DNA of 64,000 nucleotides, from NCBI GenBank assembly GCA_049512315.1, contig JBEKXF010000005.1, forward strand, positions 62,001-126,000, given 5' to 3'. The stretch's first letter is position 1. Every line of letters begins with the position of its first letter. This document shows positions 1 through 64,000 of this stretch, one piece after another. The stretch comes from Candidatus Aminicenantales bacterium (GTDB lineage: Bacteria > Acidobacteriota > Aminicenantia > Aminicenantales > Saccharicenantaceae). The translations under genes and the position numbers were made by a program. Under the pieces are notes generated by a model. That model worked only from the letters and a program-made list of their open reading frames with translations. It did not search any database and had not been told where the DNA came from.

Positions 1-197
1 TTCGCCAGGGGCGGGTACATCATCAGGATGAGGCCGACCGCGATCGGGATGTTCGTCGTCCCCGACTGGAACTTGTTGATGAAGCCGACGACGACCGGCC
101 AGAAGTAGCCCAGGCCCACGCCGAAGGCCATCGCCAGGAATATCCAGAGCGTCAGGTACCGGTCCAGGAACTTGAGTCTCGCGTTTCCGGGCGTCAT
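1..197 (-). CDS. acr3: Acr3-family arsenite efflux transporter, N-terminal part (runs off the window start)
   Basis: Manual translation [30 protein letters not shown]...[19 protein letters not shown] matches the Acr3 N-terminal signature; lies downstream of arsR/arsC. Confidence 0.93.
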
Positions 198-251
198 CGG
201 TCTCTCCTTTTCCTCGTTTTTCTCGGGTGGTAAGTCCGCGCTAAAAAGAGC

Positions 252-722
252 TCATGCCCCGTCACGGCTTTCGGGCCGGACGATGATGTCCGGTTCAATG
301 ATGACCTCGCTCTTGACGGAATTCGCGACGAGGCTGTATTTCTGGGCCGAGGTCAGGGCCCGGAGGACGCGCTTTTCCACGGCCTCGCGCGCCGCGTTTT
401 CGGCCCCCACAATGATCCGGGGCTTCAGAACGACACGGGTGAAGATCTCGGTCCTGTCGAGCTCGATAAGCTTGGCCCCCTCGGCCCGGCATTCGTAGGA
501 CATGAGATCCAGGTGAAAGCGTTCCGCAGCCCAGATGAACATCAGCATGACGCACGTGTTGACGGCGGCGACGAACGCGTCTTCGGGGGTGAGGACTCCC
601 GCCCGACCCTGGGACTGGGGAGGAGCGGAAAAATCCATCTCGGGCCCGTTCCCCATCCGCACCCGACCATCATGTCCGCCCGTCCAGATCACGGAAGTTT
701 CATAGCTCTCTGTCCGAGCCAT
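252..722 (-). CDS. OsmC/Ohr-family protein
   Basis: FSAPP..G....TPEDAFVAAVNTC motif; C-terminal KYSLVANSVK, where the second Cys is replaced by Ser. Confidence 0.8.
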   Translation of the reverse strand: MARTESYETSVIWTGGHDGRVRMGNGPEMDFSAPPQSQGRAGVLTPEDAFVAAVNTCVMLMFIWAAERFHLDLMSYECRAEGAKLIELDRTEIFTRVVLKPRIIVGAENAAREAVEKRVLRALTSAQKYSLVANSVKSEVIIEPDIIVRPESRDGA

Positions 723-776
723 CGGCTTGCCTCCTCAAATAGCGGGACCGTCCCGGCGACGCGGCCGGTCGCAGGT

Positions 777-1202
777 TCATTCCAGTCCCCGCTTCCTCTT
801 CAAGAGCCGGTCCGTTTCGACGGCAATCTCCCCGGCAACGGTTTCGGCCAACCGCCTCCCTTCCTCGCTCAGCGTCCGGGCCCTGCCGAGTGTGCTGCAG
901 CCGGTTTTCTTTGCGATCGCGGTCACGACGATCGACGCGGCCGGCTTGGCGCTGTATTTTTCGGTGGCCACCGCGGCGCACCGTTTATCGCATCCATCGA
1001 CGGCGATGGTCGGATAATAGCGGGCGAACGCCCGTTCGCCCTCGCCACCCGCCAGAAATAGCGGCAGACAGAGGGTGACCGTGTCGTCAGGTCTCAATGT
1101 TTCGAGCACTTTCCGGACGGCCCTGCGCGTCACGGTGCCCTCGGGCAATTCCTCCCCCGAGCAGGAGATCAGTCCCACTTTCTTTCTCGGGAGATCAGGC
1201 AT
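777..1202 (-). CDS. DGC-domain putative zinc-binding protein
   Basis: CSG near the N-terminus, VTLCL, AVDGCDKRCA; start set at MPDLP (ATG 1202), overlapping the upstream stop. Confidence 0.8.
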   Translation of the reverse strand: MPDLPRKKVGLISCSGEELPEGTVTRRAVRKVLETLRPDDTVTLCLPLFLAGGEGERAFARYYPTIAVDGCDKRCAAVATEKYSAKPAASIVVTAIAKKTGCSTLGRARTLSEEGRRLAETVAGEIAVETDRLLKRKRGLE

Positions 1203-1614
1203 GGCCTTCCTCCCCGCCGACCTTATCAACGATCTTTGCACCTTCATCCGCCGCCGCGCGGGCCAGCTTCAATCCGTCCTCGTTGAGATCGCACACGCCC
1301 TCGGGCTTGAGGCCGCGGTGACGGCGGAGAACGTCGAAGACGGCGACCTTGTGGATCCGGCCCGCGCCGGCGGCCTCGAGCCCCTTCGCGGCGCACTCGA
1401 GCTTACAGCCGTCGATCGCGACGGCCGTGCCGTCGGCGACTTCACGCTTTGCTTCCTTGTCGCCCAGGACAAGGAGGGCAAGGGCGACAATGTTCGTTTT
1501 TTCGGGGCGGAGGTCCTCGGCGAGGATGTAAGCTGCTTCCCGGGCCGCCGCCCCTAGGCTTTTCCCGATCCCGCTGCAAGGGACGACGGAGATCTTGCGC
1601 CGTGTTTTGCTCAT
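1195..1614 (-). CDS. DGC-domain putative zinc-binding protein
   Basis: VVPCSGIG and AIDGCKLECA motifs. Confidence 0.8.
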   Translation of the reverse strand: MSKTRRKISVVPCSGIGKSLGAAAREAAYILAEDLRPEKTNIVALALLVLGDKEAKREVADGTAVAIDGCKLECAAKGLEAAGAGRIHKVAVFDVLRRHRGLKPEGVCDLNEDGLKLARAAADEGAKIVDKVGGEEGHA

Positions 1615-2063
1615 CGCAGGACCTCCGCTTCCGCCTGGACCTTGGCCAAGGCCAGGTAGTCGGCCGCCGTCTTCAAGACTCGGCGAGCCGCTTCGCTATC
1701 CTCGACCTCGAGGACGGCCAGCCAGCCTTTTCCGTAGGGATCCTGGTTGACGAGCTCGGGAGCGGTCAAGAGGTTATTGTTGACTTCGACGACCTTGCCT
1801 CCCACGGGGGACGGGATGCTGAAGTTGACCTTGATCGTCTCGACGACGGCCACCTCGTCGCCCAATCGGACCTGGGTCCCCTCCTCTTTCGGCTCGGCAA
1901 AAGCGACGTCCCCGTTCCTCTGTTGCGTGAAATCGGAAAGGCCGATGCGGGCCCGCCGCTCTTCGAATTTCACCCAGATCCCGGCCTCGCTGTAATAGAG
2001 GTCGGCGGGAAAGCGGAAGCGGAATTTATCAACCGCCAGCTCCAAGGCCTTATCGCTCATCAT
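1611..2063 (-). CDS. gcvH: Glycine cleavage H-like lipoyl-carrier protein
   Basis: RIGLSDF, VETIKV (lipoyl-Lys), SPVGGKVVEVN, PELVNQDPYGKGW. Confidence 0.9.
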   Translation of the reverse strand: MMSDKALELAVDKFRFRFPADLYYSEAGIWVKFEERRARIGLSDFTQQRNGDVAFAEPKEEGTQVRLGDEVAVVETIKVNFSIPSPVGGKVVEVNNNLLTAPELVNQDPYGKGWLAVLEVEDSEAARRVLKTAADYLALAKVQAEAEVLR

Positions 2064-2485
2064 TTCTCCTCCTCACCCTGAAGGAAGGTCTCTTCGATCC
2101 AGGCGCAGATCTCGTCGCGGCTCCTCCGGAAACAGGCCAGGATCTCCTCATCGGTCCCGGTGCAGGCCGCCGGGTCATCGAAGGCGTGGTGGATGTACTC
2201 CTTCCCGCCGAGGAAGAAGGGGCAATCCGCCTGCGAATCGTCGCAAACCATTACCACATGATCGAACTTCTGGCCCGTGAACTCGTCGATGCTCTTCGAA
2301 CGATGACCGGAAATGTCGATCCCGATCTCGGCCATGGCCTGGATCGCCCCGGGGTGCACTCTCGTGGCCATCGTCCCGCCACTCGAGGCCAGGAACGTGT
2401 TTCCATATAGGGCGTTGACCAGGCCCTCGGCCATCTGGGATCGGGCCGAGTTGTGGACGCAGATGAACAGGATCTTCTTTTTCAT
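2060..2485 (-). CDS. arsC: Thioredoxin-coupled arsenate reductase (LMW-PTP fold)
   Basis: P-loop CVHNSARSQMAE plus the VCD....CPFF resolving Cys pair; start set at MKKKILF. Confidence 0.92.
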   Translation of the reverse strand: MKKKILFICVHNSARSQMAEGLVNALYGNTFLASSGGTMATRVHPGAIQAMAEIGIDISGHRSKSIDEFTGQKFDHVVMVCDDSQADCPFFLGGKEYIHHAFDDPAACTGTDEEILACFRRSRDEICAWIEETFLQGEEEK

Positions 2486-2499
2486 GGCGAACGGCCTCC

Positions 2500-2901
2500 T
2501 CAACCTTTAGCTCCCCTCCCCCGTTTCCAGGCCGTCCCAGAACGGCTCCCGTGCTTGAGGCGGATTTCCTCCCTCAGGCAGATATCCATCCGCTTGACAT
2601 CCCGCAGGACATCCGCCGACTCCTTGAGATCATGCCTGAGTATTGTTCGCGAAAGGGTCTCCAGGGTTTTACGGGCAGCGGGTGTAATCCGGTAGATCAT
2701 CCACCGTCCCTCGCGGACGTCCTCGACCAGGCCGGCGGTGCGCAGGGCCTTCAGCTGATGCGACAGGCACGATTGCTCCTTCTTCAGGATGAACATCAAC
2801 TCGCAGACGCACAGGTCTTTTTCCATCAGGAGCAGCACAATCCGGAGCCGCGTGGGGTCGGACAGAACCTTGAAGGTCCGGATGGCGTCTTTCACGGGCA
2901 T
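2500..2901 (-). CDS. arsR: ArsR/SmtB-family transcriptional repressor
   Basis: FKVLSDPTRLRI, LCVCEL, SHQLKALRTAGLV, REGRW; start set at MPVKD. Confidence 0.9.
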   Translation of the reverse strand: MPVKDAIRTFKVLSDPTRLRIVLLLMEKDLCVCELMFILKKEQSCLSHQLKALRTAGLVEDVREGRWMIYRITPAARKTLETLSRTILRHDLKESADVLRDVKRMDICLREEIRLKHGSRSGTAWKRGRGAKG

Positions 2902-3959
2902 TGGATGACTCCCTGGGCCCATAGACATCCCCCGCAGACCGGGTAGGTGTTACCGTAGCAGTCCTCCTCGTTCTTTTCGAGCATCGTGCAGCCGCCGCAG
3001 ACGTGGCACGGGGAAAAATCGAAATCGCGGACTTTCTCCCGGAACCGGGCATATTCGGGCGAGTTCCAGATGTCAAAGAGGTCGCCGCTCTCGATATTGC
3101 CGAGGATGTATGCCGAGATTGTCCTCTCCAGCCCGTAGAGATATGTCCGATGGGTATGCAGAAGGCCGGCGCACGGGGTCACCTTTTCATCCCACCTAAC
3201 AAATGTGCAGCGGTCGTGGATGAACCGGCAGCGCCTTGCGTCGACGCTCAGCCGGTTTCCCATGAAAGACAGGTTTTCAAATCCCTGAAGGAGGCTGAAC
3301 ATGGCCTCTTTGGTCGTGTTGTTGACGTCCAGCCGGGGAAGATTGATCTCAGTCTTGCCGGATGCCGCGGTGAAGGTATCCAGGGTTAAGGTCTGAAGAC
3401 AGAGCATCTCCTTCTCCATCTCCGGGCTGTAGGGAAGGACGTGGCTGACCGAAACGCGACGCGCTCCTACGGTTCGGGCGAGCTTGTCGAGATCTTTGAG
3501 GTCGGCCAGATTCCGGCGAAGGAGGACGAAGGCGATCCCGAGCTCGACATGATGCGGTCCCTGGGCGTTCAGGCGGTCGAAAACCACCGGATCCATGTCG
3601 CCCGTAGGCTCATTCCAGGTGTTCCTGAGACACGTCCGGCAGCTCAGCCCGCAGCGAGAGGTGGGCTCCACGTAAACCCGGGCTAGGCTGTGGATGTCGG
3701 GCAGGACCTCGAGGCGGCCGCGGTCAAAGCGGATGTCGGCGAGCGAACCTGGGACGAGTCCCAGGCGTTTCGCGGCGGACGGAGGGACGACCAGGCTCCC
3801 GTCTTTTCGGACGCGGCGGCGGCTCTCTACGGCCTCCTTCTTCCTTCCTAAGGCCTGGACAACGGCCGCGGCCCGCTCCCCTTTTCCGAGATAGGCCAGG
3901 AGGCGATGTCCCCCGGGAACGCTCCGGCCGGACTTTTTTCCGCTGACGGGCTTGGACAT
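2892..3959 (-). CDS. Radical SAM/SPASM protein with an N-terminal AbrB-like domain, resembling tungsten-oxidoreductase rSAM maturases; apparently internally deleted (possible pseudogene)
   Basis: CGLSCRTC motif and Cys-rich SPASM tail (PCHVCGGC...DC...CGGCLWAQGVIQCP); the GGEP/TNG/SLDG core is absent. Confidence 0.75.
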   Translation of the reverse strand: MSKPVSGKKSGRSVPGGHRLLAYLGKGERAAAVVQALGRKKEAVESRRRVRKDGSLVVPPSAAKRLGLVPGSLADIRFDRGRLEVLPDIHSLARVYVEPTSRCGLSCRTCLRNTWNEPTGDMDPVVFDRLNAQGPHHVELGIAFVLLRRNLADLKDLDKLARTVGARRVSVSHVLPYSPEMEKEMLCLQTLTLDTFTAASGKTEINLPRLDVNNTTKEAMFSLLQGFENLSFMGNRLSVDARRCRFIHDRCTFVRWDEKVTPCAGLLHTHRTYLYGLERTISAYILGNIESGDLFDIWNSPEYARFREKVRDFDFSPCHVCGGCTMLEKNEEDCYGNTYPVCGGCLWAQGVIQCP

Positions 3960-3996
3960 ATGAACATATTTTCATATATCCAACGGGGCTTGTCAA
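3958..3996 (-). promoter_or_regulatory. Sigma70-type promoter overlapped by a 7-6-7 inverted repeat (probable ArsR operator)
   Basis: TTGACA (3996-3991), 17 nt, GAAAAT; ATATGAA-N6-TTCATAT at 3958-3977 covers the -10 and the start codon. Confidence 0.7.
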
Positions 3997-4062
3997 GGCC
4001 CGGAGCGCCCGTCCGCCAGGTTCAAGGGTTCCCGGCCGGCTGAGCAGACGCGGCGGACGGTC

Positions 4063-4989
4063 CTATTTATAGAGCTTGTAGACGCGGGAGGCGATCCGGG
4101 CGATCATCCGCTTGGCGATGACGGCGCCCGTGTCCCCCTCGGTCAGGACGCAGACCAGGACGTCCCCCCGCCCGGTGAAGATGATCCCGGCGTCGTGGCA
4201 GACTTTGTTTTCGAGGCCGGTCTTGTGGGCGACGGGGGTCTTGCGGGGAAGGTAGCGGGGGATCCGGTCATTGACTTTCTGTTCCTTGAGGACCGCCAGG
4301 CACTTCTCCGAGGCCTGCGGGCTGACGCAGCTCCGGCGGTACATCATTTCCAGGATGTCCGCCATCTCGCGCGGCGTCGTGAAGTTCTCGATACCCCTGG
4401 CCCGGGACCGAAAGTCCATCATCTTCCGCGACAGGTTCGTCCGCCCGAGCCCGAACTCTCGGAAGGTGCCGCCGAGATAATCGAACCCGAGGAGGTCGAT
4501 GAGCATATTGGCCGCGGTGTTGTCGCTGTCCGTGATCATGAGCTCGAGGAGCTTCTCGATCGTCACCGGAGTTCCGGCCGGAGCCGCCCGGAGGATGCCC
4601 GAGCCCCGGACCTTGTCCGTCCTTTTCAGGGTGAGGACCTCCTCCAGCGAGATCCGGCCCTCCTCGACCGCCTTGAAGCAGGCGGCCATGATCGGGATTT
4701 TGACCATGCTCGCCGACGGGAACGGACGGTCCTGGTTCCGGACCATGGCCCGGCCGGTCTGGAGGTCCTTGATGACGAAACCGAGCGTGCCCTGAAAATC
4801 GCGGAGGCTCCTCAGGATGTCCTTTTCGAGCTCCGCCCATTTCGCGTCCAGCGGCTCCCCGGCCGCCGCCTGGGGGATCACGTATTGGAGGGGGGCATCA
4901 ACGCCCGGCCCGGCCGGGGACGCGACCGAGGCGGAAGCAAGAAGGAGCGAGAGGGTGAGGACCGGCCACGAAGCGGATTTTCTTTTCAT
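4063..4989 (-). CDS. Secreted class A beta-lactamase-like serine hydrolase
   Basis: Signal peptide; SMVK, SDN and HKTG motifs; no Glu166-like omega-loop motif. Confidence 0.85.
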   Translation of the reverse strand: MKRKSASWPVLTLSLLLASASVASPAGPGVDAPLQYVIPQAAAGEPLDAKWAELEKDILRSLRDFQGTLGFVIKDLQTGRAMVRNQDRPFPSASMVKIPIMAACFKAVEEGRISLEEVLTLKRTDKVRGSGILRAAPAGTPVTIEKLLELMITDSDNTAANMLIDLLGFDYLGGTFREFGLGRTNLSRKMMDFRSRARGIENFTTPREMADILEMMYRRSCVSPQASEKCLAVLKEQKVNDRIPRYLPRKTPVAHKTGLENKVCHDAGIIFTGRGDVLVCVLTEGDTGAVIAKRMIARIASRVYKLYK

Positions 4990-5060
4990 CGTTCGGCGCG
5001 ACGGATTCCTATCTTACCAGCACCGGCGCCCTTTTTGAAGCCCTCCGTGTGAGAGAGAGG

Positions 5061-5089
5061 TTGAACTCCCGGCGTGCCCCTCCTATAAT
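5061..5089 (+). promoter_or_regulatory. Sigma70 promoter, probably giving a leaderless mRNA
   Basis: TTGAAC-17nt-TATAAT, with ATG 7 nt downstream at 5097 and no SD. Confidence 0.75.
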
Positions 5090-5096
5090 CGCTGTG

Positions 5097-6212
5097 ATGA
5101 CCTCAAAAGAAAGAATGCTCCGCGCCCTGGCCAAGGGGAAGCCCGACCGCCTGCCGGCGACCGTCCACCAGTGGCAGAAATTCCATCTGGACAACTATCT
5201 GGGCGGCATCACGGACCTCGAGGCCTTCGAAATGTTCGGCCTCGACGCCTCCATCCAATATTCCCAGGACGCGGGGCAGTTCCGGCTGGCCGGCACGGAC
5301 TCCGGCAAGTCTTCGGCCCCCGATTGGCAAGACGAGGTCGAAGTCCTCAGCGACGACCCGGACAACAGGGCCTGCCGCCACACGATCCGGACGCCCGGGG
5401 GGACGCTGACCTACGCCGCGGCCGGCAACCGGGCTACGACCTGGATCACGGAATATCTCATCAAGCGTGATGAGGACATTTTTCTGATCGCTAAGTACAT
5501 GCCCGTCCCCGGCCTCGAGCGCGCCGCGGTCAGCCGGATGTACGAAAAAGTCGGGGACAAGGGGATCCTGCGCGGCTTCGTCTGGGGCAACCAGGGCGGC
5601 TGCTGGCAGCACGCCGCCTGCCTGATGGACATCCAGGAGCTCATCCTCAAGGCCATGGACGACCCGGGCTGGGTCCACGAGCTGCTCGGGATCCTGCTCC
5701 GGAAAAAGCTCCGGTTCATCGAGACCATGAAGGGTGCCAAATTCGACCTGGTCGAAACGGGAGGAGGGTCGGCTTCGTCGACGCTCATCTCTCCGGCCCT
5801 GCACCGGGAATTCTGCCTGCCCTACGACCGCCGGATGCACGACGCCCTCCACGCCCTCGGCTTCACCGTCGCCTACCACACCTGCGGCGGGACCAGGGGC
5901 ATCGAGGAGCTGATCGTGGCCAACAGCTGCGACGCGTCCGAGACCCTGGCCCCGACCTCGATCGGCGGGAACCAGGAGCCCTGGGAGTTCAAGGAGAAGA
6001 CCGCCGGCCGCCTGGCCCTCATCGGAGGGCTCGACCAGTTCAACGTCCTGACGACGGGGAAAAGGGCCGATATCCGGGCCATGGTCTTCAAGCTGTTCGA
6101 AAAAGTCGGCGGCGAAGGCGGGTACATCCTGTCCGCGAGCGATCATTTTTTTGACACGCCGCCCGAGAACCTGCGCATCTACGCCGAGGCCGCGCGGGAA
6201 TGCTTCTATTGA
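5097..6212 (+). CDS. Uroporphyrinogen decarboxylase (URO-D)/MtaA-like family protein
   Basis: MTSKERMLRAL...PDRLP start, YHTCG, LIGGLDQ, GGYILS...PPEN. Confidence 0.85.
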   Translation: MTSKERMLRALAKGKPDRLPATVHQWQKFHLDNYLGGITDLEAFEMFGLDASIQYSQDAGQFRLAGTDSGKSSAPDWQDEVEVLSDDPDNRACRHTIRTPGGTLTYAAAGNRATTWITEYLIKRDEDIFLIAKYMPVPGLERAAVSRMYEKVGDKGILRGFVWGNQGGCWQHAACLMDIQELILKAMDDPGWVHELLGILLRKKLRFIETMKGAKFDLVETGGGSASSTLISPALHREFCLPYDRRMHDALHALGFTVAYHTCGGTRGIEELIVANSCDASETLAPTSIGGNQEPWEFKEKTAGRLALIGGLDQFNVLTTGKRADIRAMVFKLFEKVGGEGGYILSASDHFFDTPPENLRIYAEAARECFY

Positions 6213-6259
6213 CGGGGTCAAATCTTCATTTTTGCACTTTTCCCCGACCTGACCCCGTC
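6211..6259. repeat. REP-like inverted repeat
   Basis: GACGGGGTCA (6211-6220) and TGACCCCGTC (6250-6259) flank an AT-rich spacer between convergent genes. Confidence 0.6.
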
Positions 6260-6389
6260 TTAATCGTCATGCTATCTGATAGTTAGACAACTTCTATCAA
6301 CATTTTTCATCAAAATTGCCTTCGACACCCCATGACCGGCAGCCCGACTCATTCCCCATACGAACACTTATGAACCGGGGCCAGAGGCT

Positions 6390-8006
6390 TCAGCCCTGAT
6401 CTCCGTCCGGGCCGCCCAGCATCCTCCTCTGGGCCTTTTTTTCGGCGTAAGGGCGCGGGACGTAGACGCTCTCGCCGGTCGCCGGGTCCTTCCCGGTGTG
6501 ATACATGCACGTCGAGCGGGTCATCGGCGTCGGGGTGAAAATCTGGACGCCCTCGACCGGTTTCTCCCCGTCTTTCTCCAGCTCCTTGAGATAGGCGGCC
6601 AGCTCCCGCGCCTCCTTATCCGTGGTCCCCGGGTGGGCCACCATGAAGTAATACTTGAGATGCTGCGGGCTCGCCCAGCGGCCCCGGCCGGCCTTCTTGT
6701 TGATCTCCGCGAAGACGCGCCGGAACTCCTCGAGCGACCGCCGGCCGCCACTCTTCCCCATCAGCCGGAGGACATTGTCCGAAACATGCTCGGGGGCGAT
6801 CTTCAGAAGCCCCGAGATGTGGTGCTTCGAGAGTTCTTCGATATATTCCCAGCTCTCCAGGGCCAGGTCATAGCGGATGCCGCTCCGGACGAATATTTTC
6901 TTCACCCCGGGAATTCGCCTCGCTTTCCGCATGAGGCCAATGAGCCGCTTGTGACTCCGGTCTGGCCTCGCGCAAGACAGGCAATCCCCGTCCCGGCAAG
7001 GGGTTTCGCAATCCATTCCATACATATTGGCCGTCGGGCCGCCCAGGTCATCGATGAAGCCCTTGAAGTCCGGATGCTTGGTCAGGCGCCGGATCTCCGC
7101 CAGGATGGATTCCTCGCTCCGGGAGACGATCAGGTCGCCCTGGTGGAGGGAAAGGGAGCAGAAGGAGCAGCGACCGACGCAGCCGCGGTGGGTCACGACC
7201 GAGAACCTGGCCATGCCGAGCTCGGGATAGCCGCCCGGGATCACGCGCGAGAACGGCAATCCATAGATCCAGTCGAGGTCGCTCGTCTTGTATTCGGGGG
7301 CGGGATACTGGATGACGAACCGGTTGGCGTGTCCCTGGGCGAGCAGGCGCCGGTTGGAAAGCCGGCCTTGGGCTTCGCAGAACAGGTCCTTGTCCCGGCT
7401 CACATCTTCGAAGGACGGGATCGCTTCGGCGCCCGCCGGCGGCTCATTCCGGACGACGCACGTCCCCGGGATCCCGTCCAGCCCGTCGCCGCGGTCAAGC
7501 CGTTTCGCGATCTTCAGGACCTGGATCTCCCCCGGGCCGTAAACCAGGATGTCCGCGCGGGTATCGAGGAGGATGGACCGCCGGACCGCGTCATCCCAGT
7601 AATCGTAGTGGGCGAGACGGCGGAGCGAGGCCTCGATCCCGCCGAGGACGATGGTCGCCCCGCGGTGAAGTTCCCTGATTTTGTTGGCGTAGACGACGAC
7701 CGCCCGGTCGGGCATCCGGGCGATATAGGGGACATTACGGTCGCGGGCACGGTCGCGCTTAAGGGGCGAATAGTTGACCAGCATGCTGTCGATCGAGCCC
7801 GAAGTGACGCCGAAGAACAGCCGCGGCCGACCGAGCTTGAGGAAATCCTCACGGCCCTTCCAGTCCGGGGATTCGATGACGCCGACGCTGTAGCCCCTCG
7901 CGTCGAGAACGCGGGCGATGACCCCGACCGGAGAGAGCGGGTGGTCGGCGTAGGGCTCGCCGCTCACGAGAATGACGTCGAACCCGGAGCCGTGCGTCGC
8001 GATCAT
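6390..8006 (-). CDS. YgiQ-family (UPF0313) radical SAM protein
   Basis: FDVILVSGEPYADHP, GGIEASLRR.AHYDYW, HRGCVGRCSFC, DLGGPTANMY, RSGIRYDL, QIFTPTPMT; start set at ATG 8006. Confidence 0.92.
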   Translation of the reverse strand: MIATHGSGFDVILVSGEPYADHPLSPVGVIARVLDARGYSVGVIESPDWKGREDFLKLGRPRLFFGVTSGSIDSMLVNYSPLKRDRARDRNVPYIARMPDRAVVVYANKIRELHRGATIVLGGIEASLRRLAHYDYWDDAVRRSILLDTRADILVYGPGEIQVLKIAKRLDRGDGLDGIPGTCVVRNEPPAGAEAIPSFEDVSRDKDLFCEAQGRLSNRRLLAQGHANRFVIQYPAPEYKTSDLDWIYGLPFSRVIPGGYPELGMARFSVVTHRGCVGRCSFCSLSLHQGDLIVSRSEESILAEIRRLTKHPDFKGFIDDLGGPTANMYGMDCETPCRDGDCLSCARPDRSHKRLIGLMRKARRIPGVKKIFVRSGIRYDLALESWEYIEELSKHHISGLLKIAPEHVSDNVLRLMGKSGGRRSLEEFRRVFAEINKKAGRGRWASPQHLKYYFMVAHPGTTDKEARELAAYLKELEKDGEKPVEGVQIFTPTPMTRSTCMYHTGKDPATGESVYVPRPYAEKKAQRRMLGGPDGDQG

Positions 8007-8144
8007 CAGCGCTATTGTAGCATGCGGTCTCCGCGCGAACGAAAGGTTGGGATCGCCACACCCAAAAAGGCTCGCGATAAAATTCGGCAAATCGCCGCTG
8101 ATCGATCGGCCGGGCGGAAGCCGGAGCGGGGGACAACCCGGGCC

Positions 8145-9290
8145 TTAGGCCGGCGTGCCGGCCGGGCCGCCTTCCCGCGGGACCGCGTAGAGCCCGAAAA
8201 CGGCGTTCGCGACGAGCAAACCCCCCGCCAAGAAAAAGGGATACTGAAGCCCTGCCCGGAAGCCGAGCGACGAGAACACCACGGCCCCGGTCATCTGGCC
8301 CATGGTCTGGAGGGACATCAGCAGGCCGGCGCTCCCGCCGATCGTCCGTTTCTCGAAGAGCCGGGAGATGGTCAGGAGGACCAGGGCACCCATCAGGCCG
8401 TCGCCGGCTTCGTGGACGACCCGGAAGAGGAATGACAGCCGGACGTCGCTCTGGACCATGAGCACGAGGCCCAGGCCGGAAAGCATCATGCCGAGGAGGA
8501 GAAGCCTGCGGTTCCGTCCCGGGTCGACTTTCAAGCGGCTGACGAATAGGGACGACCCGGCCAGGGCCAGGTAGGCCAGGGCCATGTAGAGCGAGACCTG
8601 GAAATCGTCGAGCTTGAAACGGCCCTTGAGGAAGGGGCTGTAGACCGTCCCCTCAACGCCCCAGTGGAGGGCCAGGACGAAGAGGAAGGCCGAAAAGGCC
8701 AGGGTCCTCTTTCTGAGGATGTTCGATCGGTATTCCCGGATGGTGACGACCGAGAACTTCTCCCGGCCGAATCCCCGCAGGGCCAGTGTGGAGAGGGCCA
8801 TGAGGACCGCGAACACGGCGAGCAGAGCCCGGTAGCCCCCATAAAGCGTCAATGCCCCGCCGGCGACGAGCCCGATGGGAGGCCCCACCGCCAGCCAGAA
8901 GTTGTATGTCCCGTATTTCCGGTTGGGGTTCCGGTCCGTCTCGTCCTTGTAATAGAGGCTGTTGGCCGAGACGTCGAGGGCGTTGTTGGCGATGCCGAAG
9001 AGGAGAAAAACGAAGGCCATGAGCCCCGCTCCCCGGACCAGTCCGATCAGGACGAAGATGAATCCCTGGGCGAGCAGGGCCATGAGGATGACCTTCTTCA
9101 TCGAAAGCCGGTCGTTCATCCAGCCCGTGGGAAAAGAGAAAACGATCGGAGCGAAGGAAAGGCAGGAGATGATGAGGCCGATCTCGAGGCCGTTGAACCC
9201 GAGCTTCAGGAAGTGGAGGGGGGCCAGGAAGAGCGCGGCCGTAAAGGTGAGCTTCCGGACGAAGTTGATGATATGGATCTTACGGATCAT
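8145..9290 (-). CDS. MFS transporter
   Basis: About 12 hydrophobic segments; motif A-like GWMNDRLSMKK. Confidence 0.85.
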   Translation of the reverse strand: MIRKIHIINFVRKLTFTAALFLAPLHFLKLGFNGLEIGLIISCLSFAPIVFSFPTGWMNDRLSMKKVILMALLAQGFIFVLIGLVRGAGLMAFVFLLFGIANNALDVSANSLYYKDETDRNPNRKYGTYNFWLAVGPPIGLVAGGALTLYGGYRALLAVFAVLMALSTLALRGFGREKFSVVTIREYRSNILRKRTLAFSAFLFVLALHWGVEGTVYSPFLKGRFKLDDFQVSLYMALAYLALAGSSLFVSRLKVDPGRNRRLLLLGMMLSGLGLVLMVQSDVRLSFLFRVVHEAGDGLMGALVLLTISRLFEKRTIGGSAGLLMSLQTMGQMTGAVVFSSLGFRAGLQYPFFLAGGLLVANAVFGLYAVPREGGPAGTPA

Positions 9291-9347
9291 AGTCGAATGG
9301 CGACATCATACCACGGCCGGCCGATCCGTCATAAGAGGACGCCGAAT

Positions 9348-9378
9348 AAAAAAGGGGGCGGTCCGCCGGCCGCCCCCC
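9348..9378 (-). terminator. Rho-independent terminator of the ECF/anti-sigma/DUF4097 operon
   Basis: GC hairpin GGGGGCGG...CCGCCCCC followed by a T6 run on the minus strand. Confidence 0.7.
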
Positions 9379-9447
9379 GTATCAGACCGTGGGACACAAT
9401 GCTCTGTCCCTGAATGACCGGGGCAGAGTATCGCGTCCCCCTCCGGT

Positions 9448-10410
9448 TCAGTATTTCTTGAGGTCGATGTTGCCGCTGAAACTTCCCAGCCGGATCCTGG
9501 CCCCGCCCTTGTTGACGGTCCCGTGGATCTCTTTCGGAGAGAGCTTGCCGACGACCTCGATCTGGAAGTCGCTGTCGATGACGCCGCTGAACGTGTTGGC
9601 TTCGAATTCGAAGGCCGAGCCGGCCGGGATTTTCATTTCGACGTTTCCGCTGTGGGACTTGAGCTCGTAGTTCCCTCCGGGCATGATGGTCCCCGCGTAG
9701 GTGATATTCCCGCTGACCGTCTTCCCGGTCACCGTCCGGGCCTCGGCCACGTCATTGAGCTCGATGTCGCCGCTGACCGACTCGAGCTCTACCGAACCCT
9801 TGACCTTGGTCGCCCTGACGTCCCCGGAAACGGACTTGAGATAGGCGTCGCCCATCACGTTCTCCAGAGTGATGTCGCCGCTGACCAGCTTGACTTCGAC
9901 GCCTGCCGCGCCGAGAACGTTCACGTTGCCGCTGACGGAGTTGACCTTGACCGGACCGCCGTGAATGCAATCGAGCGTGACATCGCCGCTCACGGACTTC
10001 ACGTCGGCAGCCGCCTTCTCCGGGATCCAGAGTTTGTAGGACACCGAGACGTTGATGTTGTTACCCCAAAAGCCGTGGTGCTCGGGGTATTTGGTCTCGA
10101 TCCGGACAACGCCGGTTTCGTTGGTCACTTCGATCGTCACTTCCTTGGCGTTCTCCTTGGCCTTATCGAGGCTCGACGCCTCGGACACCTTGAGGGCCTC
10201 GATCTTGACCTGGTCTTCCTTCCAGCTCTTGATCTCGATGTCGCCGGAAACGTTGATCAGGTAGACCTTGCCGCCCTGGGCCAGGGCTGCCGTCTTCTCG
10301 AACTTCTCCTCGTACTTCTCGCGGCCGAGGGCCAGGGCCGCGCCGAGGGTCAGGACGAAGGCCAGGCCCAGCGGGACCGCCAGCTTTTTCATGCTTTCCC
10401 GATTCATCAT
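9448..10410 (-). CDS. DUF4097 beta-strand-repeat exported protein
   Basis: Signal peptide; repeated (K/E)SVSG(D/N)(V/I) units; AGGAGG SD upstream. Confidence 0.85.
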   Translation of the reverse strand: MMNRESMKKLAVPLGLAFVLTLGAALALGREKYEEKFEKTAALAQGGKVYLINVSGDIEIKSWKEDQVKIEALKVSEASSLDKAKENAKEVTIEVTNETGVVRIETKYPEHHGFWGNNINVSVSYKLWIPEKAAADVKSVSGDVTLDCIHGGPVKVNSVSGNVNVLGAAGVEVKLVSGDITLENVMGDAYLKSVSGDVRATKVKGSVELESVSGDIELNDVAEARTVTGKTVSGNITYAGTIMPGGNYELKSHSGNVEMKIPAGSAFEFEANTFSGVIDSDFQIEVVGKLSPKEIHGTVNKGGARIRLGSFSGNIDLKKY

Positions 10411-10434
10411 AGTCATCCTCCTTCTTGTGTGTTT

Positions 10435-11142
10435 TTATAAGGTCGTTCCCCGCTTGACGGCAGCCGGGTTCTTTCCGGAGAACTCTAGGGCCGTGTCGAG
10501 GATGTGGACTTTGTCCAGGTAGGCGGCCAGGAGGTAATTCCTGGCCTGAAGGTCGTCCGGCTCCTTCAAAACGGCCTGACGGCAGGCCTGGATGGTGGCG
10601 TCGATGACGGCCAGGTTCTTCTCGAACATCTCGGCCGCCTGCGTAACCATCATCCCTTTCTGAGAGGCGAACGCTTCTCCGAGGGACGCGATGGCTTTCT
10701 TGTAGTATCCTTCGGCCTCGTCCAGCTTGGCCAGCGTGTACTTCTCGGAGTTCCTGGGAATTACGAGGCTTCCCCGGCGTCCCTGGCGGGTCTCGACGAT
10801 GATCCCCGAGGCGATGAGGATGAGGGCGAGGGCGGCCGCTCCGGCAAATCTCAAGGCCGGCGCGCTCCAGCCGAACGACCAGGACCGGGGCGCTTTAGCC
10901 GAGGCCGCGGCCGAGCCCGCTTCGGGGGCACTCAGCCGGCGCCTGATCTTCAGCCAGACGGCGTCTCCGGGCTCGCGGCCGGCCAGGCCCGGAGCGGCTT
11001 CGGTCACGGTCCGGAAGTCCCCGAGGAGCTCCCGGCAGGCCGCGCATGTCCGGACGTGCTGTTCGAGCCCGGCGGCCTTCCCGGCCTTGAGCAAGCCGTC
11101 GACGTATTCACTGATGAGTCTTCGGGCTTGATGACACCGCAT
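10435..11142 (-). CDS. zf-HC2 anti-sigma factor (membrane-anchored)
   Basis: MRC...HVRTCAAC (HxxxCxxC), one TM segment, directly downstream of an ECF sigma. Confidence 0.88.
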   Translation of the reverse strand: MRCHQARRLISEYVDGLLKAGKAAGLEQHVRTCAACRELLGDFRTVTEAAPGLAGREPGDAVWLKIRRRLSAPEAGSAAASAKAPRSWSFGWSAPALRFAGAAALALILIASGIIVETRQGRRGSLVIPRNSEKYTLAKLDEAEGYYKKAIASLGEAFASQKGMMVTQAAEMFEKNLAVIDATIQACRQAVLKEPDDLQARNYLLAAYLDKVHILDTALEFSGKNPAAVKRGTTL

Positions 11143-11154
11143 GGTTTTTCTCCG

Positions 11155-11796
11155 TCAAACGACTTTCCTTGCTTTGAGGAAGACCCGCAGCTTCATCCTG
11201 GCCTTGAAAAGCTGGGATTTCGAGGTCCCCACGGAACAGCCGAGGAGCCGGGAGATCTCTTCATGCTTGTACCCTTGGACGTCGTGAAGGACGAACACGC
11301 TCCGGAGACGCGGGGGAAGGGATTGCACGGCCGTTTCCAGGGGTTCCTTGAGATCTTTTTCCACGGTTTCGGCGCCCTCGTCCGGGATCTGACCTTCCAT
11401 CTCGCTGAGGGGGACGGTTTTCCCGCTCTGGGCCTTTTTCTGACGCAGGTAGCTGTAGCAGGTGTTGAGGGCGATCCGGTAGACCCAGGCCGGGAACGTG
11501 TCCGCGTCCCGGACTTCCCGGAGATGGGAAAAGACCTTCAGGAAAACGTCCTGGAGGAGGTCCTCGGCGACCGCCTGGTTCAGGGTATGGCGGTACTGCA
11601 GGCCGAATACGGCGCGCTTGAACATTTCGTAGATGGATTCCATGGCCGCGAGGTCGCCGGCCCGGCCGCGCGCGAGGAGGTCGGCCAGGCGGGCCTTGTC
11701 GGCCGTCCCCCAGACGGGCTCGTCCGGCTTGATTACGCTCACGAAGCCGGCCGCCTCCGGGAATTCCTCCCGCTCGTCATGGACCTTATTATCCAT
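11155..11796 (-). CDS. ECF RNA polymerase sigma factor
   Basis: AEDLLQDVFLK, WVYRIALN, GYKHEEIS..LG.SVGTSKSQLFKAR. Confidence 0.93.
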   Translation of the reverse strand: MDNKVHDEREEFPEAAGFVSVIKPDEPVWGTADKARLADLLARGRAGDLAAMESIYEMFKRAVFGLQYRHTLNQAVAEDLLQDVFLKVFSHLREVRDADTFPAWVYRIALNTCYSYLRQKKAQSGKTVPLSEMEGQIPDEGAETVEKDLKEPLETAVQSLPPRLRSVFVLHDVQGYKHEEISRLLGCSVGTSKSQLFKARMKLRVFLKARKVV

Positions 11797-11948
11797 GATT
11801 TCCCCGGGGACTGCCAGGATCAGGTCGCGTGCGCCCATTTCTTTCCTCACCCGTAATAGATGAAACGCCCCGGCAAAAGGTTGCCCGGGCAAGAACCTCG
11901 AGGCGGCCGCGTTGACAGCAAAAAGCCGGATGAAATAGGATTCTCCCC

Positions 11949-12521
11949 ATGACGAAAAGGCTGTTCAAGACAACGGCCGCTTGGCGGGCCTGGCTGGAGC
12001 GAAACCACTCCCGGGACAAAGGGATCTGGCTCGTCTACTACAAGAAGGGGTCGGGCAAGACATCCGTGACCTACGAGGAGGCGCTTCAAGAAGCCCTGTG
12101 TTACGGCTGGATCGATTCGACGACCAATCGGTTCGACAGCGAGCGGTATATGCAGAGATGGACGCCGCGGAATACCGACAGCGTCTGGTCGGCGGCCAAC
12201 AAAAGGCGGGTCCGGAAGCTCATCGCCGAAGGCCGGATGGCCGCGCCGGGGATGGCGAAGATCGAAGCGGCCAAGCGCAACGGCTCATGGGACAAGCAGA
12301 GCGATATCGACCGGATCGGCCGGACCAACGAGATCCCGGAGGACCTTCACGAGGCCCTCGACGGGAACCCGGCGGCGAAAGAAAAATTCGAGCGGCTGGC
12401 ACCGTCTCAAAAAAAGCTCTGGGCCTGGTGGATTTTGAGCGCCAACGGGCCGGAAACGCGTCGGCGCCGGATCGCCGAAACGGTCAAGGGCGTCGCGGCC
12501 GGGCGCCGGCCCGGGATGTGA
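11949..12521 (+). CDS. YdeI/OmpD-associated family protein
   Basis: WRAWLE.NH, EALCYGWIDS, TPR...S.WS..NK, ETR.RRI. Confidence 0.9.
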   Translation: MTKRLFKTTAAWRAWLERNHSRDKGIWLVYYKKGSGKTSVTYEEALQEALCYGWIDSTTNRFDSERYMQRWTPRNTDSVWSAANKRRVRKLIAEGRMAAPGMAKIEAAKRNGSWDKQSDIDRIGRTNEIPEDLHEALDGNPAAKEKFERLAPSQKKLWAWWILSANGPETRRRRIAETVKGVAAGRRPGM

Positions 12522-12626
12522 CGAAGAAGGATGAATCTTGATTTATTGAACCGGCCCGTGGCCATCTCCAGGGCAATAATCTCAAATATCAGGTCCGCGG
12601 GATCTCCGCTCCCGGCGATCGGTCCA

Positions 12627-13322
12627 TCAGGCCCCGGACTTGAAGCCGGCCGAGACGTGGGTGCCGTCACAAAAAGGCTTGTTTTTGGATAGGCCGCAGC
12701 GGCAGAGCGTCATCCGGTTCCTCGTTTCGTAGACAACGCCGTCGGCCGATTCGATCGGAATGCCGCCCTTAACCCAGATGGGACCGCTCGTCCCGGCCTT
12801 GGGGTTCTCGATCAACCTTATCGATGGTTCGAGCTCGGCTTCGATGGCCTCGCCGGTCGTCTTGTCCCAGGCGACCAGGCTCCCCGATGGGCAAGCGCAG
12901 GCCTCTTCGACAGCCGTCTTCCTGGCCGTGGGATCGTCCGACCGTTCGGCATAACCCCAGGCCTCCTCCCCCCTGTGACAGAAGCGAGCCACCGCGCAGA
13001 ACTCCGGCGACCAGGTCAGGTCGAGCCCAGGACCGGCCGTTTTTTCCGCGTGTTTGAGATAGGCGTCACGCCCCGCCGTCTCGGTCCCGTCGAACGCGAT
13101 CTCAAAGTGGCTGCCGTCGCAGAACGGCTTGTCCTTTGACCTACCGCAACGGCAGAGGGCGGATGTGCCCCGGTCGGGGTACGTGGCGCCTTTTTCCCAT
13201 TTCGCCGGCTCGCCGTCGGTGCCGATGATCATGCGGTCCTGGGCCAACGGGACTTTCCCGGTGACGATATAGGGGCCGTCCTTCGTGACCTTGATTCGCC
13301 CGATATTCTTCGAATCGCTCAT
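12627..13322 (-). CDS. CDGSH iron-sulfur protein with a central divergent ferredoxin-like domain
   Basis: Two LCRCG.S..KPFCDG(S/T)H motifs and a central C.....C...CPSG. Confidence 0.92.
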   Translation of the reverse strand: MSDSKNIGRIKVTKDGPYIVTGKVPLAQDRMIIGTDGEPAKWEKGATYPDRGTSALCRCGRSKDKPFCDGSHFEIAFDGTETAGRDAYLKHAEKTAGPGLDLTWSPEFCAVARFCHRGEEAWGYAERSDDPTARKTAVEEACACPSGSLVAWDKTTGEAIEAELEPSIRLIENPKAGTSGPIWVKGGIPIESADGVVYETRNRMTLCRCGLSKNKPFCDGTHVSAGFKSGA

Positions 13323-13447
13323 GATCGCGGCCTCTTTTAATTATGCTCTCGCCCTCGTAAAATGGTCAAAAAAGGCCCCTCGTGGCAGGTCGAGGTCAGC
13401 CGTGGAAGGCCTGCCCGCGTATTTTTTTATCCGGGTTTTCGGTGGAC

Positions 13448-14044
13448 CTAATTCCCGACTCCGATCTGCTTCATGTAGGTGGCATTGTCCCAGTACAGCC
13501 ACTCCTCGATCATGACGCCGTCTTTCCAATGCCCCACGGTGCACATGGGAAGGGAAAACGATTTGCCGGTGGGCTGGATGAACTTGCCGTTCCCGATGGG
13601 CATCGGCTTGGTGAACGTCCCGGTCATGATCCCGGTCACGCAAGTGAAATCGTTCGACCCGAACTTGACGGGATGGACCTTGATCTTCGTGTCCGGGGCA
13701 TACACGAACATGGCCTTGAGGTCCTCGATGTGCCTTTCGATACCGTTGGTGTGGTGACCGTCGGGCCAGTTGACGACGACGTCCATGGAATGACTTTCGT
13801 GCAGCCGGACCCACTCCTGATTGCTGAACACGATATAGTCCAGGGTGTCGAAGGTCTCGAGGTTCTTTCCGACCGTCGCCCTCTCGTCCGTGACCTTCGC
13901 CAGCTCCGCTTTCATCTCGTCGATCTTGGCCTGCATCTCAGGCGAGTAACCGCTCTTGTTCGCGCCCTTGGAACAAGCCGAGGAGGCCATCAAGCTCAAA
14001 GCGAGCACGGCGATCATGACTAGACTCCGAGTCAATGACTTCAT
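13448..14044 (-). CDS. SnoaL-like ester cyclase family lipoprotein
   Basis: Lipobox-like SSAC; GTFTKPM....IQPTGK.F, EEWLYWD. Confidence 0.8.
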   Translation of the reverse strand: MKSLTRSLVMIAVLALSLMASSACSKGANKSGYSPEMQAKIDEMKAELAKVTDERATVGKNLETFDTLDYIVFSNQEWVRLHESHSMDVVVNWPDGHHTNGIERHIEDLKAMFVYAPDTKIKVHPVKFGSNDFTCVTGIMTGTFTKPMPIGNGKFIQPTGKSFSLPMCTVGHWKDGVMIEEWLYWDNATYMKQIGVGN

Positions 14045-14257
14045 TTTTGTTTTTCCTTTCAGGGAACCCCTACAAATCTTATAGGTTTATAATAGTTTCA
14101 TCCGACGTTGCTGTCAATCTCTTTCAAAGTCAGGCTGTGCGGCGCGATAATCTTGATCGAATCTGCAGGCCACGAGGCGCCGGCCGCGAAATCCGCTCAA
14201 GGACGGCAGATCTCCGCCCCCTATCGAAATCACGTGTCTCCAAGCCGATTCTTGGGT

Positions 14258-15664
14258 TTAGTTCGGGCCCCAGCGCATCAGGACGGGCGGGATGAGGGCC
14301 AGCGCCGCGAACAGGACCCAGGCGACGAGGAGCGGGACCATCCACTTGGCCCATTTCTCCCACTTGAGCCCGGCCAGGCCCAGGATCCCCATGGTGACCC
14401 CCGACGTCGGCAGGACGGGGTTGATGTATTCGGCGAGCTGGAAAGCGAAAACGGACGTCTGCCGGGTGATCCCCACCAGGTCCCCGAGCGGGGCCATGAT
14501 CGGGATGGTCAGGGCGGCCTGGGCCGTCCCCGAGTGGACGAAGAAATTGATCACGCACTGGGAGACGAACATGAGCTCGGAGGAGAGGAGCGGGTGGAAG
14601 CGCGAGATGGCGCCGGCCATCCCGGCCAGGATGGTGTCCAGGATCCTTCCGTCCTGGGCCACGATGAGGATGGCCCGGGCCGTGCCGATGATGAGGGCCG
14701 CGTTGACCATGTCCTTGGCGCCGTCGACGAACGCTTTGCCCAGCTCATCGCCCTTGAGCTGGCCTGCGATTCCGGCAAAGATGCCCATGGCCAGGAAAAC
14801 GCCGCCGATCTCAAAGATGAACCAATGGTATTTCAGGATGCCAAAGACCATGAAGCCGAAGCCGGCGAAGAAGACCGCCATGACCCGTTTGTGGGCGGCC
14901 GTCAGCGGGAGCTTTTCGATGACCGGGCCTCCGACCTGGAGCTTTTTCCTCTTCCCAAGGTCCTCTTCGTAGGTCGGGCTGAGCTTCGGGTCCTTGAAGA
15001 TCCGGCCGGCATAGCGCATGACGATGGCGATAACGATGGCCGTCCCGCCGGCCCAGACGATCAGCCGGTACCCCAGTCCGGAATAAAGGGGGAGGCCCGC
15101 GATGCCCTGGGCGATCCCGACCGTGAAGGGATTGAAAAACGCCCCGGCAAATCCCGACGCGGCGCCCAGGAAGGGCAGGGCGACGCCGACGATCGTGTCG
15201 TAGCCGAGCGACAGCGAGAGGGGGACGAAGATCAGGATGAAGGGCATGGTCTCCTCGCACATGCCCCAGATGGCGCCTCCCAGGGAAAAGATGATCATCG
15301 TCACGGGAATGAAGAGGACCCGGAGGGTTTTGCTTTGTCCGAACTTCAGGGCCAGGTTGTGGATGACGGTCGAGATGGCCCCGGTCTTCTGGATGACCGA
15401 GAAGGCGCCGCCGCAGATGAAGACGATGATGATGATGGCCGCGGCGTCCACGAACCCCTTGGCCGGCGAGACGAAGAGCCCGCCGAGCCCCTGGGGGCGG
15501 CTTTCGGCCCGCTGGTAGGACCCGGCCACGGGGATGGTCCGTCCATCCTTCTCGATCCGCTTGTACTGGCCGCCCGGAATGATCCAGGTGGCGGCCACGG
15601 TCAGGACGACCATGATATAGATGAGGATGAGGGTGTGGGGGAGCTTCAGGGTCTTCAGGCTCAT
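14258..15664 (-). CDS. YfcC/DcuC-family (C4-dicarboxylate anaerobic carrier-like) transporter
   Basis: PHT..LI, IPGGQY.R, NPFTVGIAQGIA.LP..SG..YR, PTSGV.MG.L. Confidence 0.9.
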   Translation of the reverse strand: MSLKTLKLPHTLILIYIMVVLTVAATWIIPGGQYKRIEKDGRTIPVAGSYQRAESRPQGLGGLFVSPAKGFVDAAAIIIIVFICGGAFSVIQKTGAISTVIHNLALKFGQSKTLRVLFIPVTMIIFSLGGAIWGMCEETMPFILIFVPLSLSLGYDTIVGVALPFLGAASGFAGAFFNPFTVGIAQGIAGLPLYSGLGYRLIVWAGGTAIVIAIVMRYAGRIFKDPKLSPTYEEDLGKRKKLQVGGPVIEKLPLTAAHKRVMAVFFAGFGFMVFGILKYHWFIFEIGGVFLAMGIFAGIAGQLKGDELGKAFVDGAKDMVNAALIIGTARAILIVAQDGRILDTILAGMAGAISRFHPLLSSELMFVSQCVINFFVHSGTAQAALTIPIMAPLGDLVGITRQTSVFAFQLAEYINPVLPTSGVTMGILGLAGLKWEKWAKWMVPLLVAWVLFAALALIPPVLMRWGPN

Positions 15665-16524
15665 CGGGCCTCCACTTTTCCCTTCGCGAGATTATAGACA
15701 TTACCCGACAGCAGGACGTGCATGGTCATGCCCTGGGCGCCGAGCCGCCCGGCCGGCGTCTTGAAGGTCTGGGCCTTGCGCGCGTCATAGATGATGACCT
15801 GGTTCTCGCCGAGGACCTCGTAGCGGCCGTCGGGCCGGACGAGGACGGCCGTGGACTCGTCGATCCCCACTCCGACGAGCTTCGGGTTCTCGAGGACGAG
15901 GCTGATCAGCCGGTTGTGGCGCCGCCGGGTCACGAAATGCTGGTCGATGATGGCCTTCGTGACGAAGCCGAATCCGCGGACCCGGACGATGTCCGCGGCC
16001 CAGATGACCTGCCACTGCTCGTCTTCCTTGGCCGTCCTTTTCTCGTCTCCCGTGATCATGACCTCGCTCATGACCGCGGCGCCGGCGCTCGTGCCGCCGA
16101 TGATGCAGCCCTTCGCGTAAAGCTCGAGCATCTTCTGATGGATGGGAGTGTCGAGGAGGGCCGCGGTCAGGCGCGACTGGTCGCCGCCGGCGAACCATAC
16201 GCCGCCGGCGCCGTCGAGGATCTTCGCGCTGTCGGGCTTCATGGCCTCTTCGTGCGTCAACTGATAAAAAACGACATCCTTGGCGCCGTTGCCCTTGAAT
16301 TCGGCCAGGAGCTCGGGGCCGACTTCCTGGGGGACGCCGCTGGCCATGGTAAAGATCACGATCTTCCCTGTGCCGAACCCCGAGGCGAGCTGGATGTATC
16401 GCTTCATCAGGGGCGCGTCGCGCTCCCCGCCGCCGATGATGAACAGGTCGCCCCTCGGCCCGGCCTGGGTGGCCAGCGAGCAGGCCAGGAGGATGATCAG
16501 GAAAACGATCGGATTTTTTTTCAC
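15661..16524 (-). CDS. Secreted cyanophycinase (peptidase S51)
   Basis: IIGGG, GGDQSRL, GTSAGA (catalytic Ser), IDQHF..R.R..RL, GVGIDE.TA; signal peptide from GTG 16524. Confidence 0.88.
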   Translation of the reverse strand: MKKNPIVFLIILLACSLATQAGPRGDLFIIGGGERDAPLMKRYIQLASGFGTGKIVIFTMASGVPQEVGPELLAEFKGNGAKDVVFYQLTHEEAMKPDSAKILDGAGGVWFAGGDQSRLTAALLDTPIHQKMLELYAKGCIIGGTSAGAAVMSEVMITGDEKRTAKEDEQWQVIWAADIVRVRGFGFVTKAIIDQHFVTRRRHNRLISLVLENPKLVGVGIDESTAVLVRPDGRYEVLGENQVIIYDARKAQTFKTPAGRLGAQGMTMHVLLSGNVYNLAKGKVEAR

Positions 16525-16707
16525 GCGATACCTCCGGACAAAGGACGATCCATGGAGCCCTATCTTACCAAAATGGGGCGGAATCTGTCCCCTCATAAAT
16601 TCAGCAAAGTCCAATCATCCAACAAATTGACAGGACGGAGAGATTTTGTTAGACGTTGATCGATGTTCGGGCCCGCTCCCTAGGGAGCGGGGGGTTCTCA
16701 AGAACAC

Positions 16708-17253
16708 ATGAAAACTACAACGCTCAAATTTGCGTCGATTTCACATTATCAACCTGGCGCATTATCGGCTCTCATCCATAAAAGTTATGCGGGATTGATC
16801 CAAGAATGTCCCGAGTATTGGGAACAGGAAGGCAAAAAATGGGATGATTTTGACAGGCAGTCGTTTGCCCATCCTGACACCATTGGAAAATGTGTTTTTG
16901 TGAGCTGCCTTGATGATCAGTCCATTGGCTTGGCTTCCTATGATCCGCGCCATGGACCCCGATACGGCCTCATTGGCCAAAATTGCGTCTTGCCGGAATA
17001 CCGCGGACGAGGCTTTGGGAAACAACAGATTCTTGAAATTTTGGGGAGGTTCGGGGAAAGTCAAACCAGCGCCGCCCGTGTGTCAACGAGCGAGCACCCG
17101 TTTTTTATGCCAGCCCAAAAAATGTATCAAAGCCTGGGCTTCAAGGAAACCCGCCGGTTCGTGGGCGGTCCAGACCCCCGATATAAGGTCATTGAGCTGG
17201 AGATAGATCTCTTAACACCCCAAGGTGGGACATCGCCCTTCGAACGGCGATGA
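16708..17253 (+). CDS. GNAT-family N-acetyltransferase
   Basis: VLPEYRGRGFGK acetyl-CoA motif, A.KMYQSLGF; visibly AT-richer DNA. Confidence 0.85.
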   Translation: MKTTTLKFASISHYQPGALSALIHKSYAGLIQECPEYWEQEGKKWDDFDRQSFAHPDTIGKCVFVSCLDDQSIGLASYDPRHGPRYGLIGQNCVLPEYRGRGFGKQQILEILGRFGESQTSAARVSTSEHPFFMPAQKMYQSLGFKETRRFVGGPDPRYKVIELEIDLLTPQGGTSPFERR

Positions 17254-17278
17254 TAACCGCGGGCGGGCGGATGTCGGC

Positions 17279-19984
17279 TCAGAATTGGAGTTCGAGCGCG
17301 AGCGGCTCGCCGGGCTTCACGACGACGGGTTTGCCCCACAGGACACGGACGACGCTCCCCACCTTCTTGAAGGAAGGTTTCGTGCCCGTATTCCCGAGTG
17401 TTCCTCGGAGCGATTTTACTTTAATGGCTTGGAGCGACGCCGGAGCCGTGAAGACGAATTCTCTCAAGGTCAGCCCGCCGGACTCAACCTCGACTTTCAG
17501 CTCGGCCGCTTTCCCGTCCGAAATCTTCTGGACGTAGGTCCCCCAACCCGGGCCGGCCGTCCAGACGGTCCGGAAATCTTCGGCAGCGACCTTTGGGTCG
17601 AATCCCATTTTCATATCGGGCCCCGAATACGAGAAGCCGCTGAGGGCAAGGAGAACGCCCCAGGACGACATGGCCCGGGCGTAGTGGTGGCCACATTCGA
17701 CCTCGTCCCACGGATTGCGACGGCGGCCGTCGTACCTGTCGCGGGCGGCCTTGACGACGCTCAGGCCCTCCTCGACAAGCCCTTCGTAGATCAGGTGGGA
17801 GGCTACCTGGTACTCGATGCCCGTCCAGACCTCGTCCGAATAGGGGAACGGCAGGGGCGGCCGTCCGCCCTTGGGCCAGGAGCAGAGAAGCAGGCCTTTC
17901 TCATCGGCCAGGGCATAGGTTCTCTGGACGTTCGAGAAATTCCGGAAGTCGGGCCTGAAATTGTACTTGTAGATGGCGCCGAGGGCCGACCGGATACGCT
18001 CCTGGGGCAGGTAGCGCCCGAGCCCCGAAACCATGCCCAGCCATTGGCCGAGGAGCTGGTCGGAGAGGCAGCCCTCGCCGTACTGGTATTTCTTCTCCAT
18101 GACTTTGTCGTAGTTCTGGACGTAGTACTCGCCGTTCCAGAGGGCCGCATCGTAGTTGCCGCGGCCTTTCTCGTAGAGGGCTCGATAGGCCTTCGCCGCG
18201 GGCCAGTCGGTCACGGCCACGGCCATTTCCGTCGCGGCCTTGAGCGCGCCGAGGTAAAAGCCGCCGATCATGCTGTTCGGGCCGTAGAATTCGATGTCGT
18301 AGGTGTTGTGCTGCTCGCCCTCCATGAGGCCGTCCTTGTTCGCGTCCCAGGACGTCCAGGCATATTCCATGGCTTTCCTGGCCTGGGGCCAGAGCTTTTT
18401 CAGCCAGGCGGTATCGCCCGAGACCTGCCAGTCCCGGTAGAGGCTGATGATCCGGCCCATCTGACCGTCCGCGGCCGGCTTGAAGTTCCAGAAGACGCCG
18501 CTCCCGAGCGGCAGCGACGTCCGGAACGTCATGGCGCCGTCGGGCTTAACGTTGTTGAGGAAGTCGGTCTCGCGCATCGACCGCTCGAGCGACGGGAAGA
18601 GGAAGGCCAGCGATTGCGCGTAGTTCCAGACGTGGGCGCAGTTGAGAGGGCAGCAACCCGTCTGGTCGCCGCAGCCTTCGAAGCCGAAGAACTTTCCGCC
18701 CTCGAGCCAGAGACAGGTCGGGGTGCGGATGATGGCCGCCTGGCTCGAGACCGCGTCGAGGACGTAGGGCGGCAAGGTCGAGGCGAAGAGCGCGTCGTGG
18801 AAACGGCGGCTGTCCTTTTCCAGCCGGTCCAGGTTCGCCTGGAGGTACTCGGCGGCCTCCCAAGAGTCCTTGAACCGCTCGGCGTAGTGGTTTTTAAAGA
18901 TCCGGCCGCGCTGCTCGGGAACGACATCGAAATAATCCAGGAAATTGGGGAAGCTCCAGGAGAGGATGAAGGGCAGCCTGACCTCTTCGCCCGGGCCGAT
19001 CGAGGCGACGAGCCCGAGCGTCCCAACGTCGGATTGCTTGTCGGGGGACGGCGAGACCTCGGCCAGGTCCTTGAGCCGGCCGTCGGCCGCGAAATCGTCC
19101 CAAAAGATCTGGAGGTCGTCCCACCACTCGCCCCGCACCCAGTGCGTGAGATAAGTGATGTCGCTCCAGGGCGTCGCGAGGGACATCGTGCCGGAGGCGG
19201 GAGATTCCGGTTTCACTTTGTTCGAGGACATGGACAGCCCGCGGAGGGCCGCCGTCTTCTTGAGCTCGTTCACGTTCTGCCCGAACTTGTCGTTCCCGAG
19301 GCCGCCGATCTGTCCCTCGGCGTCGTAGCCGATGGGGTTGAGGATGGAGCCGGCGATGGTGATCCGGGCGGGCGATGGTCCCGTGTTCTTGACCTTGAAC
19401 CTCAGCACGGCGGCCGGGATGCCGGAGTCTTCCGCCTCGAGCGGGATGAACGGGTTGAAGGCCTCGAGCGTGACGGCCAGCGGGATCTGGCTGTCGGAAA
19501 GCTCGACCTCGGCGAAAGGGTATTCTCCTTTGAACCGGGCTTTTTCCATCCTCGGCAGGCCGGGGACGTCCTCGCGGCGGAAGCCGAAGCCCGTCGTGAA
19601 CGGTGGCTCGAGCGGGCCTTCCAGGACGCGGACGAGCTTCCTCCCGTCCTGCTCGAAATAGAGGGCGAAAAAGGTGAACGGGAGGTTGACGCCCTTGCCG
19701 GGCCGATTGAAGATCTCCCAGTCGCGGAGGTTGCCGCGGCCGCCGAGGGACACCGTCCCGGTGCCGATGCCGCCGAGGGGAAAGGCGACTTCCTTGAGCG
19801 CGGCGCCCTCGAAGACGCGCTGCGCCCCCAACCCGAGGAGCTCGGCGCTCGTGTCGGCCGGAGCGGCCGTTTTCTGCCGGGAGCCCGCTTCACCGGCCAT
19901 GATCGAGACGGACGGGGCGAGCCCGGAGGAGAACACGAATCCCAGGAAAAATAGGCTATGAAGAATGCGGTTTTTGTTCGTCAT
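17279..19984 (-). CDS. GH116 beta-glucosidase / non-lysosomal glucosylceramidase, secreted
   Basis: FPLGGIGTG, FFGFEG, HVWNY, HNTYD, SDQL.GQW, EVWTGIEY, ECGHHYARAMSSW. Confidence 0.92.
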   Translation of the reverse strand: MTNKNRILHSLFFLGFVFSSGLAPSVSIMAGEAGSRQKTAAPADTSAELLGLGAQRVFEGAALKEVAFPLGGIGTGTVSLGGRGNLRDWEIFNRPGKGVNLPFTFFALYFEQDGRKLVRVLEGPLEPPFTTGFGFRREDVPGLPRMEKARFKGEYPFAEVELSDSQIPLAVTLEAFNPFIPLEAEDSGIPAAVLRFKVKNTGPSPARITIAGSILNPIGYDAEGQIGGLGNDKFGQNVNELKKTAALRGLSMSSNKVKPESPASGTMSLATPWSDITYLTHWVRGEWWDDLQIFWDDFAADGRLKDLAEVSPSPDKQSDVGTLGLVASIGPGEEVRLPFILSWSFPNFLDYFDVVPEQRGRIFKNHYAERFKDSWEAAEYLQANLDRLEKDSRRFHDALFASTLPPYVLDAVSSQAAIIRTPTCLWLEGGKFFGFEGCGDQTGCCPLNCAHVWNYAQSLAFLFPSLERSMRETDFLNNVKPDGAMTFRTSLPLGSGVFWNFKPAADGQMGRIISLYRDWQVSGDTAWLKKLWPQARKAMEYAWTSWDANKDGLMEGEQHNTYDIEFYGPNSMIGGFYLGALKAATEMAVAVTDWPAAKAYRALYEKGRGNYDAALWNGEYYVQNYDKVMEKKYQYGEGCLSDQLLGQWLGMVSGLGRYLPQERIRSALGAIYKYNFRPDFRNFSNVQRTYALADEKGLLLCSWPKGGRPPLPFPYSDEVWTGIEYQVASHLIYEGLVEEGLSVVKAARDRYDGRRRNPWDEVECGHHYARAMSSWGVLLALSGFSYSGPDMKMGFDPKVAAEDFRTVWTAGPGWGTYVQKISDGKAAELKVEVESGGLTLREFVFTAPASLQAIKVKSLRGTLGNTGTKPSFKKVGSVVRVLWGKPVVVKPGEPLALELQF

Positions 19985-20053
19985 GTCAGGCCCTCCCCCG
20001 AAAATGAAATCCGATCCATTTCGCCCCTGTTCTATCGGATTGAAATCCGAATG

Positions 20054-20536
20054 TCAATCACCCGCACGGGGTGTCCGCCGCCGCTTCAGAATCGCCTCGA
20101 TTTTGCGTCCCATATCGCCGTAGTGCGTCCCCTGCCAGTAGACGCGGTCACAGCCGGGACAGAGAGCGAAGGATTCGGCGTGCTCCAGGACATAGGGGGT
20201 CACCAGGTTCTTGGCCCGGGATCTGGGCAAGGACTTGAGGGTCCTGTTGCATTCGAGGCAACGGGAATTGGGCCGGATGTCGTCCCAGAGCGCGAATTCG
20301 TCCAGGACCTGGACGAGCTGCTCTTCCCAATCGTCGCTGATCACGAAAAACCGGCTTTTCTGCCTCTTCGTTCTTTCGATGAGTCCGGTATCTCGGGTCA
20401 AAAGGACGCGGCCCTCCCGGCGTGAGATGTCGATGAGGTCCTTGTCCTCGGCCTTGGGAAAAAAGAGGACATCGAAACCCAGGATTTTGAGCCACTTGGC
20501 CAGCCGACCGAGCATGCAGTCGGCAACGAATTTCAT
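20054..20536 (-). CDS. Mut7-C RNase domain protein
   Basis: FVADCMLGRLAKWL..LG.D, LLTRD, RC..CN, C..C.RVYW.G.H. Confidence 0.92.
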   Translation of the reverse strand: MKFVADCMLGRLAKWLKILGFDVLFFPKAEDKDLIDISRREGRVLLTRDTGLIERTKRQKSRFFVISDDWEEQLVQVLDEFALWDDIRPNSRCLECNRTLKSLPRSRAKNLVTPYVLEHAESFALCPGCDRVYWQGTHYGDMGRKIEAILKRRRTPRAGD

Positions 20537-20563
20537 CTGGCTTCCCCCTTGGGGCGGGCTCCC

Positions 20564-21313
20564 TTACAGCCCGAGGAGCCGAACGCCCAGCCCGGAGGCG
20601 AAGATCATCAGGCCGGCCAGGGCGTGGGAATAGCGCTCGAGCTTGCCCACCCGGACGAAGCTCGCGCCCCAAGAGGCGGCGGTGATGATGACGAGCATGG
20701 CCGCGATGGTCACGAGCCCGAAGGCCGCGGTGACCAGGACGACACCTGCCGTGCTATGCCGAGCCGCCGGGTACATGACCAGCGGGATCAGCGGCTCACA
20801 GGGGCCGAAGACGAAGATCGTGAATAGGACCCACGGCGTGATATTGGCCTTTTTCTCTTCGCCGTGGAGATGGATGTGGTCCGGATCGGCATGGGTATGG
20901 AGATGTTCATGGGCACCTTCCCGGCCCGGAGCTTGTTCATGCGCGTCAAGATCCCCGTGGATGTGGGCGTGAGAGTGAGGTTTATTCTTCCGGGCCCGCC
21001 TCATCCCCCAGACGAAATAGGCGAACCCGAAGCCGATGAGGAGCCAGACCGCGACTTCGCCGCGCGCCGACTCCAAGCCCTCGAGCCTGGCCACGGCGAT
21101 GCCCAGGGCGATGCCCAGGAAACCGAGGACGACCGAGCTCAGGATGTGCCCCAACCCGGCTAGGAAGGACACGAACAGGGTCTTGCGGAGCGTCCAGCGC
21201 CGGGCCCGGCTGATGACGATGAACGGGAGATAGTGGTCGGGGCCGATCACGGTATGGACGAGGCCGATCGAGGCCGCCGTCCCGGCCAGGACCCAGATTT
21301 CGCGGGCGATCAT
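20564..21313 (-). CDS. His-rich Ni/Co transporter-like membrane protein (UreH/RcnA-like)
   Basis: HT..GPDH, GLGH..SS, His-rich loop, GPCEP. Confidence 0.8.
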   Translation of the reverse strand: MIAREIWVLAGTAASIGLVHTVIGPDHYLPFIVISRARRWTLRKTLFVSFLAGLGHILSSVVLGFLGIALGIAVARLEGLESARGEVAVWLLIGFGFAYFVWGMRRARKNKPHSHAHIHGDLDAHEQAPGREGAHEHLHTHADPDHIHLHGEEKKANITPWVLFTIFVFGPCEPLIPLVMYPAARHSTAGVVLVTAAFGLVTIAAMLVIITAASWGASFVRVGKLERYSHALAGLMIFASGLGVRLLGL

Positions 21314-21367
21314 CTCTTCTCATCTCCGCCCCGGAGGACCGAGGCCCGCTTCCCGGGGACAAAAAAA

Positions 21368-21443
21368 TGGTGGACGGTAGGAGACTCGAACTCCCGACCT
21401 CAGCGTTGCGAACGCCGCGCTCTCCCAACTGAGCTAACCGCCC
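21368..21443 (-). tRNA. tRNA-Ala (anticodon CGC)
   Basis: 76-nt cloverleaf GGGCGGTTAGCTCAG...TTCGCAA...GTTCGAG...CCACCA with a G3-U70 pair and encoded CCA. Confidence 0.97.
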
Positions 21444-21560
21444 ACGTCGGACATCAAGCACGAAGGGAACTCTATTTGTACCATTTTTCCTGGTTTTTTT
21501 CCACGGCAGCTCATTGAACGGGGCCCGGCTTTGGCCTAGAATGAGGCCGAGGAGGGCATC

Positions 21561-21890
21561 ATGGGCAAGGCATTCCTGGTCATCCTTCTCATCGCCGTGG
21601 CCGCCTTTTTCTTCTACAAGCAAACCCACAAGCCGCTCTCGGAAGAAGAGCTCAAGGTCAAGGCGGTCGAGGAGCGCTTCCTCTCGGCTTCCGCCAAATT
21701 CATGGGGGCAGCGGCCGGCGGTGTCGCTGTCGGGCTGGATGTGGCGGAAGCCGCCGCCATCCGGGTCCAGAAAACCCGCGATGAGCTGGCCCGCCTTACG
21801 GGCACGCTGACCGAAGACAAGGCGATCCTTAAGGCGGAAGAGCTCCGGGCCAAGATTGACGAGTTCGTCCGCAAGAACGATATCAAGTGA
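21561..21890 (+). CDS. Hypothetical protein with an N-terminal membrane anchor and helical body
   Basis: GGAGGG SD, hydrophobic N-terminus, GTGA overlap with the next gene. Confidence 0.7.
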   Translation: MGKAFLVILLIAVAAFFFYKQTHKPLSEEELKVKAVEERFLSASAKFMGAAAGGVAVGLDVAEAAAIRVQKTRDELARLTGTLTEDKAILKAEELRAKIDEFVRKNDIK

Positions 21891-23530
21891 GGAGCTCGTT
21901 CGGCGTGCAACTCTTCGGAAAGCCGGTTCGGATGGGGCGCTCGGTCAGGCGCCTGGGGAAAGCACGCCTCGAGGTCGCCGTGGAAAAGACCCCCGGCGGC
22001 TTCATCGTCCGCGGGACGGTCGCGGGCCGCCCCGGTCGCGTCGAAGTCCTGCGCCTCCCCGTCCCCGAGACCTTCCTCATGAACAACTGGCAGTCCTGGG
22101 GCCCCACGCAAAAGGCGACGCCCGCGGACACGTTCCCCGAGCTCGGGCCGATCCAGGCCACGAATCCTTATGGCTTCTCGCCGCTCCTCGGAGAGCTCCT
22201 GCCGCGCGTTTGGAGCGACTATTTCATCGCCTGGGAGGGCGCCGTCCTCGGGTTCCTGACATCCAAGATCGCCCATCCCTTTTTCCTCGTCGAAGGCGCC
22301 GAGCTCGTCGGCTACCTGGAATATTTCGACGCCGACTTCGACGACCCCGTGCCGCTCGAGCCCCTAGCGATCCTACGCGGCGGCGCGGTCGAAGACCTGT
22401 TGGACGTTTATGGGTCTCTCATCAAGAAGGAGAACCGGGTCCGGATCAACCCCTGGAATCCCGTCGGCTGGTGCAGCTGGTACCAATATTTCGGCAGCCT
22501 CACTTGGGATGATGTGGTCCGGAATATCGAAACAGCCCGCAGTCACAAGAAATCTTTTCCCTTCGAGGTCTTCCAGGTCGATGACGGGTACGAGCGCGAC
22601 ATCGGCGACTGGTTGAAGGCCAAGCCGGATTATCCGGCCCTGGACGGTCTGGCCCGCGCCATCACCCGCAACGGGTTCCGGGCCGGGATCTGGACCGCTC
22701 CCTTCAGCGCGGCAGAAACCTCGGACGTCATCGCCAACCACCCCGGCTGGATGCTGGCCGAGGACGGCCGGCCCAAGCCCTGCCACTGGAGCTGGAACAA
22801 GACGATCCATGCCCTGGACCTGACCCAGCCCGCCGTCCAGGCCCACGTCTTCGACCTTTTTGTCACTCTGAAGAAGGCCGGGTTCGACTACTTCAAGATC
22901 GACTTCCTGTTCGGCGCGGCCATGCCGAGCGATCGCCGGAAAAACGTGACACCAATTCAGGCCTACCGGGAAGGTCTCCGCATCATCAGGAAGGCCGTCG
23001 GAACGAGCTTCGTCCTTGGCTGCGGCGCGCCGCTTTTGCCCTCGGTCGGTTTGGTCGACGGGATGAGGATCGGCGAGGACACGGCCCCCTATTGGAAGAC
23101 GAAGTCATCCGCCTTCCAGGGCCCGAACGCCTATTTCGCCCTCAAAAACGCGCTCCTCCGCCAATTCATGCACAGGAAATTTTGGCTCAACGATCCGGAC
23201 TGCGTCCTCCTCAGGGACCGCGAGATCGAGCTCAGCCGAAACGAGCGCGAGCTCTACGCCCTGGCGTGCGGCGCCCTGGACAACATGATTATCGACAGTG
23301 ACAATCTGTCCCTGGTTGGGGAAGAGGGAAAGAGCCTGTTCAGGCGGTCTCTCGGGCTCAGGGGAGGGAAAAGCCGGGTCCTGGGGCTTCTCGGGGACGA
23401 GCTCTATCTCATTGAGTCCAGGGGCGGCCCGGCCGGAGATTTCACCCTGGGGGTCAACTTATCGGACAGCCCGGCGAAGATCAGGGGGAACGCGGTGGCG
23501 GCGCGGTCAGGGGCATTTATCAGTTGCTGA
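21887..23530 (+). CDS. GH36 alpha-galactosidase
   Basis: NNWQSW, GWCSWY, QVDDG, YFKIDFL, MRIGED, NDPDC. Confidence 0.9.
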   Translation: MRSSFGVQLFGKPVRMGRSVRRLGKARLEVAVEKTPGGFIVRGTVAGRPGRVEVLRLPVPETFLMNNWQSWGPTQKATPADTFPELGPIQATNPYGFSPLLGELLPRVWSDYFIAWEGAVLGFLTSKIAHPFFLVEGAELVGYLEYFDADFDDPVPLEPLAILRGGAVEDLLDVYGSLIKKENRVRINPWNPVGWCSWYQYFGSLTWDDVVRNIETARSHKKSFPFEVFQVDDGYERDIGDWLKAKPDYPALDGLARAITRNGFRAGIWTAPFSAAETSDVIANHPGWMLAEDGRPKPCHWSWNKTIHALDLTQPAVQAHVFDLFVTLKKAGFDYFKIDFLFGAAMPSDRRKNVTPIQAYREGLRIIRKAVGTSFVLGCGAPLLPSVGLVDGMRIGEDTAPYWKTKSSAFQGPNAYFALKNALLRQFMHRKFWLNDPDCVLLRDREIELSRNERELYALACGALDNMIIDSDNLSLVGEEGKSLFRRSLGLRGGKSRVLGLLGDELYLIESRGGPAGDFTLGVNLSDSPAKIRGNAVAARSGAFISC

Positions 23531-23680
23531 TTATATAGAAAGCCCCCTCCTGCTCTATTCCCACCTGATTGGTTCCTTTGGGCCTCGCCTTTTTGATCCC
23601 CGACAACAACAAAATACGTCAATCCCCCCTGATGTCAATAGCTCGGCCCCGGATGTCTGATGATGTCAGATAATGTCACG

Positions 23681-24682
23681 TCAGAGGATGGCGACTCCGC
23701 GCTTTCCCCGGACGATATCGCCGATTAGCCAGGCCTTCTGCCCCAGCCGGGCAAAGAGGGAGAGGGCCTTATCCGCATACCGCGGAGAGACCACCAGGGC
23801 CATGCCGATCCCCATGTTGAGGGTCCGGAACATCTCCCGCTCGCTGACGTGTCCTTTCGCAGCGATCTTACGGAATATGGCCGGGATGGGCCAGGCGCCT
23901 TTCTCGATCCGGACCGCCAGCCCCTCGGGGATGACCCGGGGAATGTTGTCATAGAAGCCGCCGCCCGTGATGTGGGCCATGGACTTGATGGGTACGGTTT
24001 CGAGGACCTTGAGAATAATGGATGAGTAGATCTTGGTCGGCCGGAGGAGCTCTTTCCCCATGCCGCTTCTAAGCTCTCTCTCGGAGAAGGCCTTCCGGGC
24101 AAGCGAATAGCCGTTGCTGTGGAGTCCGGACGAGGCGAGCCCGATGACGACGTCCCCGGCCCGGCAGGCCCGTCCGTCGATCATCTTCGCTTCGTCGACG
24201 ATCCCGACCGAGAAGCCTGCCAGGTCCCACTTGCCCGGGGCGTACAGGCCCGGGAGCTCGGCCGTCTCCCCGCCGAGGAGCGTGCAGCGGGCCTCCCGGC
24301 AGCCCCTGGCGATCCCCTTGAGGACCTCGTAGAGCACCCGGGGCCTGACCTTTCCGACGGCGATATAGTCCAGGAAGAACAGGGGCTCAGCGCCGAGGAC
24401 GACGACGTCGTCGACGCACATGGCCACGAGGTCGATCCCCACCGTGTCGTACTTGCCGAGCATGTCGGCGATCATGAGCTTGGTCCCCACGCCGTCCGTC
24501 GAGGAGACGAGGACCGGCCTTTTCAGGCCCGCGATCCGCGGCCGGAAAAGCCCGCTGAAGCCGCCGATCGTGCCCAGCACCTCCGGGCGCTCGGTCGACC
24601 GGACCAGGGGCTTGATCATCCGGATGAATCGGTCGGCCGCGTCGATGTTGACTCCGGCCTTTGCGTACGTCAGTCTCGTCAT
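23681..24682 (-). CDS. purM: Phosphoribosylformylglycinamidine cyclo-ligase (AIR synthetase)
   Basis: TDGVGTK, GGETAELPG, SSGLHSNGYSL, AHITGGG, FRTLNMG. Confidence 0.97.
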   Translation of the reverse strand: MTRLTYAKAGVNIDAADRFIRMIKPLVRSTERPEVLGTIGGFSGLFRPRIAGLKRPVLVSSTDGVGTKLMIADMLGKYDTVGIDLVAMCVDDVVVLGAEPLFFLDYIAVGKVRPRVLYEVLKGIARGCREARCTLLGGETAELPGLYAPGKWDLAGFSVGIVDEAKMIDGRACRAGDVVIGLASSGLHSNGYSLARKAFSERELRSGMGKELLRPTKIYSSIILKVLETVPIKSMAHITGGGFYDNIPRVIPEGLAVRIEKGAWPIPAIFRKIAAKGHVSEREMFRTLNMGIGMALVVSPRYADKALSLFARLGQKAWLIGDIVRGKRGVAIL

Positions 24683-24774
24683 GCTGCGTTCTCCCCGGGA
24701 AATCCGCCTTTTTTATAACACCCCGTCCCGGGCAAGTCAAACCTGTGACCCATATAAAAAAGGCGGGCTTGGGT

Positions 24775-24804
24775 GTAACCTTTCCGGCGGAGGGCCGTAC
24801 ATAT
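24775..24804 (+). promoter_or_regulatory. ECF-type promoter upstream of an ECF sigma gene
   Basis: GTAAC-N16-CGTACATAT. Confidence 0.6.
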
Positions 24805-24845
24805 CCTTGAACGGTGAGAATTCGGAGCAAGAGAAGACGGGACGC

Positions 24846-25400
24846 ATGTCGCCCACAGACAACGAGCTGATGGAACAGGTCAGGGACGGCAAGGTCGAGA
24901 AGCTGGCCATCCTGTTCGAGAGGTACCAAACGATGCTCTACAACTTCTTCGTGCGGCTGACGGGCAACCGGGCGGCGAGCGAGGACCTCGTCCAGGAGGT
25001 CTTCATCCGCATCCTGAAGTACAGGGCGGGCTATCAGGGGGAGAGCCGCTTCAACGTCTGGATGTTCCAGATCGCCCGGAACGCCCACATCGATTTCCTG
25101 AGGAAGAAGAAGGGCGAACTGGCGCTCGACGACCAGTTCACCGAGGAGCCGGGCCGGGAGCCGCTCCCCGCTGAGCGTTACGAGGCCGGCCAGGAAGCCG
25201 CGCTCGTCCGCATGGCCCTGGACAAACTCCCCGTCAAAAAGCGGGAGCTTCTCGTCCTCTTCCGCTTCCAGGACCTCAAGCTCCGGGAGATCGCCGAGCT
25301 CCTCGATTGCCAAGTGGGGACCATCAAGGTCCAGGTCCACCGGGCCCTCAAGGACCTCAGCCGGATCTATCTCGAACTCCAGGGAGGGAAAGCCTCATGA
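24846..25400 (+). CDS. ECF RNA polymerase sigma factor
   Basis: SEDLVQEVF, WMFQIARN, EIAELL....GTIKVQVHRA; start set at MSPTD. Confidence 0.93.
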   Translation: MSPTDNELMEQVRDGKVEKLAILFERYQTMLYNFFVRLTGNRAASEDLVQEVFIRILKYRAGYQGESRFNVWMFQIARNAHIDFLRKKKGELALDDQFTEEPGREPLPAERYEAGQEAALVRMALDKLPVKKRELLVLFRFQDLKLREIAELLDCQVGTIKVQVHRALKDLSRIYLELQGGKAS

Positions 25401-26212
25401 GCTGCGAAAGAATCCAGGACAGATTCGCCGATTACCTGACCGGGGACCTCGACGAGGGAGCCCGGCGGGAAGTCCGGGACCATATCTCTTCCTGTGCTCC
25501 GTGCCGGGCCGAGATCGAGAACCTGACGGCGATCTGGGCCAAGCTGGGCGTCCTTCCCCAGGAACAGCCGAGCGGCGACCTCCGCCACAGATTTTATTCC
25601 ATGCTCGAGGGGTACAAGAGCGAAGTCAAAAGCGCCGGAAAGACTTCCGCCCGGGCCCGGATCTTATCGGGATGGAAAGAGTGGTTCACGTTTCGGCGGC
25701 CGGCCTTCGCCGCCGCGTTTTCGACCTTCCTCCTGCTCCTGGGCATCGGTACGGGCTGGCTCGTGAGCGGGAGCGGCGGGAAATCCGCCCGCCTCTCCTC
25801 TCTCCAAAAGGAAGTCCAGGACATGCGGCAGACGGTCGCCCTTTCCCTCCTCAGCCGGCCATCGGCCTCGGAGAGGCTCCAGGGTGTCAGCTACAGCACC
25901 GCGCTCCGGAACCCCAGCGCCAAGACCCTGACCGCCCTGGTCAACACCCTCAATACGGACCCCAATCCCAACGTCCGGCTGGCCGCCGTTGAAGCCCTCT
26001 ATCTCTTCCGGAACCAGCCCGGCGTCATGGACAGTCTCACGAGCTCGCTCGCCATCCAGAGCTCCCCGCTCGTCCAGGTCACCCTGATCGACCTCCTGGT
26101 CGAGATCCGGGAGGGGCGGGCGGCCGAGGCCCTAAAAGCCCTCATCAAGAACGAAAAGCTCCACCCCGAGGTCAAAAAGCTGGCCGAGCAGGGGATCAAG
26201 CAGCTGATATGA
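25397..26212 (+). CDS. zf-HC2 anti-sigma factor with a C-terminal HEAT-repeat domain
   Basis: HISSCAPC, TM segment, DPNPNVRLAAVEAL; ATGA overlap with the sigma gene. Confidence 0.88.
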   Translation: MSCERIQDRFADYLTGDLDEGARREVRDHISSCAPCRAEIENLTAIWAKLGVLPQEQPSGDLRHRFYSMLEGYKSEVKSAGKTSARARILSGWKEWFTFRRPAFAAAFSTFLLLLGIGTGWLVSGSGGKSARLSSLQKEVQDMRQTVALSLLSRPSASERLQGVSYSTALRNPSAKTLTALVNTLNTDPNPNVRLAAVEALYLFRNQPGVMDSLTSSLAIQSSPLVQVTLIDLLVEIREGRAAEALKALIKNEKLHPEVKKLAEQGIKQLI

Positions 26213-26313
26213 GGCGAAAGATATCATCGCGAACACGCCGAAATCGTCCCGGAAACGATGAACGGGAATATTCTCATCAAGAAAAGGACCGCCTAGCGGT
26301 CATGGAGGTAACC

Positions 26314-27369
26314 ATGAAAAAGACGATCGGACGTATGTTTGTTCTGGTCCTGCTGGCCTTCGCCGTTTCGACGGCGTTCTCCCAGCAGGCGCCAAAGGCC
26401 GAAAAGACCCCCGAACCCGAACGGGTCAGCCAACCCGACCGGGCCGTCGTGCCGCTCAGCAACCCGGCCAAGCCGGCCAAGCTCGAGGCCTCGGTCATGA
26501 GGGGCAGCATCACGGTCAGGGGCTATGATGGCAAAGAAGTCATCGCCGAAGCCCGGACCCGGGAAAAGCCGCTCGCCGAATCGCGCCTCTTCAGCCCGTA
26601 CTTCACGCAGGCTCAGAAAGGAGCCTTGGACAGACTCCAGAAAGAGGCCGAGACGGCCGGGAAGAACCCCGAGCAGCTCGCCGAGGCCCTCGCCCGGGAA
26701 ACTGATGCCATGAACGCCTGGGCCGCCCCCGCGCCCCCCGCGCCCCTCGCTCCGGGGCAGGAGACAAAGAAGGAGCGAAGCCACGAGGGCATGAAGCTCG
26801 TTACCGCCGCCCTGACGGGGCTCACGGTTGAGGAGAACAACAATACCGTCACTGTGAAGGCCGACTCTTGGAAGTACGCCGTTGACCTGACCATCCAGGT
26901 CCCCTATTCCTCTTCCCTTTCCCTGGGATCCTCAATGGGTGGCAAGATCGTCGTCGAGGACGTTTCCGGGGAAATCGAAGTCAACAGCACAAACGGCTCC
27001 GTCACCCTGCGCAACGTCTCCGGGAACGCCGTCGTCCACACCATGAACGGCGACATCGAGGCCGTGCTCTCCAAGGTTTCCGCGGACAAGCCCCTGTCCT
27101 TCAGCAACATGAACGGGGACATCGATGTCACCCTCCCGGCCGACATCAAGGCCAGCGTCAAGATGAAGTCCCAGCAGGGCAACATCTACAGCGATTTTGA
27201 TGTCGTGCTCAAGCAGCCTTCCCCGAAGGCCGAGGACGCCGAGAAAGAAGAGATGGGAAAATACCGGATCTCCTTCGACAAGGGCATCTACGGGACGATC
27301 AACGGCGGCGGGCAGGAGATCACCCTGACCACGTTCAACGGCGACATTTTCATCCGCAAGAACAAGTAA
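26314..27369 (+). CDS. DUF4097 beta-strand-repeat exported protein
   Basis: GGAGG SD, signal peptide, repeated T/N-x-NG-D/S-I/V units. Confidence 0.83.
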   Translation: MKKTIGRMFVLVLLAFAVSTAFSQQAPKAEKTPEPERVSQPDRAVVPLSNPAKPAKLEASVMRGSITVRGYDGKEVIAEARTREKPLAESRLFSPYFTQAQKGALDRLQKEAETAGKNPEQLAEALARETDAMNAWAAPAPPAPLAPGQETKKERSHEGMKLVTAALTGLTVEENNNTVTVKADSWKYAVDLTIQVPYSSSLSLGSSMGGKIVVEDVSGEIEVNSTNGSVTLRNVSGNAVVHTMNGDIEAVLSKVSADKPLSFSNMNGDIDVTLPADIKASVKMKSQQGNIYSDFDVVLKQPSPKAEDAEKEEMGKYRISFDKGIYGTINGGGQEITLTTFNGDIFIRKNK

Positions 27370-27397
27370 GGGCGACAGAGACGCCCACGTTTCACAC

Positions 27398-27425
27398 GGG
27401 CGGCCCTCTCCGGGCCGCCCTTTTT
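27398..27425 (+). terminator. Rho-independent terminator
   Basis: GGGCGGCCC-TCTCC-GGGCCGCCC-TTTTT. Confidence 0.85.
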
Positions 27426-27526
27426 ACTTCTGACGGAAAGAGCCGGACGCCAGAAGTTGACAGGCCGGAGAAGCCGTTATACCCTTCTGGTCCGTGGCCA
27501 TGAACGCCCGCTTTGGAGGAAACCTC

Positions 27527-29251
27527 ATGCCCAAGAATCGCCGCATCCTCTTCACCGCCATCCTCGCCGCGTCGATAGCGCCAGCCCTGTGGATGGCCGC
27601 AGGGTCCGCGCCGAAAGAGACGGCGGCCGACCTCGTCCTCACGAACGGGAAGGTCGTGACGGTCGATGACAGGATCCCGGAGGCCCGGGCCGTCGCCATC
27701 CGCGCCGGCAGGATCGTCGCCGTCGGAACCGAGAAGGACCTCAAACGCTATATCGGCGGATCAACCCAGGTCATTAACCTCAAGGGCGCTCTGGCCATTC
27801 CGGGGATCATCGACAGTCATGGCCATTTCACGAGCCTCGGGGCCTCCAAGATGATCCTCGACCTGACCAAGGCCCACTCATGGGACGACATCGTGGCCAT
27901 GGTCGGGCAGGCGGCCAAGGCCGCCAAGCCCGGCGACTGGATCCTCGGCCGGGGCTGGCACCAGGAGAAGTGGGACAAGGTTCCCGAGCCGAACATCGAC
28001 GGCCTGCCCTTCCATGACGCCCTGAGCCAGGCCGCCCCGGCGAACCCCGTCCTCCTCGAACACGCCAGCGGGCATTCCAGCCTGGCCAACGCCAAGGCGA
28101 TGGAGCTCTCCGGGATCACTTCCAGGACCCCCGACCCGAAGGGCGGCCAGATCATCCGGGACGCCAAGGGAAATCCCATCGGCGCCTTCCTCGAGAATGC
28201 CCAGGGTCTCATCCGATACAGGGAGCCGAATCTCACCCCGGTTGAGGCCTTGACCAAGGCGCGGCGCGAAGTAGAACTCGCCGCCCAGGAATGCTTGAGG
28301 AACGGGGTGACGACCTTCTATGACGCGAGCACCTCCTTTGCGACAGTTGACCTTTACAGGAAGATGGCCGAAGAAGGCGCCCTCGGCGTCAGGCTTAACG
28401 TCATGTTGAGCGAGAACAACCGGGCCCTCGCCGCCCGGGGCTCCACCTACAGGATGATCGGGGCCGCCGACAACCACCTGACCGTCAGGGCCATCAAGCG
28501 GTTCATGGACGGCGCCCTCGGATCCCAGGGGGCCTGGCTCCTCGAGCCCTATGCGGACCGCCCGAACTGGACGGGCCTGAATACGGACCCCATTTCGGAT
28601 ATCAAGGAAACGGCCAGGTTCGCGATCGAGAACGGCTTTCAGCTTTGCATTCACGCCATCGGCGACCGGGCCAACCGCGAAGTGCTGGACGTTTACGAGG
28701 AGGCCTTCAAAGCCCACACCGACAAAAAGGACGTCCGGTGGCGGGTCGAGCACGCCCAGCATCTCAGCCCCGCCGACATCCCGCGCTTCGGCCGGCTCGG
28801 CGTCATCGCCTCGATGCAGGCGGTCCACTGCACCTCGGACGGGCCCTGGGTCCTCAAGCGGCTGGGCGAGAAAAGGGCCGAGGAAGGGGCTTATGTCTGG
28901 CGGAAGCTCATGGCGGCGGGAGCCGTCATCTGCAACGGTACGGATGTCCCCGTCGAGCCCGTCGACCCGATCCCCGGTTTCTATGCGGCCGTGACACGGA
29001 AGATGAAAGACGGAACGGCCTTTTTCCCCGACCAGAAAATGAGCCGGATGGAGGCCCTCCGGGCGTACACGATCAACGGCGCTTTCGCGGCTTTCGAAGA
29101 GGGGATCAAGGGGTCGCTCACGGCCGGGAAGCTCGCCGACATCACCGTCCTCTCAAAAGACATCCTGACCTGCCCGGAGGAGGAGATCCGCGGCGCCGCG
29201 GTTCTTTACACGATCGTCGGCGGGAAGATTCTCTATCGCAAGGAGGGCTGA
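27527..29251 (+). CDS. Amidohydrolase-3 (YtcJ-like), exported
   Basis: PGIIDSHGH, DGALGS.GA, IHAIGDRA, RVEHAQ, GTD.PV, GKLAD..VL. Confidence 0.92.
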   Translation: MPKNRRILFTAILAASIAPALWMAAGSAPKETAADLVLTNGKVVTVDDRIPEARAVAIRAGRIVAVGTEKDLKRYIGGSTQVINLKGALAIPGIIDSHGHFTSLGASKMILDLTKAHSWDDIVAMVGQAAKAAKPGDWILGRGWHQEKWDKVPEPNIDGLPFHDALSQAAPANPVLLEHASGHSSLANAKAMELSGITSRTPDPKGGQIIRDAKGNPIGAFLENAQGLIRYREPNLTPVEALTKARREVELAAQECLRNGVTTFYDASTSFATVDLYRKMAEEGALGVRLNVMLSENNRALAARGSTYRMIGAADNHLTVRAIKRFMDGALGSQGAWLLEPYADRPNWTGLNTDPISDIKETARFAIENGFQLCIHAIGDRANREVLDVYEEAFKAHTDKKDVRWRVEHAQHLSPADIPRFGRLGVIASMQAVHCTSDGPWVLKRLGEKRAEEGAYVWRKLMAAGAVICNGTDVPVEPVDPIPGFYAAVTRKMKDGTAFFPDQKMSRMEALRAYTINGAFAAFEEGIKGSLTAGKLADITVLSKDILTCPEEEIRGAAVLYTIVGGKILYRKEG

Positions 29252-29260
29252 CGGAGGGCG

Positions 29261-29467
29261 CTATTTCTCCGCGACGCCGCTGAGCTTGTCCTGGACCCGC
29301 CTCAGCTCATCCTGGGCTTCTTTCATCAGGTTGTTCTTGAAAACGAGCGTGCCAATCTCGCTCGTGTGGTCCATCGAGGCCTTCAGCCTCTCGATCCTCT
29401 CGAGAAGCTCGGCCTCACGACGGTGGAGCCTGTCGAGCTCGTCTCTTCTCGCGGCATCGTTATCCAT
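29261..29467 (-). CDS. Small hypothetical coiled-coil protein
   Basis: 68-aa helical ORF MDNDAARRDELDRL... filling the gap between two genes. Confidence 0.55.
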   Translation of the reverse strand: MDNDAARRDELDRLHRREAELLERIERLKASMDHTSEIGTLVFKNNLMKEAQDELRRVQDKLSGVAEK

Positions 29468-29580
29468 GGATGAATCCTTGTGTCGTTCCCATTCTAGGGC
29501 GAACGGCGGCCGTAAGCAAGGAACGGATGGGCGGCATTCATCAGCGCCCGACCATCGCCATCCCGTTTTTGATCCTCGTC

Positions 29581-32500
29581 TCAATTCCCGACCGCGACCC
29601 TCAACGTCCGGATCTCGAAGGGCTTGAGGCTGACGGGGATCGACTCGACCTCGACACTTTGATGACCGCCCACGCTCCTGGTCGTAAACCCCAGGAATAC
29701 GGCGCTCGAAACACGGGCTTCCGTCGCCTGGCCCGCGATCTCGCGGAGGCGGACGACGGGCTTGCCGTCAGAATCGAGCCAGAGAGCCTGAATGATGACG
29801 TTGGGCTGGTCGATGGAGATCAGGGATTCGAAGGGTGTCGTGATGCGCCCTTTATTTTTCGCCGGGAGCCAGACCGCGGCGAGCGGAGTATGGACCTCCC
29901 AGCCGAAGCGCGAGGAAACGACCCGGTCAGAGCCGGCGGGAGAGGCGGGCGCGCCTGTCAAGGGCGGGGCGGGAGGAAGGCTCGTCAGCGAGTAGCGGAA
30001 TTCGACACGGCCTTCCTGGCTGGCCTTGAAATTCGTCATCCAGTAGTTGTTCATGGCGTAAGAAAAAACCCAGGCGTTCTGGAGGTCGAGCGACGTGAGC
30101 CATTTGCCGATGTTGATGTCGCCGACCATGACGAGAGGCGCTTCGACCGGCGACCAGATGACCCGGGCGTCCTTCCCGGAGAATTCGACCCAGTTCTGGA
30201 CGGCGTGCCAGTCGAGGGTCGTCCCGGGCAGCTGCTCCGTCCCCGGAGCCATGTCGCCGTCGGAGATCTCGAAGCGGACGTTCGGGCCCGGCAGGGCGGC
30301 CGCGCCGGGTTGCATTCCCTTGGCTTTATCCGCCGGCAGGATTGCGCCGAGTTTGTTGCTGAAGGCGCCCGGGAGGCCGGGCCCGACGGCGAACGGGAAG
30401 GCGAAATAGACGGCCTCGGGATCGAAGGTTTCTTCCTTGTCCAGGACGTTGACGAGGTCGATCCGCTTGATATCGTCGTAGAGGATGATTCTCTGTTCGA
30501 GCTTGCGGCACATCTTGGGGGAGGTCGTGACGAGAAAACTCGTCGCCCCGGGCCCCCGCCATCCGGCCGTGACCTTGGCGGACTCTGGCGTCCAGCGATG
30601 GAAGATCGCCCGCTTCGTCATGTCGTCCACGGCCTTGCGGCCGCCCTCCGGCTGCTCGTAAATGTATGTGTTGAGCGACCAGGGACAGGTCTTGTCTACG
30701 ATCTCGCGGCCGGTCTCCTTATCGACGAGGCTTGAGATGCCGCCGGTCTTGGGGTCAACGGAGACGCGGTAGAATCGGTTTTCCATAACGGGCCGGCCCG
30801 CCTGGTCAGTCACCATCTTCGCCTCTTTGGCATTCGGTACCAACCCAACCCCCTCCCTGTCCCCCTCCCCCGGCCTGACCGCGAAGACGGCGTATCCCAT
30901 CGAGGGGATGTTTCTGGCGACGACCAGGATAGCGTCATCACCCATCACCTGGAATATCGCGTCGCTCCCGAGGCGCCGGTCGATGACGCGGATTTTCCCC
31001 TTCGCCTCGCGGAGCGGCCCGGCCGGCAGCGTCACGCGCACCGCGTCCGTCCGCGCCCAGGAGAGGGGGTTGAAGACGGCGAATTCGTAATCGCCGTCGG
31101 CGCTGATAAGCCCGGCCAGGGCCTCGGTCCCACGCCGCAAGAGCGTACGCGACGCCTCCCTCGCCCGGTAGGCGAAACTCGACTTGAGGGCCCACTGGCC
31201 GCGGGCCAGCTCCGACTGCGGGTCGTCGATGGAGTTCCAGGCGCCCCACGTGTGCTCGTCGTAGAGCATGGCGAGGTCATAGGTCTCCCGGATTTGATCG
31301 CCCGGGAAGCGAAAAGCCTTGGCAAGATCCAGCCTGGCCGCGAGCGCCGAGACTTTTTCCGCCGAAATGAGATCGCTGTGCGTGAGCCGGTTAAGGCCTG
31401 TCTCGAACGCGGTCGAGGCGACGCCGTCCGTCCAGTAGTCGGGCCAGCCGAGCTTGTGGACGGGGATCTTCTGGCCGTAGGCCTTCTCAAGGCGCTCGAA
31501 GAACTCGTGGAGGGTCGCCAGCCGGAGCTTAGGATAGGCGAACTTCTCGTTCCACTCCTTGACGCGGTCGGAAAGTCCGCGGCCGGGAGGGCAGTTGTCC
31601 GTCGTCCAAGCGCTGATATTGAAGGCGATGAGGTCGTAGGGATAATCGCCGCGGGCCTCGAGTTTCGCCAGGTAGTCCCCGACTTTGGGCGAGCTCTTAT
31701 CGAGCGGCTCGTGCAGGAGGAGATCATAGTTGCCGAAGAGATAGTGCTCGCCGTTCCACTGCAGGACGCGGCTCCCGTCCGGCGATTCCCACCAGAACGG
31801 GTTGGGCCGGCGGAGGGGCGCCCGGGACCGCGTCTCGTTGATGCCCGTGGCGAAATACTTGATGCCAGCCTGATGTAGGATTTGGGGCAGGGCCCAGCCG
31901 AAGCCGGTCACGTCGTCGTTCATGGCGCAGATGACGTCGAACCCGTACTTTTTAGCGAACTCCCGGGAGAAATCGACGGAGCGGATGAGCTCTTCGTGGG
32001 AGAAACTGTCGGACTGGTTGACATAGAGCCCGGAGAGCTCGACGCGGCCCGCTTTGATCAACTCAACCAGCCGGCGGACCCGGGCCTCGGGCCGCTGCCT
32101 GACGAAATTCTGGAGGGTCCAGGAGGCCTCGATATTCCAGCGGAATCTGGCGTCATCGGGATAGTCGTCGGTCGCGTCACAGTCATCGATGACGGAGTCG
32201 AGGTATTCCACGTGATTTTGGGTGACCCGGGACTGGAGCTCGGTGTACCCGATATCGGTATGCGAATGATGAAAGAGATAGATGCTCCACTTGCGCTGGG
32301 GCTTGAGGGAAACATCTTTCCTGACCATCTGGCCGCCGGACTTGAGGGTGAATGTCGCCGGCGCCGGTTGCGTGATCTCGTGAATGGCGACAGGGAATGA
32401 GCTCTTGCCCCGGGCGATCGGGTTCAAAGGAAAAGATATGTCGCGTCCGTTGACCCTGACGGCCAGCTCTCCGGACGTCGGGGCGCCGCCGTTATCGACG

Positions 32501-32718
32501 CTCACGGTCAGAAGCTGCTTGAGCCCCTGCCCGGCCCTGACAAAAAAGACCGTAGGTTTCACATCGAAGCTGAGGGCGGCCGGGTCTGTGGCGCCGGGCA
32601 CGCGTGGGGAAGCCATCGGCGAGGTGCCGTTGCGCTCGGCGGCAAAGGAACAAATGGCAATGAACGAGGCCAGGGCGATGGCCGCGGCTGGCCGGCTCAG
32701 ACTATTTTTCGAGATCAT
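29581..32718 (-). CDS. GH38-like glycoside hydrolase (alpha-mannosidase-like), exported
   Basis: HHSHTDIGYT, DDVTG, LYDEHTWG, VFNPLSW.R, MENRFY, NNYW.TNF; GGAGG SD before MISKN. Confidence 0.85.
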   Translation of the reverse strand: MISKNSLSRPAAAIALASFIAICSFAAERNGTSPMASPRVPGATDPAALSFDVKPTVFFVRAGQGLKQLLTVSVDNGGAPTSGELAVRVNGRDISFPLNPIARGKSSFPVAIHEITQPAPATFTLKSGGQMVRKDVSLKPQRKWSIYLFHHSHTDIGYTELQSRVTQNHVEYLDSVIDDCDATDDYPDDARFRWNIEASWTLQNFVRQRPEARVRRLVELIKAGRVELSGLYVNQSDSFSHEELIRSVDFSREFAKKYGFDVICAMNDDVTGFGWALPQILHQAGIKYFATGINETRSRAPLRRPNPFWWESPDGSRVLQWNGEHYLFGNYDLLLHEPLDKSSPKVGDYLAKLEARGDYPYDLIAFNISAWTTDNCPPGRGLSDRVKEWNEKFAYPKLRLATLHEFFERLEKAYGQKIPVHKLGWPDYWTDGVASTAFETGLNRLTHSDLISAEKVSALAARLDLAKAFRFPGDQIRETYDLAMLYDEHTWGAWNSIDDPQSELARGQWALKSSFAYRAREASRTLLRRGTEALAGLISADGDYEFAVFNPLSWARTDAVRVTLPAGPLREAKGKIRVIDRRLGSDAIFQVMGDDAILVVARNIPSMGYAVFAVRPGEGDREGVGLVPNAKEAKMVTDQAGRPVMENRFYRVSVDPKTGGISSLVDKETGREIVDKTCPWSLNTYIYEQPEGGRKAVDDMTKRAIFHRWTPESAKVTAGWRGPGATSFLVTTSPKMCRKLEQRIILYDDIKRIDLVNVLDKEETFDPEAVYFAFPFAVGPGLPGAFSNKLGAILPADKAKGMQPGAAALPGPNVRFEISDGDMAPGTEQLPGTTLDWHAVQNWVEFSGKDARVIWSPVEAPLVMVGDINIGKWLTSLDLQNAWVFSYAMNNYWMTNFKASQEGRVEFRYSLTSLPPAPPLTGAPASPAGSDRVVSSRFGWEVHTPLAAVWLPAKNKGRITTPFESLISIDQPNVIIQALWLDSDGKPVVRLREIAGQATEARVSSAVFLGFTTRSVGGHQSVEVESIPVSLKPFEIRTLRVAVGN

Positions 32719-32938
32719 TGCTGACCCTCCTCCAAGCGGATGTGTTGAACACAAAATCCGGGCTTAAATCTACCACGCCGGTCCACGCGAGACAAGCCAA
32801 GAGAGCGTTCCGTTTTCTTACGTTTTTTTAGCGATAAAAGAAGATGGCTGCCTCGGCGCTTTCAATTTCAGGGCTTCGGTGATAGCTGAAGCGGCAGAAG
32901 AAAAATGCGCAGGGGGATCGTCTCAAAATACAGTGAAG

Positions 32939-33238
32939 GAACGGGTGGCACGGCGCCAGTCCCCGCCCGCCCGAGGCGGAAGGGGATTGCGCGGGAGCGC
33001 TGGGGGTTCCAAGGGGCGGCTTCCCCTCCGCCCGGGACTTGGGAAGGGGCTCCAAGGGGACATCTCCCCTTGGTCGCAACACTTGGCTGCGCCCTGCGGC
33101 CAGGAAGGAGCCAAGTGTGAGAAGGTGAGGCAGTGAGCGCAGCGAACGTTGGAAGGGGGGCTCTGGCCCCCCTCCAAAGGCTCGGGGGGATGGGTGGAGC
33201 CGAGGCCGGACGGGGACGCACCGGGCCAGGACCCGTTC
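32939..33238. other. ~300-nt highly structured intergenic element (MITE-like or ncRNA)
   Basis: Complementary ends GAACGGGT/ACCCGTTC with extended imperfect pairing, enclosing at least four internal hairpins. Confidence 0.55.
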
Positions 33239-33524
33239 GACAATACTGAACTCAGAGGGAATCCCCCGAACTCAACCTCATTTGCTGGCAGAAACCATCT
33301 CTGGAGCCTCCACCTTCAAAAAACGCCTCGGGAAGGCTAAACCGCTCTATCACGTTCCGGCCATTCCCCTCAGCCCTTTTCCAGTGCCAGGAAAGGCCCC
33401 TCCATCTTTAGTTTATAGCAGGGGAAAGAGATGCTCGCACAAGTCGCCGGGAGCACTTGCCAGGTGTCTCGGAGTTGTGCCATCATAAATATTTGGAAAC
33501 TGAGCTCGACGGAAGAGATTGCCC

Positions 33525-34304
33525 ATGAGGCCCAACCGATATATCATCGCTATCCTCGTCATCCTCGTCCTCGCCGGCTGCGCCTCGGCCGCGGCCCAAA
33601 AAAAGAAGCCCGCCAAGAATTCGGACAAAGACCCCCAGTACCAGTTCGAGAAGGGGGTCATTGCCCTCCGCTACGGGCTCACGGACGAAGCCATCCGCTA
33701 CGGGAACCTGGCCGTATCCCTCGACCCCAAGCATTATGGGGGCCATAGTCTTCTCGGCAACGCCTACTACAAGAAGGGAGATTTCGCGGACGCGGCGGCC
33801 GCCTTCGAAAAGGCCCTGGAGCTGCGGCCGGAGCTGGCCGAAGCTCACTTCAACCTCGGCCTGGTCTCGTTCGATACGGGCACCCTGGAAAAAGCCGAGT
33901 CCGAATTCAAGCAGGCCCTGGCCATCAAGGAAGACGCCAACACGGCCTACTACCTGGCCAGGGTCAATCTCGGCCAGAAGAAACTCGACCAGGCCCTGGA
34001 CGAGGTCCAGAAATCCCTCAAGCTGGATCCCCGGGCTCCCGGGGCGTACAACCTCAAGGGTGTCGTCCTGAACCAGCTCGGCCGCTATGCGGAGGCCGCC
34101 GGAAGCTTCCAGGCCGGATTGGTCCTGGCCCCCGACGACCTCAACCTCCAGATCAACCTCGGCATCGCCCATATTAACAACAACGAGCCGGACAAAGCCC
34201 GGCCCGTCTTGGAAAAAGCGCTCCCCCGGATCCAGGACCCGGCCCTCAAGACCCAGATCGAGAGCTACCTGAAGTCGATCAAGCCCCCGGACGGGGGCGC
34301 CTGA
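33525..34304 (+). CDS. TPR-repeat lipoprotein
   Basis: LAGC lipobox and several TPR repeats (A..NLG..Y...G...A). Confidence 0.9.
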   Translation: MRPNRYIIAILVILVLAGCASAAAQKKKPAKNSDKDPQYQFEKGVIALRYGLTDEAIRYGNLAVSLDPKHYGGHSLLGNAYYKKGDFADAAAAFEKALELRPELAEAHFNLGLVSFDTGTLEKAESEFKQALAIKEDANTAYYLARVNLGQKKLDQALDEVQKSLKLDPRAPGAYNLKGVVLNQLGRYAEAAGSFQAGLVLAPDDLNLQINLGIAHINNNEPDKARPVLEKALPRIQDPALKTQIESYLKSIKPPDGGA

Positions 34305-34410
34305 ACCGGCCCTGCGCCGGCCGGGTGACCGCGTCAATCAATATCGAATATAATACCTGGCAGAACGAATGTCCGTCTCGCGCGTCTTCGTGAGTGAGGC
34401 GGAAAAAGAG

Positions 34411-35040
34411 ATGGAAGCCGTGATGCCAGGCCTGAAAGTCGCCCCGCGGCCGGATGCTATGCCCTTCACCCAGGACTCCTTCGACGGGATCTATGAGATG
34501 TACAAGGAGCCCGTCTTCCGCCTGGCCCGCGCCTTGACCGACAACGCCCGGGACGCCGAGGATCTCTTCCAGGAAACCTGGCTCCGGGCCGTGCGCTCGG
34601 GCCGCGAAGAGCCGCGGCCGGGTGATACCAGGGCCTGGCTTTTCACGATCACGGCCAACCTGCACCGGGACGGTCTGAGGAAGAAGAGGATCCGGAGGCT
34701 CTTTTTCCTCGAGCGGGCCCGGGCGATGACGGACGAGGCAGCCGACGCGGACACCGGATGGGAATCGGGCCGGTTCTCGGCCCGGGACTTCGCCGCCCGG
34801 GAGGACCTGCGGCTCTGCCTGCGCCGGGCGATATCCCGGCTGCCCGCCCGGCAGCGCGAGGTCTTTGTCCTCAAGGACATCGAGGGCTACAGGCACGCGG
34901 AGATCGGCCGGATGCTCGGCATCCCCGAAACGACCGTCCGGACCCTCCTTCACCGGGCTGTGAACGGCCTCCAAAGAGACCTGGCGGCATTCCGACCCCC
35001 GCGGCCCCGGACGGAGGCGTCAGAGGAGAATAAGCCATGA
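34411..35040 (+). CDS. ECF RNA polymerase sigma factor
   Basis: AEDLFQETW, WLFTI..N, GY.H.EIG.MLGIPE.TVR..LHRA; start uncertain. Confidence 0.9.
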   Translation: MEAVMPGLKVAPRPDAMPFTQDSFDGIYEMYKEPVFRLARALTDNARDAEDLFQETWLRAVRSGREEPRPGDTRAWLFTITANLHRDGLRKKRIRRLFFLERARAMTDEAADADTGWESGRFSARDFAAREDLRLCLRRAISRLPARQREVFVLKDIEGYRHAEIGRMLGIPETTVRTLLHRAVNGLQRDLAAFRPPRPRTEASEENKP

Positions 35041-35507
35041 CCTGCAAGGCGATCGAAGAGCTGATCCTCGAAAGCGAAGAGCGCCCCCTCCGCGGGGATG
35101 AACCGGAGCTGGTCGAGGATCATCTCCGGGGCTGCCCCCGCTGCCGGATGTTCCAGGCCGACCGGTTCACGATCCGGAAGGGGGTGCGGGACCTCGTCCG
35201 GGCGGAGCTGCCTCAATCCCTCGACCTGAGGACACGGCGTCTGGTCCGGGAGGCTTTGGACAGGGATCGGGCGGCCGGAAAAGCGAAAATCCCCGGCCTG
35301 GTCATCGCGGCCTCGGTCCTGTTCACGGTCCTGGCGGCGATCTGGCTGACCGCGACCCTCATCGATGTCACGCCGGGGCAGCCGCTGCCGTCGGGCGCGT
35401 GGGCCGCGATCGTCTTCATCGCCCAGAACGTGCTGGTGCTTTTTCTCTCGCCGGTCATCCTGCGGATGGCCTGGCCACGGGAAAACGGGACATCTTCGTC
35501 CCGATAG
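35037..35507 (+). CDS. zf-HC2 anti-sigma factor with two TM segments
   Basis: MTC...HLRGCPRC; ATGA overlap with the sigma gene. Confidence 0.85.
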   Translation: MTCKAIEELILESEERPLRGDEPELVEDHLRGCPRCRMFQADRFTIRKGVRDLVRAELPQSLDLRTRRLVREALDRDRAAGKAKIPGLVIAASVLFTVLAAIWLTATLIDVTPGQPLPSGAWAAIVFIAQNVLVLFLSPVILRMAWPRENGTSSSR

Positions 35508-35527
35508 CGGGTTCCAAGGAGGTTCAC

Positions 35528-36079
35528 ATGACAACGAACAATAACCACGCCACATGGGCCTTCGTGGTCCTGATCGGGCTCCTGCTGCTTTTGGCCTTCC
35601 GGTCCATTTTCTTCGTCCTGCCGTTCGGCTTCTTCCCCGGCATCTCCCATGTCTTCCGGGACGCCGGCCATTCTTTGGGCGGGGCGTTCGGGTTCATCCC
35701 GTTCGTGTTCATGCCCCTCGCCCTCATGGCCCTCTGGGTTTTCGTGATCATCTGGGTTTACCGGGACGCCGAGAGCCGGGGCATGAGCGGGATCCTCTGG
35801 GCGCTCCTGGTCCTGATCGGCAATGTCGTCGGGCTGCTGATCTATCTCATCATGCGCCACGAAACGCCCGTCCGGCGGGCGGAGCCGGGCCCGGCTTCGC
35901 CTGCCGCGTCCTGCGCGGGATGCGGGAAGCCCGTCGCGGCCGGCTACACCTACTGTCCCTGCTGCGGCAGGCCCAGCAAGGCGGTCTGCCCGTCGTGCAA
36001 GAAGCCGGTCGAGGCGGGCTGGAAGGTCTGCCCGTACTGCGGGACAAGCCTCGACCCCGGCAAGACCGAGCAGGCGTGA
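35528..36079 (+). CDS. Membrane protein with a C-terminal double zinc ribbon
   Basis: AGGAGG SD; WVYRDA..RG...W....L..N..GL.IY motif; four CxxC pairs. Confidence 0.85.
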   Translation: MTTNNNHATWAFVVLIGLLLLLAFRSIFFVLPFGFFPGISHVFRDAGHSLGGAFGFIPFVFMPLALMALWVFVIIWVYRDAESRGMSGILWALLVLIGNVVGLLIYLIMRHETPVRRAEPGPASPAASCAGCGKPVAAGYTYCPCCGRPSKAVCPSCKKPVEAGWKVCPYCGTSLDPGKTEQA

Positions 36080-36104
36080 TCCGGAGGGGGCCGGATCTTA
36101 TTTA

Positions 36105-36572
36105 TCAGGTGAAGATGATCTGGCCGCCGGCGGAGATCTCGTAGAACTCGCCGACGTTGATGATGGAATCCACCTGGGGGCAGAAATCCTCTTTTTTCAG
36201 CTTGAACATGTCGACCGTCGCCTTGCAGGCGTAGAGCTTGCAGCCGGCGTCCGCGACCATCTCGATGAATTCCGGCACGGGCGGGATGTCGATCTTGTCC
36301 ATCGTCTTCTTCATCATTGACGTGGCCATCGCCGAAAATCCCGGCAGGATCCCCAGGAGCGACGGCATGTGCATGCCGGGGTTTCCAACCGTGGCGATCT
36401 TGATCTTCCCCATCCGTTTCTTGACGATGGCGTCCAAGCCGAAGAACGTGAAGAACAGGTTCGCCTCGATCCCTTCCAGCCGGGCCCCGTTGGCCATGAT
36501 CAGCCCCGGATAGACGCCGTCGAGCCCGCCCTTCGAGATGACGATCGAGACCTTCTTGATTTTCTCTTCCAT
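36105..36572 (-). CDS. DsrE2-family sulfur-transfer protein
   Basis: LFFTFFGL, IP.V.E, LYAC. Confidence 0.88.
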   Translation of the reverse strand: MEEKIKKVSIVISKGGLDGVYPGLIMANGARLEGIEANLFFTFFGLDAIVKKRMGKIKIATVGNPGMHMPSLLGILPGFSAMATSMMKKTMDKIDIPPVPEFIEMVADAGCKLYACKATVDMFKLKKEDFCPQVDSIINVGEFYEISAGGQIIFT

Positions 36573-36583
36573 GGCACTCTCCC

Positions 36584-36901
36584 TCAAACGCAGCCTTCGG
36601 GTTTCTTCAGGCCGGCGATCTTGGCCGCCTTCTTGGCCGGCCCGCCCGGGAAGAGCTCATAGAGCTCCTTCGTGCTGACGACGCCGGTCTTGTTGAGCTT
36701 CCGGATGCTCGGCGCCTGGCCTGTCTCCTTGTATTCCTTCTGCATGAACTCGATGACCTTCCAGTGGGCGGGCGTCAGCTCGGCGATCCCCTCTTCCCTG
36801 GCGATGACCGCGGCGACCTCCCGGGTCCACTGGGCTTGGTTCGTCATGAAGCCTTCCGTGTCGACATCGACGGTGACGTTTCTGAATTGTTTCTGGGGCA
36901 T
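36584..36901 (-). CDS. tusE: TusE/DsrC-family sulfur relay protein
   Basis: D.EGF.....W, LT..HW.VI, LFP.GPAK.A.KIAGL.KP.GCV with a single terminal Cys. Confidence 0.9.
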   Translation of the reverse strand: MPQKQFRNVTVDVDTEGFMTNQAQWTREVAAVIAREEGIAELTPAHWKVIEFMQKEYKETGQAPSIRKLNKTGVVSTKELYELFPGGPAKKAAKIAGLKKPEGCV

Positions 36902-36960
36902 GCCTGACTCCTTCAACTCAAATATTGATATTCCTTGATTTTCCGTGACATCAGCGTCTC

Positions 36961-38202
36961 TCACGCGCCTTCCGGGCGTATCTTGCCCGCCATCTTCATC
37001 CGGGATGGGACGAACGGGATCGGCCTGGCCTTCAGGAGCATGTTCCAGTAGATCCAGCGGAAGGCCAGCTTGCCCAGGTGATTGAGGCGGCTCGGCTTGA
37101 GCAGCGGCATCGGGCCGATCTTCGGAAAGGGGAAGTGTCCCGGGAGCGGCTCGGTCTCATAATTGAAATCGATCAGGATGGCTTTGCGCCGGCCCGTCTC
37201 GATGAAGCAGTTGGAATGGCCGTCGAAGTCCGGCTCCAGGGGTTTCCCCTCGATCGCCCGGAAGATGTTTTCCGCGAGGATCTCGGACTCGAAATGGGCG
37301 ACGGACCCCGCCTTGGAAGCGGAGACATTCGAGGCGTCGCCGATGACGAAGATGTTCTCATGGGATTTGGACCGGAGCGTCTTCGGGTCCGTGGGGACGT
37401 AGCGGAGCTCGTCCCCCATCCCCGATCGCTCGATGACCTCCGAGCCCATGTTCGTCGGGACCGTGACCAGGAGGTCGTAGGGGACTTCGCGCCCATCGTA
37501 GGAGACCATTTTTTTGGCGGAGGCATCGATCCGTTCGGCGCTGAAATCCGTCACGGTCCGGATCTTCCTCTCCTCGAGGAGCGTCCCCAGGGCTTTCGAG
37601 GCGACGGGCTTGGTGAAGGCGCCGGAGAGAGGCGTGACGTAGATGAGTTCGACCGCCTCGCGCCGGTGATGGCGGCGGAGGCACCAGTCGCAGAAAAAGG
37701 CGAACTCCAGGGGCGCGACGGGGCATTTGATGGGCATCTCGTTGACATGGATGACGAGCCGGCCGCCGGGGAAGGACTTGAGCTTCCCGGCCAGGGCCGT
37801 GGCCCCGTCGGCGGTGTAGAAATCGAAGATCGTGTCCCGCCAGCCGTCGAGCATTCCGGGGGTCTCTTGCGGGGCGATCTCGGCCCCGGTCGCGATGATC
37901 AGGAAATCGTAGGGGACGCGGCGGCCGCGTCCGAGGACGACGGCGTTCCCGGCCGGGTCAATCCGTTCGATCTCGGCGACGATGAACTCGACGCCCCGGG
38001 GGAGGAATTTCGATCTTTCCTTGAGGATGTCGTCCTTGGTGTAGAACCCGAAGGGGATGAACAGGAACCCCGGCTGGTAGTAGTGGTCATTGTCCTTATC
38101 GATGACCGTGACCGACCATTCCGCTTTGTCCAGGCGCCTGTGGAGGAGGTTGGCCATGATCGTTCCTCCCGTGCCGGCGCCAAGGATGACGATTTTTTTC
38201 AT
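36961..38202 (-). CDS. sqr: Sulfide:quinone oxidoreductase (type III-like)
   Basis: GAGTGG, YQPGFL, IKCPVAP.E, IGDA....SKAGS.AH, FDGH.NCFIETG; start set at MKKIVILG. Confidence 0.88.
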   Translation of the reverse strand: MKKIVILGAGTGGTIMANLLHRRLDKAEWSVTVIDKDNDHYYQPGFLFIPFGFYTKDDILKERSKFLPRGVEFIVAEIERIDPAGNAVVLGRGRRVPYDFLIIATGAEIAPQETPGMLDGWRDTIFDFYTADGATALAGKLKSFPGGRLVIHVNEMPIKCPVAPLEFAFFCDWCLRRHHRREAVELIYVTPLSGAFTKPVASKALGTLLEERKIRTVTDFSAERIDASAKKMVSYDGREVPYDLLVTVPTNMGSEVIERSGMGDELRYVPTDPKTLRSKSHENIFVIGDASNVSASKAGSVAHFESEILAENIFRAIEGKPLEPDFDGHSNCFIETGRRKAILIDFNYETEPLPGHFPFPKIGPMPLLKPSRLNHLGKLAFRWIYWNMLLKARPIPFVPSRMKMAGKIRPEGA

Positions 38203-39314
38203 GGCTGTCCTTTGAATATCTCGGCCCGCATCGAGGCCTTCGCGATCCGCTCCTCGACCGGGTTGACGCCGATCCCCGGCCCGTCCGGGACGCGGACGCG
38301 GCCCGGGCCGCTCAGTTCGATCGCGGGGTCGATGATATCTTCCTTGTAATAGCGCCGGCTCGCCGAAAGGTCGGCCGGGAGCTTGAAATCCGGGAGCGAG
38401 GCGATGTGGAGGTTGTGGGCCCGGCCGATCCCGCTCTCGAGCATGCCCCCGCACCAGACCGGGATGCCGTGCGCCTCGCAATGGTCGTGGATCCGGCGCA
38501 TCTCGACGGGCCCGCCGACGCGGCCGACTTTGATGTTGATGATCCGGCAGCTTCCCATCTCGAGCGCGGCCCGGGTCGTGTCGAGCGACAAGATGCTCTC
38601 GTCGAGGCAAAGCGGCGTCTTCATCTCCCGCTGGAGCTTAGCGTGGTCCCACAGGTCGTACGGCGGGAAGGGCTGTTCGACCAGGAGGAGATTGTAGGCG
38701 TCGAGGGCCTTGAGCGTTTCCTTGTCCTCCAGCCGGTACGCGCCATTGGCGTCGGCCTGGAGCATGATGTCGGGAAATTTCCGGCGCACGGCTTCGCACG
38801 CCTTCGTGTCCCAGCCCGGCTTGATCTTGATCTTGATCCGCCGATAGCCCTGGTCGAGGTATTGGCCGATCCTGGCCACGAGGTCCGGGAGGGAGTCCTC
38901 GATGCCGCAGCTCACCCCCGCCTCAATTTCCTTCCGCACGCCCCCGTAAAGCGCGTGGAGCGGCCGGCCCAGCTTCTTCGCCTTGAGGTCCCACAGGGCG
39001 AGCTCGAGCCCCGCCTTGGCCATGCGGTTCCCCCGGAAGATCCCGGCTTCGCGGGCGAAGTCCCCGGGCTCCTCGAGGCCCTTCCGGAAAACGAGGGGAA
39101 TGAGGAAATCCTTCAGGATATGCCAGGCGGTCTCGGTCGTCTCGCTGCCGTAAAGGGGGGCTTCCTCGGCGACGCACTCGCCATAGCCGCAGACCCCGCC
39201 GGAGAAGGCCTTGATGATGATGAATGTCCGGTCGAACGCCCGGCCGAACGACGTCTCGAAGAAATGGACGTAGGGCAGCCGCAAGAGCGACATCTCGATC
39301 CGTTCAATGCTCAT
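38199..39314 (-). CDS. menC: o-Succinylbenzoate synthase / N-acylamino acid racemase (enolase superfamily)
   Basis: FETSFG, KIKIKPG, DAN, EQP, LDES, NIK.GRVGG, WCGGMLESGIGR. Confidence 0.88.
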   Translation of the reverse strand: MSIERIEMSLLRLPYVHFFETSFGRAFDRTFIIIKAFSGGVCGYGECVAEEAPLYGSETTETAWHILKDFLIPLVFRKGLEEPGDFAREAGIFRGNRMAKAGLELALWDLKAKKLGRPLHALYGGVRKEIEAGVSCGIEDSLPDLVARIGQYLDQGYRRIKIKIKPGWDTKACEAVRRKFPDIMLQADANGAYRLEDKETLKALDAYNLLLVEQPFPPYDLWDHAKLQREMKTPLCLDESILSLDTTRAALEMGSCRIINIKVGRVGGPVEMRRIHDHCEAHGIPVWCGGMLESGIGRAHNLHIASLPDFKLPADLSASRRYYKEDIIDPAIELSGPGRVRVPDGPGIGVNPVEERIAKASMRAEIFKGQP

Positions 39315-39372
39315 ACTTTCGTTAGGACGGCGTCCTCTTGGTTATAGACGACCTGCTGGATACGGACGAGCT

Positions 39373-40470
39373 TCAGCCAAGCTTGACGCCTTTCTGCGAA
39401 GCCAGGCGCTCGTAGACGGCGATGACCTTCCGGGCCATCGCTTCGGCCGAATATTTTTCCCGGACGGCCTCGGCGCCGCGCTGGGCCAGGCGGGCCGCCA
39501 GGTTTCTGTCCAAGTAGAGCTTCAGGACGGCCTCGGCCAGGGACCGCGGGTCCCGGGGAGGCGCGAGGAGCCCGGTTTCCCGGTGGACGATGACGTCCGG
39601 AGCCCCCCCGGTCTCCGCGGCCACGACCGGGACCCGGCAGGCCATGGCGTCGAGGAGAGAGCCGCCGAAGCCGATCAGGGGCGAAGTCGTGACGAAAACG
39701 TCCAACGAGGCCAGGACCCGGGCGATGTCCGAGCGGAAGCCGAGGTAATAGACGGCGTCGTTCTCGGGGAGGTCGTGGCCCTTCTTGTCCGGCTCCAGCC
39801 GGAGCGAGCCTTCGCCGAGGATGATGACCTTCGCTTTCGGGGCATGCTCCCGGATGACGACGGCGGCCTCGATGACCTCGCGATAGCTCCGGGGATCCTC
39901 CAGGCCGGCCACCACGCCGACCAGGAAATCGTCCGGGGCGAAAGAGAATTCCTTCCGGAGAAAGTCCCGCGGCCCGATGTTCTCATAAGACGAGAAATCG
40001 ATCCCTGCTGGGATGACCTCGACGGACCCTTCGGCGAGTCCGCCTCGGACGAGGACGGTCCTGACGCCCTCGGAGCCGGCGATGACCATATCGATGTTCC
40101 TCGCCGGCGACCGCCCCTGTCGGCCTCCGGGGTCGGTCTGCCTTGTCAGGACGCGGATGGGCACCTTGGCCAGGGACGCCGCCGGCGACCCGACGGCCAG
40201 GGCCGGGGCATCATGGAAGTGGACGAGGACGCAGCGGCCCCGCTTCATGGCCCCCGCCACCCGCAGGATGGCGCCGAGGCTCCGCCCGCCGGGCATCCTG
40301 ACGGCGATGAGGGGAAGCCCTTCGGCGGCGGCCTTCTCGTGGAGGGGGCTTTCCGGTTGGACCACGAGCCTGGAGACGAAGCCCCTCGCCCTGACCTCGC
40401 GGGCCAGGATGAGGGCCTGGCGTTCCGTGCCGCTCCATTCCCGGCCGGCGTCAATATGGAAAAGGCTCAA
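39373..40470 (-). CDS. GT4 glycosyltransferase
   Basis: W.G.ERQ N-terminus, GFR.D, DVFV..S...FG..LLDAMA..VPVVA...GG. Confidence 0.88.
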   Translation of the reverse strand: MSLFHIDAGREWSGTERQALILAREVRARGFVSRLVVQPESPLHEKAAAEGLPLIAVRMPGGRSLGAILRVAGAMKRGRCVLVHFHDAPALAVGSPAASLAKVPIRVLTRQTDPGGRQGRSPARNIDMVIAGSEGVRTVLVRGGLAEGSVEVIPAGIDFSSYENIGPRDFLRKEFSFAPDDFLVGVVAGLEDPRSYREVIEAAVVIREHAPKAKVIILGEGSLRLEPDKKGHDLPENDAVYYLGFRSDIARVLASLDVFVTTSPLIGFGGSLLDAMACRVPVVAAETGGAPDVIVHRETGLLAPPRDPRSLAEAVLKLYLDRNLAARLAQRGAEAVREKYSAEAMARKVIAVYERLASQKGVKLG

Positions 40471-41224
40471 TGTGCTTTCCTTTTTTCCAGATCGAGCGGA
40501 GCTTGACCTGGCGGAGGAAGAGGGAATAGCCGTCGAGGCCCGCGATCACGAGCCCGGCGAAGCCGTCGAGGAACCCGAGCTTCAGGACATAGGTCACGAG
40601 GAAGCGGAGGGGCGGCAGGACGGCCATGGAGAGGATGCGGCCCTTTTTCCGGCGGGCGTAGAGCTTCTGGGCCGCCAGACCCGAGAACTTGTTGACCCTG
40701 GCCGCGTGTTCGCCGATCGTCTCGAAGGGGAAGTGATGGACGGGCCCGCGGAGCTTTTCGACGTCCCCGTCGACGACAAGCCGCTCATGGACGTAGTCCC
40801 CCTCCCAGCGGGCCCGGTCCCGGCGGAAGAGGCGCACCCGCCGGTCCGGGCGCCAGCCCGAATGACGGATCCAACGGCCGAGGTAATAAGCCTCGCGCGG
40901 GACGGAGAACCCGGCGCAGGCCGGCTCCTTCCCGCGGAGCTTCAAGAGCTCGTCCCGGAGGGCCGGAGAGAGGCGCTCGTCGGCGTCGAGCGAGAGGATC
41001 CAGGAGAAGGAGGCCAGCTTGTCGGCGTGGTTTTTCTGATCGGCGTAGTGAGTCCAAGCGCGCTCGTAGACCCGATCGGTGTACTTGCGGGCGATCTTGA
41101 GCGTGTCGTCCGCGCTGAAGCTGTCGACGACGATGATCTCGGAGGCGACCCCCCCGAGGCTCCGGAGCGCGGCCTCGAGCCGTTTCTCCTCGTTGAAGGT
41201 GATGATGACCGCGGAGATTTCCAC
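40451..41224 (-). CDS. GT2 glycosyltransferase (WaaE/KdtX-like)
   Basis: IIT.NEE, VVDS.S.D.T, LDADE, GW.PD...RLF, VHE, GFLDG..G. Confidence 0.9.
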   Translation of the reverse strand: MEISAVIITFNEEKRLEAALRSLGGVASEIIVVDSFSADDTLKIARKYTDRVYERAWTHYADQKNHADKLASFSWILSLDADERLSPALRDELLKLRGKEPACAGFSVPREAYYLGRWIRHSGWRPDRRVRLFRRDRARWEGDYVHERLVVDGDVEKLRGPVHHFPFETIGEHAARVNKFSGLAAQKLYARRKKGRILSMAVLPPLRFLVTYVLKLGFLDGFAGLVIAGLDGYSLFLRQVKLRSIWKKGKHIEPFPY

Positions 41225-41359
41225 GCGGTCATCTTAGCACACGGGAAAAAAGCAAGGCAAGCCGTGGGCGACCATTCCTTTCGAGTCATTGCGAGGAGAA
41301 GGAACAATCCCCCTGGGAGGGGACCGCGGCTCAGGTCTTGCCGAAAAGCGTTCCCTCGC

Positions 41360-42916
41360 TTACCTGATATAGTCGCTCAGAGTGATATTGCGGGTTTCGA
41401 GGGTCGAGCCCGTGACCTTGGCGATGTTCGCCATGGCCACGTTGTAGTCGACGAGGGCCTTCAGCTCCAAGGACCGGGCGCTGGACAGGGCGTCCTGGTA
41501 GGTGAGGACGAAGTAGTTCGTCGACAGTCCAACGCTGAGCTTCTTCATCTCGGCGTCGAGCTGCTTTTCGGCGAGCTCCCGGGCCACGCGATAGGCGTCC
41601 ACGCTCTTGGACGCCGTCTCCAGGCTCAGGACCGCGTCGCTGACCTCGAGGGCGATCTGCTGCTCCTCGTTCTTGAGGCGGGCCTGGCTCTGCTCGAGAT
41701 CGAGCCTGGCGTAGGCATAATTGGCCCGGCCGACCATGTCGCCGAAGGGGATAGACAGGGTCAGCCCGACCGACCAGTTATTGTAGAGGAACTTGAAAGC
41801 GTCCCGGAGGGCCTGCGAGGGGTTGCCTTTTTCAACGCCGATCGGGGCCAGGAAAGGGTTGTTGTCCTGATAGATGATCTTGTCGCCCGCGATGCCGGGG
41901 CTCCCCTTGCTGAGCTTCAGGTCGAGCTGCGGCAGGAGCTGGTTGCGGGCGACCGCGAAATTGATGTGCTTCGTATCGACCGCATATTTCGCGGACTCGA
42001 GCTCCGGCCTCCTGGCCATCGCCTTTTGAAGGGCCTCCTCGTACGTGATCTGGAGTGGCTTGAGGGTGGGTTTGTCGGCCGGCACGACGAGCCGGCCCTT
42101 GGCCCCTTCGTCCGCGCCCAGGTTGAGGAGGGTGCCGAGCTGGTCCCGGCTGCGCCTAACCATGGCTTCGGCCTGGAGGATGTCGGCCTCCCTCCGGGCC
42201 ACGGTCGCCTCGGCGTTGAGGACCTCGATCGGCGCCTTCTGCCCGACCTCGACCTCCTTTTTCGTCTTGGCGAGGAGGTCCCGCCCGAGGTCGAGGGACT
42301 GCTGGAGGGCCTTCAGATTCTCAATGGAATAGACGAGGTTCCAGTAGGCCGCCTCGACGGAGTAGACCGTGTTGATCAGGGTCGTCTTGAACTGGCTGCG
42401 CGAGATGTCGAGGGAATACTGGGCCACGATGATCTGCCTGCGGCTGACCTTCCAGCCGAAGTTCCGGAGCAGCGGCTGGGTCAGGGCGAAGCTCAGGTTG
42501 CCCGTATACGACGGGTTGTAGTTTTGGAACAGCTGGTTATTTCTGGTCCAGTTGTAGTCCAGGCCCACGTTAAAATTTCCGCCGAATGGAATCTGCTGGA
42601 CGAGGGAGAGGTTGGAGTCCGTGTATTTCTGGACATACGTGCCCGAGTTCTGGAGGGACCAGGTCGAGGGCTGTTCATAGCGGTTGCCCGTGAAACCGAC
42701 CCCCAACGTCGGCATATAGAATTGCCTGGCCTCGGAGAGCGTCGCCCCGGCCAGCTCGGGGCTGATGACCTCGGCGGCCACGTTGAGGTTGTTCTTCAGG
42801 GCTTTGACGATAGAATCCTCCAGGGTCAGGGACAGCTCTTTGGTCTCCTGCCCGAACGAGAAAAGGCCGAGGAGGGCCAGGGTGAGAAACATCGCGCTGA
42901 ACGATCGCTTGTTCAT
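41360..42916 (-). CDS. TolC-family outer-membrane channel
   Basis: Signal peptide, LTLED.I..AL.NN, TQPLLR.FG, RPEL, LPQLDL and two OEP repeats. Confidence 0.9.
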   Translation of the reverse strand: MNKRSFSAMFLTLALLGLFSFGQETKELSLTLEDSIVKALKNNLNVAAEVISPELAGATLSEARQFYMPTLGVGFTGNRYEQPSTWSLQNSGTYVQKYTDSNLSLVQQIPFGGNFNVGLDYNWTRNNQLFQNYNPSYTGNLSFALTQPLLRNFGWKVSRRQIIVAQYSLDISRSQFKTTLINTVYSVEAAYWNLVYSIENLKALQQSLDLGRDLLAKTKKEVEVGQKAPIEVLNAEATVARREADILQAEAMVRRSRDQLGTLLNLGADEGAKGRLVVPADKPTLKPLQITYEEALQKAMARRPELESAKYAVDTKHINFAVARNQLLPQLDLKLSKGSPGIAGDKIIYQDNNPFLAPIGVEKGNPSQALRDAFKFLYNNWSVGLTLSIPFGDMVGRANYAYARLDLEQSQARLKNEEQQIALEVSDAVLSLETASKSVDAYRVARELAEKQLDAEMKKLSVGLSTNYFVLTYQDALSSARSLELKALVDYNVAMANIAKVTGSTLETRNITLSDYIR

Positions 42917-43032
42917 GTCATTCCTCCAAAGCGATGACTTTTCGCCAGAATGCCAGTCTAGCAGATTCGAGAAGGGGCGCAAAACGACGCCCTCTAAGAT
43001 ATATACGTATTTTCACGGCTTTCGTTTCGCTT

Positions 43033-44421
43033 TCATTCGGGCCAACGGATCCGGAGAATGGTCATCTTGTTGAACAGGGTCTTGCGGCTCACCCCGAGGA
43101 GCCGGGCCGCCCGGGTCCGGTTCCCCCCGGTCTGCCGCAGGGCGTCGAGGATGAGCTCCCTCTCCGTCCGCTCGGCGACGCCCTGGACGGTCTCCCGCAG
43201 CGCCTGGGGGGGCCGGGCCGGAGGATGGGCCCCCCCCGTCTCCGCCGCCGGGGAGCGGAGCCGCGAGGGCAGCGCCCGCTCGTCCACCCGGGGGCCGTCG
43301 GCCATGACCATGGCCTCGTAGATCACGTTCTCGAGCTCGCGGACGTTCCCGGGCCAGGGATACGCGGCGAGGCGGGCCATCACCGCGGCCGTCACCCCGC
43401 TGGCCTCTTTCCCGAGCTCCCCCGCGTATTTCCGGACGAAGTGTTCGGCCAGGAGCGGAATGTCCTCCGCCCTGTCCCGGAGCGGCGGAAGCTCAAGCGA
43501 CAGGACGGCCAGCCGGAAATATAGGTCCTCCCGGAAGGCGCCCTTCCGGACCTGCTCTTCGAGGTTCTTGTTCGTAGCCGCGATGACCCGGACGTCGACC
43601 GGGATCGTCGCCGTCCCGCCGACCTTGACGATCTCCCTCTCGCCCAGGGCCCGGAGGAGCTTGACCTGGGCGTCCTGGGAGAGCTCCCCGACCTCGTCGA
43701 GGAAGATCGTCCCTTTGTGGGCCAGCTCGAACTTGCCCGTCTTTTCGGTCCGGGCGTCCGTGAAGGCCCCTTTGACATGGCCGAAGAATTCGCTCTCGAT
43801 GAGGTCCCGGGGGATGGCGCCGCAGTTGACCACGACGAACGGGCCGTCCTTGCGGGGGCTGGCGAAATGGATGGCCCGGGCGACGAGCTCCTTGCCGGTC
43901 CCGCTCTCGCCCGTGACGAGGACCGTCCCGTCGACCCGCGACATCTTTTCCATGAGCTGGAAGACCGAGTTCATCCGGCCGCTCGTCCCGACGATGTTCG
44001 AGAAACGGTAGCGCGAGACGAGCTCCGACCGCAGGCTCTCGACTTCCTTCCGGAGGGTCTTGACCTCGAGGATCCGGGCCACGGCCAGGAGCATCTCCTC
44101 GTTGTCCACGGGTTTCTCGAGGTAGGCGTAGGCGCCGAGCTTGGTGGCCTCGACGGCGCTCCGGATCGTCCCGTAGGCGGTGACGATGATGATCCCCGTC
44201 CCGGGGTGATCCGCCCTGAGCCGGGCCAGGACGTCGAGCCCGGAGAGGTCGGGGAGGTTCATGTCGAGCAGGATGACGTCGGGCTCGAGGAGCCGGGCTT
44301 CTTCGACCCCCGCTTCCCCGGCCTCCGCCGTCCCGACCTCGTATCCGTGGTCCTCGAGGAGCAGGGAAAAGACGTCGCGGATGTTCTTCTCGTCGTCGAT
44401 GATCAGGATCCTGGGCTTCAT
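43033..44421 (-). CDS. NtrC-family sigma54-dependent response regulator
   Basis: Receiver domain (IIDDE...LLD), GESGTGKE, GAFTDA, WPGNVRELEN, Fis-type HTH. Confidence 0.96.
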   Translation of the reverse strand: MKPRILIIDDEKNIRDVFSLLLEDHGYEVGTAEAGEAGVEEARLLEPDVILLDMNLPDLSGLDVLARLRADHPGTGIIIVTAYGTIRSAVEATKLGAYAYLEKPVDNEEMLLAVARILEVKTLRKEVESLRSELVSRYRFSNIVGTSGRMNSVFQLMEKMSRVDGTVLVTGESGTGKELVARAIHFASPRKDGPFVVVNCGAIPRDLIESEFFGHVKGAFTDARTEKTGKFELAHKGTIFLDEVGELSQDAQVKLLRALGEREIVKVGGTATIPVDVRVIAATNKNLEEQVRKGAFREDLYFRLAVLSLELPPLRDRAEDIPLLAEHFVRKYAGELGKEASGVTAAVMARLAAYPWPGNVRELENVIYEAMVMADGPRVDERALPSRLRSPAAETGGAHPPARPPQALRETVQGVAERTERELILDALRQTGGNRTRAARLLGVSRKTLFNKMTILRIRWPE

Positions 44422-44437
44422 GCGGGGTCTCCCTTTC

Positions 44438-45682
44438 TCAGGCCGCGGGGAGCGTCACGAGGACGGTCGTCCCTTCGCCGACGCGGCTCCTCACCTCGAT
44501 CTCCCCCTGGTGCGATTTGACGACGCTGTAGCAGATCGACAGGCCCAGCCCCGTCCCGCCCTTTTTCGTCGTGAAAAATGGGTCGTAGATCTTGTCCATA
44601 TTCTCCTCCGGGATGCCCTCGCCCGTGTCGATGATCCGGGTCAGGATCTTCCCGTTGGCCAGGGGCAGGATCTCGCAGACGAGCTTGCCCCCGCCTTCCA
44701 TGGCCTGGATGGCATTGAGGAAAATATTGAGGAAGAGCTGCTTGACCTGGGACTTGTCCCCGTTGAGGAAGACCGGCCCGGCCGGGAACTTCGTCTCCAC
44801 CTCGACCCCGGCGGAGCGGGCCTGGAAGGAGATCAGGGCCAGGCTTTCCTCGAGGGTCACACCCAGGTCCACCTGTTCTTTTTTTATATCGGACGGCCGC
44901 GAGAACGATAGGAGCGCGGCCAGGATCTCGTCGATCCGGTCGGTCTCCTGGAGGGCGATCGCGAGGAGCTTCTTCTCCTTCTCTTCCTGGAAGCGGCTCT
45001 CCAGGTACTGGAGGGAGGACTTGATGGCGGTCAGCGGGTTCCGGATCTCGTGGGCGGCGCCCGCGGCGAGCTCGCCGATCGTCGCCAGCCGGTCGGCCCG
45101 GATCATCCGCCGGAACCTCTCCCGCTGCTCCTTGTAGAGCATGGCGTTTTCAAGGGCGATGCCGGCCTGGGGCGTCAGCGATCCGATGAAGGCCATCTCC
45201 GGCCTGGAAAAATCTCCCGGAGGCGTTTTCGGCCCGACGCAGAGGATGCCGATCAGCCGGTTCATGGACAGGAGCGGGTAGCAGAGCTCGAAGCCGAAAG
45301 TCCGGAAGATGTCCCGTTCTCTCTCGCCCAGGAAATCGAAGACGCCGGGCTGGCTCCGGACCTGGAGATAGGTCTTGTTGATCTTGAGCCACTTGGCCAA
45401 GTGGTCCTGGGGCGAGAAGGCCAGGGCCTTGAGACGGGCCTCGTCGATGCCGGTCGCCGCCGAGACCCGGAACTGGGTCAGGTCGTTATCGTAGATGAAG
45501 AAAGCCAGGACCTCGACGGGGACCGCTTCTCTGACCGTGCCCAGGAAGTTGAGGGCGATCTGGTCGAAGTCCTCGATGAGGTTCAGGCTTTCGGCGAACT
45601 CCCGGAAGATCAGGCGCGTCTCGCCCTCGGCGACCTTCCCGCGCGCCGGCTTGGTCTTCGAAGGACGGAAAATCGCGCTCAT
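44438..45682 (-). CDS. Cytoplasmic GAF-domain sensor histidine kinase
   Basis: GAF-like N-terminus ending GIALENA, AHEIRNPL, N box, DTGEGI, FFTTK..GTGLGL; no TM segment. Confidence 0.93.
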   Translation of the reverse strand: MSAIFRPSKTKPARGKVAEGETRLIFREFAESLNLIEDFDQIALNFLGTVREAVPVEVLAFFIYDNDLTQFRVSAATGIDEARLKALAFSPQDHLAKWLKINKTYLQVRSQPGVFDFLGERERDIFRTFGFELCYPLLSMNRLIGILCVGPKTPPGDFSRPEMAFIGSLTPQAGIALENAMLYKEQRERFRRMIRADRLATIGELAAGAAHEIRNPLTAIKSSLQYLESRFQEEKEKKLLAIALQETDRIDEILAALLSFSRPSDIKKEQVDLGVTLEESLALISFQARSAGVEVETKFPAGPVFLNGDKSQVKQLFLNIFLNAIQAMEGGGKLVCEILPLANGKILTRIIDTGEGIPEENMDKIYDPFFTTKKGGTGLGLSICYSVVKSHQGEIEVRSRVGEGTTVLVTLPAA

Positions 45683-45752
45683 GAACTCATGCTTTTGCCG
45701 TCAGAATGATACAAGGATACAGGAATCCGGGGAATTTGTAAAAGCAGCCGAC

Positions 45753-45800
45753 TGGGTAATTTGGGTAACACATTTCCCATTTTTGGGTAACGATGGTAAC
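45753..45800. promoter_or_regulatory. Candidate upstream activator (enhancer) sites
   Basis: Repeated TGGGTAA/TGGTAA, including TTCCCA-N4-TGGGTAA, about 170-215 bp upstream of the sigma54 site. Confidence 0.5.
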
Positions 45801-45967
45801 ATTTGCAGTCATTTTAATCTCTGTCTGTTCGATATAGGATCCTATCATTAGGCAATCCTATTGCAATAATCGGGCCGAATTCGGCAGGCGCTGAGCTGAG
45901 GGGGGCGGACGGAGGAAAAAAACCAGGACCGTCCCTATTTCTCTTTCTCGTGGCGTGAATAGGAGTT

Positions 45968-45983
45968 TGGCACTAGAATTGCA
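45968..45983 (+). promoter_or_regulatory. Sigma54 (-24/-12) promoter
   Basis: TGGCAC-TAGAA-TTGCA with GG and GC separated by 10 nt; divergent from the sigma54 activator. Confidence 0.9.
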
Positions 45984-46015
45984 AGTATGGAAGTGACACC
46001 CTTGGAGGGATACGC

Positions 46016-47503
46016 ATGAAGATCATCAAAACCGTCGCCATCCTGGTCACGTTCCTCGTCGTGGCCTGGACGCTGGCCGCCCAGACCCAGGAATCCCAGA
46101 GCATGAAGCTTCTCCGGTTGAAAAGCGCCCAGCTCTCGCTCGAGCTGAAAAAGGCCGATTTCCAAAGATACCTGAAATTGAAAGAGGAAGGCCTGGCCTC
46201 CGAGGCGGACTTCGCCGAGAGGCAGACCGCCTATCTCCAGGCCCAGGTCGATTACCAGCAGGCCCTGATCAACTTCATGGGCAGCGAGGCCCGGATCTCG
46301 GTCGCGAGCGCCGTCAAGTTCCAGGACCGGAGCGGCAAGAAGTTCGTCCGCGTCTCTCTGCGCTATTCGTCCAAGGAGCTCAAGGAGCTGGCCAATCTCA
46401 AGATCAGCGCCGAGGACCTCTTTCCCCTGGACTTCATGAAGGAGATCAAGGATGTCTATGTCTCCCTCCTCTCGGAGGGGAAGATCATCTCCGACCCGTA
46501 CGAAAAGGTCGTCAAGTCCCTGCCCATAGAGTCGGAGAGGGAGGTGACCTTCCAGCTCCTCAAGGACGTCGAGAACCTGGAGGTCAGCGTTGGCTATTCC
46601 GGGAAGGAGGAAAAGACCTCGGTCTTCCTCCAGAAGGGGGTCAGCGCCAACATCGTGACGGTCAACTCGGCCCAGTTCTCGCAGGAGGCCGACCTCGAGG
46701 GCACGGCGACATACGACCTGTCGCTCGAGAAGTTCAGCGGCGAGGCCAACATCTTCAAGCTCGAGGTCGCCAACCTGCCCCAGCAGATCACCTATGAGTT
46801 CTCCGACCCGACGACCTCGGCCCGGCTCTCCCAGATCAAGTTCAGCGAGGGCGTCACGAGCCTCAAGCTCCAGCTCAAACTCTATCTCCCCAAGAACCCG
46901 GACACCCAGGTCGTCCTGGACAAGCCGATGGAGTTCTTTGTCCTGGCCATGGACAACGACCAGACGGCGAAGCTCCGGGAAATCGAGAAGGCCAACCCGG
47001 GCGTCGTGATCGAGCCCAAGGACATCGACGTCCTGAAGGCGGGGTCCGTCAAGCTCGAGCTCATCCCGCGCGGCGTGCCCAAGGTCGAGGTCCAGGCCGT
47101 GAACCTCTACCACGAGATCAAAGTCGGGGAGATCGTCGGCATGGACGTCACGGTCAAGAACACGGGAACTCGCAAGCTCAACAATATCAGGGTCTTCTGC
47201 GACCTGCCCCTGAATTGGCGGGTGGAGATCAAGCCCGACCTGATCGCGACGCTCGAACAGAACAAGGACGAGGTCGTCACCATCAAGTTCATCCCGCCGA
47301 CGGACGTCTCGGTCGGCGACTACGAGCCCAAGATCCGCACGGATTCGGCGGCCGAGAACCGGCGGGTCGAGTCCGAGGACAAGATCGTCCGCATCCACAT
47401 CACCTCGAAGACGAACGTCCTGGGGATCACGGTCCTGATCCTGCTCCTCGTGGGGCTCCTCGTCGGGATCGTCGTCTTCGGGATCAAGCTGACGAGGAGA
47501 TAG
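46016..47503 (+). CDS. Exported NEW3/Ig-like domain protein with an N-terminal MFP-like alpha-hairpin and a C-terminal TM anchor
   Basis: Signal peptide; helical R51-x3-L55-x6-S62 segment; VKNTG...LP.NW....P...GDY (NEW3-like); terminal TM plus KLTRR. Confidence 0.75.
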   Translation: MKIIKTVAILVTFLVVAWTLAAQTQESQSMKLLRLKSAQLSLELKKADFQRYLKLKEEGLASEADFAERQTAYLQAQVDYQQALINFMGSEARISVASAVKFQDRSGKKFVRVSLRYSSKELKELANLKISAEDLFPLDFMKEIKDVYVSLLSEGKIISDPYEKVVKSLPIESEREVTFQLLKDVENLEVSVGYSGKEEKTSVFLQKGVSANIVTVNSAQFSQEADLEGTATYDLSLEKFSGEANIFKLEVANLPQQITYEFSDPTTSARLSQIKFSEGVTSLKLQLKLYLPKNPDTQVVLDKPMEFFVLAMDNDQTAKLREIEKANPGVVIEPKDIDVLKAGSVKLELIPRGVPKVEVQAVNLYHEIKVGEIVGMDVTVKNTGTRKLNNIRVFCDLPLNWRVEIKPDLIATLEQNKDEVVTIKFIPPTDVSVGDYEPKIRTDSAAENRRVESEDKIVRIHITSKTNVLGITVLILLLVGLLVGIVVFGIKLTRR

Positions 47504-47512
47504 GAAGCGCAG

Positions 47513-48898
47513 ATGTTTGGCACGATCTTTAAGAAAGAGCTCCTGGACCAGATCCTTAGCCCCAAGTTCCTGATCGTCTCGCTCCTCTGCCTGGTCCTCA
47601 TTCCGGCCGGCCTTCTCCTGAATTACTCGAGCTATCAGAACGTCTTCCACGAATATGACGCCTCTCAGAAGGAGGCCAAGAATTCCACGACCATCTACCG
47701 GGAGCCGAGTGTCCTCGGCACTTTCGGCATCGGCCTCGAGAGCGTTCTCCCCGAGAAAGTCACCTTCGTCAAGTACGAGACGGACGCCAAGGGCCTCCAG
47801 GCTCAGAACGAGGTCCTGAGCCAGATCAACGGAAAGCTCGACTTCGTCGTCATCACGAGCTTTCTCCTCGGCCTTTTCGCTATCCTCTACGCTGGGACGA
47901 TGGCGAGCGGAGAAAAGGAGGCCGGGACCCTCAAGCTCGTCCTTTCGAATCCGGTTAAACGCAGCACGGTCATCGCCGCCAAGTTCCTGGGCGGTTTCAG
48001 CGTCCTCATGATCCCCTTCGCGGTCAGCACGCTTCTCGGCGGGTTGCTTCTTCTTTTCGAGGGGTTCCCGCTTTTCGCCGACGGCAACACGAGTCGGGTC
48101 CTGGCCTTGATCGTCCTCTCGATCCTCTATCTCGCGGCCCTCTTCTCCCTGGGCCTGCTCATCTCGACACTGACGCACCGGACGAGCATCGCGCTTCTCG
48201 CGGGTTTCTTCGTCTGGATCTTCCTGACGTTCGTCATCCCGAAAACGAGCGAGCCGTTGGCCGGCCTTATCCACCGGATACCGAGCGAAGAGGCCATGAA
48301 GGCCAACCGGGCCCAGGTCCGCAACCAGATCGAGAAGGAGAAGGGCAAGGCCCTGGCCCCCTTGATGGCGAAATATCTCCCCAACGACGGGCAGGGGAAA
48401 TGGGAATGGAACACCTACACCAAGGTCCGCGGGCCGGTGGCCAAAGAGTACGAAGAGCGGCTCGACCAGACCCTCCAGAAGTTTGACGCGGATTACGAGC
48501 GCCAGAAGGCCGCCCAACGGGCCCTCAGCCTCAACATCGCCCGCCTCTCGCCGGCCTCCGCCTATACCCAGGCGTCGCTGAACTTCTGCCATACGGGGAT
48601 CGCCGACCTCGAGAATTTCTCACGCAGCCTCCAGGCTCATTACATCCAACTCTATCAGGCCGTCTTCAAATACTCGTTCCAAGACACGTTCTCCTCTGAG
48701 GACGGAAGAACCAACCGATCAATGGGAGGAGATTCGAGCCCGGAGGGCAAGATCGACTACCCGAAATTCCGCTACCAGTTCCCGGCGTTCGAGGAAACGT
48801 TCAAGGACACAGCGCCCGACATCGTCTTGCTCGTCCTCTTCAACCTGATTTTTTTCGCCGCGGCCTATTATTCGTTCATCAGGTATGACGTGCGCTAA
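47513..48898 (+). CDS. ABC-2-type permease, paralog 1
   Basis: I.KKE N-terminus, GEKEAGTLKLVLSN, large extracytoplasmic loops, ends YDVR. Confidence 0.9.
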   Translation: MFGTIFKKELLDQILSPKFLIVSLLCLVLIPAGLLLNYSSYQNVFHEYDASQKEAKNSTTIYREPSVLGTFGIGLESVLPEKVTFVKYETDAKGLQAQNEVLSQINGKLDFVVITSFLLGLFAILYAGTMASGEKEAGTLKLVLSNPVKRSTVIAAKFLGGFSVLMIPFAVSTLLGGLLLLFEGFPLFADGNTSRVLALIVLSILYLAALFSLGLLISTLTHRTSIALLAGFFVWIFLTFVIPKTSEPLAGLIHRIPSEEAMKANRAQVRNQIEKEKGKALAPLMAKYLPNDGQGKWEWNTYTKVRGPVAKEYEERLDQTLQKFDADYERQKAAQRALSLNIARLSPASAYTQASLNFCHTGIADLENFSRSLQAHYIQLYQAVFKYSFQDTFSSEDGRTNRSMGGDSSPEGKIDYPKFRYQFPAFEETFKDTAPDIVLLVLFNLIFFAAAYYSFIRYDVR

Positions 48899-48906
48899 GA
48901 GCATGA

Positions 48907-48931
48907 ATGTACATACACCTGTACATATAAT
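48907..48931 (+). promoter_or_regulatory. Palindromic operator abutting a TATAAT -10 element (internal promoter)
   Basis: ATGTACA-TACACC-TGTACAT, then TATAAT (48926-48931). Confidence 0.55.
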
Positions 48932-49005
48932 AGGAAACACGAGAGGTACGGATCCATCCGAGTTCTCAGGTAAGAAAACCTGCCATTCCATAAAGAGGAG
49001 GTAAT

Positions 49006-49749
49006 ATGGCAAAACAGCAACCCATCTTGAAGGCTGACGACCTGTCAAAACGGTACGAGGACGGCGTCCTTGCGGTAGATCACCTGAACCTGAATATCTA
49101 CCCGGGTGAAGTCTACTGCCTGCTCGGGGCCAACGGCGCGGGGAAGACGACGACGATCAACCTTTTCCTGAACTTCATCCCGCCGACGACCGGGACCTGC
49201 TACGTCAACGGTATCGACGTCACCAAGGACCCGCTCGAGGCCAAGAAGTACGTCTCCTTCGTCTCGGAGAACGTCATGCTCTACGGCAACTTCACGGCCC
49301 GCCAGAACCTCGACTTCTTCGCCAAACTCGGCGGCAAGACGAACCTGGCCAAGAACGACTACTATCAGGTCATGCGCCGGGTCTCGCTCCAGGAGAAAGC
49401 CTTCGAACAGCGGGTCAAGAACTTCTCTAAAGGCATGCGGCAGAAGCTCGGCATCTCGATCGCCGTCATCAAGGACGCGCCGGGCATCCTGCTCGACGAG
49501 CCGACCTCGGGCCTCGACCCGAAGGCGGCCGAGGAGTTCCTGGAAATCTTGAACGAGCTCAAGAAAGAGGGCAAGGCCATCCTGATGTCCACTCACGATA
49601 TCTTCCGGGCCAAGGAGATCGGCGACCGCGTCGGGATCATGAAGGAAGGGCGGCTGGTCATGGAGCGGACCCGCGAGGAGCTCCAGTATGAGGACCTGGT
49701 CAAAATCTACATCGACTACATGAAGTCCGAGCCCCTGACGTTGTCCTGA
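49006..49749 (+). CDS. ABC transporter ATP-binding protein
   Basis: GANGAGKT, FSKGMRQK, LLDEPT, STH. Confidence 0.96.
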   Translation: MAKQQPILKADDLSKRYEDGVLAVDHLNLNIYPGEVYCLLGANGAGKTTTINLFLNFIPPTTGTCYVNGIDVTKDPLEAKKYVSFVSENVMLYGNFTARQNLDFFAKLGGKTNLAKNDYYQVMRRVSLQEKAFEQRVKNFSKGMRQKLGISIAVIKDAPGILLDEPTSGLDPKAAEEFLEILNELKKEGKAILMSTHDIFRAKEIGDRVGIMKEGRLVMERTREELQYEDLVKIYIDYMKSEPLTLS

Positions 49750-49811
49750 CGGACCGGCGTCGCCGACGCCCCTGTGCGCCTGCGCGCCACCGGTTCCAGG
49801 AGACAAACGCT

Positions 49812-51254
49812 ATGTTGAAAACGATCATCAAGAAAGAGGTGCTGGAGACGATCTTCAGCTACCGGTTTCCGCTCTTCGCCATCATCTGCCTCCTCCTCAT
49901 CCCGCTCGGGATGACCGTTAACCAGGCCAGCTACGCTAAAAGAGTCCGGGACTACAGCGAGCAGGTCCGGCTGGCCGACGAGGCGGCCGCGGCCATCAAA
50001 ATTCAGGACGTCATGGCCGGAACCGTGGCCGTCAAGGGCTTCCGGCGGCCGGCGCCCCTCTCAGTCTTCACCCAGGGGTTCGAGAGCACGCTCCCCCGCT
50101 ATTACGAATTCACCCAGGACGGCTTCAAGCCGGGGGAATCGGCGAGCGACGACGAATCGATCCTTTCGGTCCAGGGCAAGGTCGATTTCGTCTTCCTCGT
50201 CCAGATGGTCATCAGCCTGATCGCCCTGCTCTTCGCCTCGGACATGGTTTCGGGCGAGAAGGAGGCGGGGACGCTGCGGGCCATGCTCGCCAACAGCCTG
50301 CCGCGCGACACGCTCCTGGCCGGGAAGATCGGCGGCGGCTATCTGGCGCTGTGGGTCCCGTTCCTCGTCGCCTTCCTGCTGGGCACGGTCGTCCTCATGC
50401 TGGCCGCGTTGCCTCTCTTCGGCGGCGACGCGACGGCGCGCGTCCTGATCATCTTTCTCGCGACGTCCCTCTTCATCCTGACCTACTTCACGATCGGGAT
50501 CGCGGTCTCGACGAGCGCGGCCAAGGCCCGGACCTCCCTCGTGGCCATCTTCATCGTCTGGGTGGCCTTCCAACTGATCATTCCCAAGCTCGGCGACATG
50601 GTCGCCCGCCTCGTCTATCCCGTCCGGACCGAAACCGCGGTCTCGCTCCAGAAATCCCTCCTCGTCCGGTCGCTCGACATCGAGACGGCCAAGGAGCTCG
50701 GCCGCCAGTTCGACCTCATTTTCGGTGCCGCGCCGAAGGGCGCCGTGGACGACGAAAAATCACCCGAGAGGAAAAAATGGGACCCGATCAGAGACGATAT
50801 CCAGCTCCGGACCCGGGAGAGGAAGGGCCAGCAACTCGCGGCTATCGACGAAACCTACATCCAGGAGAGGCGGCGGCAAACGAACCTGGCCGTCAACCTT
50901 TCGCTCGTTTCGCCGAGTGCCGCCTTCGCCCGGTTCGTCGCGGACGTCTGCGGGACGGGAGAGCTTGAGCGGGCCAAGTACATCGAGGCGGTCCGGTCCC
51001 ATCAGAAGGCCCTCGACAACGAGCTCTTCAGCAAGGTCAAACGGACGCTTATGATGCACGAGGGTGGGGGCATGTCGATGTCGTTCTCGGCCATGCCCGT
51101 GGACGCGTCAAAGCTCCCAAAATTCTCGATCGTTCCGGCCTCGATCGCGGAGACGTTCAAGGCAAACGTGCGGAGCCTCCTCTCGCTCCTCTTCTGGCTC
51201 ATCGCCCCCTTCGCCTACGCGTACGTCCGGTTCATCAAATACGACGTGAGGTGA
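49812..51254 (+). CDS. ABC-2-type permease, paralog 2
   Basis: GEKEAGTLRAMLAN; ends YDVR. Confidence 0.9.
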   Translation: MLKTIIKKEVLETIFSYRFPLFAIICLLLIPLGMTVNQASYAKRVRDYSEQVRLADEAAAAIKIQDVMAGTVAVKGFRRPAPLSVFTQGFESTLPRYYEFTQDGFKPGESASDDESILSVQGKVDFVFLVQMVISLIALLFASDMVSGEKEAGTLRAMLANSLPRDTLLAGKIGGGYLALWVPFLVAFLLGTVVLMLAALPLFGGDATARVLIIFLATSLFILTYFTIGIAVSTSAAKARTSLVAIFIVWVAFQLIIPKLGDMVARLVYPVRTETAVSLQKSLLVRSLDIETAKELGRQFDLIFGAAPKGAVDDEKSPERKKWDPIRDDIQLRTRERKGQQLAAIDETYIQERRRQTNLAVNLSLVSPSAAFARFVADVCGTGELERAKYIEAVRSHQKALDNELFSKVKRTLMMHEGGGMSMSFSAMPVDASKLPKFSIVPASIAETFKANVRSLLSLLFWLIAPFAYAYVRFIKYDVR

Positions 51255-51282
51255 CATCGAGTTTCGCGGATGTGAGGATCAG

Positions 51283-52617
51283 ATGTTGAAAACGATCATC
51301 AAGCGGGAAATCCTCGAATACCTGAAATCCGCCAAGTTCCTCATCGGCCTCGGCATCACCCTGGCCCTGGCGGCCGGCAGCACGGTCATCAACGTCCAGG
51401 ATTACAAGGGGCGCCTGCAGGATTACCAGGCCGCCGTGCAGGAACTGAAGAGCGACCGCTTCTACATCCATCTTTACCGGCCACCCCAGGTCCTCAGCAC
51501 CCTCATTCAAGGGAAGGACCGGTCCCTCGGTAACAGTATTACCATCACATATATGGGTATCCCGCCTCGCACGTCGGGCTACATGGGCGAGGGAAGAAGC
51601 CAGCATCAACGACTTGTTTCGGGGTTCGCGGCCATCGATTTCGCTTTCATCGTCCGGGTCGTGCTGAGCCTGATGGTTATTTTTATCGCCTACAACGCCG
51701 TATCCGAGGAGAAAGCCTCGGGGACCCTGAAGCTGACCCTCTCGAACCGGGTGCCGAGGGACCAACTCCTGCTCGGCAAGTTCCTGGGCGGGTGGTTCGT
51801 CATCATGGGCTCGCTCGCCGTCTCCGCCCTCGTCTCCCTGATCATCGTGCTGTCCCATTCATTCGTCTCCTTCGCCTCCGGGGAATGGACCCGCCTCCTC
51901 GTCTTCATCGGCCTTTCGGCCCTCTACCTCACGGTTTTCTACGGGCTGAGTCTTTTCGTGTCGGTTCTCGTCGACAGGCCCTCCATTTCCCTGATGATCT
52001 TGCTCCAGGCGTGGGTCTTCCTGATCATCATCTATCCCAACCTGGGTATCATCGCCGCCGACAGCCTTTACAAGCTGCCGAGCGAGGAACAACTCATAAA
52101 ACAACATGCTGCGGCTTTCCAACCCTACGCAGCGGAATATAAAAAGGTCATGGAGGCCTTTAGCCAGAGCGTGCGCAAAGGCGAGATGAACAAGGAGCTC
52201 GGCCTGCGCAGCGTGGAGCTCGACGCTTTGAACGCCGAGTTGATCCACCAGGCTGACGAAGAGTTGAGCCGTAAACTCACGGCGCAGACCAACTTGGCCC
52301 GGGCGATCTCGAGCCTTTCGCCTGCGGTATTGTTCGACCAGGCCGCCGAGCGGTATGCCCGGACAGGGATGGCCGAGTACGAGCGCTTCATGCGGGAGGT
52401 CTATCGCTGCTGGCAGCAGGATGTCGAAAGGTCCAAACTCATCTACACCGACCGCGAGGCCTATAAAAAGGCGCCGCCCATCGATTTCCGCCTTCCCGTT
52501 GAGTCGACGGCCGAGGCCTTTGCCGCGACCTGGCTCCAGTGGCTCCTCCTCGCCTTCTTCGGCCTAGCCTTTTTCGCCCTGGCGTATACGGCCTTCCTGA
52601 AGAAGGACGTGAGGTGA
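51283..52617 (+). CDS. ABC-2-type permease, paralog 3
   Basis: EEKASGTLKLTLSN; ends KDVR. Confidence 0.9.
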   Translation: MLKTIIKREILEYLKSAKFLIGLGITLALAAGSTVINVQDYKGRLQDYQAAVQELKSDRFYIHLYRPPQVLSTLIQGKDRSLGNSITITYMGIPPRTSGYMGEGRSQHQRLVSGFAAIDFAFIVRVVLSLMVIFIAYNAVSEEKASGTLKLTLSNRVPRDQLLLGKFLGGWFVIMGSLAVSALVSLIIVLSHSFVSFASGEWTRLLVFIGLSALYLTVFYGLSLFVSVLVDRPSISLMILLQAWVFLIIIYPNLGIIAADSLYKLPSEEQLIKQHAAAFQPYAAEYKKVMEAFSQSVRKGEMNKELGLRSVELDALNAELIHQADEELSRKLTAQTNLARAISSLSPAVLFDQAAERYARTGMAEYERFMREVYRCWQQDVERSKLIYTDREAYKKAPPIDFRLPVESTAEAFAATWLQWLLLAFFGLAFFALAYTAFLKKDVR

Positions 52618-52621
52618 CATC

Positions 52622-54022
52622 ATGAGGACGATCATCCGCAAGGAGCTCCTGGATCACCTGAGAAGCGTTCAGTTCGCAGTCCTGCTCGCGGCGAGTCTCG
52701 TCCTGTTCGCGGTGAACGGGCTCGTCTTCGTCCGGCAATATCGCCAGCTCAATTCCGATTTCCGGCTCCATGTCGCGGAGGTAGAGCAACACCCGAGCAC
52801 GACGATGACATCCCTCTTCAAATCACCGAGCCCGCTGCTGTTCGTGGCGGAGGGGGGAGAAAAAAACAGCCCGTCCAGTTATTACTTGAGCCCGAAACAG
52901 ACTATCTCGGCCATGTCATCCGGCCCGCGCAACTTCAAAATGCCGGAGGTCCCTGATCTCGACTGGGCTTTCATCATCAAGATCGTCTTTAGCCTGTACG
53001 TGATCCTTCTCGGGTTCGAGGCCGTGTCCGGCGAAAAGGAGCGGGGCACGCTCCGTCTGATCCTTTCCAACCCGGTCGGCCGGCTGAGGCTCCTGACAGG
53101 GAAATACCTGGCCATCATTTTGAGCGCCGCCATCGCCCTGCTCGTCGGACTCCTCATCAGCCTCGTCGTGATCGCCGTCTTCCTTCCGGCGGTCTTGAGC
53201 CTGCCCAACTTGACGCGCATCGCCTTCCTTTTCGTCCTCGCCCTGGCCTACCTCTCCCTCTTCGCGTTCCTGGGCCTCTTTTTCTCCGCGCTCATCCTCC
53301 GTTCCTCACTCGTCCTCCTCGTCCTCTTGGCCTTTTGGATTTTCTTCGCGTTCTTCATCCCAGACACGTCGGGCATTATCGCCCAAAAATTCTCGAACGT
53401 TCCGAGCGAATACGAGATGGCCAAGCTCGTGGGGCCGACCATCCAGAAAGAAGTCTGGGACAGAATAAGTAAGCTTCAGAACAGAATCCAAAAAGGCGAA
53501 TTGAAGACGGAAAAAGACGTCCGTGAAGAGGCTGACCTTGCCTACGAGGAAGGCCAGGACCATGTCCGGAAGCTCTATACCGATTATGACCATGCCATGC
53601 AGCAGAGGGCCGATTTGGCCCAGAAGATATCGCGTGCTTCGCCGGTGGCCCTGCTCCAATATTCTGCCGAGGACATCGCGGGAACCGGGCCTGCGGCCGA
53701 CGCTAGGTTCCTCCAGGACGCTCGGAACTATTCCAGGGCATACGATGATTACATCCTGAAAAAAGTTGGGAAAGTCGTCGGGACATCTCCCTGGAGCTTT
53801 TCGACTAGCGCGACCCTGAACGGCAAGCATATCTTCCTCGAATCTCCCGCCCCGCTGGAATACGAAGGAGACAAGTCCGATTTCCCCAGGTTTTCCGAGA
53901 CCAAGGCGACGCTCCTCGACGGCCTGGGGAGCGGTCTGTGGGACATCGCCGGCCTGCTCGTCTGGAACATCCTGCTGGCCGGGCTGGCGTTCTCGGCGTT
54001 CCTGAGGACGGACGTGAGGTAA
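52622..54022 (+). CDS. ABC-2-type permease, paralog 4
   Basis: GEKERGTLRLILSN; ends TDVR. Confidence 0.9.
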   Translation: MRTIIRKELLDHLRSVQFAVLLAASLVLFAVNGLVFVRQYRQLNSDFRLHVAEVEQHPSTTMTSLFKSPSPLLFVAEGGEKNSPSSYYLSPKQTISAMSSGPRNFKMPEVPDLDWAFIIKIVFSLYVILLGFEAVSGEKERGTLRLILSNPVGRLRLLTGKYLAIILSAAIALLVGLLISLVVIAVFLPAVLSLPNLTRIAFLFVLALAYLSLFAFLGLFFSALILRSSLVLLVLLAFWIFFAFFIPDTSGIIAQKFSNVPSEYEMAKLVGPTIQKEVWDRISKLQNRIQKGELKTEKDVREEADLAYEEGQDHVRKLYTDYDHAMQQRADLAQKISRASPVALLQYSAEDIAGTGPAADARFLQDARNYSRAYDDYILKKVGKVVGTSPWSFSTSATLNGKHIFLESPAPLEYEGDKSDFPRFSETKATLLDGLGSGLWDIAGLLVWNILLAGLAFSAFLRTDVR

Positions 54023-54039
54023 GCGAGCAGGGGGACATC

Positions 54040-55287
54040 ATGACCTGGACCATCGCCCGGAAAGAGATCCTTTCGAACCTCCTGAGCTATAAATTTTTCA
54101 TCGTCCTTCTCCTCATCGTCCTGCTCATCGCCACCAGCCTCTTCATCATGCACCGGGACTACAGGCAGAGGATGGCCGACTACCAGGTCATCCGGCCCAA
54201 ACCCGGCGAACGGATCGCGCTCGTCGCGCCCAACCCCCTGTCCATCTTCGCCAAAGGGCTCGACGACGCCATTACCCGCTCCTTCGAGATCAGCCCCGTC
54301 GGCATCGAGGTCCGGGCCGGCCAGTCCTCGGGCAACATCATCTACTCTTTTTTCCCGGCGCCCGACTTTCTCTATGTCGTCCGGGTCGTCCTGTCGCTCG
54401 TCGCCCTCCTTTTCGGCTTCGACCAGGTCAGCCGGGAACGCGAGCAGGGGACGCTGAAGCTCCTCCTGGGGAGTTCCATCTCCCGGGCCAGGGTCCTCGC
54501 CGGCAAGTGGATCGGGAACTTCCTGAGCCTGGCCGTCCCCTTCCTCCTGGTGACGCTCCTCGGCACCATGGTTCTTTTCCTCGACCCGGAGGGCCGTCTC
54601 TCTACGGGCCAGTTCGCGCGGTTGGCGCTCATCCTGGCCCTTTCTCTTCTCTACCTGGGCTTTTTCCTGAGTCTTGGTATGCTTGTCTCGGCCCTGACCC
54701 GGCGCGCGGCGACCTCGATCATCGTCCTCCTCTTCATCTGGGCCCTTTTCGTTTTCATCATCCCCAACCTGGGCACGCTGTTGGCGCGCCAGTTCGTCAG
54801 GGTCCCGTCGGTCCGGGCCCTGAGCGAAAAGCGGCAGCAGACCTGGACGCGGGAGGTCCTCCTCAGCATCAAGGACCAGAGCTGGCAGACCCATTTGCGA
54901 ACGATCAGCGACGAAAACGACAAACTGGCGCAGGACTACCGCTTGAAGTTCGAGCGCCTCGTGCGTCTTTCCCGGGACATCAACCGCGTCTCCCCGTCGG
55001 CGAGCTTCCTCGACGCCGCGAGCGAGATCGCCGGCACGGGGATCGGCGAGGAGAGCCGTCTCAAGGAGGAGATCGTCCGTTATAAGGACTCGATCATCGA
55101 CCAGATCATCGCCAACGAGAGCTCCGGGGAGCGGGACGCGCAGTATGCCGCGTTCACGTACAGGCCGAGGCCGCTCGCCGAGGTCTTCTCCGCTGGGGCT
55201 CTCTTCGATACGGTCTGGCTCGTTTTCTTCAACATCCTCTCATTCGCCCTGGCCTATGTCGCGTTCGTCCATTACGACGTGAGGTAA
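54040..55287 (+). CDS. ABC-2-type permease, paralog 5
   Basis: Start set at MTWTIARKE; REREQGTLKLLL; ends YDVR. Confidence 0.9.
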   Translation: MTWTIARKEILSNLLSYKFFIVLLLIVLLIATSLFIMHRDYRQRMADYQVIRPKPGERIALVAPNPLSIFAKGLDDAITRSFEISPVGIEVRAGQSSGNIIYSFFPAPDFLYVVRVVLSLVALLFGFDQVSREREQGTLKLLLGSSISRARVLAGKWIGNFLSLAVPFLLVTLLGTMVLFLDPEGRLSTGQFARLALILALSLLYLGFFLSLGMLVSALTRRAATSIIVLLFIWALFVFIIPNLGTLLARQFVRVPSVRALSEKRQQTWTREVLLSIKDQSWQTHLRTISDENDKLAQDYRLKFERLVRLSRDINRVSPSASFLDAASEIAGTGIGEESRLKEEIVRYKDSIIDQIIANESSGERDAQYAAFTYRPRPLAEVFSAGALFDTVWLVFFNILSFALAYVAFVHYDVR

Positions 55288-55291
55288 AGCC

Positions 55292-56722
55292 ATGCTGAAG
55301 ACGCTCATCACCAAGGAGATCCGGACGAACATCCTGTCCTTCAGGTTCCTCGCGAGCTTCGTCATCCTCTTCGTCGTCGTCGCCGTCACGGCCGTCGTCC
55401 TGGCCGGCAACTACACGCGGAAACTCGACGAGTATTCCCAGCGCCAGGCGGAGATCGGGAGTTACCTCAGGAACTACGCCCACTTCAACCGGATCGGCAA
55501 TATCCTCCAGGCGACGCAGCCGCCCATCCCCTTCCAGGCCCTCGTCCGGGGCCTGACGTCCGACATCAACATGGAGGAGTTCGACGACGACCCCCTGCCG
55601 GTCATGTTCCCGCTCATCGACCTGACTTTCATCGTCACCATCCTCGCGAGCCTCATCGCCCTGATCCTGTCCTACGACGCCGTTTGCGGCGAGAAGGAGG
55701 ACGGGACGCTGAAACTGATGCTCTCGAACGGCCTGCCGCGGTCGAAGATCGTCCTGGCCAAGTTCGCCGGCGGAGTTCTGACGCTCATCGGGCCTTTCCT
55801 CGTGTCGATCGCGGCCGGGATGCTCATCATCCTCCTCCACCCGCGCGTCAACTGGACGGGCGCGGACTGGGGCGCCCTCGGGCTGATCGTCGCCGGGGCG
55901 GTCCTCTACATCTCCGTCTTCTATCTCATCGGCATCCTCATCTCGTCGGTCCACAGGACCAGCGCATCGTCGATCATGACCTCGCTCTTTGTCTGGGTCC
56001 TCCTCATCCTCGTCGTCCCTAACCTGAGCCCTTATGTCTCGTCGTTCCTCGCGCCGGCGCCTTCGCGGATCAAGGTCGCGCGGGAAGTGAGCCGGTTAAC
56101 GGACGTCGATCGGGACGACCTCGGGCGAAAGCTCATGGCCGAGTACAGGGGCGAGGTCCTCAAGCAGTACCCGGTGCTCGCCGAGCGGCGGTCGGAAGCC
56201 GAGGTCAAGAAGCGCGTCGCAGAGGATTCTGAATACCGGAAGGCGTATGAGGCGAACCGGGCGGCGGTCGAAAGGGCCTGGGCCGAGGCCAATCGGACTC
56301 AGAACGGCAAAGCCGAAGTGCTGAATCAGGACCTCCGGCAGAAGGAAGAGGCGCAGACGGACCTGGCCCGCTCGATCTCCATGATCTCGCCGCTCGCCGA
56401 CTTCAGCTATTTCGCTACGGACCTGTCCTCGACCGGGACGGAGAACATGGCCCATTTCGGACGGCTAGCCCAGGCCTGGGGCCAGGCTTTCTACCGCGAT
56501 TACCAGAATAAAAAAATCGCAGAGCTGAAGGCCAAGGACCCGACCGCCGACGCGTGGAACACGGCCATCGATATGACCGACTCACCCCGGTTCCGCTATG
56601 TCGAGGAGGGACTGGGGGGCAGGGTCAGGGCCGCGTTGCCGCCGTTCGCGGCCCTGCTGGGCTACTGCGTGGTGCTCTTCGCCGCGGCCTACGTGGCGTT
56701 CATTCGCTACGACGTGAGGTGA
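55292..56722 (+). CDS. ABC-2-type permease, paralog 6
   Basis: GEKEDGTLKLMLSN; ends YDVR. Confidence 0.9.
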   Translation: MLKTLITKEIRTNILSFRFLASFVILFVVVAVTAVVLAGNYTRKLDEYSQRQAEIGSYLRNYAHFNRIGNILQATQPPIPFQALVRGLTSDINMEEFDDDPLPVMFPLIDLTFIVTILASLIALILSYDAVCGEKEDGTLKLMLSNGLPRSKIVLAKFAGGVLTLIGPFLVSIAAGMLIILLHPRVNWTGADWGALGLIVAGAVLYISVFYLIGILISSVHRTSASSIMTSLFVWVLLILVVPNLSPYVSSFLAPAPSRIKVAREVSRLTDVDRDDLGRKLMAEYRGEVLKQYPVLAERRSEAEVKKRVAEDSEYRKAYEANRAAVERAWAEANRTQNGKAEVLNQDLRQKEEAQTDLARSISMISPLADFSYFATDLSSTGTENMAHFGRLAQAWGQAFYRDYQNKKIAELKAKDPTADAWNTAIDMTDSPRFRYVEEGLGGRVRAALPPFAALLGYCVVLFAAAYVAFIRYDVR

Positions 56723-56724
56723 TC

Positions 56725-56891
56725 CTAATTCGGTGACATACAACTAATTACCGAAATAGGATACGATTTCCCCCCCCCACGGGGTTGCTTTTTCACGAAC
56801 TTTAAGCAGTTCTTGGGTTTTTAAGTCGAAAGGGGTGGCCGTCGGCTCTCCGTTCAGTAATTCGGTAATTAGTTGTATGTCACCGAAATAG
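56725..56891. mobile_element. REP-doublet/MITE-like element with 27-bp perfect inverted repeats
   Basis: TTCGGTGACATACAACTAATTACCGAA (56729-56755) and its exact reverse complement (56861-56887); AT-rich spacer. Confidence 0.75.
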
Positions 56892-57657
56892 AGGCGTTTT
56901 TCCGCTCCTCCAGGATCCGCTCGTACTCCAGAGGATGGAGGGTCCGGAGCTCCCGGCCCGTGATCTTCCCGTTGAGCCAGATCTTGCTCATGGGGAAGGC
57001 CTTGGGATTGAGGTGGACGTTGTACATGTGCCAGATGATGATCGCCAGGAAGGCCAGGATGGCCTCGTAGCTGTGGACGATGATGAAGATGTTGTGGACC
57101 CAGAGCGGGAAAAGCCGGAGGGAGAGATCGACCTTCCACATGAAAAACCCGCTGACGATCATGACCGCCGACCCCCAGGCAACGGCCCAGCACTCGAATT
57201 TCTCGACGAAGTTGTATCGGTCGTAGCGGGGCGCTTCCTTGAACAGCCAGTAGGGATGGCGGGCGAAGAACTTCTTCCCGATCCCGAGCCGCAGGAGAAG
57301 CCGCGTGATCCCCAAGTTGTAAAAGAGTTGCTCGAAGGCGTCGCGGAAGTCCCCGGGACGGGGGATCAGGGCCTTGAAATTCGCCCGTCCCCGAGCCGTG
57401 AACGCCGTATAAATGGCCTGCCAGACGAGGGTCGCGGCCAGGACGACCGCGGCCACCCGGTGCAGAACGCCCCTGACGGCGAAGGCCCGGCCGGCCGGGA
57501 AGATCCACTTGAAGAATTTGAATTCATAAAAGAAGACGGGCAGGCCCGTGGCCATCAGGGTGATGACGGTCAGGATGAGAAGGTAGTGCTGGATGCGCTC
57601 GGCCGGGTTCATCCGAACGAAGATCTCGTCGTCGCGAATGAGATCCCGGTTATTCAT
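56869..57657 (-). CDS. Cytochrome b (FdnI/HydC-like) membrane subunit
   Basis: ERIQH, TG.P, LHRVAA, RYN..EKF, HSYEA.LA...I..WHMY. Confidence 0.85.
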   Translation of the reverse strand: MNNRDLIRDDEIFVRMNPAERIQHYLLILTVITLMATGLPVFFYEFKFFKWIFPAGRAFAVRGVLHRVAAVVLAATLVWQAIYTAFTARGRANFKALIPRPGDFRDAFEQLFYNLGITRLLLRLGIGKKFFARHPYWLFKEAPRYDRYNFVEKFECWAVAWGSAVMIVSGFFMWKVDLSLRLFPLWVHNIFIIVHSYEAILAFLAIIIWHMYNVHLNPKAFPMSKIWLNGKITGRELRTLHPLEYERILEERKNASISVTYN

Positions 57658-58312
57658 GGGTCTTCCTCCGGACCGCCCTCCGGAAGAGGTCGGCGGAGAT
57701 GAACAGCAGGAACCCCCCGACGATCGCGGAGATCATGACGAAATAAACCGTCTTCACAATGGCGGGAAGCCTGTCCTGGATGCTGGCGTCCGCCGCCCCC
57801 GGGACATTGTGGATCTTCCCTTCCGCGACGTGCCTGGTCGCGCCCGGATGGCACCGGCCGCAGGTTTTGGGAAGGTTGGCCGGGTAAATCGAGGACTCAG
57901 GGTCCGCCGCGCCGCGGATGTCGTGGGTCCCGTGGCAGTCCTTGCAGCCCACGGCCGGGCCGCCCTTCTCCGCGGCGGCCCCTCCATGGACGCCCGTTTT
58001 GAGGACCCGGGCTTCCTCTTCGTGGCAGCCGGCGCAGCTCACGCTCTTGAGATTTTGCGGATGAGGAAAATCCTTGGCCGTCCTGAGGTCGGCGTGGCAG
58101 TCGACGCAGGAGATCTTCGCCTGGCCGTGGACCGAGGCCCGGAATTTCTCCGGGTCCACCGCCACGGACGTCCTAGCGCCGGACTTCAGCCGCGGGTCGG
58201 AATGGCAGCCGAGACAATCTTCGTCGGTGACGACGCCCCCGCCGGCCGGACGGGCGCAAATGGAGAGGAGCACAACGAGGGCGAGCGGAAGAACGGTTCG
58301 GCCGGCTTTCAT
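57650..58312 (-). CDS. Pentaheme c-type cytochrome with a C-terminal TM anchor
   Basis: Signal peptide; CLGCH, CVDCH, CAGCH, CKDCH, CGRCH. Confidence 0.9.
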   Translation of the reverse strand: MKAGRTVLPLALVVLLSICARPAGGGVVTDEDCLGCHSDPRLKSGARTSVAVDPEKFRASVHGQAKISCVDCHADLRTAKDFPHPQNLKSVSCAGCHEEEARVLKTGVHGGAAAEKGGPAVGCKDCHGTHDIRGAADPESSIYPANLPKTCGRCHPGATRHVAEGKIHNVPGAADASIQDRLPAIVKTVYFVMISAIVGGFLLFISADLFRRAVRRKTHE

Positions 58313-58372
58313 CAGGTCCTGGCCGGACGGCGGGGATCGATTCTGGACATCGCGTGGGAGGCCGGCAGAGAC

Positions 58373-58897
58373 CTATCCTTTCGGGGTTGAATGCCTGATC
58401 TTCCCCCAGGCAGCGTCGAAATCGAAAACCGTGCCGTGGGCGCTCTCGTGACACTTCAGGCACAGGGCCTTGATCTTGCCGGGGGTGCCGTAAAGGAGGA
58501 GGCCGTTCTTGGCCGCCGCGTCCCTGTTCTTCATGAGGCTGAGCTTCTTGTATTCGCTCCCCGGGCCGTGACAGGCTTCGCAGGAGACGCCCTCGGCCTT
58601 GAGTTCCGGGGCCTTGGCGCAGAGCGGGGCGTGGCACTTCAGGCAGGCGGGGCTTTCGGCGGGCGGTGTGGCGACCCCGGCGTCTATCGCCATCCCGGCG
58701 GCCTCAGGCTTGCTCAGGGCGTCGAAGGATTTGGAGTGCTTGCTCTCCTCCCAGATCGGGTACTGCCGGCCCTGCCGTTCCGTCCTGTGGCAGACCTGGC
58801 ATTTCTGGGCCCCGACATAGGAGAATTCCTGGGCCGGGGCCGGGCTGACGAGAAGACCGCAAACGGCGAGAGCGGTCAAGGCCAAAGCTTTTTTCAT
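58373..58897 (-). CDS. Tetraheme c-type cytochrome (c554-like)
   Basis: Signal peptide from MKKAL; YVG...CQVCH, CLKCH, GVSCEACHGPGS, CLKCH. Confidence 0.9.
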   Translation of the reverse strand: MKKALALTALAVCGLLVSPAPAQEFSYVGAQKCQVCHRTERQGRQYPIWEESKHSKSFDALSKPEAAGMAIDAGVATPPAESPACLKCHAPLCAKAPELKAEGVSCEACHGPGSEYKKLSLMKNRDAAAKNGLLLYGTPGKIKALCLKCHESAHGTVFDFDAAWGKIRHSTPKG

Positions 58898-58959
58898 GAC
58901 GTCTCCTCTTCCGCAGCTGGCGCCATCCATTCTAAAAAACGGGCGGAGTTTTGTCAATT

Positions 58960-60009
58960 TCAGCGGGGGTAGGCGTCGAGGTCGAGGTCCGGCGAGGCGT
59001 CCGGGCGGCGGGCGAATTTCCTGAGGGCCACGGCGGCGACCATGGCGGCGTTATCGGTGCAGAGCTTCGGTGAGGGGATAAAAGCAGCCAGGTCCGCTTC
59101 CCGGGCAAATTCCTGGAACCGGGTCCGGAGACGCGTGTTCCGGGCGACGCCGCCGCAGAGGATAAGCGAGCGCGGCCGCGTCTCGTCGACGGCCTGACGG
59201 ACGTTCTCCAGGAGCGACCGGGCCACGATCTCCTCGAAGCTCGCCAGGAAATCGGCCAGCGCCGGGCCGTCCTTCGAGATCCCGTTTTCCCGGATGTGCC
59301 TGAGGGCGGCGGTCTTGAGGCCGCTGAAGCTGAAATCGAGGCTCCGGTCCTTGGTCCGGGGGACGGCGAAGGGGAATTTTTTCGGGTCGCCGCCGCGGGC
59401 CAGCCGCTCGATGACCGGGCCGCCCGGATATCCGAGGCCGAGGAATTTGGCCACCTTGTCCAGCGCTTCGCCGGCCGCGTCGTCGCGGGTCCGGCCCAGG
59501 ACCGCTGAGGAGAGAGGCCCGTCCATAAAATAAAGGGACGTGTGGCCGCCGGAGACGAGAAGGCCGAGGGCCGGGAACGGGATCCCGGGATTCTCTAGGA
59601 AGGCCGCCTCAAGATGCGCGGCGAGGTGGTCGACGCCGACCAGGGGCTTCTTGAAATAATAGGCGAGGCTCTTGGCGAAGGACAGGCCGACAAGGAGCGA
59701 GCCGATGAGGCCGGGGCCCTGGGTCACGGCGTAGAGGTCGATCGCATCGAGCCGGACTCCGGCCCGCGACAGGCTCTCGCCGACGACGCCGTCGATCGTC
59801 CTGATGTGCTGGCGGGAGGCAAGCTCGGGAACGACCCCACCGTACGGAGCGTGGATCTCGTCCTGGGAGAGGACGATATTGCTCAGGATATCCGGCGCCT
59901 CCGAAGAAGGGGGACACGCACCTTCTGTACATGTTCCCGGGCTCACGGAGCCACGGAGAACGGCTGCCGACGTCTCGTCACAGGATGTTTCGATGCCCAG
60001 GACAAACAT
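58960..60009 (-). CDS. tsaD: tRNA N6-adenosine threonylcarbamoyltransferase
   Basis: LGIETSCDET, GGVVPELASR.H, GPGL, H..AH, VSGGHT, T.DDAAGEA.DK, DFSFSGLKT, CTDNAAM. Confidence 0.97.
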   Translation of the reverse strand: MFVLGIETSCDETSAAVLRGSVSPGTCTEGACPPSSEAPDILSNIVLSQDEIHAPYGGVVPELASRQHIRTIDGVVGESLSRAGVRLDAIDLYAVTQGPGLIGSLLVGLSFAKSLAYYFKKPLVGVDHLAAHLEAAFLENPGIPFPALGLLVSGGHTSLYFMDGPLSSAVLGRTRDDAAGEALDKVAKFLGLGYPGGPVIERLARGGDPKKFPFAVPRTKDRSLDFSFSGLKTAALRHIRENGISKDGPALADFLASFEEIVARSLLENVRQAVDETRPRSLILCGGVARNTRLRTRFQEFAREADLAAFIPSPKLCTDNAAMVAAVALRKFARRPDASPDLDLDAYPR

Positions 60010-60243
60010 TGGAAAACCAGCCTCTGCCCTATCATACCAAATCGTGAGGCCCCAATCGACTTCGAAGAGGACAGGGAAAAAAGCGGCGCGGACCCCGGGA
60101 GTCGCGCCCACCCTCGGGCATTAAGTCCTTGTTTTGAGGCCCAAAAAAGCGGACTTAAGGCCGAAAATAGGCCTTTATTTTTGTTTTATTAATTTATTAT
60201 CAATAAGTTACTGAGGCCCGACCCCATCTTAACCGACGCCATC

Positions 60244-60281
60244 TTAACTGAATCTTGACAGAATTTTGACGATCCGTTGAC
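60244..60281. promoter_or_regulatory. Four direct repeats TT(A/G)AC with an exact 11-bp period
   Basis: Copies start at 60244, 60255, 60266 and 60277. Confidence 0.55.
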
Positions 60282-60338
60282 AACTCGTCGCGGAAATTCC
60301 ACCATTATGACCCCGGAAATCACAGGCCGGAGGGCACC

Positions 60339-60803
60339 GTGAAAAAGACAATCATCGCGATCGTTGTCTAGGGACTGATTCTAGGGGGGGCCGTCCCCCT
60401 CCTCCAAGCTAAAGAAAAGCCTATCAGCGTCTTTTTTAATTTTGGCGGCGTTTGGAACGTGTGGATCTTTCCGCAATACATGACTCTCGGACTTCAAGTT
60501 GATGTGCATCTCGGCAAGCTCCTGATGTTATCCCCCGAGTTCAATGTCTGGTCGGAGGGCTTTCGTTTCGACAGTATTTACCTGGCGCCCGGGGCCGTGC
60601 TCAACTTCACATTCGGCCGTTTTTTCGCTGGCGGAGGTTTCACGGCCATGAGATATGATTCGAAATGGGTTAATGACGAGAGATGGGAGACCCGATTCAA
60701 GTTCAATATCGGCTACAGGACACGGCATTTCAAACTGATCGCGGCCGCTGTGCCTGCCTCCGGCTATTTCTACGGAGTGATAACTGCGGGTCTTGGATTC
60801 TAG
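60339..60803 (+). pseudogene. Small outer-membrane beta-barrel protein interrupted by an in-frame TAG in the signal peptide
   Basis: GGAGGG SD, GTG-KKTIIAIVV*GLILGG..., alternating beta-strand pattern, C-terminal GLGF. Confidence 0.7.
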
Positions 60804-60851
60804 GTGAGGGCGGAGGCGAGAAGAAAAGGTTCCCGGAGTCCCGGCCTAAGC

Positions 60852-61868
60852 TCAGGCGAATTTATAGGGCTGGCGAAAGAGGCCGCGCTCGGTGATGATG
60901 CCCGTGATGTATTGCGCGGGAGTGACGTCGAAAGCGGGGTTACGGACCTCGACACCGGGGACGGTGATCAGCCGCCCGCCGACCTCGCGGACCTCTTCGG
61001 GCTTCCGCTCCTCGATCGGGATCCCGCTCCCGTCCTCGAGCGCCGTGTCGATCGTGCTCATGGGGGCGGCGACGTAGAACGGCACCCCGTTCTCTTTCGC
61101 CAGCACGGCCACGCTGTACGTCCCGATCTTGTTGGCCGTGTCGCCGTTCCGCGCGATCCGGTCCGCGCCGACGATGACCAGCGAGATCTCTCCTTTCCGC
61201 ATGAGCCACCCGGCCATATTGTCCGTGATTAAAACGACGGGGATCCCGTCCCTGGCGAGCTCCCAGACGGTCAGCCGCGCCCCCTGAAGGAAAGGCCGGG
61301 TCTCGTCGGCGAACACCCGGATCTTTTTCCCCTGTTCGGCCGCGGCCCGGACGACGCCGAGCGCCGTGCCGTAAGCCGCCGTGGCCAGCGCCCCCGCGTT
61401 GCAGTGGGTTAGGACCGCCACGCCGTCGCCGATGAGGTCGCGGCCATGGACACCGATCATCCGGTTCGTTTCGGCGTCTTCGCGCTCGATCGCCTGGGCC
61501 TCGGCCAAGAGGGCTTTCTGGATGGTCCGGAGCCCCAGGCCACGGTTCGTTCCGTAGGCCGCCCGCATCCTCTCCAGGGACCAGAACAGGTTCCGGGCCG
61601 TGGGCCGCGTCCGCTCAAGCCTCCGGTAGATCCTGTCGAAATCCCGCTCGAGGGATCGTCCGGTGTCAGCCCGCACGGACATGAGCCCGAGAGCGAGGCC
61701 GTAGGCCGCCGCAATGCCGATGGCCGGCGCCCCCCTGATGACCATCTTCTCGATGGCCTGTGCCACCTGGATGTACGTCCGGCAGCGAACATAAATCTCC
61801 TGGGCCGGGAGCTTTCTCTGGTCGATCATGATCACGGAGCGGTTTCGCCAGGCGATGGTCGGCAGCAT
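60852..61868 (-). CDS. mtnA: S-methyl-5-thioribose-1-phosphate isomerase
   Basis: [60 protein letters not shown]. Confidence 0.96.
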
Positions 61869-61871
61869 GCG

Positions 61872-62729
61872 TTACTTCCTGGGGTGATCCTGTTTCCAGC
61901 CCGGAGTCCGGGCGTCCTTCCAGCCCCACTTCTTCAACCAGGCGGCATGGGCGGCAACGAAAGCCTCGCTTTCGGCCGGCGGAAGTGAGCCGGTCAGCTT
62001 GTCGTAGCAGAAAATGACTTGGTTGTCGTTGTCGCGCAGGGCTTTTTCGGAGGGGAGGCCGAGCTCGCGGGCCATGACGGCCTCTTCGTAGCTCCGCCGG
62101 TAGTCGGCCCGGTGGCTCTCGACCTGGGAGTGGAAATAGTGGTAGAAGCCGCAGGCGAAATCCCCGGCCTCGAGTTTCTCGATCGTCCTGACCGCGTCGG
62201 CGAGGGCCCGGCTCCTTTCTCTTTCGCTGAGCTGGAGCGCCCGGGCCAAGGTCAGGTCGGCGTATCTTTGGGCCGCGGCGAGCCGGACGGGCTTGAACGC
62301 AGATTTGCTCAGGAGATTTTCATAAGCGCGGAGGGCTGGCTCCTTGAGCCCAAGCTCCTCGAACGAGATGGCCAGACCGAGGAGCGAGGCGTCCGAGGCC
62401 CAAGCCTCTCCCGTCTCGAACCCCAGGCCGGAGGCCTTGATGAAACTCGCCTCCGCGTCCCGCCAGAGCCCGAGGCTTGCCTCGGCCATCCCCTTGAGCA
62501 TGTACGCCTGGCCCGACGGGTTCCTCCGGGCTTCCATCCCGGCCTCGGCCAGGGCGCGCTTGTAAGCGGCGACTGCCGGCTCCGTCTGATAGAGCCGGGA
62601 AAACTCCTGGGCTTCCGTGTAGGCGGTCTTGGCGTTCCGGAGATGGGTCGCGCAGGCCGCGCAGAGGACAAGGGCCAGGGCCGAGACGGCTAGGAAGCCA
62701 GGTCTTCGCGTCCGCACGTTCGTCATCAT
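61872..62729 (-). CDS. Hypothetical TPR-like lipoprotein
   Basis: Signal peptide with AAC, helical TPR-like repeats; start overlaps the upstream gene's stop. Confidence 0.7.
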   Translation of the reverse strand: MMTNVRTRRPGFLAVSALALVLCAACATHLRNAKTAYTEAQEFSRLYQTEPAVAAYKRALAEAGMEARRNPSGQAYMLKGMAEASLGLWRDAEASFIKASGLGFETGEAWASDASLLGLAISFEELGLKEPALRAYENLLSKSAFKPVRLAAAQRYADLTLARALQLSERERSRALADAVRTIEKLEAGDFACGFYHYFHSQVESHRADYRRSYEEAVMARELGLPSEKALRDNDNQVIFCYDKLTGSLPPAESEAFVAAHAAWLKKWGWKDARTPGWKQDHPRK

Positions 62730-63319
62730 CTGCTTTTCGCGCTCTTGGCCGCCTTCTTCTTGACGGCCCGGATGACCGCGTTCTGGACCTCCTCGTCCTT
62801 GAGAAGATGGATGCCGAGAGCAGCGAGTTCCGCCCCGAGGTTCTCCAGGGCCGCCCAGAAATGGGTGCTCTCCTCGGCGGACCTGATGTCTTCCCTGGCC
62901 TTGGTTGCCCGCGATTCGAACTCGGCCGCGATCTTCCGGTAATCGCTGGCAGCGAGCTCTTTCTTGAAGAGCGCCTTGAGGAAGGCGTCCTCGAGGCCGC
63001 AGACCGGATAGAGGGCGGGGAAGGCCGCGCGCAGGGCCTTCATGTCCCGGGCCGAGACCTCGTCCGCGTAGGCCCGGCCGAGCGCTTCGTGGCTCCGGAA
63101 GAAATGGAGGATGAACTCGTCCGGCTTCGTCCGGACCTCCTCGGGGTCGAGCCAGACCTGCCAGGAGAAAATCCTCTCCCGGTAGTCGAAGACGCGGCGC
63201 ACGGCCCAGACGCAGGCGGAATAGAGGATGGGGAAAAAGAGATAGGTCTTGACCGGCAGGAATTCGTTGAGGATCTCCACCCCGCGGGCCAGGGCGCTCT
63301 CGATGTCCTTCTTGCTCAT
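62726..63319 (-). CDS. Hypothetical protein
   Basis: GAGGGG SD before MSKKD; host-like codon usage; overlaps the next gene. Confidence 0.7.
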   Translation of the reverse strand: MSKKDIESALARGVEILNEFLPVKTYLFFPILYSACVWAVRRVFDYRERIFSWQVWLDPEEVRTKPDEFILHFFRSHEALGRAYADEVSARDMKALRAAFPALYPVCGLEDAFLKALFKKELAASDYRKIAAEFESRATKAREDIRSAEESTHFWAALENLGAELAALGIHLLKDEEVQNAVIRAVKKKAAKSAKSR

Positions 63320-63421
63320 GCCCCTCGTCCCTTTTCTACCGCACTTCTGAGAATTAATCAATAAGCGGAGGGAATCTCCCGAGCAGAACCTCAGGGAATC
63401 GCGGAGGCCGTCTCCGAAAGC

Positions 63422-64000
63422 TTATTTTACCTCGAGGATGGCCAGGAAGGCCTCCTGGGGGATGTCGACTTTTCCGACCCGGCGCATCCGCTTCTTCCCG
63501 GCCTTCTGCTTCTCGAGGACCTTCATCTTCCGGGTGTAGTCCCCGCCGTAGAGCTTGGCCAGGACGTCCTTGCGGAAGGCCTTGACGGTCTCCCGGGCGA
63601 TGATCCGGTTCCCGATCGCGGCCTGGAGGGCGACCTCGTACTGCTGGCGCGGGATGAATTTCCTCATCCGCTCGACCAGGGCCCGGCCCACGGTATAGGC
63701 CCGGTCCTTATGGACGATGAGCGACAGGGCGTCCACCTCTTCGCCGTTGATCAGGATGTCGAGCTTGACCAGGGGCTCCTCCCGGTATCCCTTGAATTCG
63801 TAGTCCATGGAGGCGTAGCCCTGGGTGGCGGACTTGAGCTGGTTGTAGAAATCGAAGACGACCTCGTTCAGAGGGAGCTCGTAAGCGAGGAGGACGCGCT
63901 GGGTGGTGATGTATTCGAGCCTTTTCTGGACGCCCCGGCGGTTCTGGAGGAGGTCCAGGGCCGCGCCCAGGTACCGGTCCGGGGTCAGGACCATGGCCTC
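63422..64000 (-). CDS. lepA: Elongation factor 4, C-terminal part (runs off the window end)
   Basis: GYAS.DY, VDALS, IPRQ, IARET, RKDVLAK.YGGD.TRK.K.LEKQK.GKKRM, IPQEAF. Confidence 0.97.

Follow-up and report, generated by a model that had tools for sequence, protein, structure and literature searches.

Organization of the locus

The window, a 64,000-nucleotide stretch of Candidatus Aminicenantales bacterium (assembly GCA_049512315.1, contig JBEKXF010000005.1, positions 62,001-126,000 of the forward strand), contains a 10.7 kb operon on the plus strand (46016-56722) with intergenic gaps of 4-107 bp. The operon encodes, in order, an adaptor (495 residues), permease P1 (461), an ABC ATPase (247) and permeases P2 (480), P3 (444), P4 (466), P5 (415) and P6 (476). 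The genes of a TolC-family protein, a sigma-54 activator and a histidine kinase lie on the minus strand, divergent from the operon. The original prediction had named one ATPase with six permeases, an Ig-like first gene, TolC and a sigma-54 two-component pair, and all of them are present. Its reading of the system as undescribed also stands, no match to a characterised one having been found. No description of such a system or adaptor was found in the literature, of which one review (PMC8277102) was covered in part.

Decay of the permease genes can be rejected in the window, where all six are intact and under purifying selection. Frameshifted copies occur in some relatives (L023, L037, L038 and L033) and could be assembly errors. 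The absence of a canonical HlyD/MFP protein or a binding protein, proposed at the outset, is correct for the locus as judged by Pfam, but the first gene does bear an MFP-type hairpin. The 16 PF16576 matches in the genome, which are canonical adaptors, are all outside the window. The genome has only one further ATPase of this family, paired with a permease of its own. Scans for sigma-70 promoters and terminators were at chance level, neither the adaptor nor P4 had a match in searches of plasmids, and the surroundings of the Aminicenantes loci yielded no conserved gene for a cargo or precursor.

The NtrC-type activator (43033-44421, minus strand) has receiver, AAA+ and HTH_8 domains and reaches the cut-off of none of the named NCBIfam models among the matches listed. 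The kinase (44438-45682, minus strand) consists of GAF, HisKA and HATPase domains and, in correction of the first reading, is soluble, having no membrane segment. A predicted enhancer (45753-45800, no strand assigned), the likely binding region of the activator, is made up of repeated TGGGTAA half-sites and includes an imperfect palindrome (45762-45779); of 25 regions between kinase and adaptor genes, 22 contain TGGGTAA. The sigma-54 promoter of the operon, TGGCAC-N5-TTGCA, is at 45968-45983 on the plus strand. Its motif is present in 31 of the 40 loci with kinase/activator genes and in none of the 32 loci without them, and this co-variation supports the sigma-54 control that had been suggested. 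The kinase would phosphorylate the activator, which presumably binds the TGGGTAA sites and would open the promoter.

The adaptor protein

The adaptor (46016-47503, plus strand) was recognised by an AlphaFold2 model (pLDDT 92), by PF10633 and by fold searches. The model contains a signal-like helix (residues 2-21), a helical hairpin (28-89), three Ig-like domains (93-204, 214-352 and 357-463), the last of which is NEW3 (PF10633), and a C-terminal membrane helix (468-494). Hydrophobic segments are found at residues 3-21 and 468-486; whether the first is cleaved was assessed by visual inspection. The tip of the hairpin carries R51-x3-L55-x6-S62 (46166-46201, plus strand), which is the TolC-binding RLS motif as given in the available part of PMC3391258. 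According to alignment counts, the motif is kept in 35 of 37 Aminicenantes rows and in 48 of 100 diverse homologues, compared to 7% of shuffled hairpins. Conservation of the hairpin is 81%, and that of the Ig domains 78-83%.

In the PDB, the matches to a profile of the adaptor are confined to Ig domains of the sialidase/NEW3 type and to MFP hairpins, the latter from MacA, MexA, ZneB, MexJ and AcrA (E 0.004-0.06). The same 70 hairpin residues retrieve canonical HlyD-type adaptors from Aminicenantes genomes (hhalign E 1.6e-6); all six proteins tested, drawn from 10 fetched of 14 weak matches, pass PF16576. Residues 25-90 of the model superimpose on MexA with Z 11.1 and an rmsd of 1.7 over 66 aligned residues, a Z of about 11 being easily reached by helical hairpins, and the hairpin overlays KpsE with Z 9.4 (rmsd 2.0, 64 aligned). 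The MFP layout, in which the hairpin is set between the lipoyl halves and followed by a beta-barrel domain, is not that of the adaptor, whose modelled hairpin comes directly after the signal helix with no strand ahead of it. Neither the adaptor nor any of 22 homologues has an HlyD/lipoyl Pfam match, lipoyl and beta-barrel folds are absent among the structural matches listed for the model, and Foldseek gave generic tandem-Ig matches only (TM-score about 0.3 or less). The protein encoded by the first gene combines, as a chimera, an efflux-adaptor hairpin that carries a TolC-docking motif with three Ig-like domains and a C-terminal anchor. The non-canonical adaptor anticipated earlier is supported.

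Two natural proteins (P0339 and P0239, 90% identical to each other) are in-frame fusions of a P6-like permease with the adaptor. Cleavage of the signal peptide is uncertain in these because the signal segment is internal. A search of longer forms (938-2675 residues), a weak test, gave two unrelated NEW3 proteins and no further fusions. Some adaptor relatives (P0176 and P0177) are missing the hairpin, and in two genomes that are 88-89% complete the adaptor is present and a family permease was not found. The RLS motif is neither fully conserved nor restricted to TolC systems. Hairpin-bearing adaptors also occur among Gram-positive bacteria, according to the part of PMC4446572 that was available.

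The permeases and the ATPase

All six permeases pass the Pfam ABC2_membrane_2 cut-off, each has six hydrophobic segments, and their pairwise identity is 23-31%. The four motifs named in the original prediction, I.(K/R)(K/R)E, E(K/R)..GTL(K/R)..L, a late SP motif and a terminal DVR, are in every one of them. The model of P2 (49812-51254, plus strand; pLDDT 86) shows a fold of type V and, in the periplasm, a long hairpin of helices. It superimposes on NosY with Z 26.1 (rmsd 2.5, 252 aligned residues), compared to 20.1 for the next fold and 7.5 for MacB; NosY is also the closest solved permease by sequence (E 1.5e-11). The six permeases are of type V (ABC-2), with the six-helix NosY/ABCG/ABCA fold, as judged from the model for P2 and from homology for the other five. 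They are not of the MacB/FtsX class (type VII), having six helices and no MacB_PCD/FtsX Pfam match. DUF3526 (PF12040) scores above 25 bits in P1, P3 and P4 and below that in P2 and P6; P5 has no match, and its look-alikes in the Atlas are DUF3526 clusters.

The extracytoplasmic domains are as divergent as had been claimed, the paralogs being 19% identical there compared to 35-48% in the membrane parts. The suggested comparison of loops with transmembrane cores gave purifying selection in all permeases, loops included (dN/dS 0.12-0.23). Diversifying selection on the loops is ruled out, with dN/dS at most 0.45. The loops diverged long ago and are now conserved among the orthologues of each group, rather than still diversifying.

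The ATPase (49006-49749, plus strand) has Walker A and B motifs, the signature and an H-loop, and its dN/dS is 0.03-0.08. A glutamate replaces the Q-loop glutamine, forming an E-loop that is also found in nearly all family ATPases listed. The single ATPase gene beside six permeases with a common coupling motif agrees with the proposal of a shared motor.

Permease modules

Among 53 complete relative loci, P5 (54040-55287, plus strand) and P6 (55292-56722, plus strand) occur together in 41 and singly in none, and P3 (51283-52617, plus strand) and P4 (52622-54022, plus strand) together in nine and singly in none; one N6 fragment is the exception to this rule for cognate pairs. P1 (47513-48898, plus strand; assigned by Pfam and the locus survey) and P2 each vary alone. 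Adjacent genes that are not cognate do separate: P2 and P3 are found together in seven loci and singly in 14 and two, and P3 and P5 together in nine, with P5 only in 32. As a reservation, the paired genes adjoin each other and related genomes are non-independent samples. The N1/N2 pair travels as a unit, even inserted between P5 and P6, and a quick tree has mirrored clades N1/N7/N9/N13 and N2/N8/N5/N14. The number of permease types per locus is 0-10. These patterns point to fixed pairs (P3/P4 and the core pair P5/P6, likely heterodimers) and singles (P1 and P2, likely homodimers) that are gained and lost as units.

In contigs of three sequencing runs P2 alone is skipped. Coverage was also low for P3/P4 in X4 and for P3-P6 in X6; the joining contig was absent, and these two observations were left out of the evidence.

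TolC linkage and distribution

The TolC-family outer-membrane factor (41360-42916, minus strand; PF02321, E 3e-46) has about 518 residues. It probably starts at the ATG at 42916, which has GGAGG upstream, in a reading frame open from 42982. All 37 rows keep the tip glycines G247 and G485. Of the 65 Aminicenantes loci with room for TolC, 52 have it linked and 13 lack it. Among the linked loci the genes are arranged in at least four ways and TolC belongs to two subfamilies; it is often immediately upstream in the same operon. Co-occurrence of adaptor and TolC, as anticipated, thus holds in Aminicenantes but is weak outside, with TolC linked in seven of 25 well-flanked distant loci and not linked in 18. 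Of 80 distant loci, 20 have it right next to the adaptor. An intact R-L-S is no mark of TolC linkage there: in 18 of those 20 adaptors the form is N/S-L-S. The N3-ATPase-adaptor loci have no linked TolC. Close TolC paralogues were found elsewhere in all five tested genomes (including G008) that lack TolC at the fetched adaptor locus. A complex prediction with TolC (residues 80-530) and three adaptor pieces (25-205) scored 0.22 against a mark of 0.32, a value that weighs neither for nor against binding.

Presence within the class is patchy (60 of 201 genomes, after 12 hairpin-only matches were dropped). In a scan of genome collections the best 80 of 205 relatives were all close; the hosts named outside Aminicenantes (Bacteroidota, Handelsmanbacteria and Zixiibacteriota) therefore rest on single labels. 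Serine hydrolase, S41/M61 peptidase and radical SAM/SPASM genes lie beside distant copies, the peptidase neighbours deriving from a few related clades.

A proposed envelope-spanning exporter

The elements of a tripartite pump, an outer-membrane factor and an intact ABC ATPase and permeases, are at hand. The locus probably encodes an ABC exporter that spans the envelope and is under sigma-54 control. A single ATPase gene would serve four alternative membrane modules, and their connection to TolC is predicted to be made by the chimeric adaptor. The modules would be P1/P1, P2/P2, P3/P4 and P5/P6, and whichever permease dimer was at hand would offer the ATPase dimer a docking site in its conserved E(K/R)..GTL coupling helix. 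The adaptor, its signal peptide removed, would be anchored beside the permease by its C-terminal helix. The Ig domains would form a stalk, and the hairpins would oligomerise and meet TolC tip-to-tip. The periplasmic domains of each module may choose a class of amphipathic cargo, which would be drawn from the inner membrane or periplasm and leave via TolC. The two fusions connect adaptor and permease; the predicted bridging of transporter and TolC is supported indirectly by the RLS hairpin, the fusions and the linkage. As a guess that falls somewhat short of probable, the cargo could be peptides or similar envelope-active molecules, as hinted by an E-loop like that of LanF and by the peptidase, hydrolase and radical SAM/SPASM neighbours of distant copies.

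The Ig protein could instead be an accessory periplasmic subunit in the role of NosD or GldG, whose hairpin self-oligomerises, while TolC serves canonical MFP pumps encoded elsewhere. Adaptor relatives without a hairpin, the distant and N3-ATPase-adaptor loci without linked TolC, the 16 canonical MFPs that could use the same TolC, and NosY, which works without TolC, are all compatible with this arrangement. It is nevertheless unlikely, because TolC has stayed linked while the genes were rearranged several times and the TolC subfamily changed, close paralogues exist where linkage is lost, and the RLS spacing is retained far above chance. The original prediction had the six permeases mixing combinatorially on the shared ATPase, or forming one large hetero-oligomer, and so widening the substrate range. 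The single ATPase, the common coupling motif and the variable number of permease types would suit such a scheme. It is very unlikely, however: cognate pairs are never single in complete loci, the N6 fragment excepted, although adjacent non-cognate genes do separate, and N1/N2 moves as a unit. A six-subunit complex is also unnecessary, because one- and two-permease loci are common.

In NosFY and GldAFG, ATP-driven movement works a periplasmic partner. An envelope-biogenesis or mechanical device of this sort, with permease hairpins driving such a partner or with the adaptor anchored at both ends like KpsE, would be in line with the wide margin by which NosY is the closest fold, with weak GldF and GldA matches, with the KpsE overlay and with the internal signal segment of the fusions. 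The operon genes include no NosD, NosZ, GldG or polysaccharide-export partner, and patchy presence with modular gain and loss suits inducible defence or export better than housekeeping, which leaves the device very unlikely. For the exporter there are wider consequences. Should the adaptor indeed bind TolC, its hairpin by itself would be a portable docking device and its other parts replaceable, and the natural chimera tests the tip-to-tip model. Specificity modules added and dropped as fixed pairs on one motor make a clean system for studying partner fidelity in ABC heterodimers, and DUF3526 permeases gain a first functional frame.

Comparison with known systems

Adaptors, in the available portions of two reviews (PMC13328181 and PMC8277102), are anchored at the N-terminus and assembled from a hairpin, a lipoyl domain, a beta-barrel domain and, in most cases, a membrane-proximal domain. 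The ABC transporters named there by PMC8277102 as established partners in tripartite pumps are of types IV and VII only. Against this background, it may tentatively be proposed that the locus represents a third adaptor architecture, in which an MFP hairpin sits on an Ig stalk of adjustable length and the anchoring is inverted; it would connect type V ABC transporters to TolC in pumps with plug-in modules on one motor, used by several uncultured diderm phyla for peptide export or detoxification.

MacAB-TolC also has an ABC motor, an adaptor with a short RLS hairpin and a TolC-family channel. It combines a type VII ABC transporter with an MFP and an OMF, whereas the permeases here are of type V, several permease modules accompany one ATPase, and the adaptor, devoid of lipoyl and beta-barrel domains, has its hairpin at the N-terminus and its anchor at the C-terminus. 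KpsMT-KpsE likewise pairs a type V ABC transporter with a non-MFP helical periplasmic adaptor; KpsE, which partners an OPX protein, lacks an Ig stalk, and capsule export genes are absent at the window locus. NosDFY contains the permease closest by sequence and fold, but NosY has about 270 residues and no large periplasmic domains, and neither a NosD partner nor nos genes were found among 17 genes scanned around the locus. The GldA score is 142 (cut-off 402.6), those for GldF are 21-31 (cut-off 288.5), and GldG has no match.

LanFEG and PmtABCD share the type V fold, an E-loop ATPase and a divergent obligate heterodimer, as described in the accessible part of a preprint (bioRxiv 10.1101/2025.10.09.681468), but they are Gram-positive systems with small permeases and neither adaptor nor TolC. 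The ATPase scores 147.7 bits against TIGR03740 (cut-off 309.75), LanE/G models give no match, and the operon has no peptide-synthesis genes. MceG resembles the present ATPase in being common to several permease sets, Mce1 and Mce4 (PMC9947336, in the portion available); those are lipid importers of another fold, in separate operons and with MCE tunnels. YbhG-YbhFSR(-TolC) of E. coli, in the portion of PMC7190983 available, has heterodimeric six-helix permeases, a separate ATPase and probable TolC use. It differs in that YbhG is a canonical MFP serving one permease pair under TetR control, whereas the chimeric adaptor described here is placed under a sigma-54 two-component system.

The operon and its control

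The ORF list and family scans bear out the gene arrangement of the original prediction. The minus strand carries TolC, then the genes of an NtrC-type activator and of a soluble GAF kinase; the adaptor, the permease P1, the ATPase and the permeases P2-P6 form a 10.7-kb run on the plus strand. Intergenic gaps within the operon are 4-107 bp and the genes have ribosome-binding sites; the operon is real and intact. Peat metagenome runs X3-X5 contain close relatives.

A sigma-54 promoter lies 48 bp upstream of the adaptor start, and there are 21 such sites in the whole genome. Among dereplicated loci the motif, counted if within 450 bp of the first gene of the operon, is present in 31 of 40 with the kinase and activator genes versus 0 of 32 without them; six short loci without these genes, one of which had the motif, were left out. 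Of 25 intergenic regions, 22 contain TGGGTAA half-sites; the loci behind these counts come from related genomes and are not independent. From this co-occurrence and the recurrent half-sites we infer, with good support, that the divergent pair controls the operon. Having no membrane segment, the kinase would sense a cytoplasmic signal or receive one through a partner.

Directly 3' of P6 are two inverted copies of a palindromic repeat of about 30 bp (window 56726-56757 and 56861-56890), and more than 20 further copies are spread across 12 contigs of the same genome. The 104 bp separating the two copies are replaced by 16 bases in X3 and X4 contigs. In form the repeat resembles REP-type dispersed elements. 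Converging on the operon end are genes for two multiheme cytochromes c and one cytochrome b (56869-58957, minus strand), which are not conserved next to the operon in relatives. Two glycosyltransferase genes (39373-41224, minus strand) follow TolC; the first neighbour is found again in more than 20 related loci of the same family, probably as plain synteny.

The adaptor

The AlphaFold2 model of the adaptor (100-row alignment, pLDDT 92) consists of a signal-like helix, a hairpin (residues 28-57 and 63-89), three β-sandwich domains, which match tandem Ig folds in fold searches, and a C-terminal helix. The hairpin is of the type found in canonical periplasmic adaptors (membrane fusion proteins, MFPs), by three routes. 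The family profile matches the hairpins of MacA, MexA, ZneB, MexJ and AcrA (E 0.004-0.06). The single sequence picks up canonical adaptors in Aminicenantes genomes as 14 weak matches over residues 27-113; ten were fetched, and all six that were scanned pass PF16576. The model overlays on MexA with an rmsd of 1.7 over 66 residues and a Z of 11.1, a value easily reached by helical hairpins.

The hairpin tip reads R51-x3-L55-x6-S62, the published spacing of the TolC-binding RLS motif (PMC3391258). Of 100 diverse homologues, 64 have the R, 89 the L and 70 the S, and 48 combine all three (with S or T), compared with 7% of shuffled hairpins; the full set is also present in 35 of 37 Aminicenantes rows. 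Domain scans of the adaptor and its homologues found no lipoyl or HlyD domain, and thus the protein is not a member of the MFP family; we infer that it works like one.

The adaptor family is a wide one: clustering at 50% leaves 200 representatives (E up to 1e-30). The labels of close homologues indicate Candidatus Aminicenantes; Bacteroidota, Handelsmanbacteria and Zixiibacteriota also occur as source labels. The hairpin is missing from two examined members. Relatives P0139, P0140 and P0157, of 718-797 aa, carry the first Ig domain in extra copies, as though the length of the stalk were matched to a wider periplasm. In P0339 and P0239, which are 90% identical and drawn from different archives, a complete P6-like permease is fused in frame to the adaptor; these natural fusions tie adaptor to permease. 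At three loci (L065, L073 and L150) the adaptor gene has no family permease or ATPase within the fetched stretch, and none was found genome-wide in two incomplete genomes.

Linkage to TolC

The adaptor is present in 21 of 41 relatives and, after removal of 12 hairpin-only matches, in 60 of 201 genomes of the class. For TolC, 134 loci were dereplicated to 92, of which 65 had at least 5.5 kb upstream. The predicted co-occurrence of adaptor and TolC holds in Aminicenantes (52 of these 65), but weakens to only 20 of 80 distant metagenome loci. TolC is present in 7 of the 25 distant loci that have 4 kb on each side. In the distant loci an adaptor with the full RLS form is no guide to whether TolC is linked. 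In Aminicenantes TolC is divergent, behind the two-component genes, or directly upstream within the operon; the linked proteins form two subfamilies, about 43% identical. Five genomes picked for a fetched adaptor locus without TolC each have two to four close paralogues elsewhere, and the window's own genome has 16 canonical adaptors but three TolC matches (with the query used), so it is plausible that unlinked TolC is shared between pumps.

Permease modules

The six permeases are 23-31% identical in pairs and carry the motifs attributed to them, I.(K/R)(K/R)E, E(K/R)..GTL(K/R)..L, a late SP and a terminal DVR. The divergence claimed for their extracytoplasmic domains is also borne out: the two periplasmic domains differ most (19% identity between paralogues). 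The P2 model (pLDDT 86) is a type V permease with a long periplasmic helical hairpin; NosY is closest (Z 26.1), followed by ABCG and ABCA. The dN/dS ratio is 0.12-0.23 for all six (2-4 orthologues each) and, in a check of loops versus core, at most 0.45 in the loops. Given these low values, loops included, the specialisation of the permeases is old and fixed.

Grouped at identity thresholds of 40-50%, 194 full-length permeases give stable sets of orthologues, P1-P6 and others denoted N. The genes keep a regular order: P6 comes directly after P5 in 43 cases; in four an inserted N1/N2 pair comes next, in one a P6-clade protein and in seven a contig edge. P4 follows P3 in 13 of 14 cases and N2 follows N1 in 20 of 21; P1, P2 and N3 have varied neighbours. 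Co-occurrence was counted in 53 complete loci (39 of the 92 were dropped as truncated; seven of the 53 were judged complete by hand, two of these after extension with further stretches), with N11 entered as P6 following the permease tree. Cognate partners occur together (P5/P6 41 times, N1/N2 14, P3/P4 9, N6/N4 5, N9/N5 4, N7/N8 4) and never singly, apart from one N6 fragment, whereas non-cognate adjoining genes vary freely. P3/P4 is dispersed across separate clades of the adaptor tree, which implies several gains or losses as a unit. A quick permease tree, its careful search unfinished, gives mirrored clades of first and second members for several pairs and places N4/N6 as a recent split inside the single-module group. 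In contigs from three runs the ATPase is joined directly to P3, P2 alone being absent (sides of 24-49 bases). We read the window operon as four permease modules on one ATPase.

A seventh family permease, of the single type N3, lies with its own E-loop ATPase on contig C22 of the same genome (L039:7518-9673). This ATPase, the sole other one of the family in the genome, is 64% identical to that of the window; no sigma-54 motif or enhancer was found at the pair. In about ten relatives an N3-ATPase pair directly precedes the adaptor, without TolC.

Possible cargo

The window ATPase has an E-loop, and its nearest models, all sub-threshold, are DrrA, gallidermin immunity, GldA, NodI and PmtA. Radical SAM/SPASM genes adjoin P5/P6-like permeases and the adaptor at three distant loci (L199:3145-4578, L200:3152-4585 and L247:5621-7309), suggesting modified-peptide clusters, in which a precursor gene was not identified. 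One clade (L182, L185, L186, L189, L190, L187, L188 and L193) has extra genes in or beside the operon, for a tandem-PDZ protein, a serine hydrolase (PF00144) and/or an S41 peptidase. No conserved cargo gene was found near Aminicenantes loci. Taken together, the E-loop, the nearest models and the peptidase or radical SAM/SPASM genes beside distant copies are non-specific evidence that inclines us towards amphipathic, envelope-active molecules such as peptides.

Relation to known systems

A literature search that covered few subscription papers turned up no account of such an adaptor or system. NosFY has a mechanical role, GldG that of an accessory subunit of its transporter, and KpsE partners OPX. 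We read the system of the window as a tripartite ABC pump with new features, in which adaptor-TolC binding and cargo are predictions. In overall plan it resembles MacAB-TolC and YbhGFSR; the E-loop and the divergent pairs are like those of LanFEG, and the sharing of one motor is like that of MceG. It departs from each of the four in the features that define it.

Follow-up and report, generated by a model that had tools for sequence, protein, structure and literature searches.

The locus described here raises the question of how an ABC-2-type exporter might be coupled to an outer-membrane duct. In the window, by which we mean the whole 64-kb stretch of DNA that was analysed, the first gene of an ABC-2 exporter operon encodes a 495-aa protein in which an alpha-helical hairpin resembling that of classical periplasmic adaptors is joined to Ig-like and NEW3 beta-sandwich domains, and a gene for a TolC-family outer-membrane factor lies close by. 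On balance we favour the reading that this hairpin protein acts as a non-canonical periplasmic adaptor for an ABC-2 exporter under sigma-54 control, with TolC as the presumed docking partner of the hairpin, and it probably represents an undescribed coupling of an ABC transporter to a TolC-like duct. Literature searches, mostly outside subscription journals, found no description of a hairpin-NEW3 adaptor architecture. Coordinates of the features discussed are collected in Table 1.

Table 1. Features of the hairpin-protein locus, numbered from the first letter of the window.
Feature	Position	Strand	Evidence or remark
TolC-family outer-membrane factor, proposed partner	41360..42916	-	PF02321 E 3e-46; TIGR01844 E 1.9e-34
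Sigma-54 activator response regulator	43033-44421	-	PF00158 E 1.8e-68, PF00072
GAF histidine kinase	44438-45682	-	HisKA, HATPase_c
Sigma-54-type promoter-like motif TGGCAC-N5-TTGCA	45968..45983	+	33 nt 5' of the hairpin-gene start codon
Hairpin-NEW3 protein gene	46016..47503	+	Open frame, 495 aa; candidate non-canonical adaptor
Signal peptide, residues 1-22	46016..46081	+	Model helix 2-21; likely cut around TLAA/Q
MFP/PAP-type alpha-helical hairpin, residues 28-89	46097..46282	+	AlphaFold2, hhalign, PDB matches
Two Ig-like beta-sandwich domains, residues ~93-205 and ~214-312	46292..46951	+	AlphaFold2 strands
Third beta-sandwich, NEW3 (NPCBM-associated), residues ~343-463	47042..47404	+	PF10633 E 9.9e-11, residues 370-437
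C-terminal TM helix, residues 468-494, then basic tail (KLTRR)	47417..47497	+	AlphaFold2 helix
ABC-2 permease paralog 1	47513..48898	+	PF12679 E 5.6e-34, DUF3526
ABC ATPase, single in operon	49006..49749	+	PF00005 E 4.6e-26; TIGR01188 drrA-like E 5.9e-57
Five further ABC-2 permease paralogs	49812..56722 (49812-51254, 51283-52617, 52622-54022, ~53938-55287, 55292-56722)	+	PF12679 E 2.8e-27 to 6.1e-35

Domain layout of the hairpin protein

The protein was modelled with AlphaFold2 from a 110-sequence alignment (pLDDT 94.4, pTM 0.78). Behind a signal peptide that is predicted to be cleaved, the model places two helices, 28-57 and 63-89, separated by a loop at residues 58-62 (EGLAS), where the earlier note had proposed an MFP-like hairpin at about residues 30-85, followed by Ig/NEW3 domains and a C-terminal anchor. 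All three elements were recovered. The hairpin leads into three beta-sandwiches, of which the first two drew Ig-like and PapD-like matches in VIA structure comparisons (e.g. 5fce_B, Z 9.5, residues 89-211) and the third matched 8k2k_A (VIA Z 12.3), and the NEW3 model PF10633 matched every one of the 96 relatives scanned. Whole-model Foldseek comparison with the PDB returned only generic tandem-Ig matches (integrins, ciliary proteins) and was uninformative on the hairpin. A crude rule-based script detected an N-terminal hydrophobic stretch in 101 of the 110 cluster representatives, a -3/-1 cleavage-type site past it in 98, and a C-terminal TM or hydrophobic stretch with a basic tail in 109; judged from these sequences, the architecture is kept across the representatives.

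That note had also called the topology inverted, which is right for the C-terminal anchor, but the arrangement is better described as a linear chain that does not fold back, running from hairpin through three sandwiches to the TM helix. An N-terminal membrane anchor with a folded-back chain is absent: the signal peptide is of a cleavable type and the TM helix lies at residues 468-494. The same note reported neither lipoyl nor beta-barrel domains. The first part stands, because only about 5 residues separate the predicted signal-peptidase site from helix 1, which makes the N-terminal half of a lipoyl domain impossible, and no such domain was found with Pfam, NCBIfam or hhalign, whose matches to adaptors were confined to the hairpin. 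The second part holds at the level of sequence, where no match to a beta-barrel or membrane-proximal domain was found; AlphaFold2 gives three Ig-like sandwiches, structure searches barely covered domains 1-2, and these two domains may have a remote fold relation to the beta-barrel.

Relatives of the protein form 615 clusters at 50% identity (E<=1e-3). A related-loci scan started from the single protein reached Aminicenantes only; named family members also occur in Zixibacteria, Handelsmanbacteria and Bacteroidota records. Two relatives, P0177 and P0178, align from query residue 92-93 onward and do not have the hairpin. Proteins 49-85% identical to the query appear in records labelled 'uncultured Eubacteriales/Clostridia' or 'Bathyarchaeia', and since two such genomes had 8 and 18 OEP-model matches, these labels are no evidence of monoderm hosts.

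The ABC-2 exporter operon and its TolC-family neighbour

The hairpin gene has a GGAGG-type ribosome-binding site 8 nt 5' of its ATG and opens a sigma-54-type ABC-2 exporter operon, in which genes for one ATPase and six permeases follow. ATPase and permease genes also flank the hairpin gene at most related loci, the gene order persists in relatives from 94% to about 30% identity, and in two assemblies the hairpin protein is fused to a permease (P0240, 892 aa; P0332, 924 aa). The TGGCAC-N5-TTGCA motif, whose promoter role we infer from its agreement with the consensus, has a single match in the 64-kb window when both strands are searched. Of 50 related loci tested, 17 also carry it 5' of the hairpin gene, exactly those that have a sigma-54 activator/kinase pair directly upstream. 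Because the presence of the pair co-varies with the motif, the response regulator and histidine kinase at 43033..45682 likely control the hairpin-gene operon.

Neighbouring OEP and MFP genes were counted by six-frame HMM searches of the loci. Fifty-four Aminicenantes loci have an upstream flank of 5.5 kb or more; in 50 of them an OEP gene lies within 3.4 kb of the hairpin gene, and in 4 no OEP gene was found nearby. In 14 Aminicenantes loci the OEP gene is co-directional with the hairpin gene, with gaps of 12-358 nt. In a long-form clade whose proteins are 33-36% identical, the OEP gene lies downstream on the same strand in both metagenome loci (2/2), so that TolC adjacency occurs in two separate branches. 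Within the genome itself, TIGR01730 matches lie no more than 7 kb from 9 of the 10 OEP genes, and the window's OEP is the sole case of the ten with none, over 89 kb. The paralog nearest to it (43% identity) belongs to a canonical MFP-ABC ATPase-OEP string of the same genome. Neither the window nor the ~9 kb around the hairpin gene in 20 other loci contained a canonical MFP. A downstream canonical MFP in some relatives was considered as an operon member and rejected: it lies beyond tsaD, which is on the opposite strand, and an RND pump gene comes after it. This MFP-RND unit was found about 8-10 kb off in 14-15 of 79 Aminicenantes loci and is absent from the window.

The principal alternative casts the hairpin protein as an accessory subunit that serves the ABC-2 exporter in the periplasm, its hairpin being used for self-association, contact with the large periplasmic domains of the permeases, or a substrate cage such as has been proposed for Gram-positive adaptors, while the adjacency of TolC in Aminicenantes reflects co-regulation or another client of TolC. 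We consider this the less probable account, though one with appreciable weight. The ATPase and permeases are the only neighbours counted as universally conserved, and in other lineages of Acidobacteriota none of 16 loci (3 of the same class and 13 of other families) had an OEP gene within ~9 kb. Where it occurs, the MFP-RND unit beyond tsaD could be using the same TolC, which speaks against the adaptor reading. Hairpin-bearing canonical adaptors are also present in Gram-positives according to the available text of one review (PMC4446572), so that a hairpin by itself does not imply docking to an outer-membrane factor; for the same reason the suggestion that the adaptor reading could be refuted by hairpins outside diderms proved a weaker test than supposed. 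Against the accessory subunit stand the OEP adjacency in two distant branches, including near-zero intergenic gaps, the lack of any canonical MFP for the window's OEP, and conserved tip residues that are those used by canonical adaptors for contact with outer-membrane factors, as given in the part of PMC3391258 available. The proposal in the earlier note of a new periplasmic adaptor class thus gains from the genomic context (the ABC-2 operon, TolC adjacency, the orphan TolC and the permease fusion) and loses from the 16 loci without an OEP gene. A complex prediction for a TolC monomer (residues 24-518, 49-row alignment) with the hairpin and first sandwich domain (residues 23-212) gave no verdict (score 0.00) and counts neither for nor against docking; a monomer of TolC is also an unnatural target.

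Kinship of the hairpin to canonical adaptors

The hairpin is of the MFP/PAP type and not a generic coiled coil, as judged from profile comparisons and the structural model. In hhalign, the 110-member family profile matched the 10 canonical MFPs of the genome at 94% (E 1.4e-7, 46 columns), whereas the control comparison with the 10 OEPs of the genome reached only 32% (E 4.8e-4). When 96 members were scanned singly against NCBIfam, models matched included TIGR01730 RND_mfp (37 members), CzcB (25), EmrA (9), MdtN (7), PRK03598 'secretion protein HlyD' (6), DevB (2) and TolC (only 1), matches to adaptors that coiled-coil composition could inflate. The adaptor-model scores were far under the family cut-offs (e.g. 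19.1 bits vs 319) because only about 50-60 residues match. A Pfam scan of the 96 members yielded no MFP family at E<=0.01 and weak OEP matches in 7; precomputed Pfam annotations on some relatives include PF25885 and PF25893, which we take to be adaptor hairpin families. Searched singly against the PDB with phmmer, the protein returned only insignificant ATP synthase b matches (E ~0.3). The family profile, in turn, matched 24 PDB sequences at E<=1. Eighteen of these are adaptors, all aligned on profile positions 23-96, among them the TriA-TriB fusion 6vej (2.9e-6), MexJ, MacA (E 0.0055-0.0072), ZneB, MexA and AcrA, with no other coiled-coil protein on the hairpin region, and the remaining 6 are NEW3-type glycosidase domains.

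In a structure search of 48,161 chains, only 4l8j and MexA (1vf7), both of them adaptors, cover residues 25-90 among the 50 matches listed. Chain 4l8j superposes on the hairpin at 1.9 A over 66 residues (Z 10.4), and MexA residues 70-135 superpose on 25-90 at 1.6 A rmsd over 66 residues, gap-free and with 29% identity (Z 10.1), although for helical hairpins a Z under about 13 may stem from an arrangement that is common.

The earlier note had read an exact RLS motif at nucleotides 46166-46201, with conservation of its three residues as a check. The positions are exact: R51 is encoded by 46166-46168, L55 by 46178-46180 and S62 by 46199-46201. By itself the motif is weak evidence, since the protein contains RxxxLxxxxxxS once where its composition predicts 0.17 occurrences. 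In the hhalign alignment, however, R51, L55 and S62 fall on the R...L......S columns of MFPs, with the R, L, G and S/T columns in register, and in the model the three residues would form the hairpin tip, since R51 and L55 end helix 1 and S62 caps helix 2. Among the 110 cluster representatives L is kept in 98 and S or T in 91 (S 77, T 14); R51 is kept in only 65, which counts against the adaptor reading. The available portion of PMC3391258 defines the tip motif as RxxxLxxxxxxS/T, and in MexA/AcrA-type adaptors this motif is experimentally needed for binding of TolC/OprM, as far as the accessible text of that paper and of PMC4446572 goes.

It is also conceivable, but quite improbable, that the resemblance to adaptors is convergent or compositional, of a kind that any tight-turn amphipathic hairpin might show, and that the protein is one of the envelope proteins of COG1470/NEW3 type, capped by a coiled coil. 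The E-values are modest (best 1e-6 to 1e-7) over about 46-66 residues, the hairpin also matches that of OEPs weakly, and the OEP Pfam model cross-matches the hairpin of a canonical MFP in the same genome (C43:14884-15162). Distant look-alikes can be pointed to as well, in the form of Atlas clusters named 'COG1470 family protein' of about 390-420 aa, whose scores of 0.76-0.77 make them leads only. Convergence would nonetheless have to account for PDB matches on the hairpin that are adaptors in 18 of 18 cases, for tip columns in register with those of canonical MFPs, for the gap-free superposition on MexA at 29% identity, and for an OEP control that scored clearly lower. The least probable reading, a cell-surface or adhesin-like glycan-binding protein placed in the operon by coincidence, can appeal to secreted glycosidases and surface proteins as the best-known settings of NEW3/CARDB domains and to glycosidase accessory domains as the best PDB matches of domain 3, but against it stand the retained gene order, the permease fusions, and the nearly universal C-terminal TM helix with a cytoplasmic basic tail, which puts the ectodomain in the diderm periplasm and not on the cell surface.

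A proposed adaptor among known systems

As a non-canonical adaptor, the hairpin protein would become a type-I inner-membrane protein once its signal peptide is removed, with the C-terminal helix anchoring it beside the ABC-2 permeases and the three beta-sandwich domains forming a stalk that would span the periplasm. The free N-terminal hairpin, homologous to those of the AcrA/MexA/MacA type, would be directed away from the membrane, where its RLS tip would meet the tip of the TolC-family channel, and exported material would then exit the cell envelope. The protein is also presumed to oligomerise and to make contact with the permeases as well as with TolC.

The nearest parallel in overall plan is MacA-MacB-TolC (PDB 5nik, 3fpp), where, too, the inner-membrane exporter is driven by ATP and has large periplasmic domains, the hairpin of the adaptor carries R-x3-L-x6-S, and the duct is of the TolC family. 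MacB, however, is a type-VII transporter (FtsX/MacB_PCD), whereas the permeases here are ABC-2 (PF12679). In MacA, lipoyl, beta-barrel and membrane-proximal domains are built on a chain that is anchored N-terminally and folds back; the hairpin protein instead runs in a line from a hairpin at its free N-terminus through three Ig-like sandwiches to an anchor at its C-terminus. The hairpins of the RND adaptors MexA and AcrA (PDB 1vf7, 2f1m, 5ng5) are equal in length and shape to the one described here, but nothing is common outside the hairpin, the partner is an RND pump and not an ABC-2 exporter, and the hairpin protein does not have a lipid anchor. The E. coli system YbhG-YbhFSR also joins a hairpin-bearing adaptor to an ABC-2-type exporter; in YbhG, a canonical MFP, lipoyl and barrel domains occupy the place that the Ig/NEW3 stalk takes in the hairpin protein. 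PRK03598, which matched 6 of 96 members weakly, is presumably the YbhG family. With COG1470/NEW3-domain membrane proteins the likeness lies in the beta-sandwich NEW3/CARDB ectodomain and in NEW3 followed by a C-terminal TM helix, although the Atlas clusters mentioned above are about 100 aa shorter than the hairpin protein.

The typical periplasmic adaptor, as outlined in the available text of two reviews (one of them PMC4446572), has a hairpin, a lipoyl domain, a beta-barrel, mostly a membrane-proximal domain, and an N-terminal anchor, and the same text notes variants such as the hairpin-less BesA. Against this background a further reading is attractive, which we hold tentatively and at slightly less than even confidence: that the TolC-docking hairpin of classical adaptors has been transplanted onto a linear, C-terminally anchored stalk of three Ig domains, replacing the lipoyl/barrel/membrane-proximal scaffold and fold-back common to all described adaptors. 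It would then be a second, independently built bridge between ABC exporters and TolC, and the large family to which it belongs would serve ABC-2 pumps of modular build, with a single ATPase powering several permease paralogs that are interchangeable.

Should this protein indeed couple an ABC-2 exporter to TolC, the hairpin would be a docking module that is portable and able to work on an unrelated scaffold, which would bear on the long-running question of the minimal needs of recognition between adaptors and outer-membrane factors (tip-to-tip contact vs deeper interpenetration). It would also give a function to a large family whose members in uncultured Acidobacteriota/Aminicenantes now go under the labels 'hypothetical' or 'NEW3 domain-containing'.

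Architecture of the hairpin-NEW3 protein

The hairpin-NEW3 gene, a candidate for a non-canonical periplasmic adaptor, has a ribosome-binding site of the GGAGG type 8 nt 5' of its start. An AlphaFold2 model of the protein, built from an alignment of 110 sequences representing clusters at 50% identity, was confident (pLDDT 94.4, pTM 0.78), and NEW3 was the sole Pfam match (residues 370-437, E 9.9e-11). The architecture is conserved among relatives: scored with crude scripts, an N-terminal hydrophobic stretch was present in 101 of the 110, followed by a -3/-1 site in 98, and the C-terminal transmembrane (TM) helix with its basic tail was kept in 109, bearing out the C-terminal anchor proposed in an earlier note.

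Features of the hairpin-NEW3 locus (nucleotide positions) and of its protein product (residues)
Feature	Position	Strand	Remark
GT4 + GT2 glycosyltransferase genes	39373-41224	-	3' of TolC gene, same strand
TolC-family outer-membrane channel (OEP)	41360-42916		divergent, upstream of hairpin-NEW3 gene
Sigma-54 activator response regulator	43033-44421		divergent, upstream of hairpin-NEW3 gene
GAF histidine kinase	44438-45682		divergent, upstream of hairpin-NEW3 gene
Sigma-54-type promoter-like motif, TGGCAC-N5-TTGCA	45968-45983		perfect; sole such match in window
Hairpin-NEW3 gene	46016-47503	+	open frame, 495 aa
ABC-2 permease	47513-48898	+	first after hairpin-NEW3 gene
ABC ATPase	49006-49749	+
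Five further ABC-2 permease paralogs	to 56722	+
Signal-peptide helix	residues 2-21		AlphaFold2
Two long helices	residues 28-57, 63-89		linked by loop EGLAS; AlphaFold2
Three beta-sandwich domains	residues ~93-205, 214-312, 343-463		AlphaFold2
TM helix	residues 468-494		then KLTRR; AlphaFold2

Canonical adaptors (MFPs), as described in PMC13328181 and PMC4446572, consist of membrane-proximal, beta-barrel, lipoyl and hairpin modules, and their chain runs up and then back down from an N-terminal anchor, whereas the anchor of the hairpin-NEW3 protein is C-terminal. The earlier note had seen no evident lipoyl domain, and none is there: helix 1 begins only ~5 residues after the likely signal-peptidase site, which leaves no room for a lipoyl domain built around the hairpin, and all adaptor matches end at the hairpin. 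With no lipoyl domain, matches confined to the hairpin and a C-terminal anchor, the protein shares the hairpin module of the MFPs and otherwise falls outside their family. No description of this architecture was found in the literature searched, and the terms 'Ig-like' and 'C-terminal transmembrane' do not occur in a 2026 adaptor review (PMC13328181).

The N-terminal hairpin and its RLS motif

Five independent lines of evidence (NCBIfam models, profile-profile comparison, a PDB profile search, a structure search and residue conservation) agree that residues 28-89 are an adaptor hairpin of the MFP/PAP type, as had been proposed. The CzcB/NccB adaptor model of NCBIfam matched residues 30-84 weakly (E 5.4e-4). 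When 96 members were scanned singly, TIGR01730 (RND_mfp) was matched by 37, CzcB by 25, EmrA by 9, MdtN by 7, PRK03598 (HlyD) by 6 and DevB by 2, and a TolC model by just one; all scores lie far under family cut-offs because the match is limited to the hairpin. In profile-profile comparisons with the ten best canonical MFPs and ten OEPs, both from the window's own genome, the hairpin-family profile aligned to the MFPs with 94% probability (E 1.4e-7, 46 columns), its R, L and S falling on their R...L......S columns, versus 32% (E 4.8e-4) for the OEPs.

Searched against all PDB sequences, the same profile gave 24 matches at E<=1, of which 18 were periplasmic adaptors (the TriA-TriB fusion 6vej at 2.9e-6, MexJ, three MacA, 4dk1, 4l8j, ZneB, five MexA and five AcrA-named chains), every one at profile positions 23-96; the remaining six were NEW3-type domains of glycosidases on the third sandwich, and no other coiled-coil protein was among the 24. 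Residues 25-90 were covered by two of the 50 matches listed in a structural search of 48,161 chains, both of them adaptors, the Bacteroides efflux adaptor 4l8j (Z 10.4, 1.9 A over 66 residues) and MexA 1vf7 (Z 10.1, 1.6 A over 66 residues, 29% identity), values that are supportive rather than decisive because for long helices a Z below ~13 may mean a common arrangement. Two results count against this assignment: a local Pfam scan of the 96 members matched none to an MFP family at E<=0.01 but seven, weakly, to OEP, and the hairpin segment alone matched the OEP model (E 0.0016). That model also matches a canonical MFP elsewhere in the genome (C43:14884-15162), and the hairpins of adaptors and OEPs generally cross-match.

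The RLS motif (R-x3-L-x6-S) is defined in PMC3391258, where TolC binding was shown to require it in MacA, AcrA, MexA and HlyD (as RLT), and is reviewed in PMC4446572. As the earlier note had it, R51, L55 and S62 are encoded at 46166-46201; in the model they form the hairpin tip, where helix 1 ends and helix 2 is capped. One copy of the bare motif is found in the protein versus 0.17 expected, so the motif alone proves little. Conservation was found among the 110 representatives, where R51 is kept in 65, L55 in 98 and S62 in 77, with T in 14 more, and the loop residue G59 in 68.

Transporter operon and linkage to TolC

The hairpin-NEW3 gene is the first of a co-directional string with permeases and an ATPase, and ABC ATPase and ABC-2 permease genes lie beside it at nearly all loci with flank among the 79 from Aminicenantes and 18 from other Acidobacteriota that were compared. 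The window has one ABC ATPase for six paralogous permeases (47513-56722; PF12679, several with DUF3526), permease number and order differ among close relatives, and three candidate ORFs (255, 265 and 193 aa) with no Pfam match follow the last permease (56935-58972, +). Two metagenome assemblies, with sequences that differ at many positions, encode a permease fused ahead of the hairpin-NEW3 protein (P0240, P0332), and the segment resembling a signal peptide, kept where the two parts join, serves as a putative seventh TM segment. Of 50 related loci tested (among L001-L074), 17 have the sigma-54-type motif ahead of the hairpin gene; these are exactly the ones with the activator/GAF-kinase pair directly upstream, and the motif is missing from the 33 that lack the pair; the operon is probably regulated by the adjacent activator and kinase. 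GT4 is conserved beside TolC in 39 of 79 loci, and the GT4 and GT2 genes hint at a possible glycan or glycolipid substrate.

The window's genome has 10 OEP genes, nine of them no more than 7 kb from a TIGR01730 adaptor match (seven of the nine within ~1.1 kb). The window's OEP is an orphan: no such match occurs within 89 kb of it on the contig, and the sole match of an MFP HMM over the window is the hairpin gene itself (E 8.5e-4). The nearest paralog of this TolC (43% identity versus at most 27% for others) sits in a canonical MFP-ABC ATPase-...-OEP string, which indicates that this OEP subfamily serves ABC-type pumps; at the window locus the hairpin-NEW3 protein occupies the place of the MFP. 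No canonical MFP was found within ~9 kb of the hairpin gene at 20 loci that were non-Aminicenantes or belonged to the long-form clade, distant relatives of 718-798 aa with 33-36% identity to the query. At 14-15 of the 79 loci from Aminicenantes (L008, L009, L025, L038, L043, L044 and others), a unit of canonical MFP, NHL/beta-propeller protein and AcrB-type RND pump lies past an opposite-strand tsaD, with ~8-10 kb between it and the hairpin gene upstream; the window has tsaD (58960-60111, -) and lacks the unit. This unit is separate from the hairpin operon and could share TolC in the 14-15 genomes that carry it.

The hairpin gene was detected at 77 Aminicenantes loci, and for 54 of them upstream flank of at least 5.5 kb was available. 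A TolC homolog lay within 3.4 kb in 49 of these 54 (tblastn), a frameshifted gene found by HMM at L048 makes the 50th, and none was found at L039, L058, L066 or L076. The TolC gene was divergent and directly adjacent at 17 loci (18 including L048); divergent with the two-component system in between, as in the window, at 15; co-directional and directly upstream at 14, with gaps of 12-358 nt and in some loci its stop abutting or overlapping the hairpin gene start; and co-directional ~3 kb upstream at three. The co-directional TolCs are 40-47% identical to the window's TolC and slightly nearer another paralog of its genome.

Beyond Aminicenantes the linkage is mixed. Six-frame HMM searches of the 18 other-Acidobacteriota loci found an OEP gene, co-directional and adjacent, at L122 and L123 (same order) and none near the hairpin gene at the other 16. 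Both long-form metagenome loci recovered have an OEP gene downstream of the hairpin gene and on its strand: at L167 it follows immediately (Pfam OEP, E 1.6e-40), and at L168 it lies within a fragmented stretch (E 1.6e-11). The permease and OEP frames of L168 are broken into short ORFs at the contig end (11744-14123), which could reflect assembly frameshifts or decay. Spurious antisense ORFs overlie the TolC and hairpin genes of the window (40013-42937, +, 974 aa; 45935-48592, -, 885 aa), and because of such long antisense ORFs in GC-rich DNA, longest-ORF gene calling misses OEP genes in related loci.

Distribution and proposed role

Clustered at 50% identity, the family numbers 615 clusters at E<=1e-3 and 200 at E<=1e-30, and 36 of the 401 genomes sampled from the phylum carry it; two relatives, P0177 and P0178, lack the hairpin. 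Named records belong to Aminicenantes, Acidobacteria/Acidobacteriota, Zixibacteria and Handelsmanbacteria, with others from Bacteroidota, 'candidate division B38' and 'bacterium' without phylum. Proteins 49-85% identical to the query also occur in public MAG records that bear the labels 'uncultured Eubacteriales', 'uncultured Clostridia' or 'Bathyarchaeia' (L010, L013, L019, L075 and others; P0396). Two of these genomes were examined and gave 8 and 18 OEP-model matches, and the labels look unreliable. No credible monoderm member was seen among the records found, in which monoderm phyla were sampled unsystematically.

Hairpin homology and gene context make a periplasmic adaptor, as the earlier note proposed, the best-supported reading of this protein and a fairly probable one, but the absence of an OEP at 16 of 18 other-Acidobacteriota loci counts against it. 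Beta-sandwich domains span ~35-40 A each and the hairpin is presumably MexA-sized, ~45 A, which together give an extended length of roughly 150 A, enough on this rough estimate to reach a TolC tip. After cleavage of the signal peptide, the C-terminal helix would anchor the protein beside the permeases, with the three sandwich domains as its stalk and the N-terminal hairpin as its membrane-distal tip, and multiple copies may offer their RLS tips to the tip of TolC, as MacA and MexA hexamers do.
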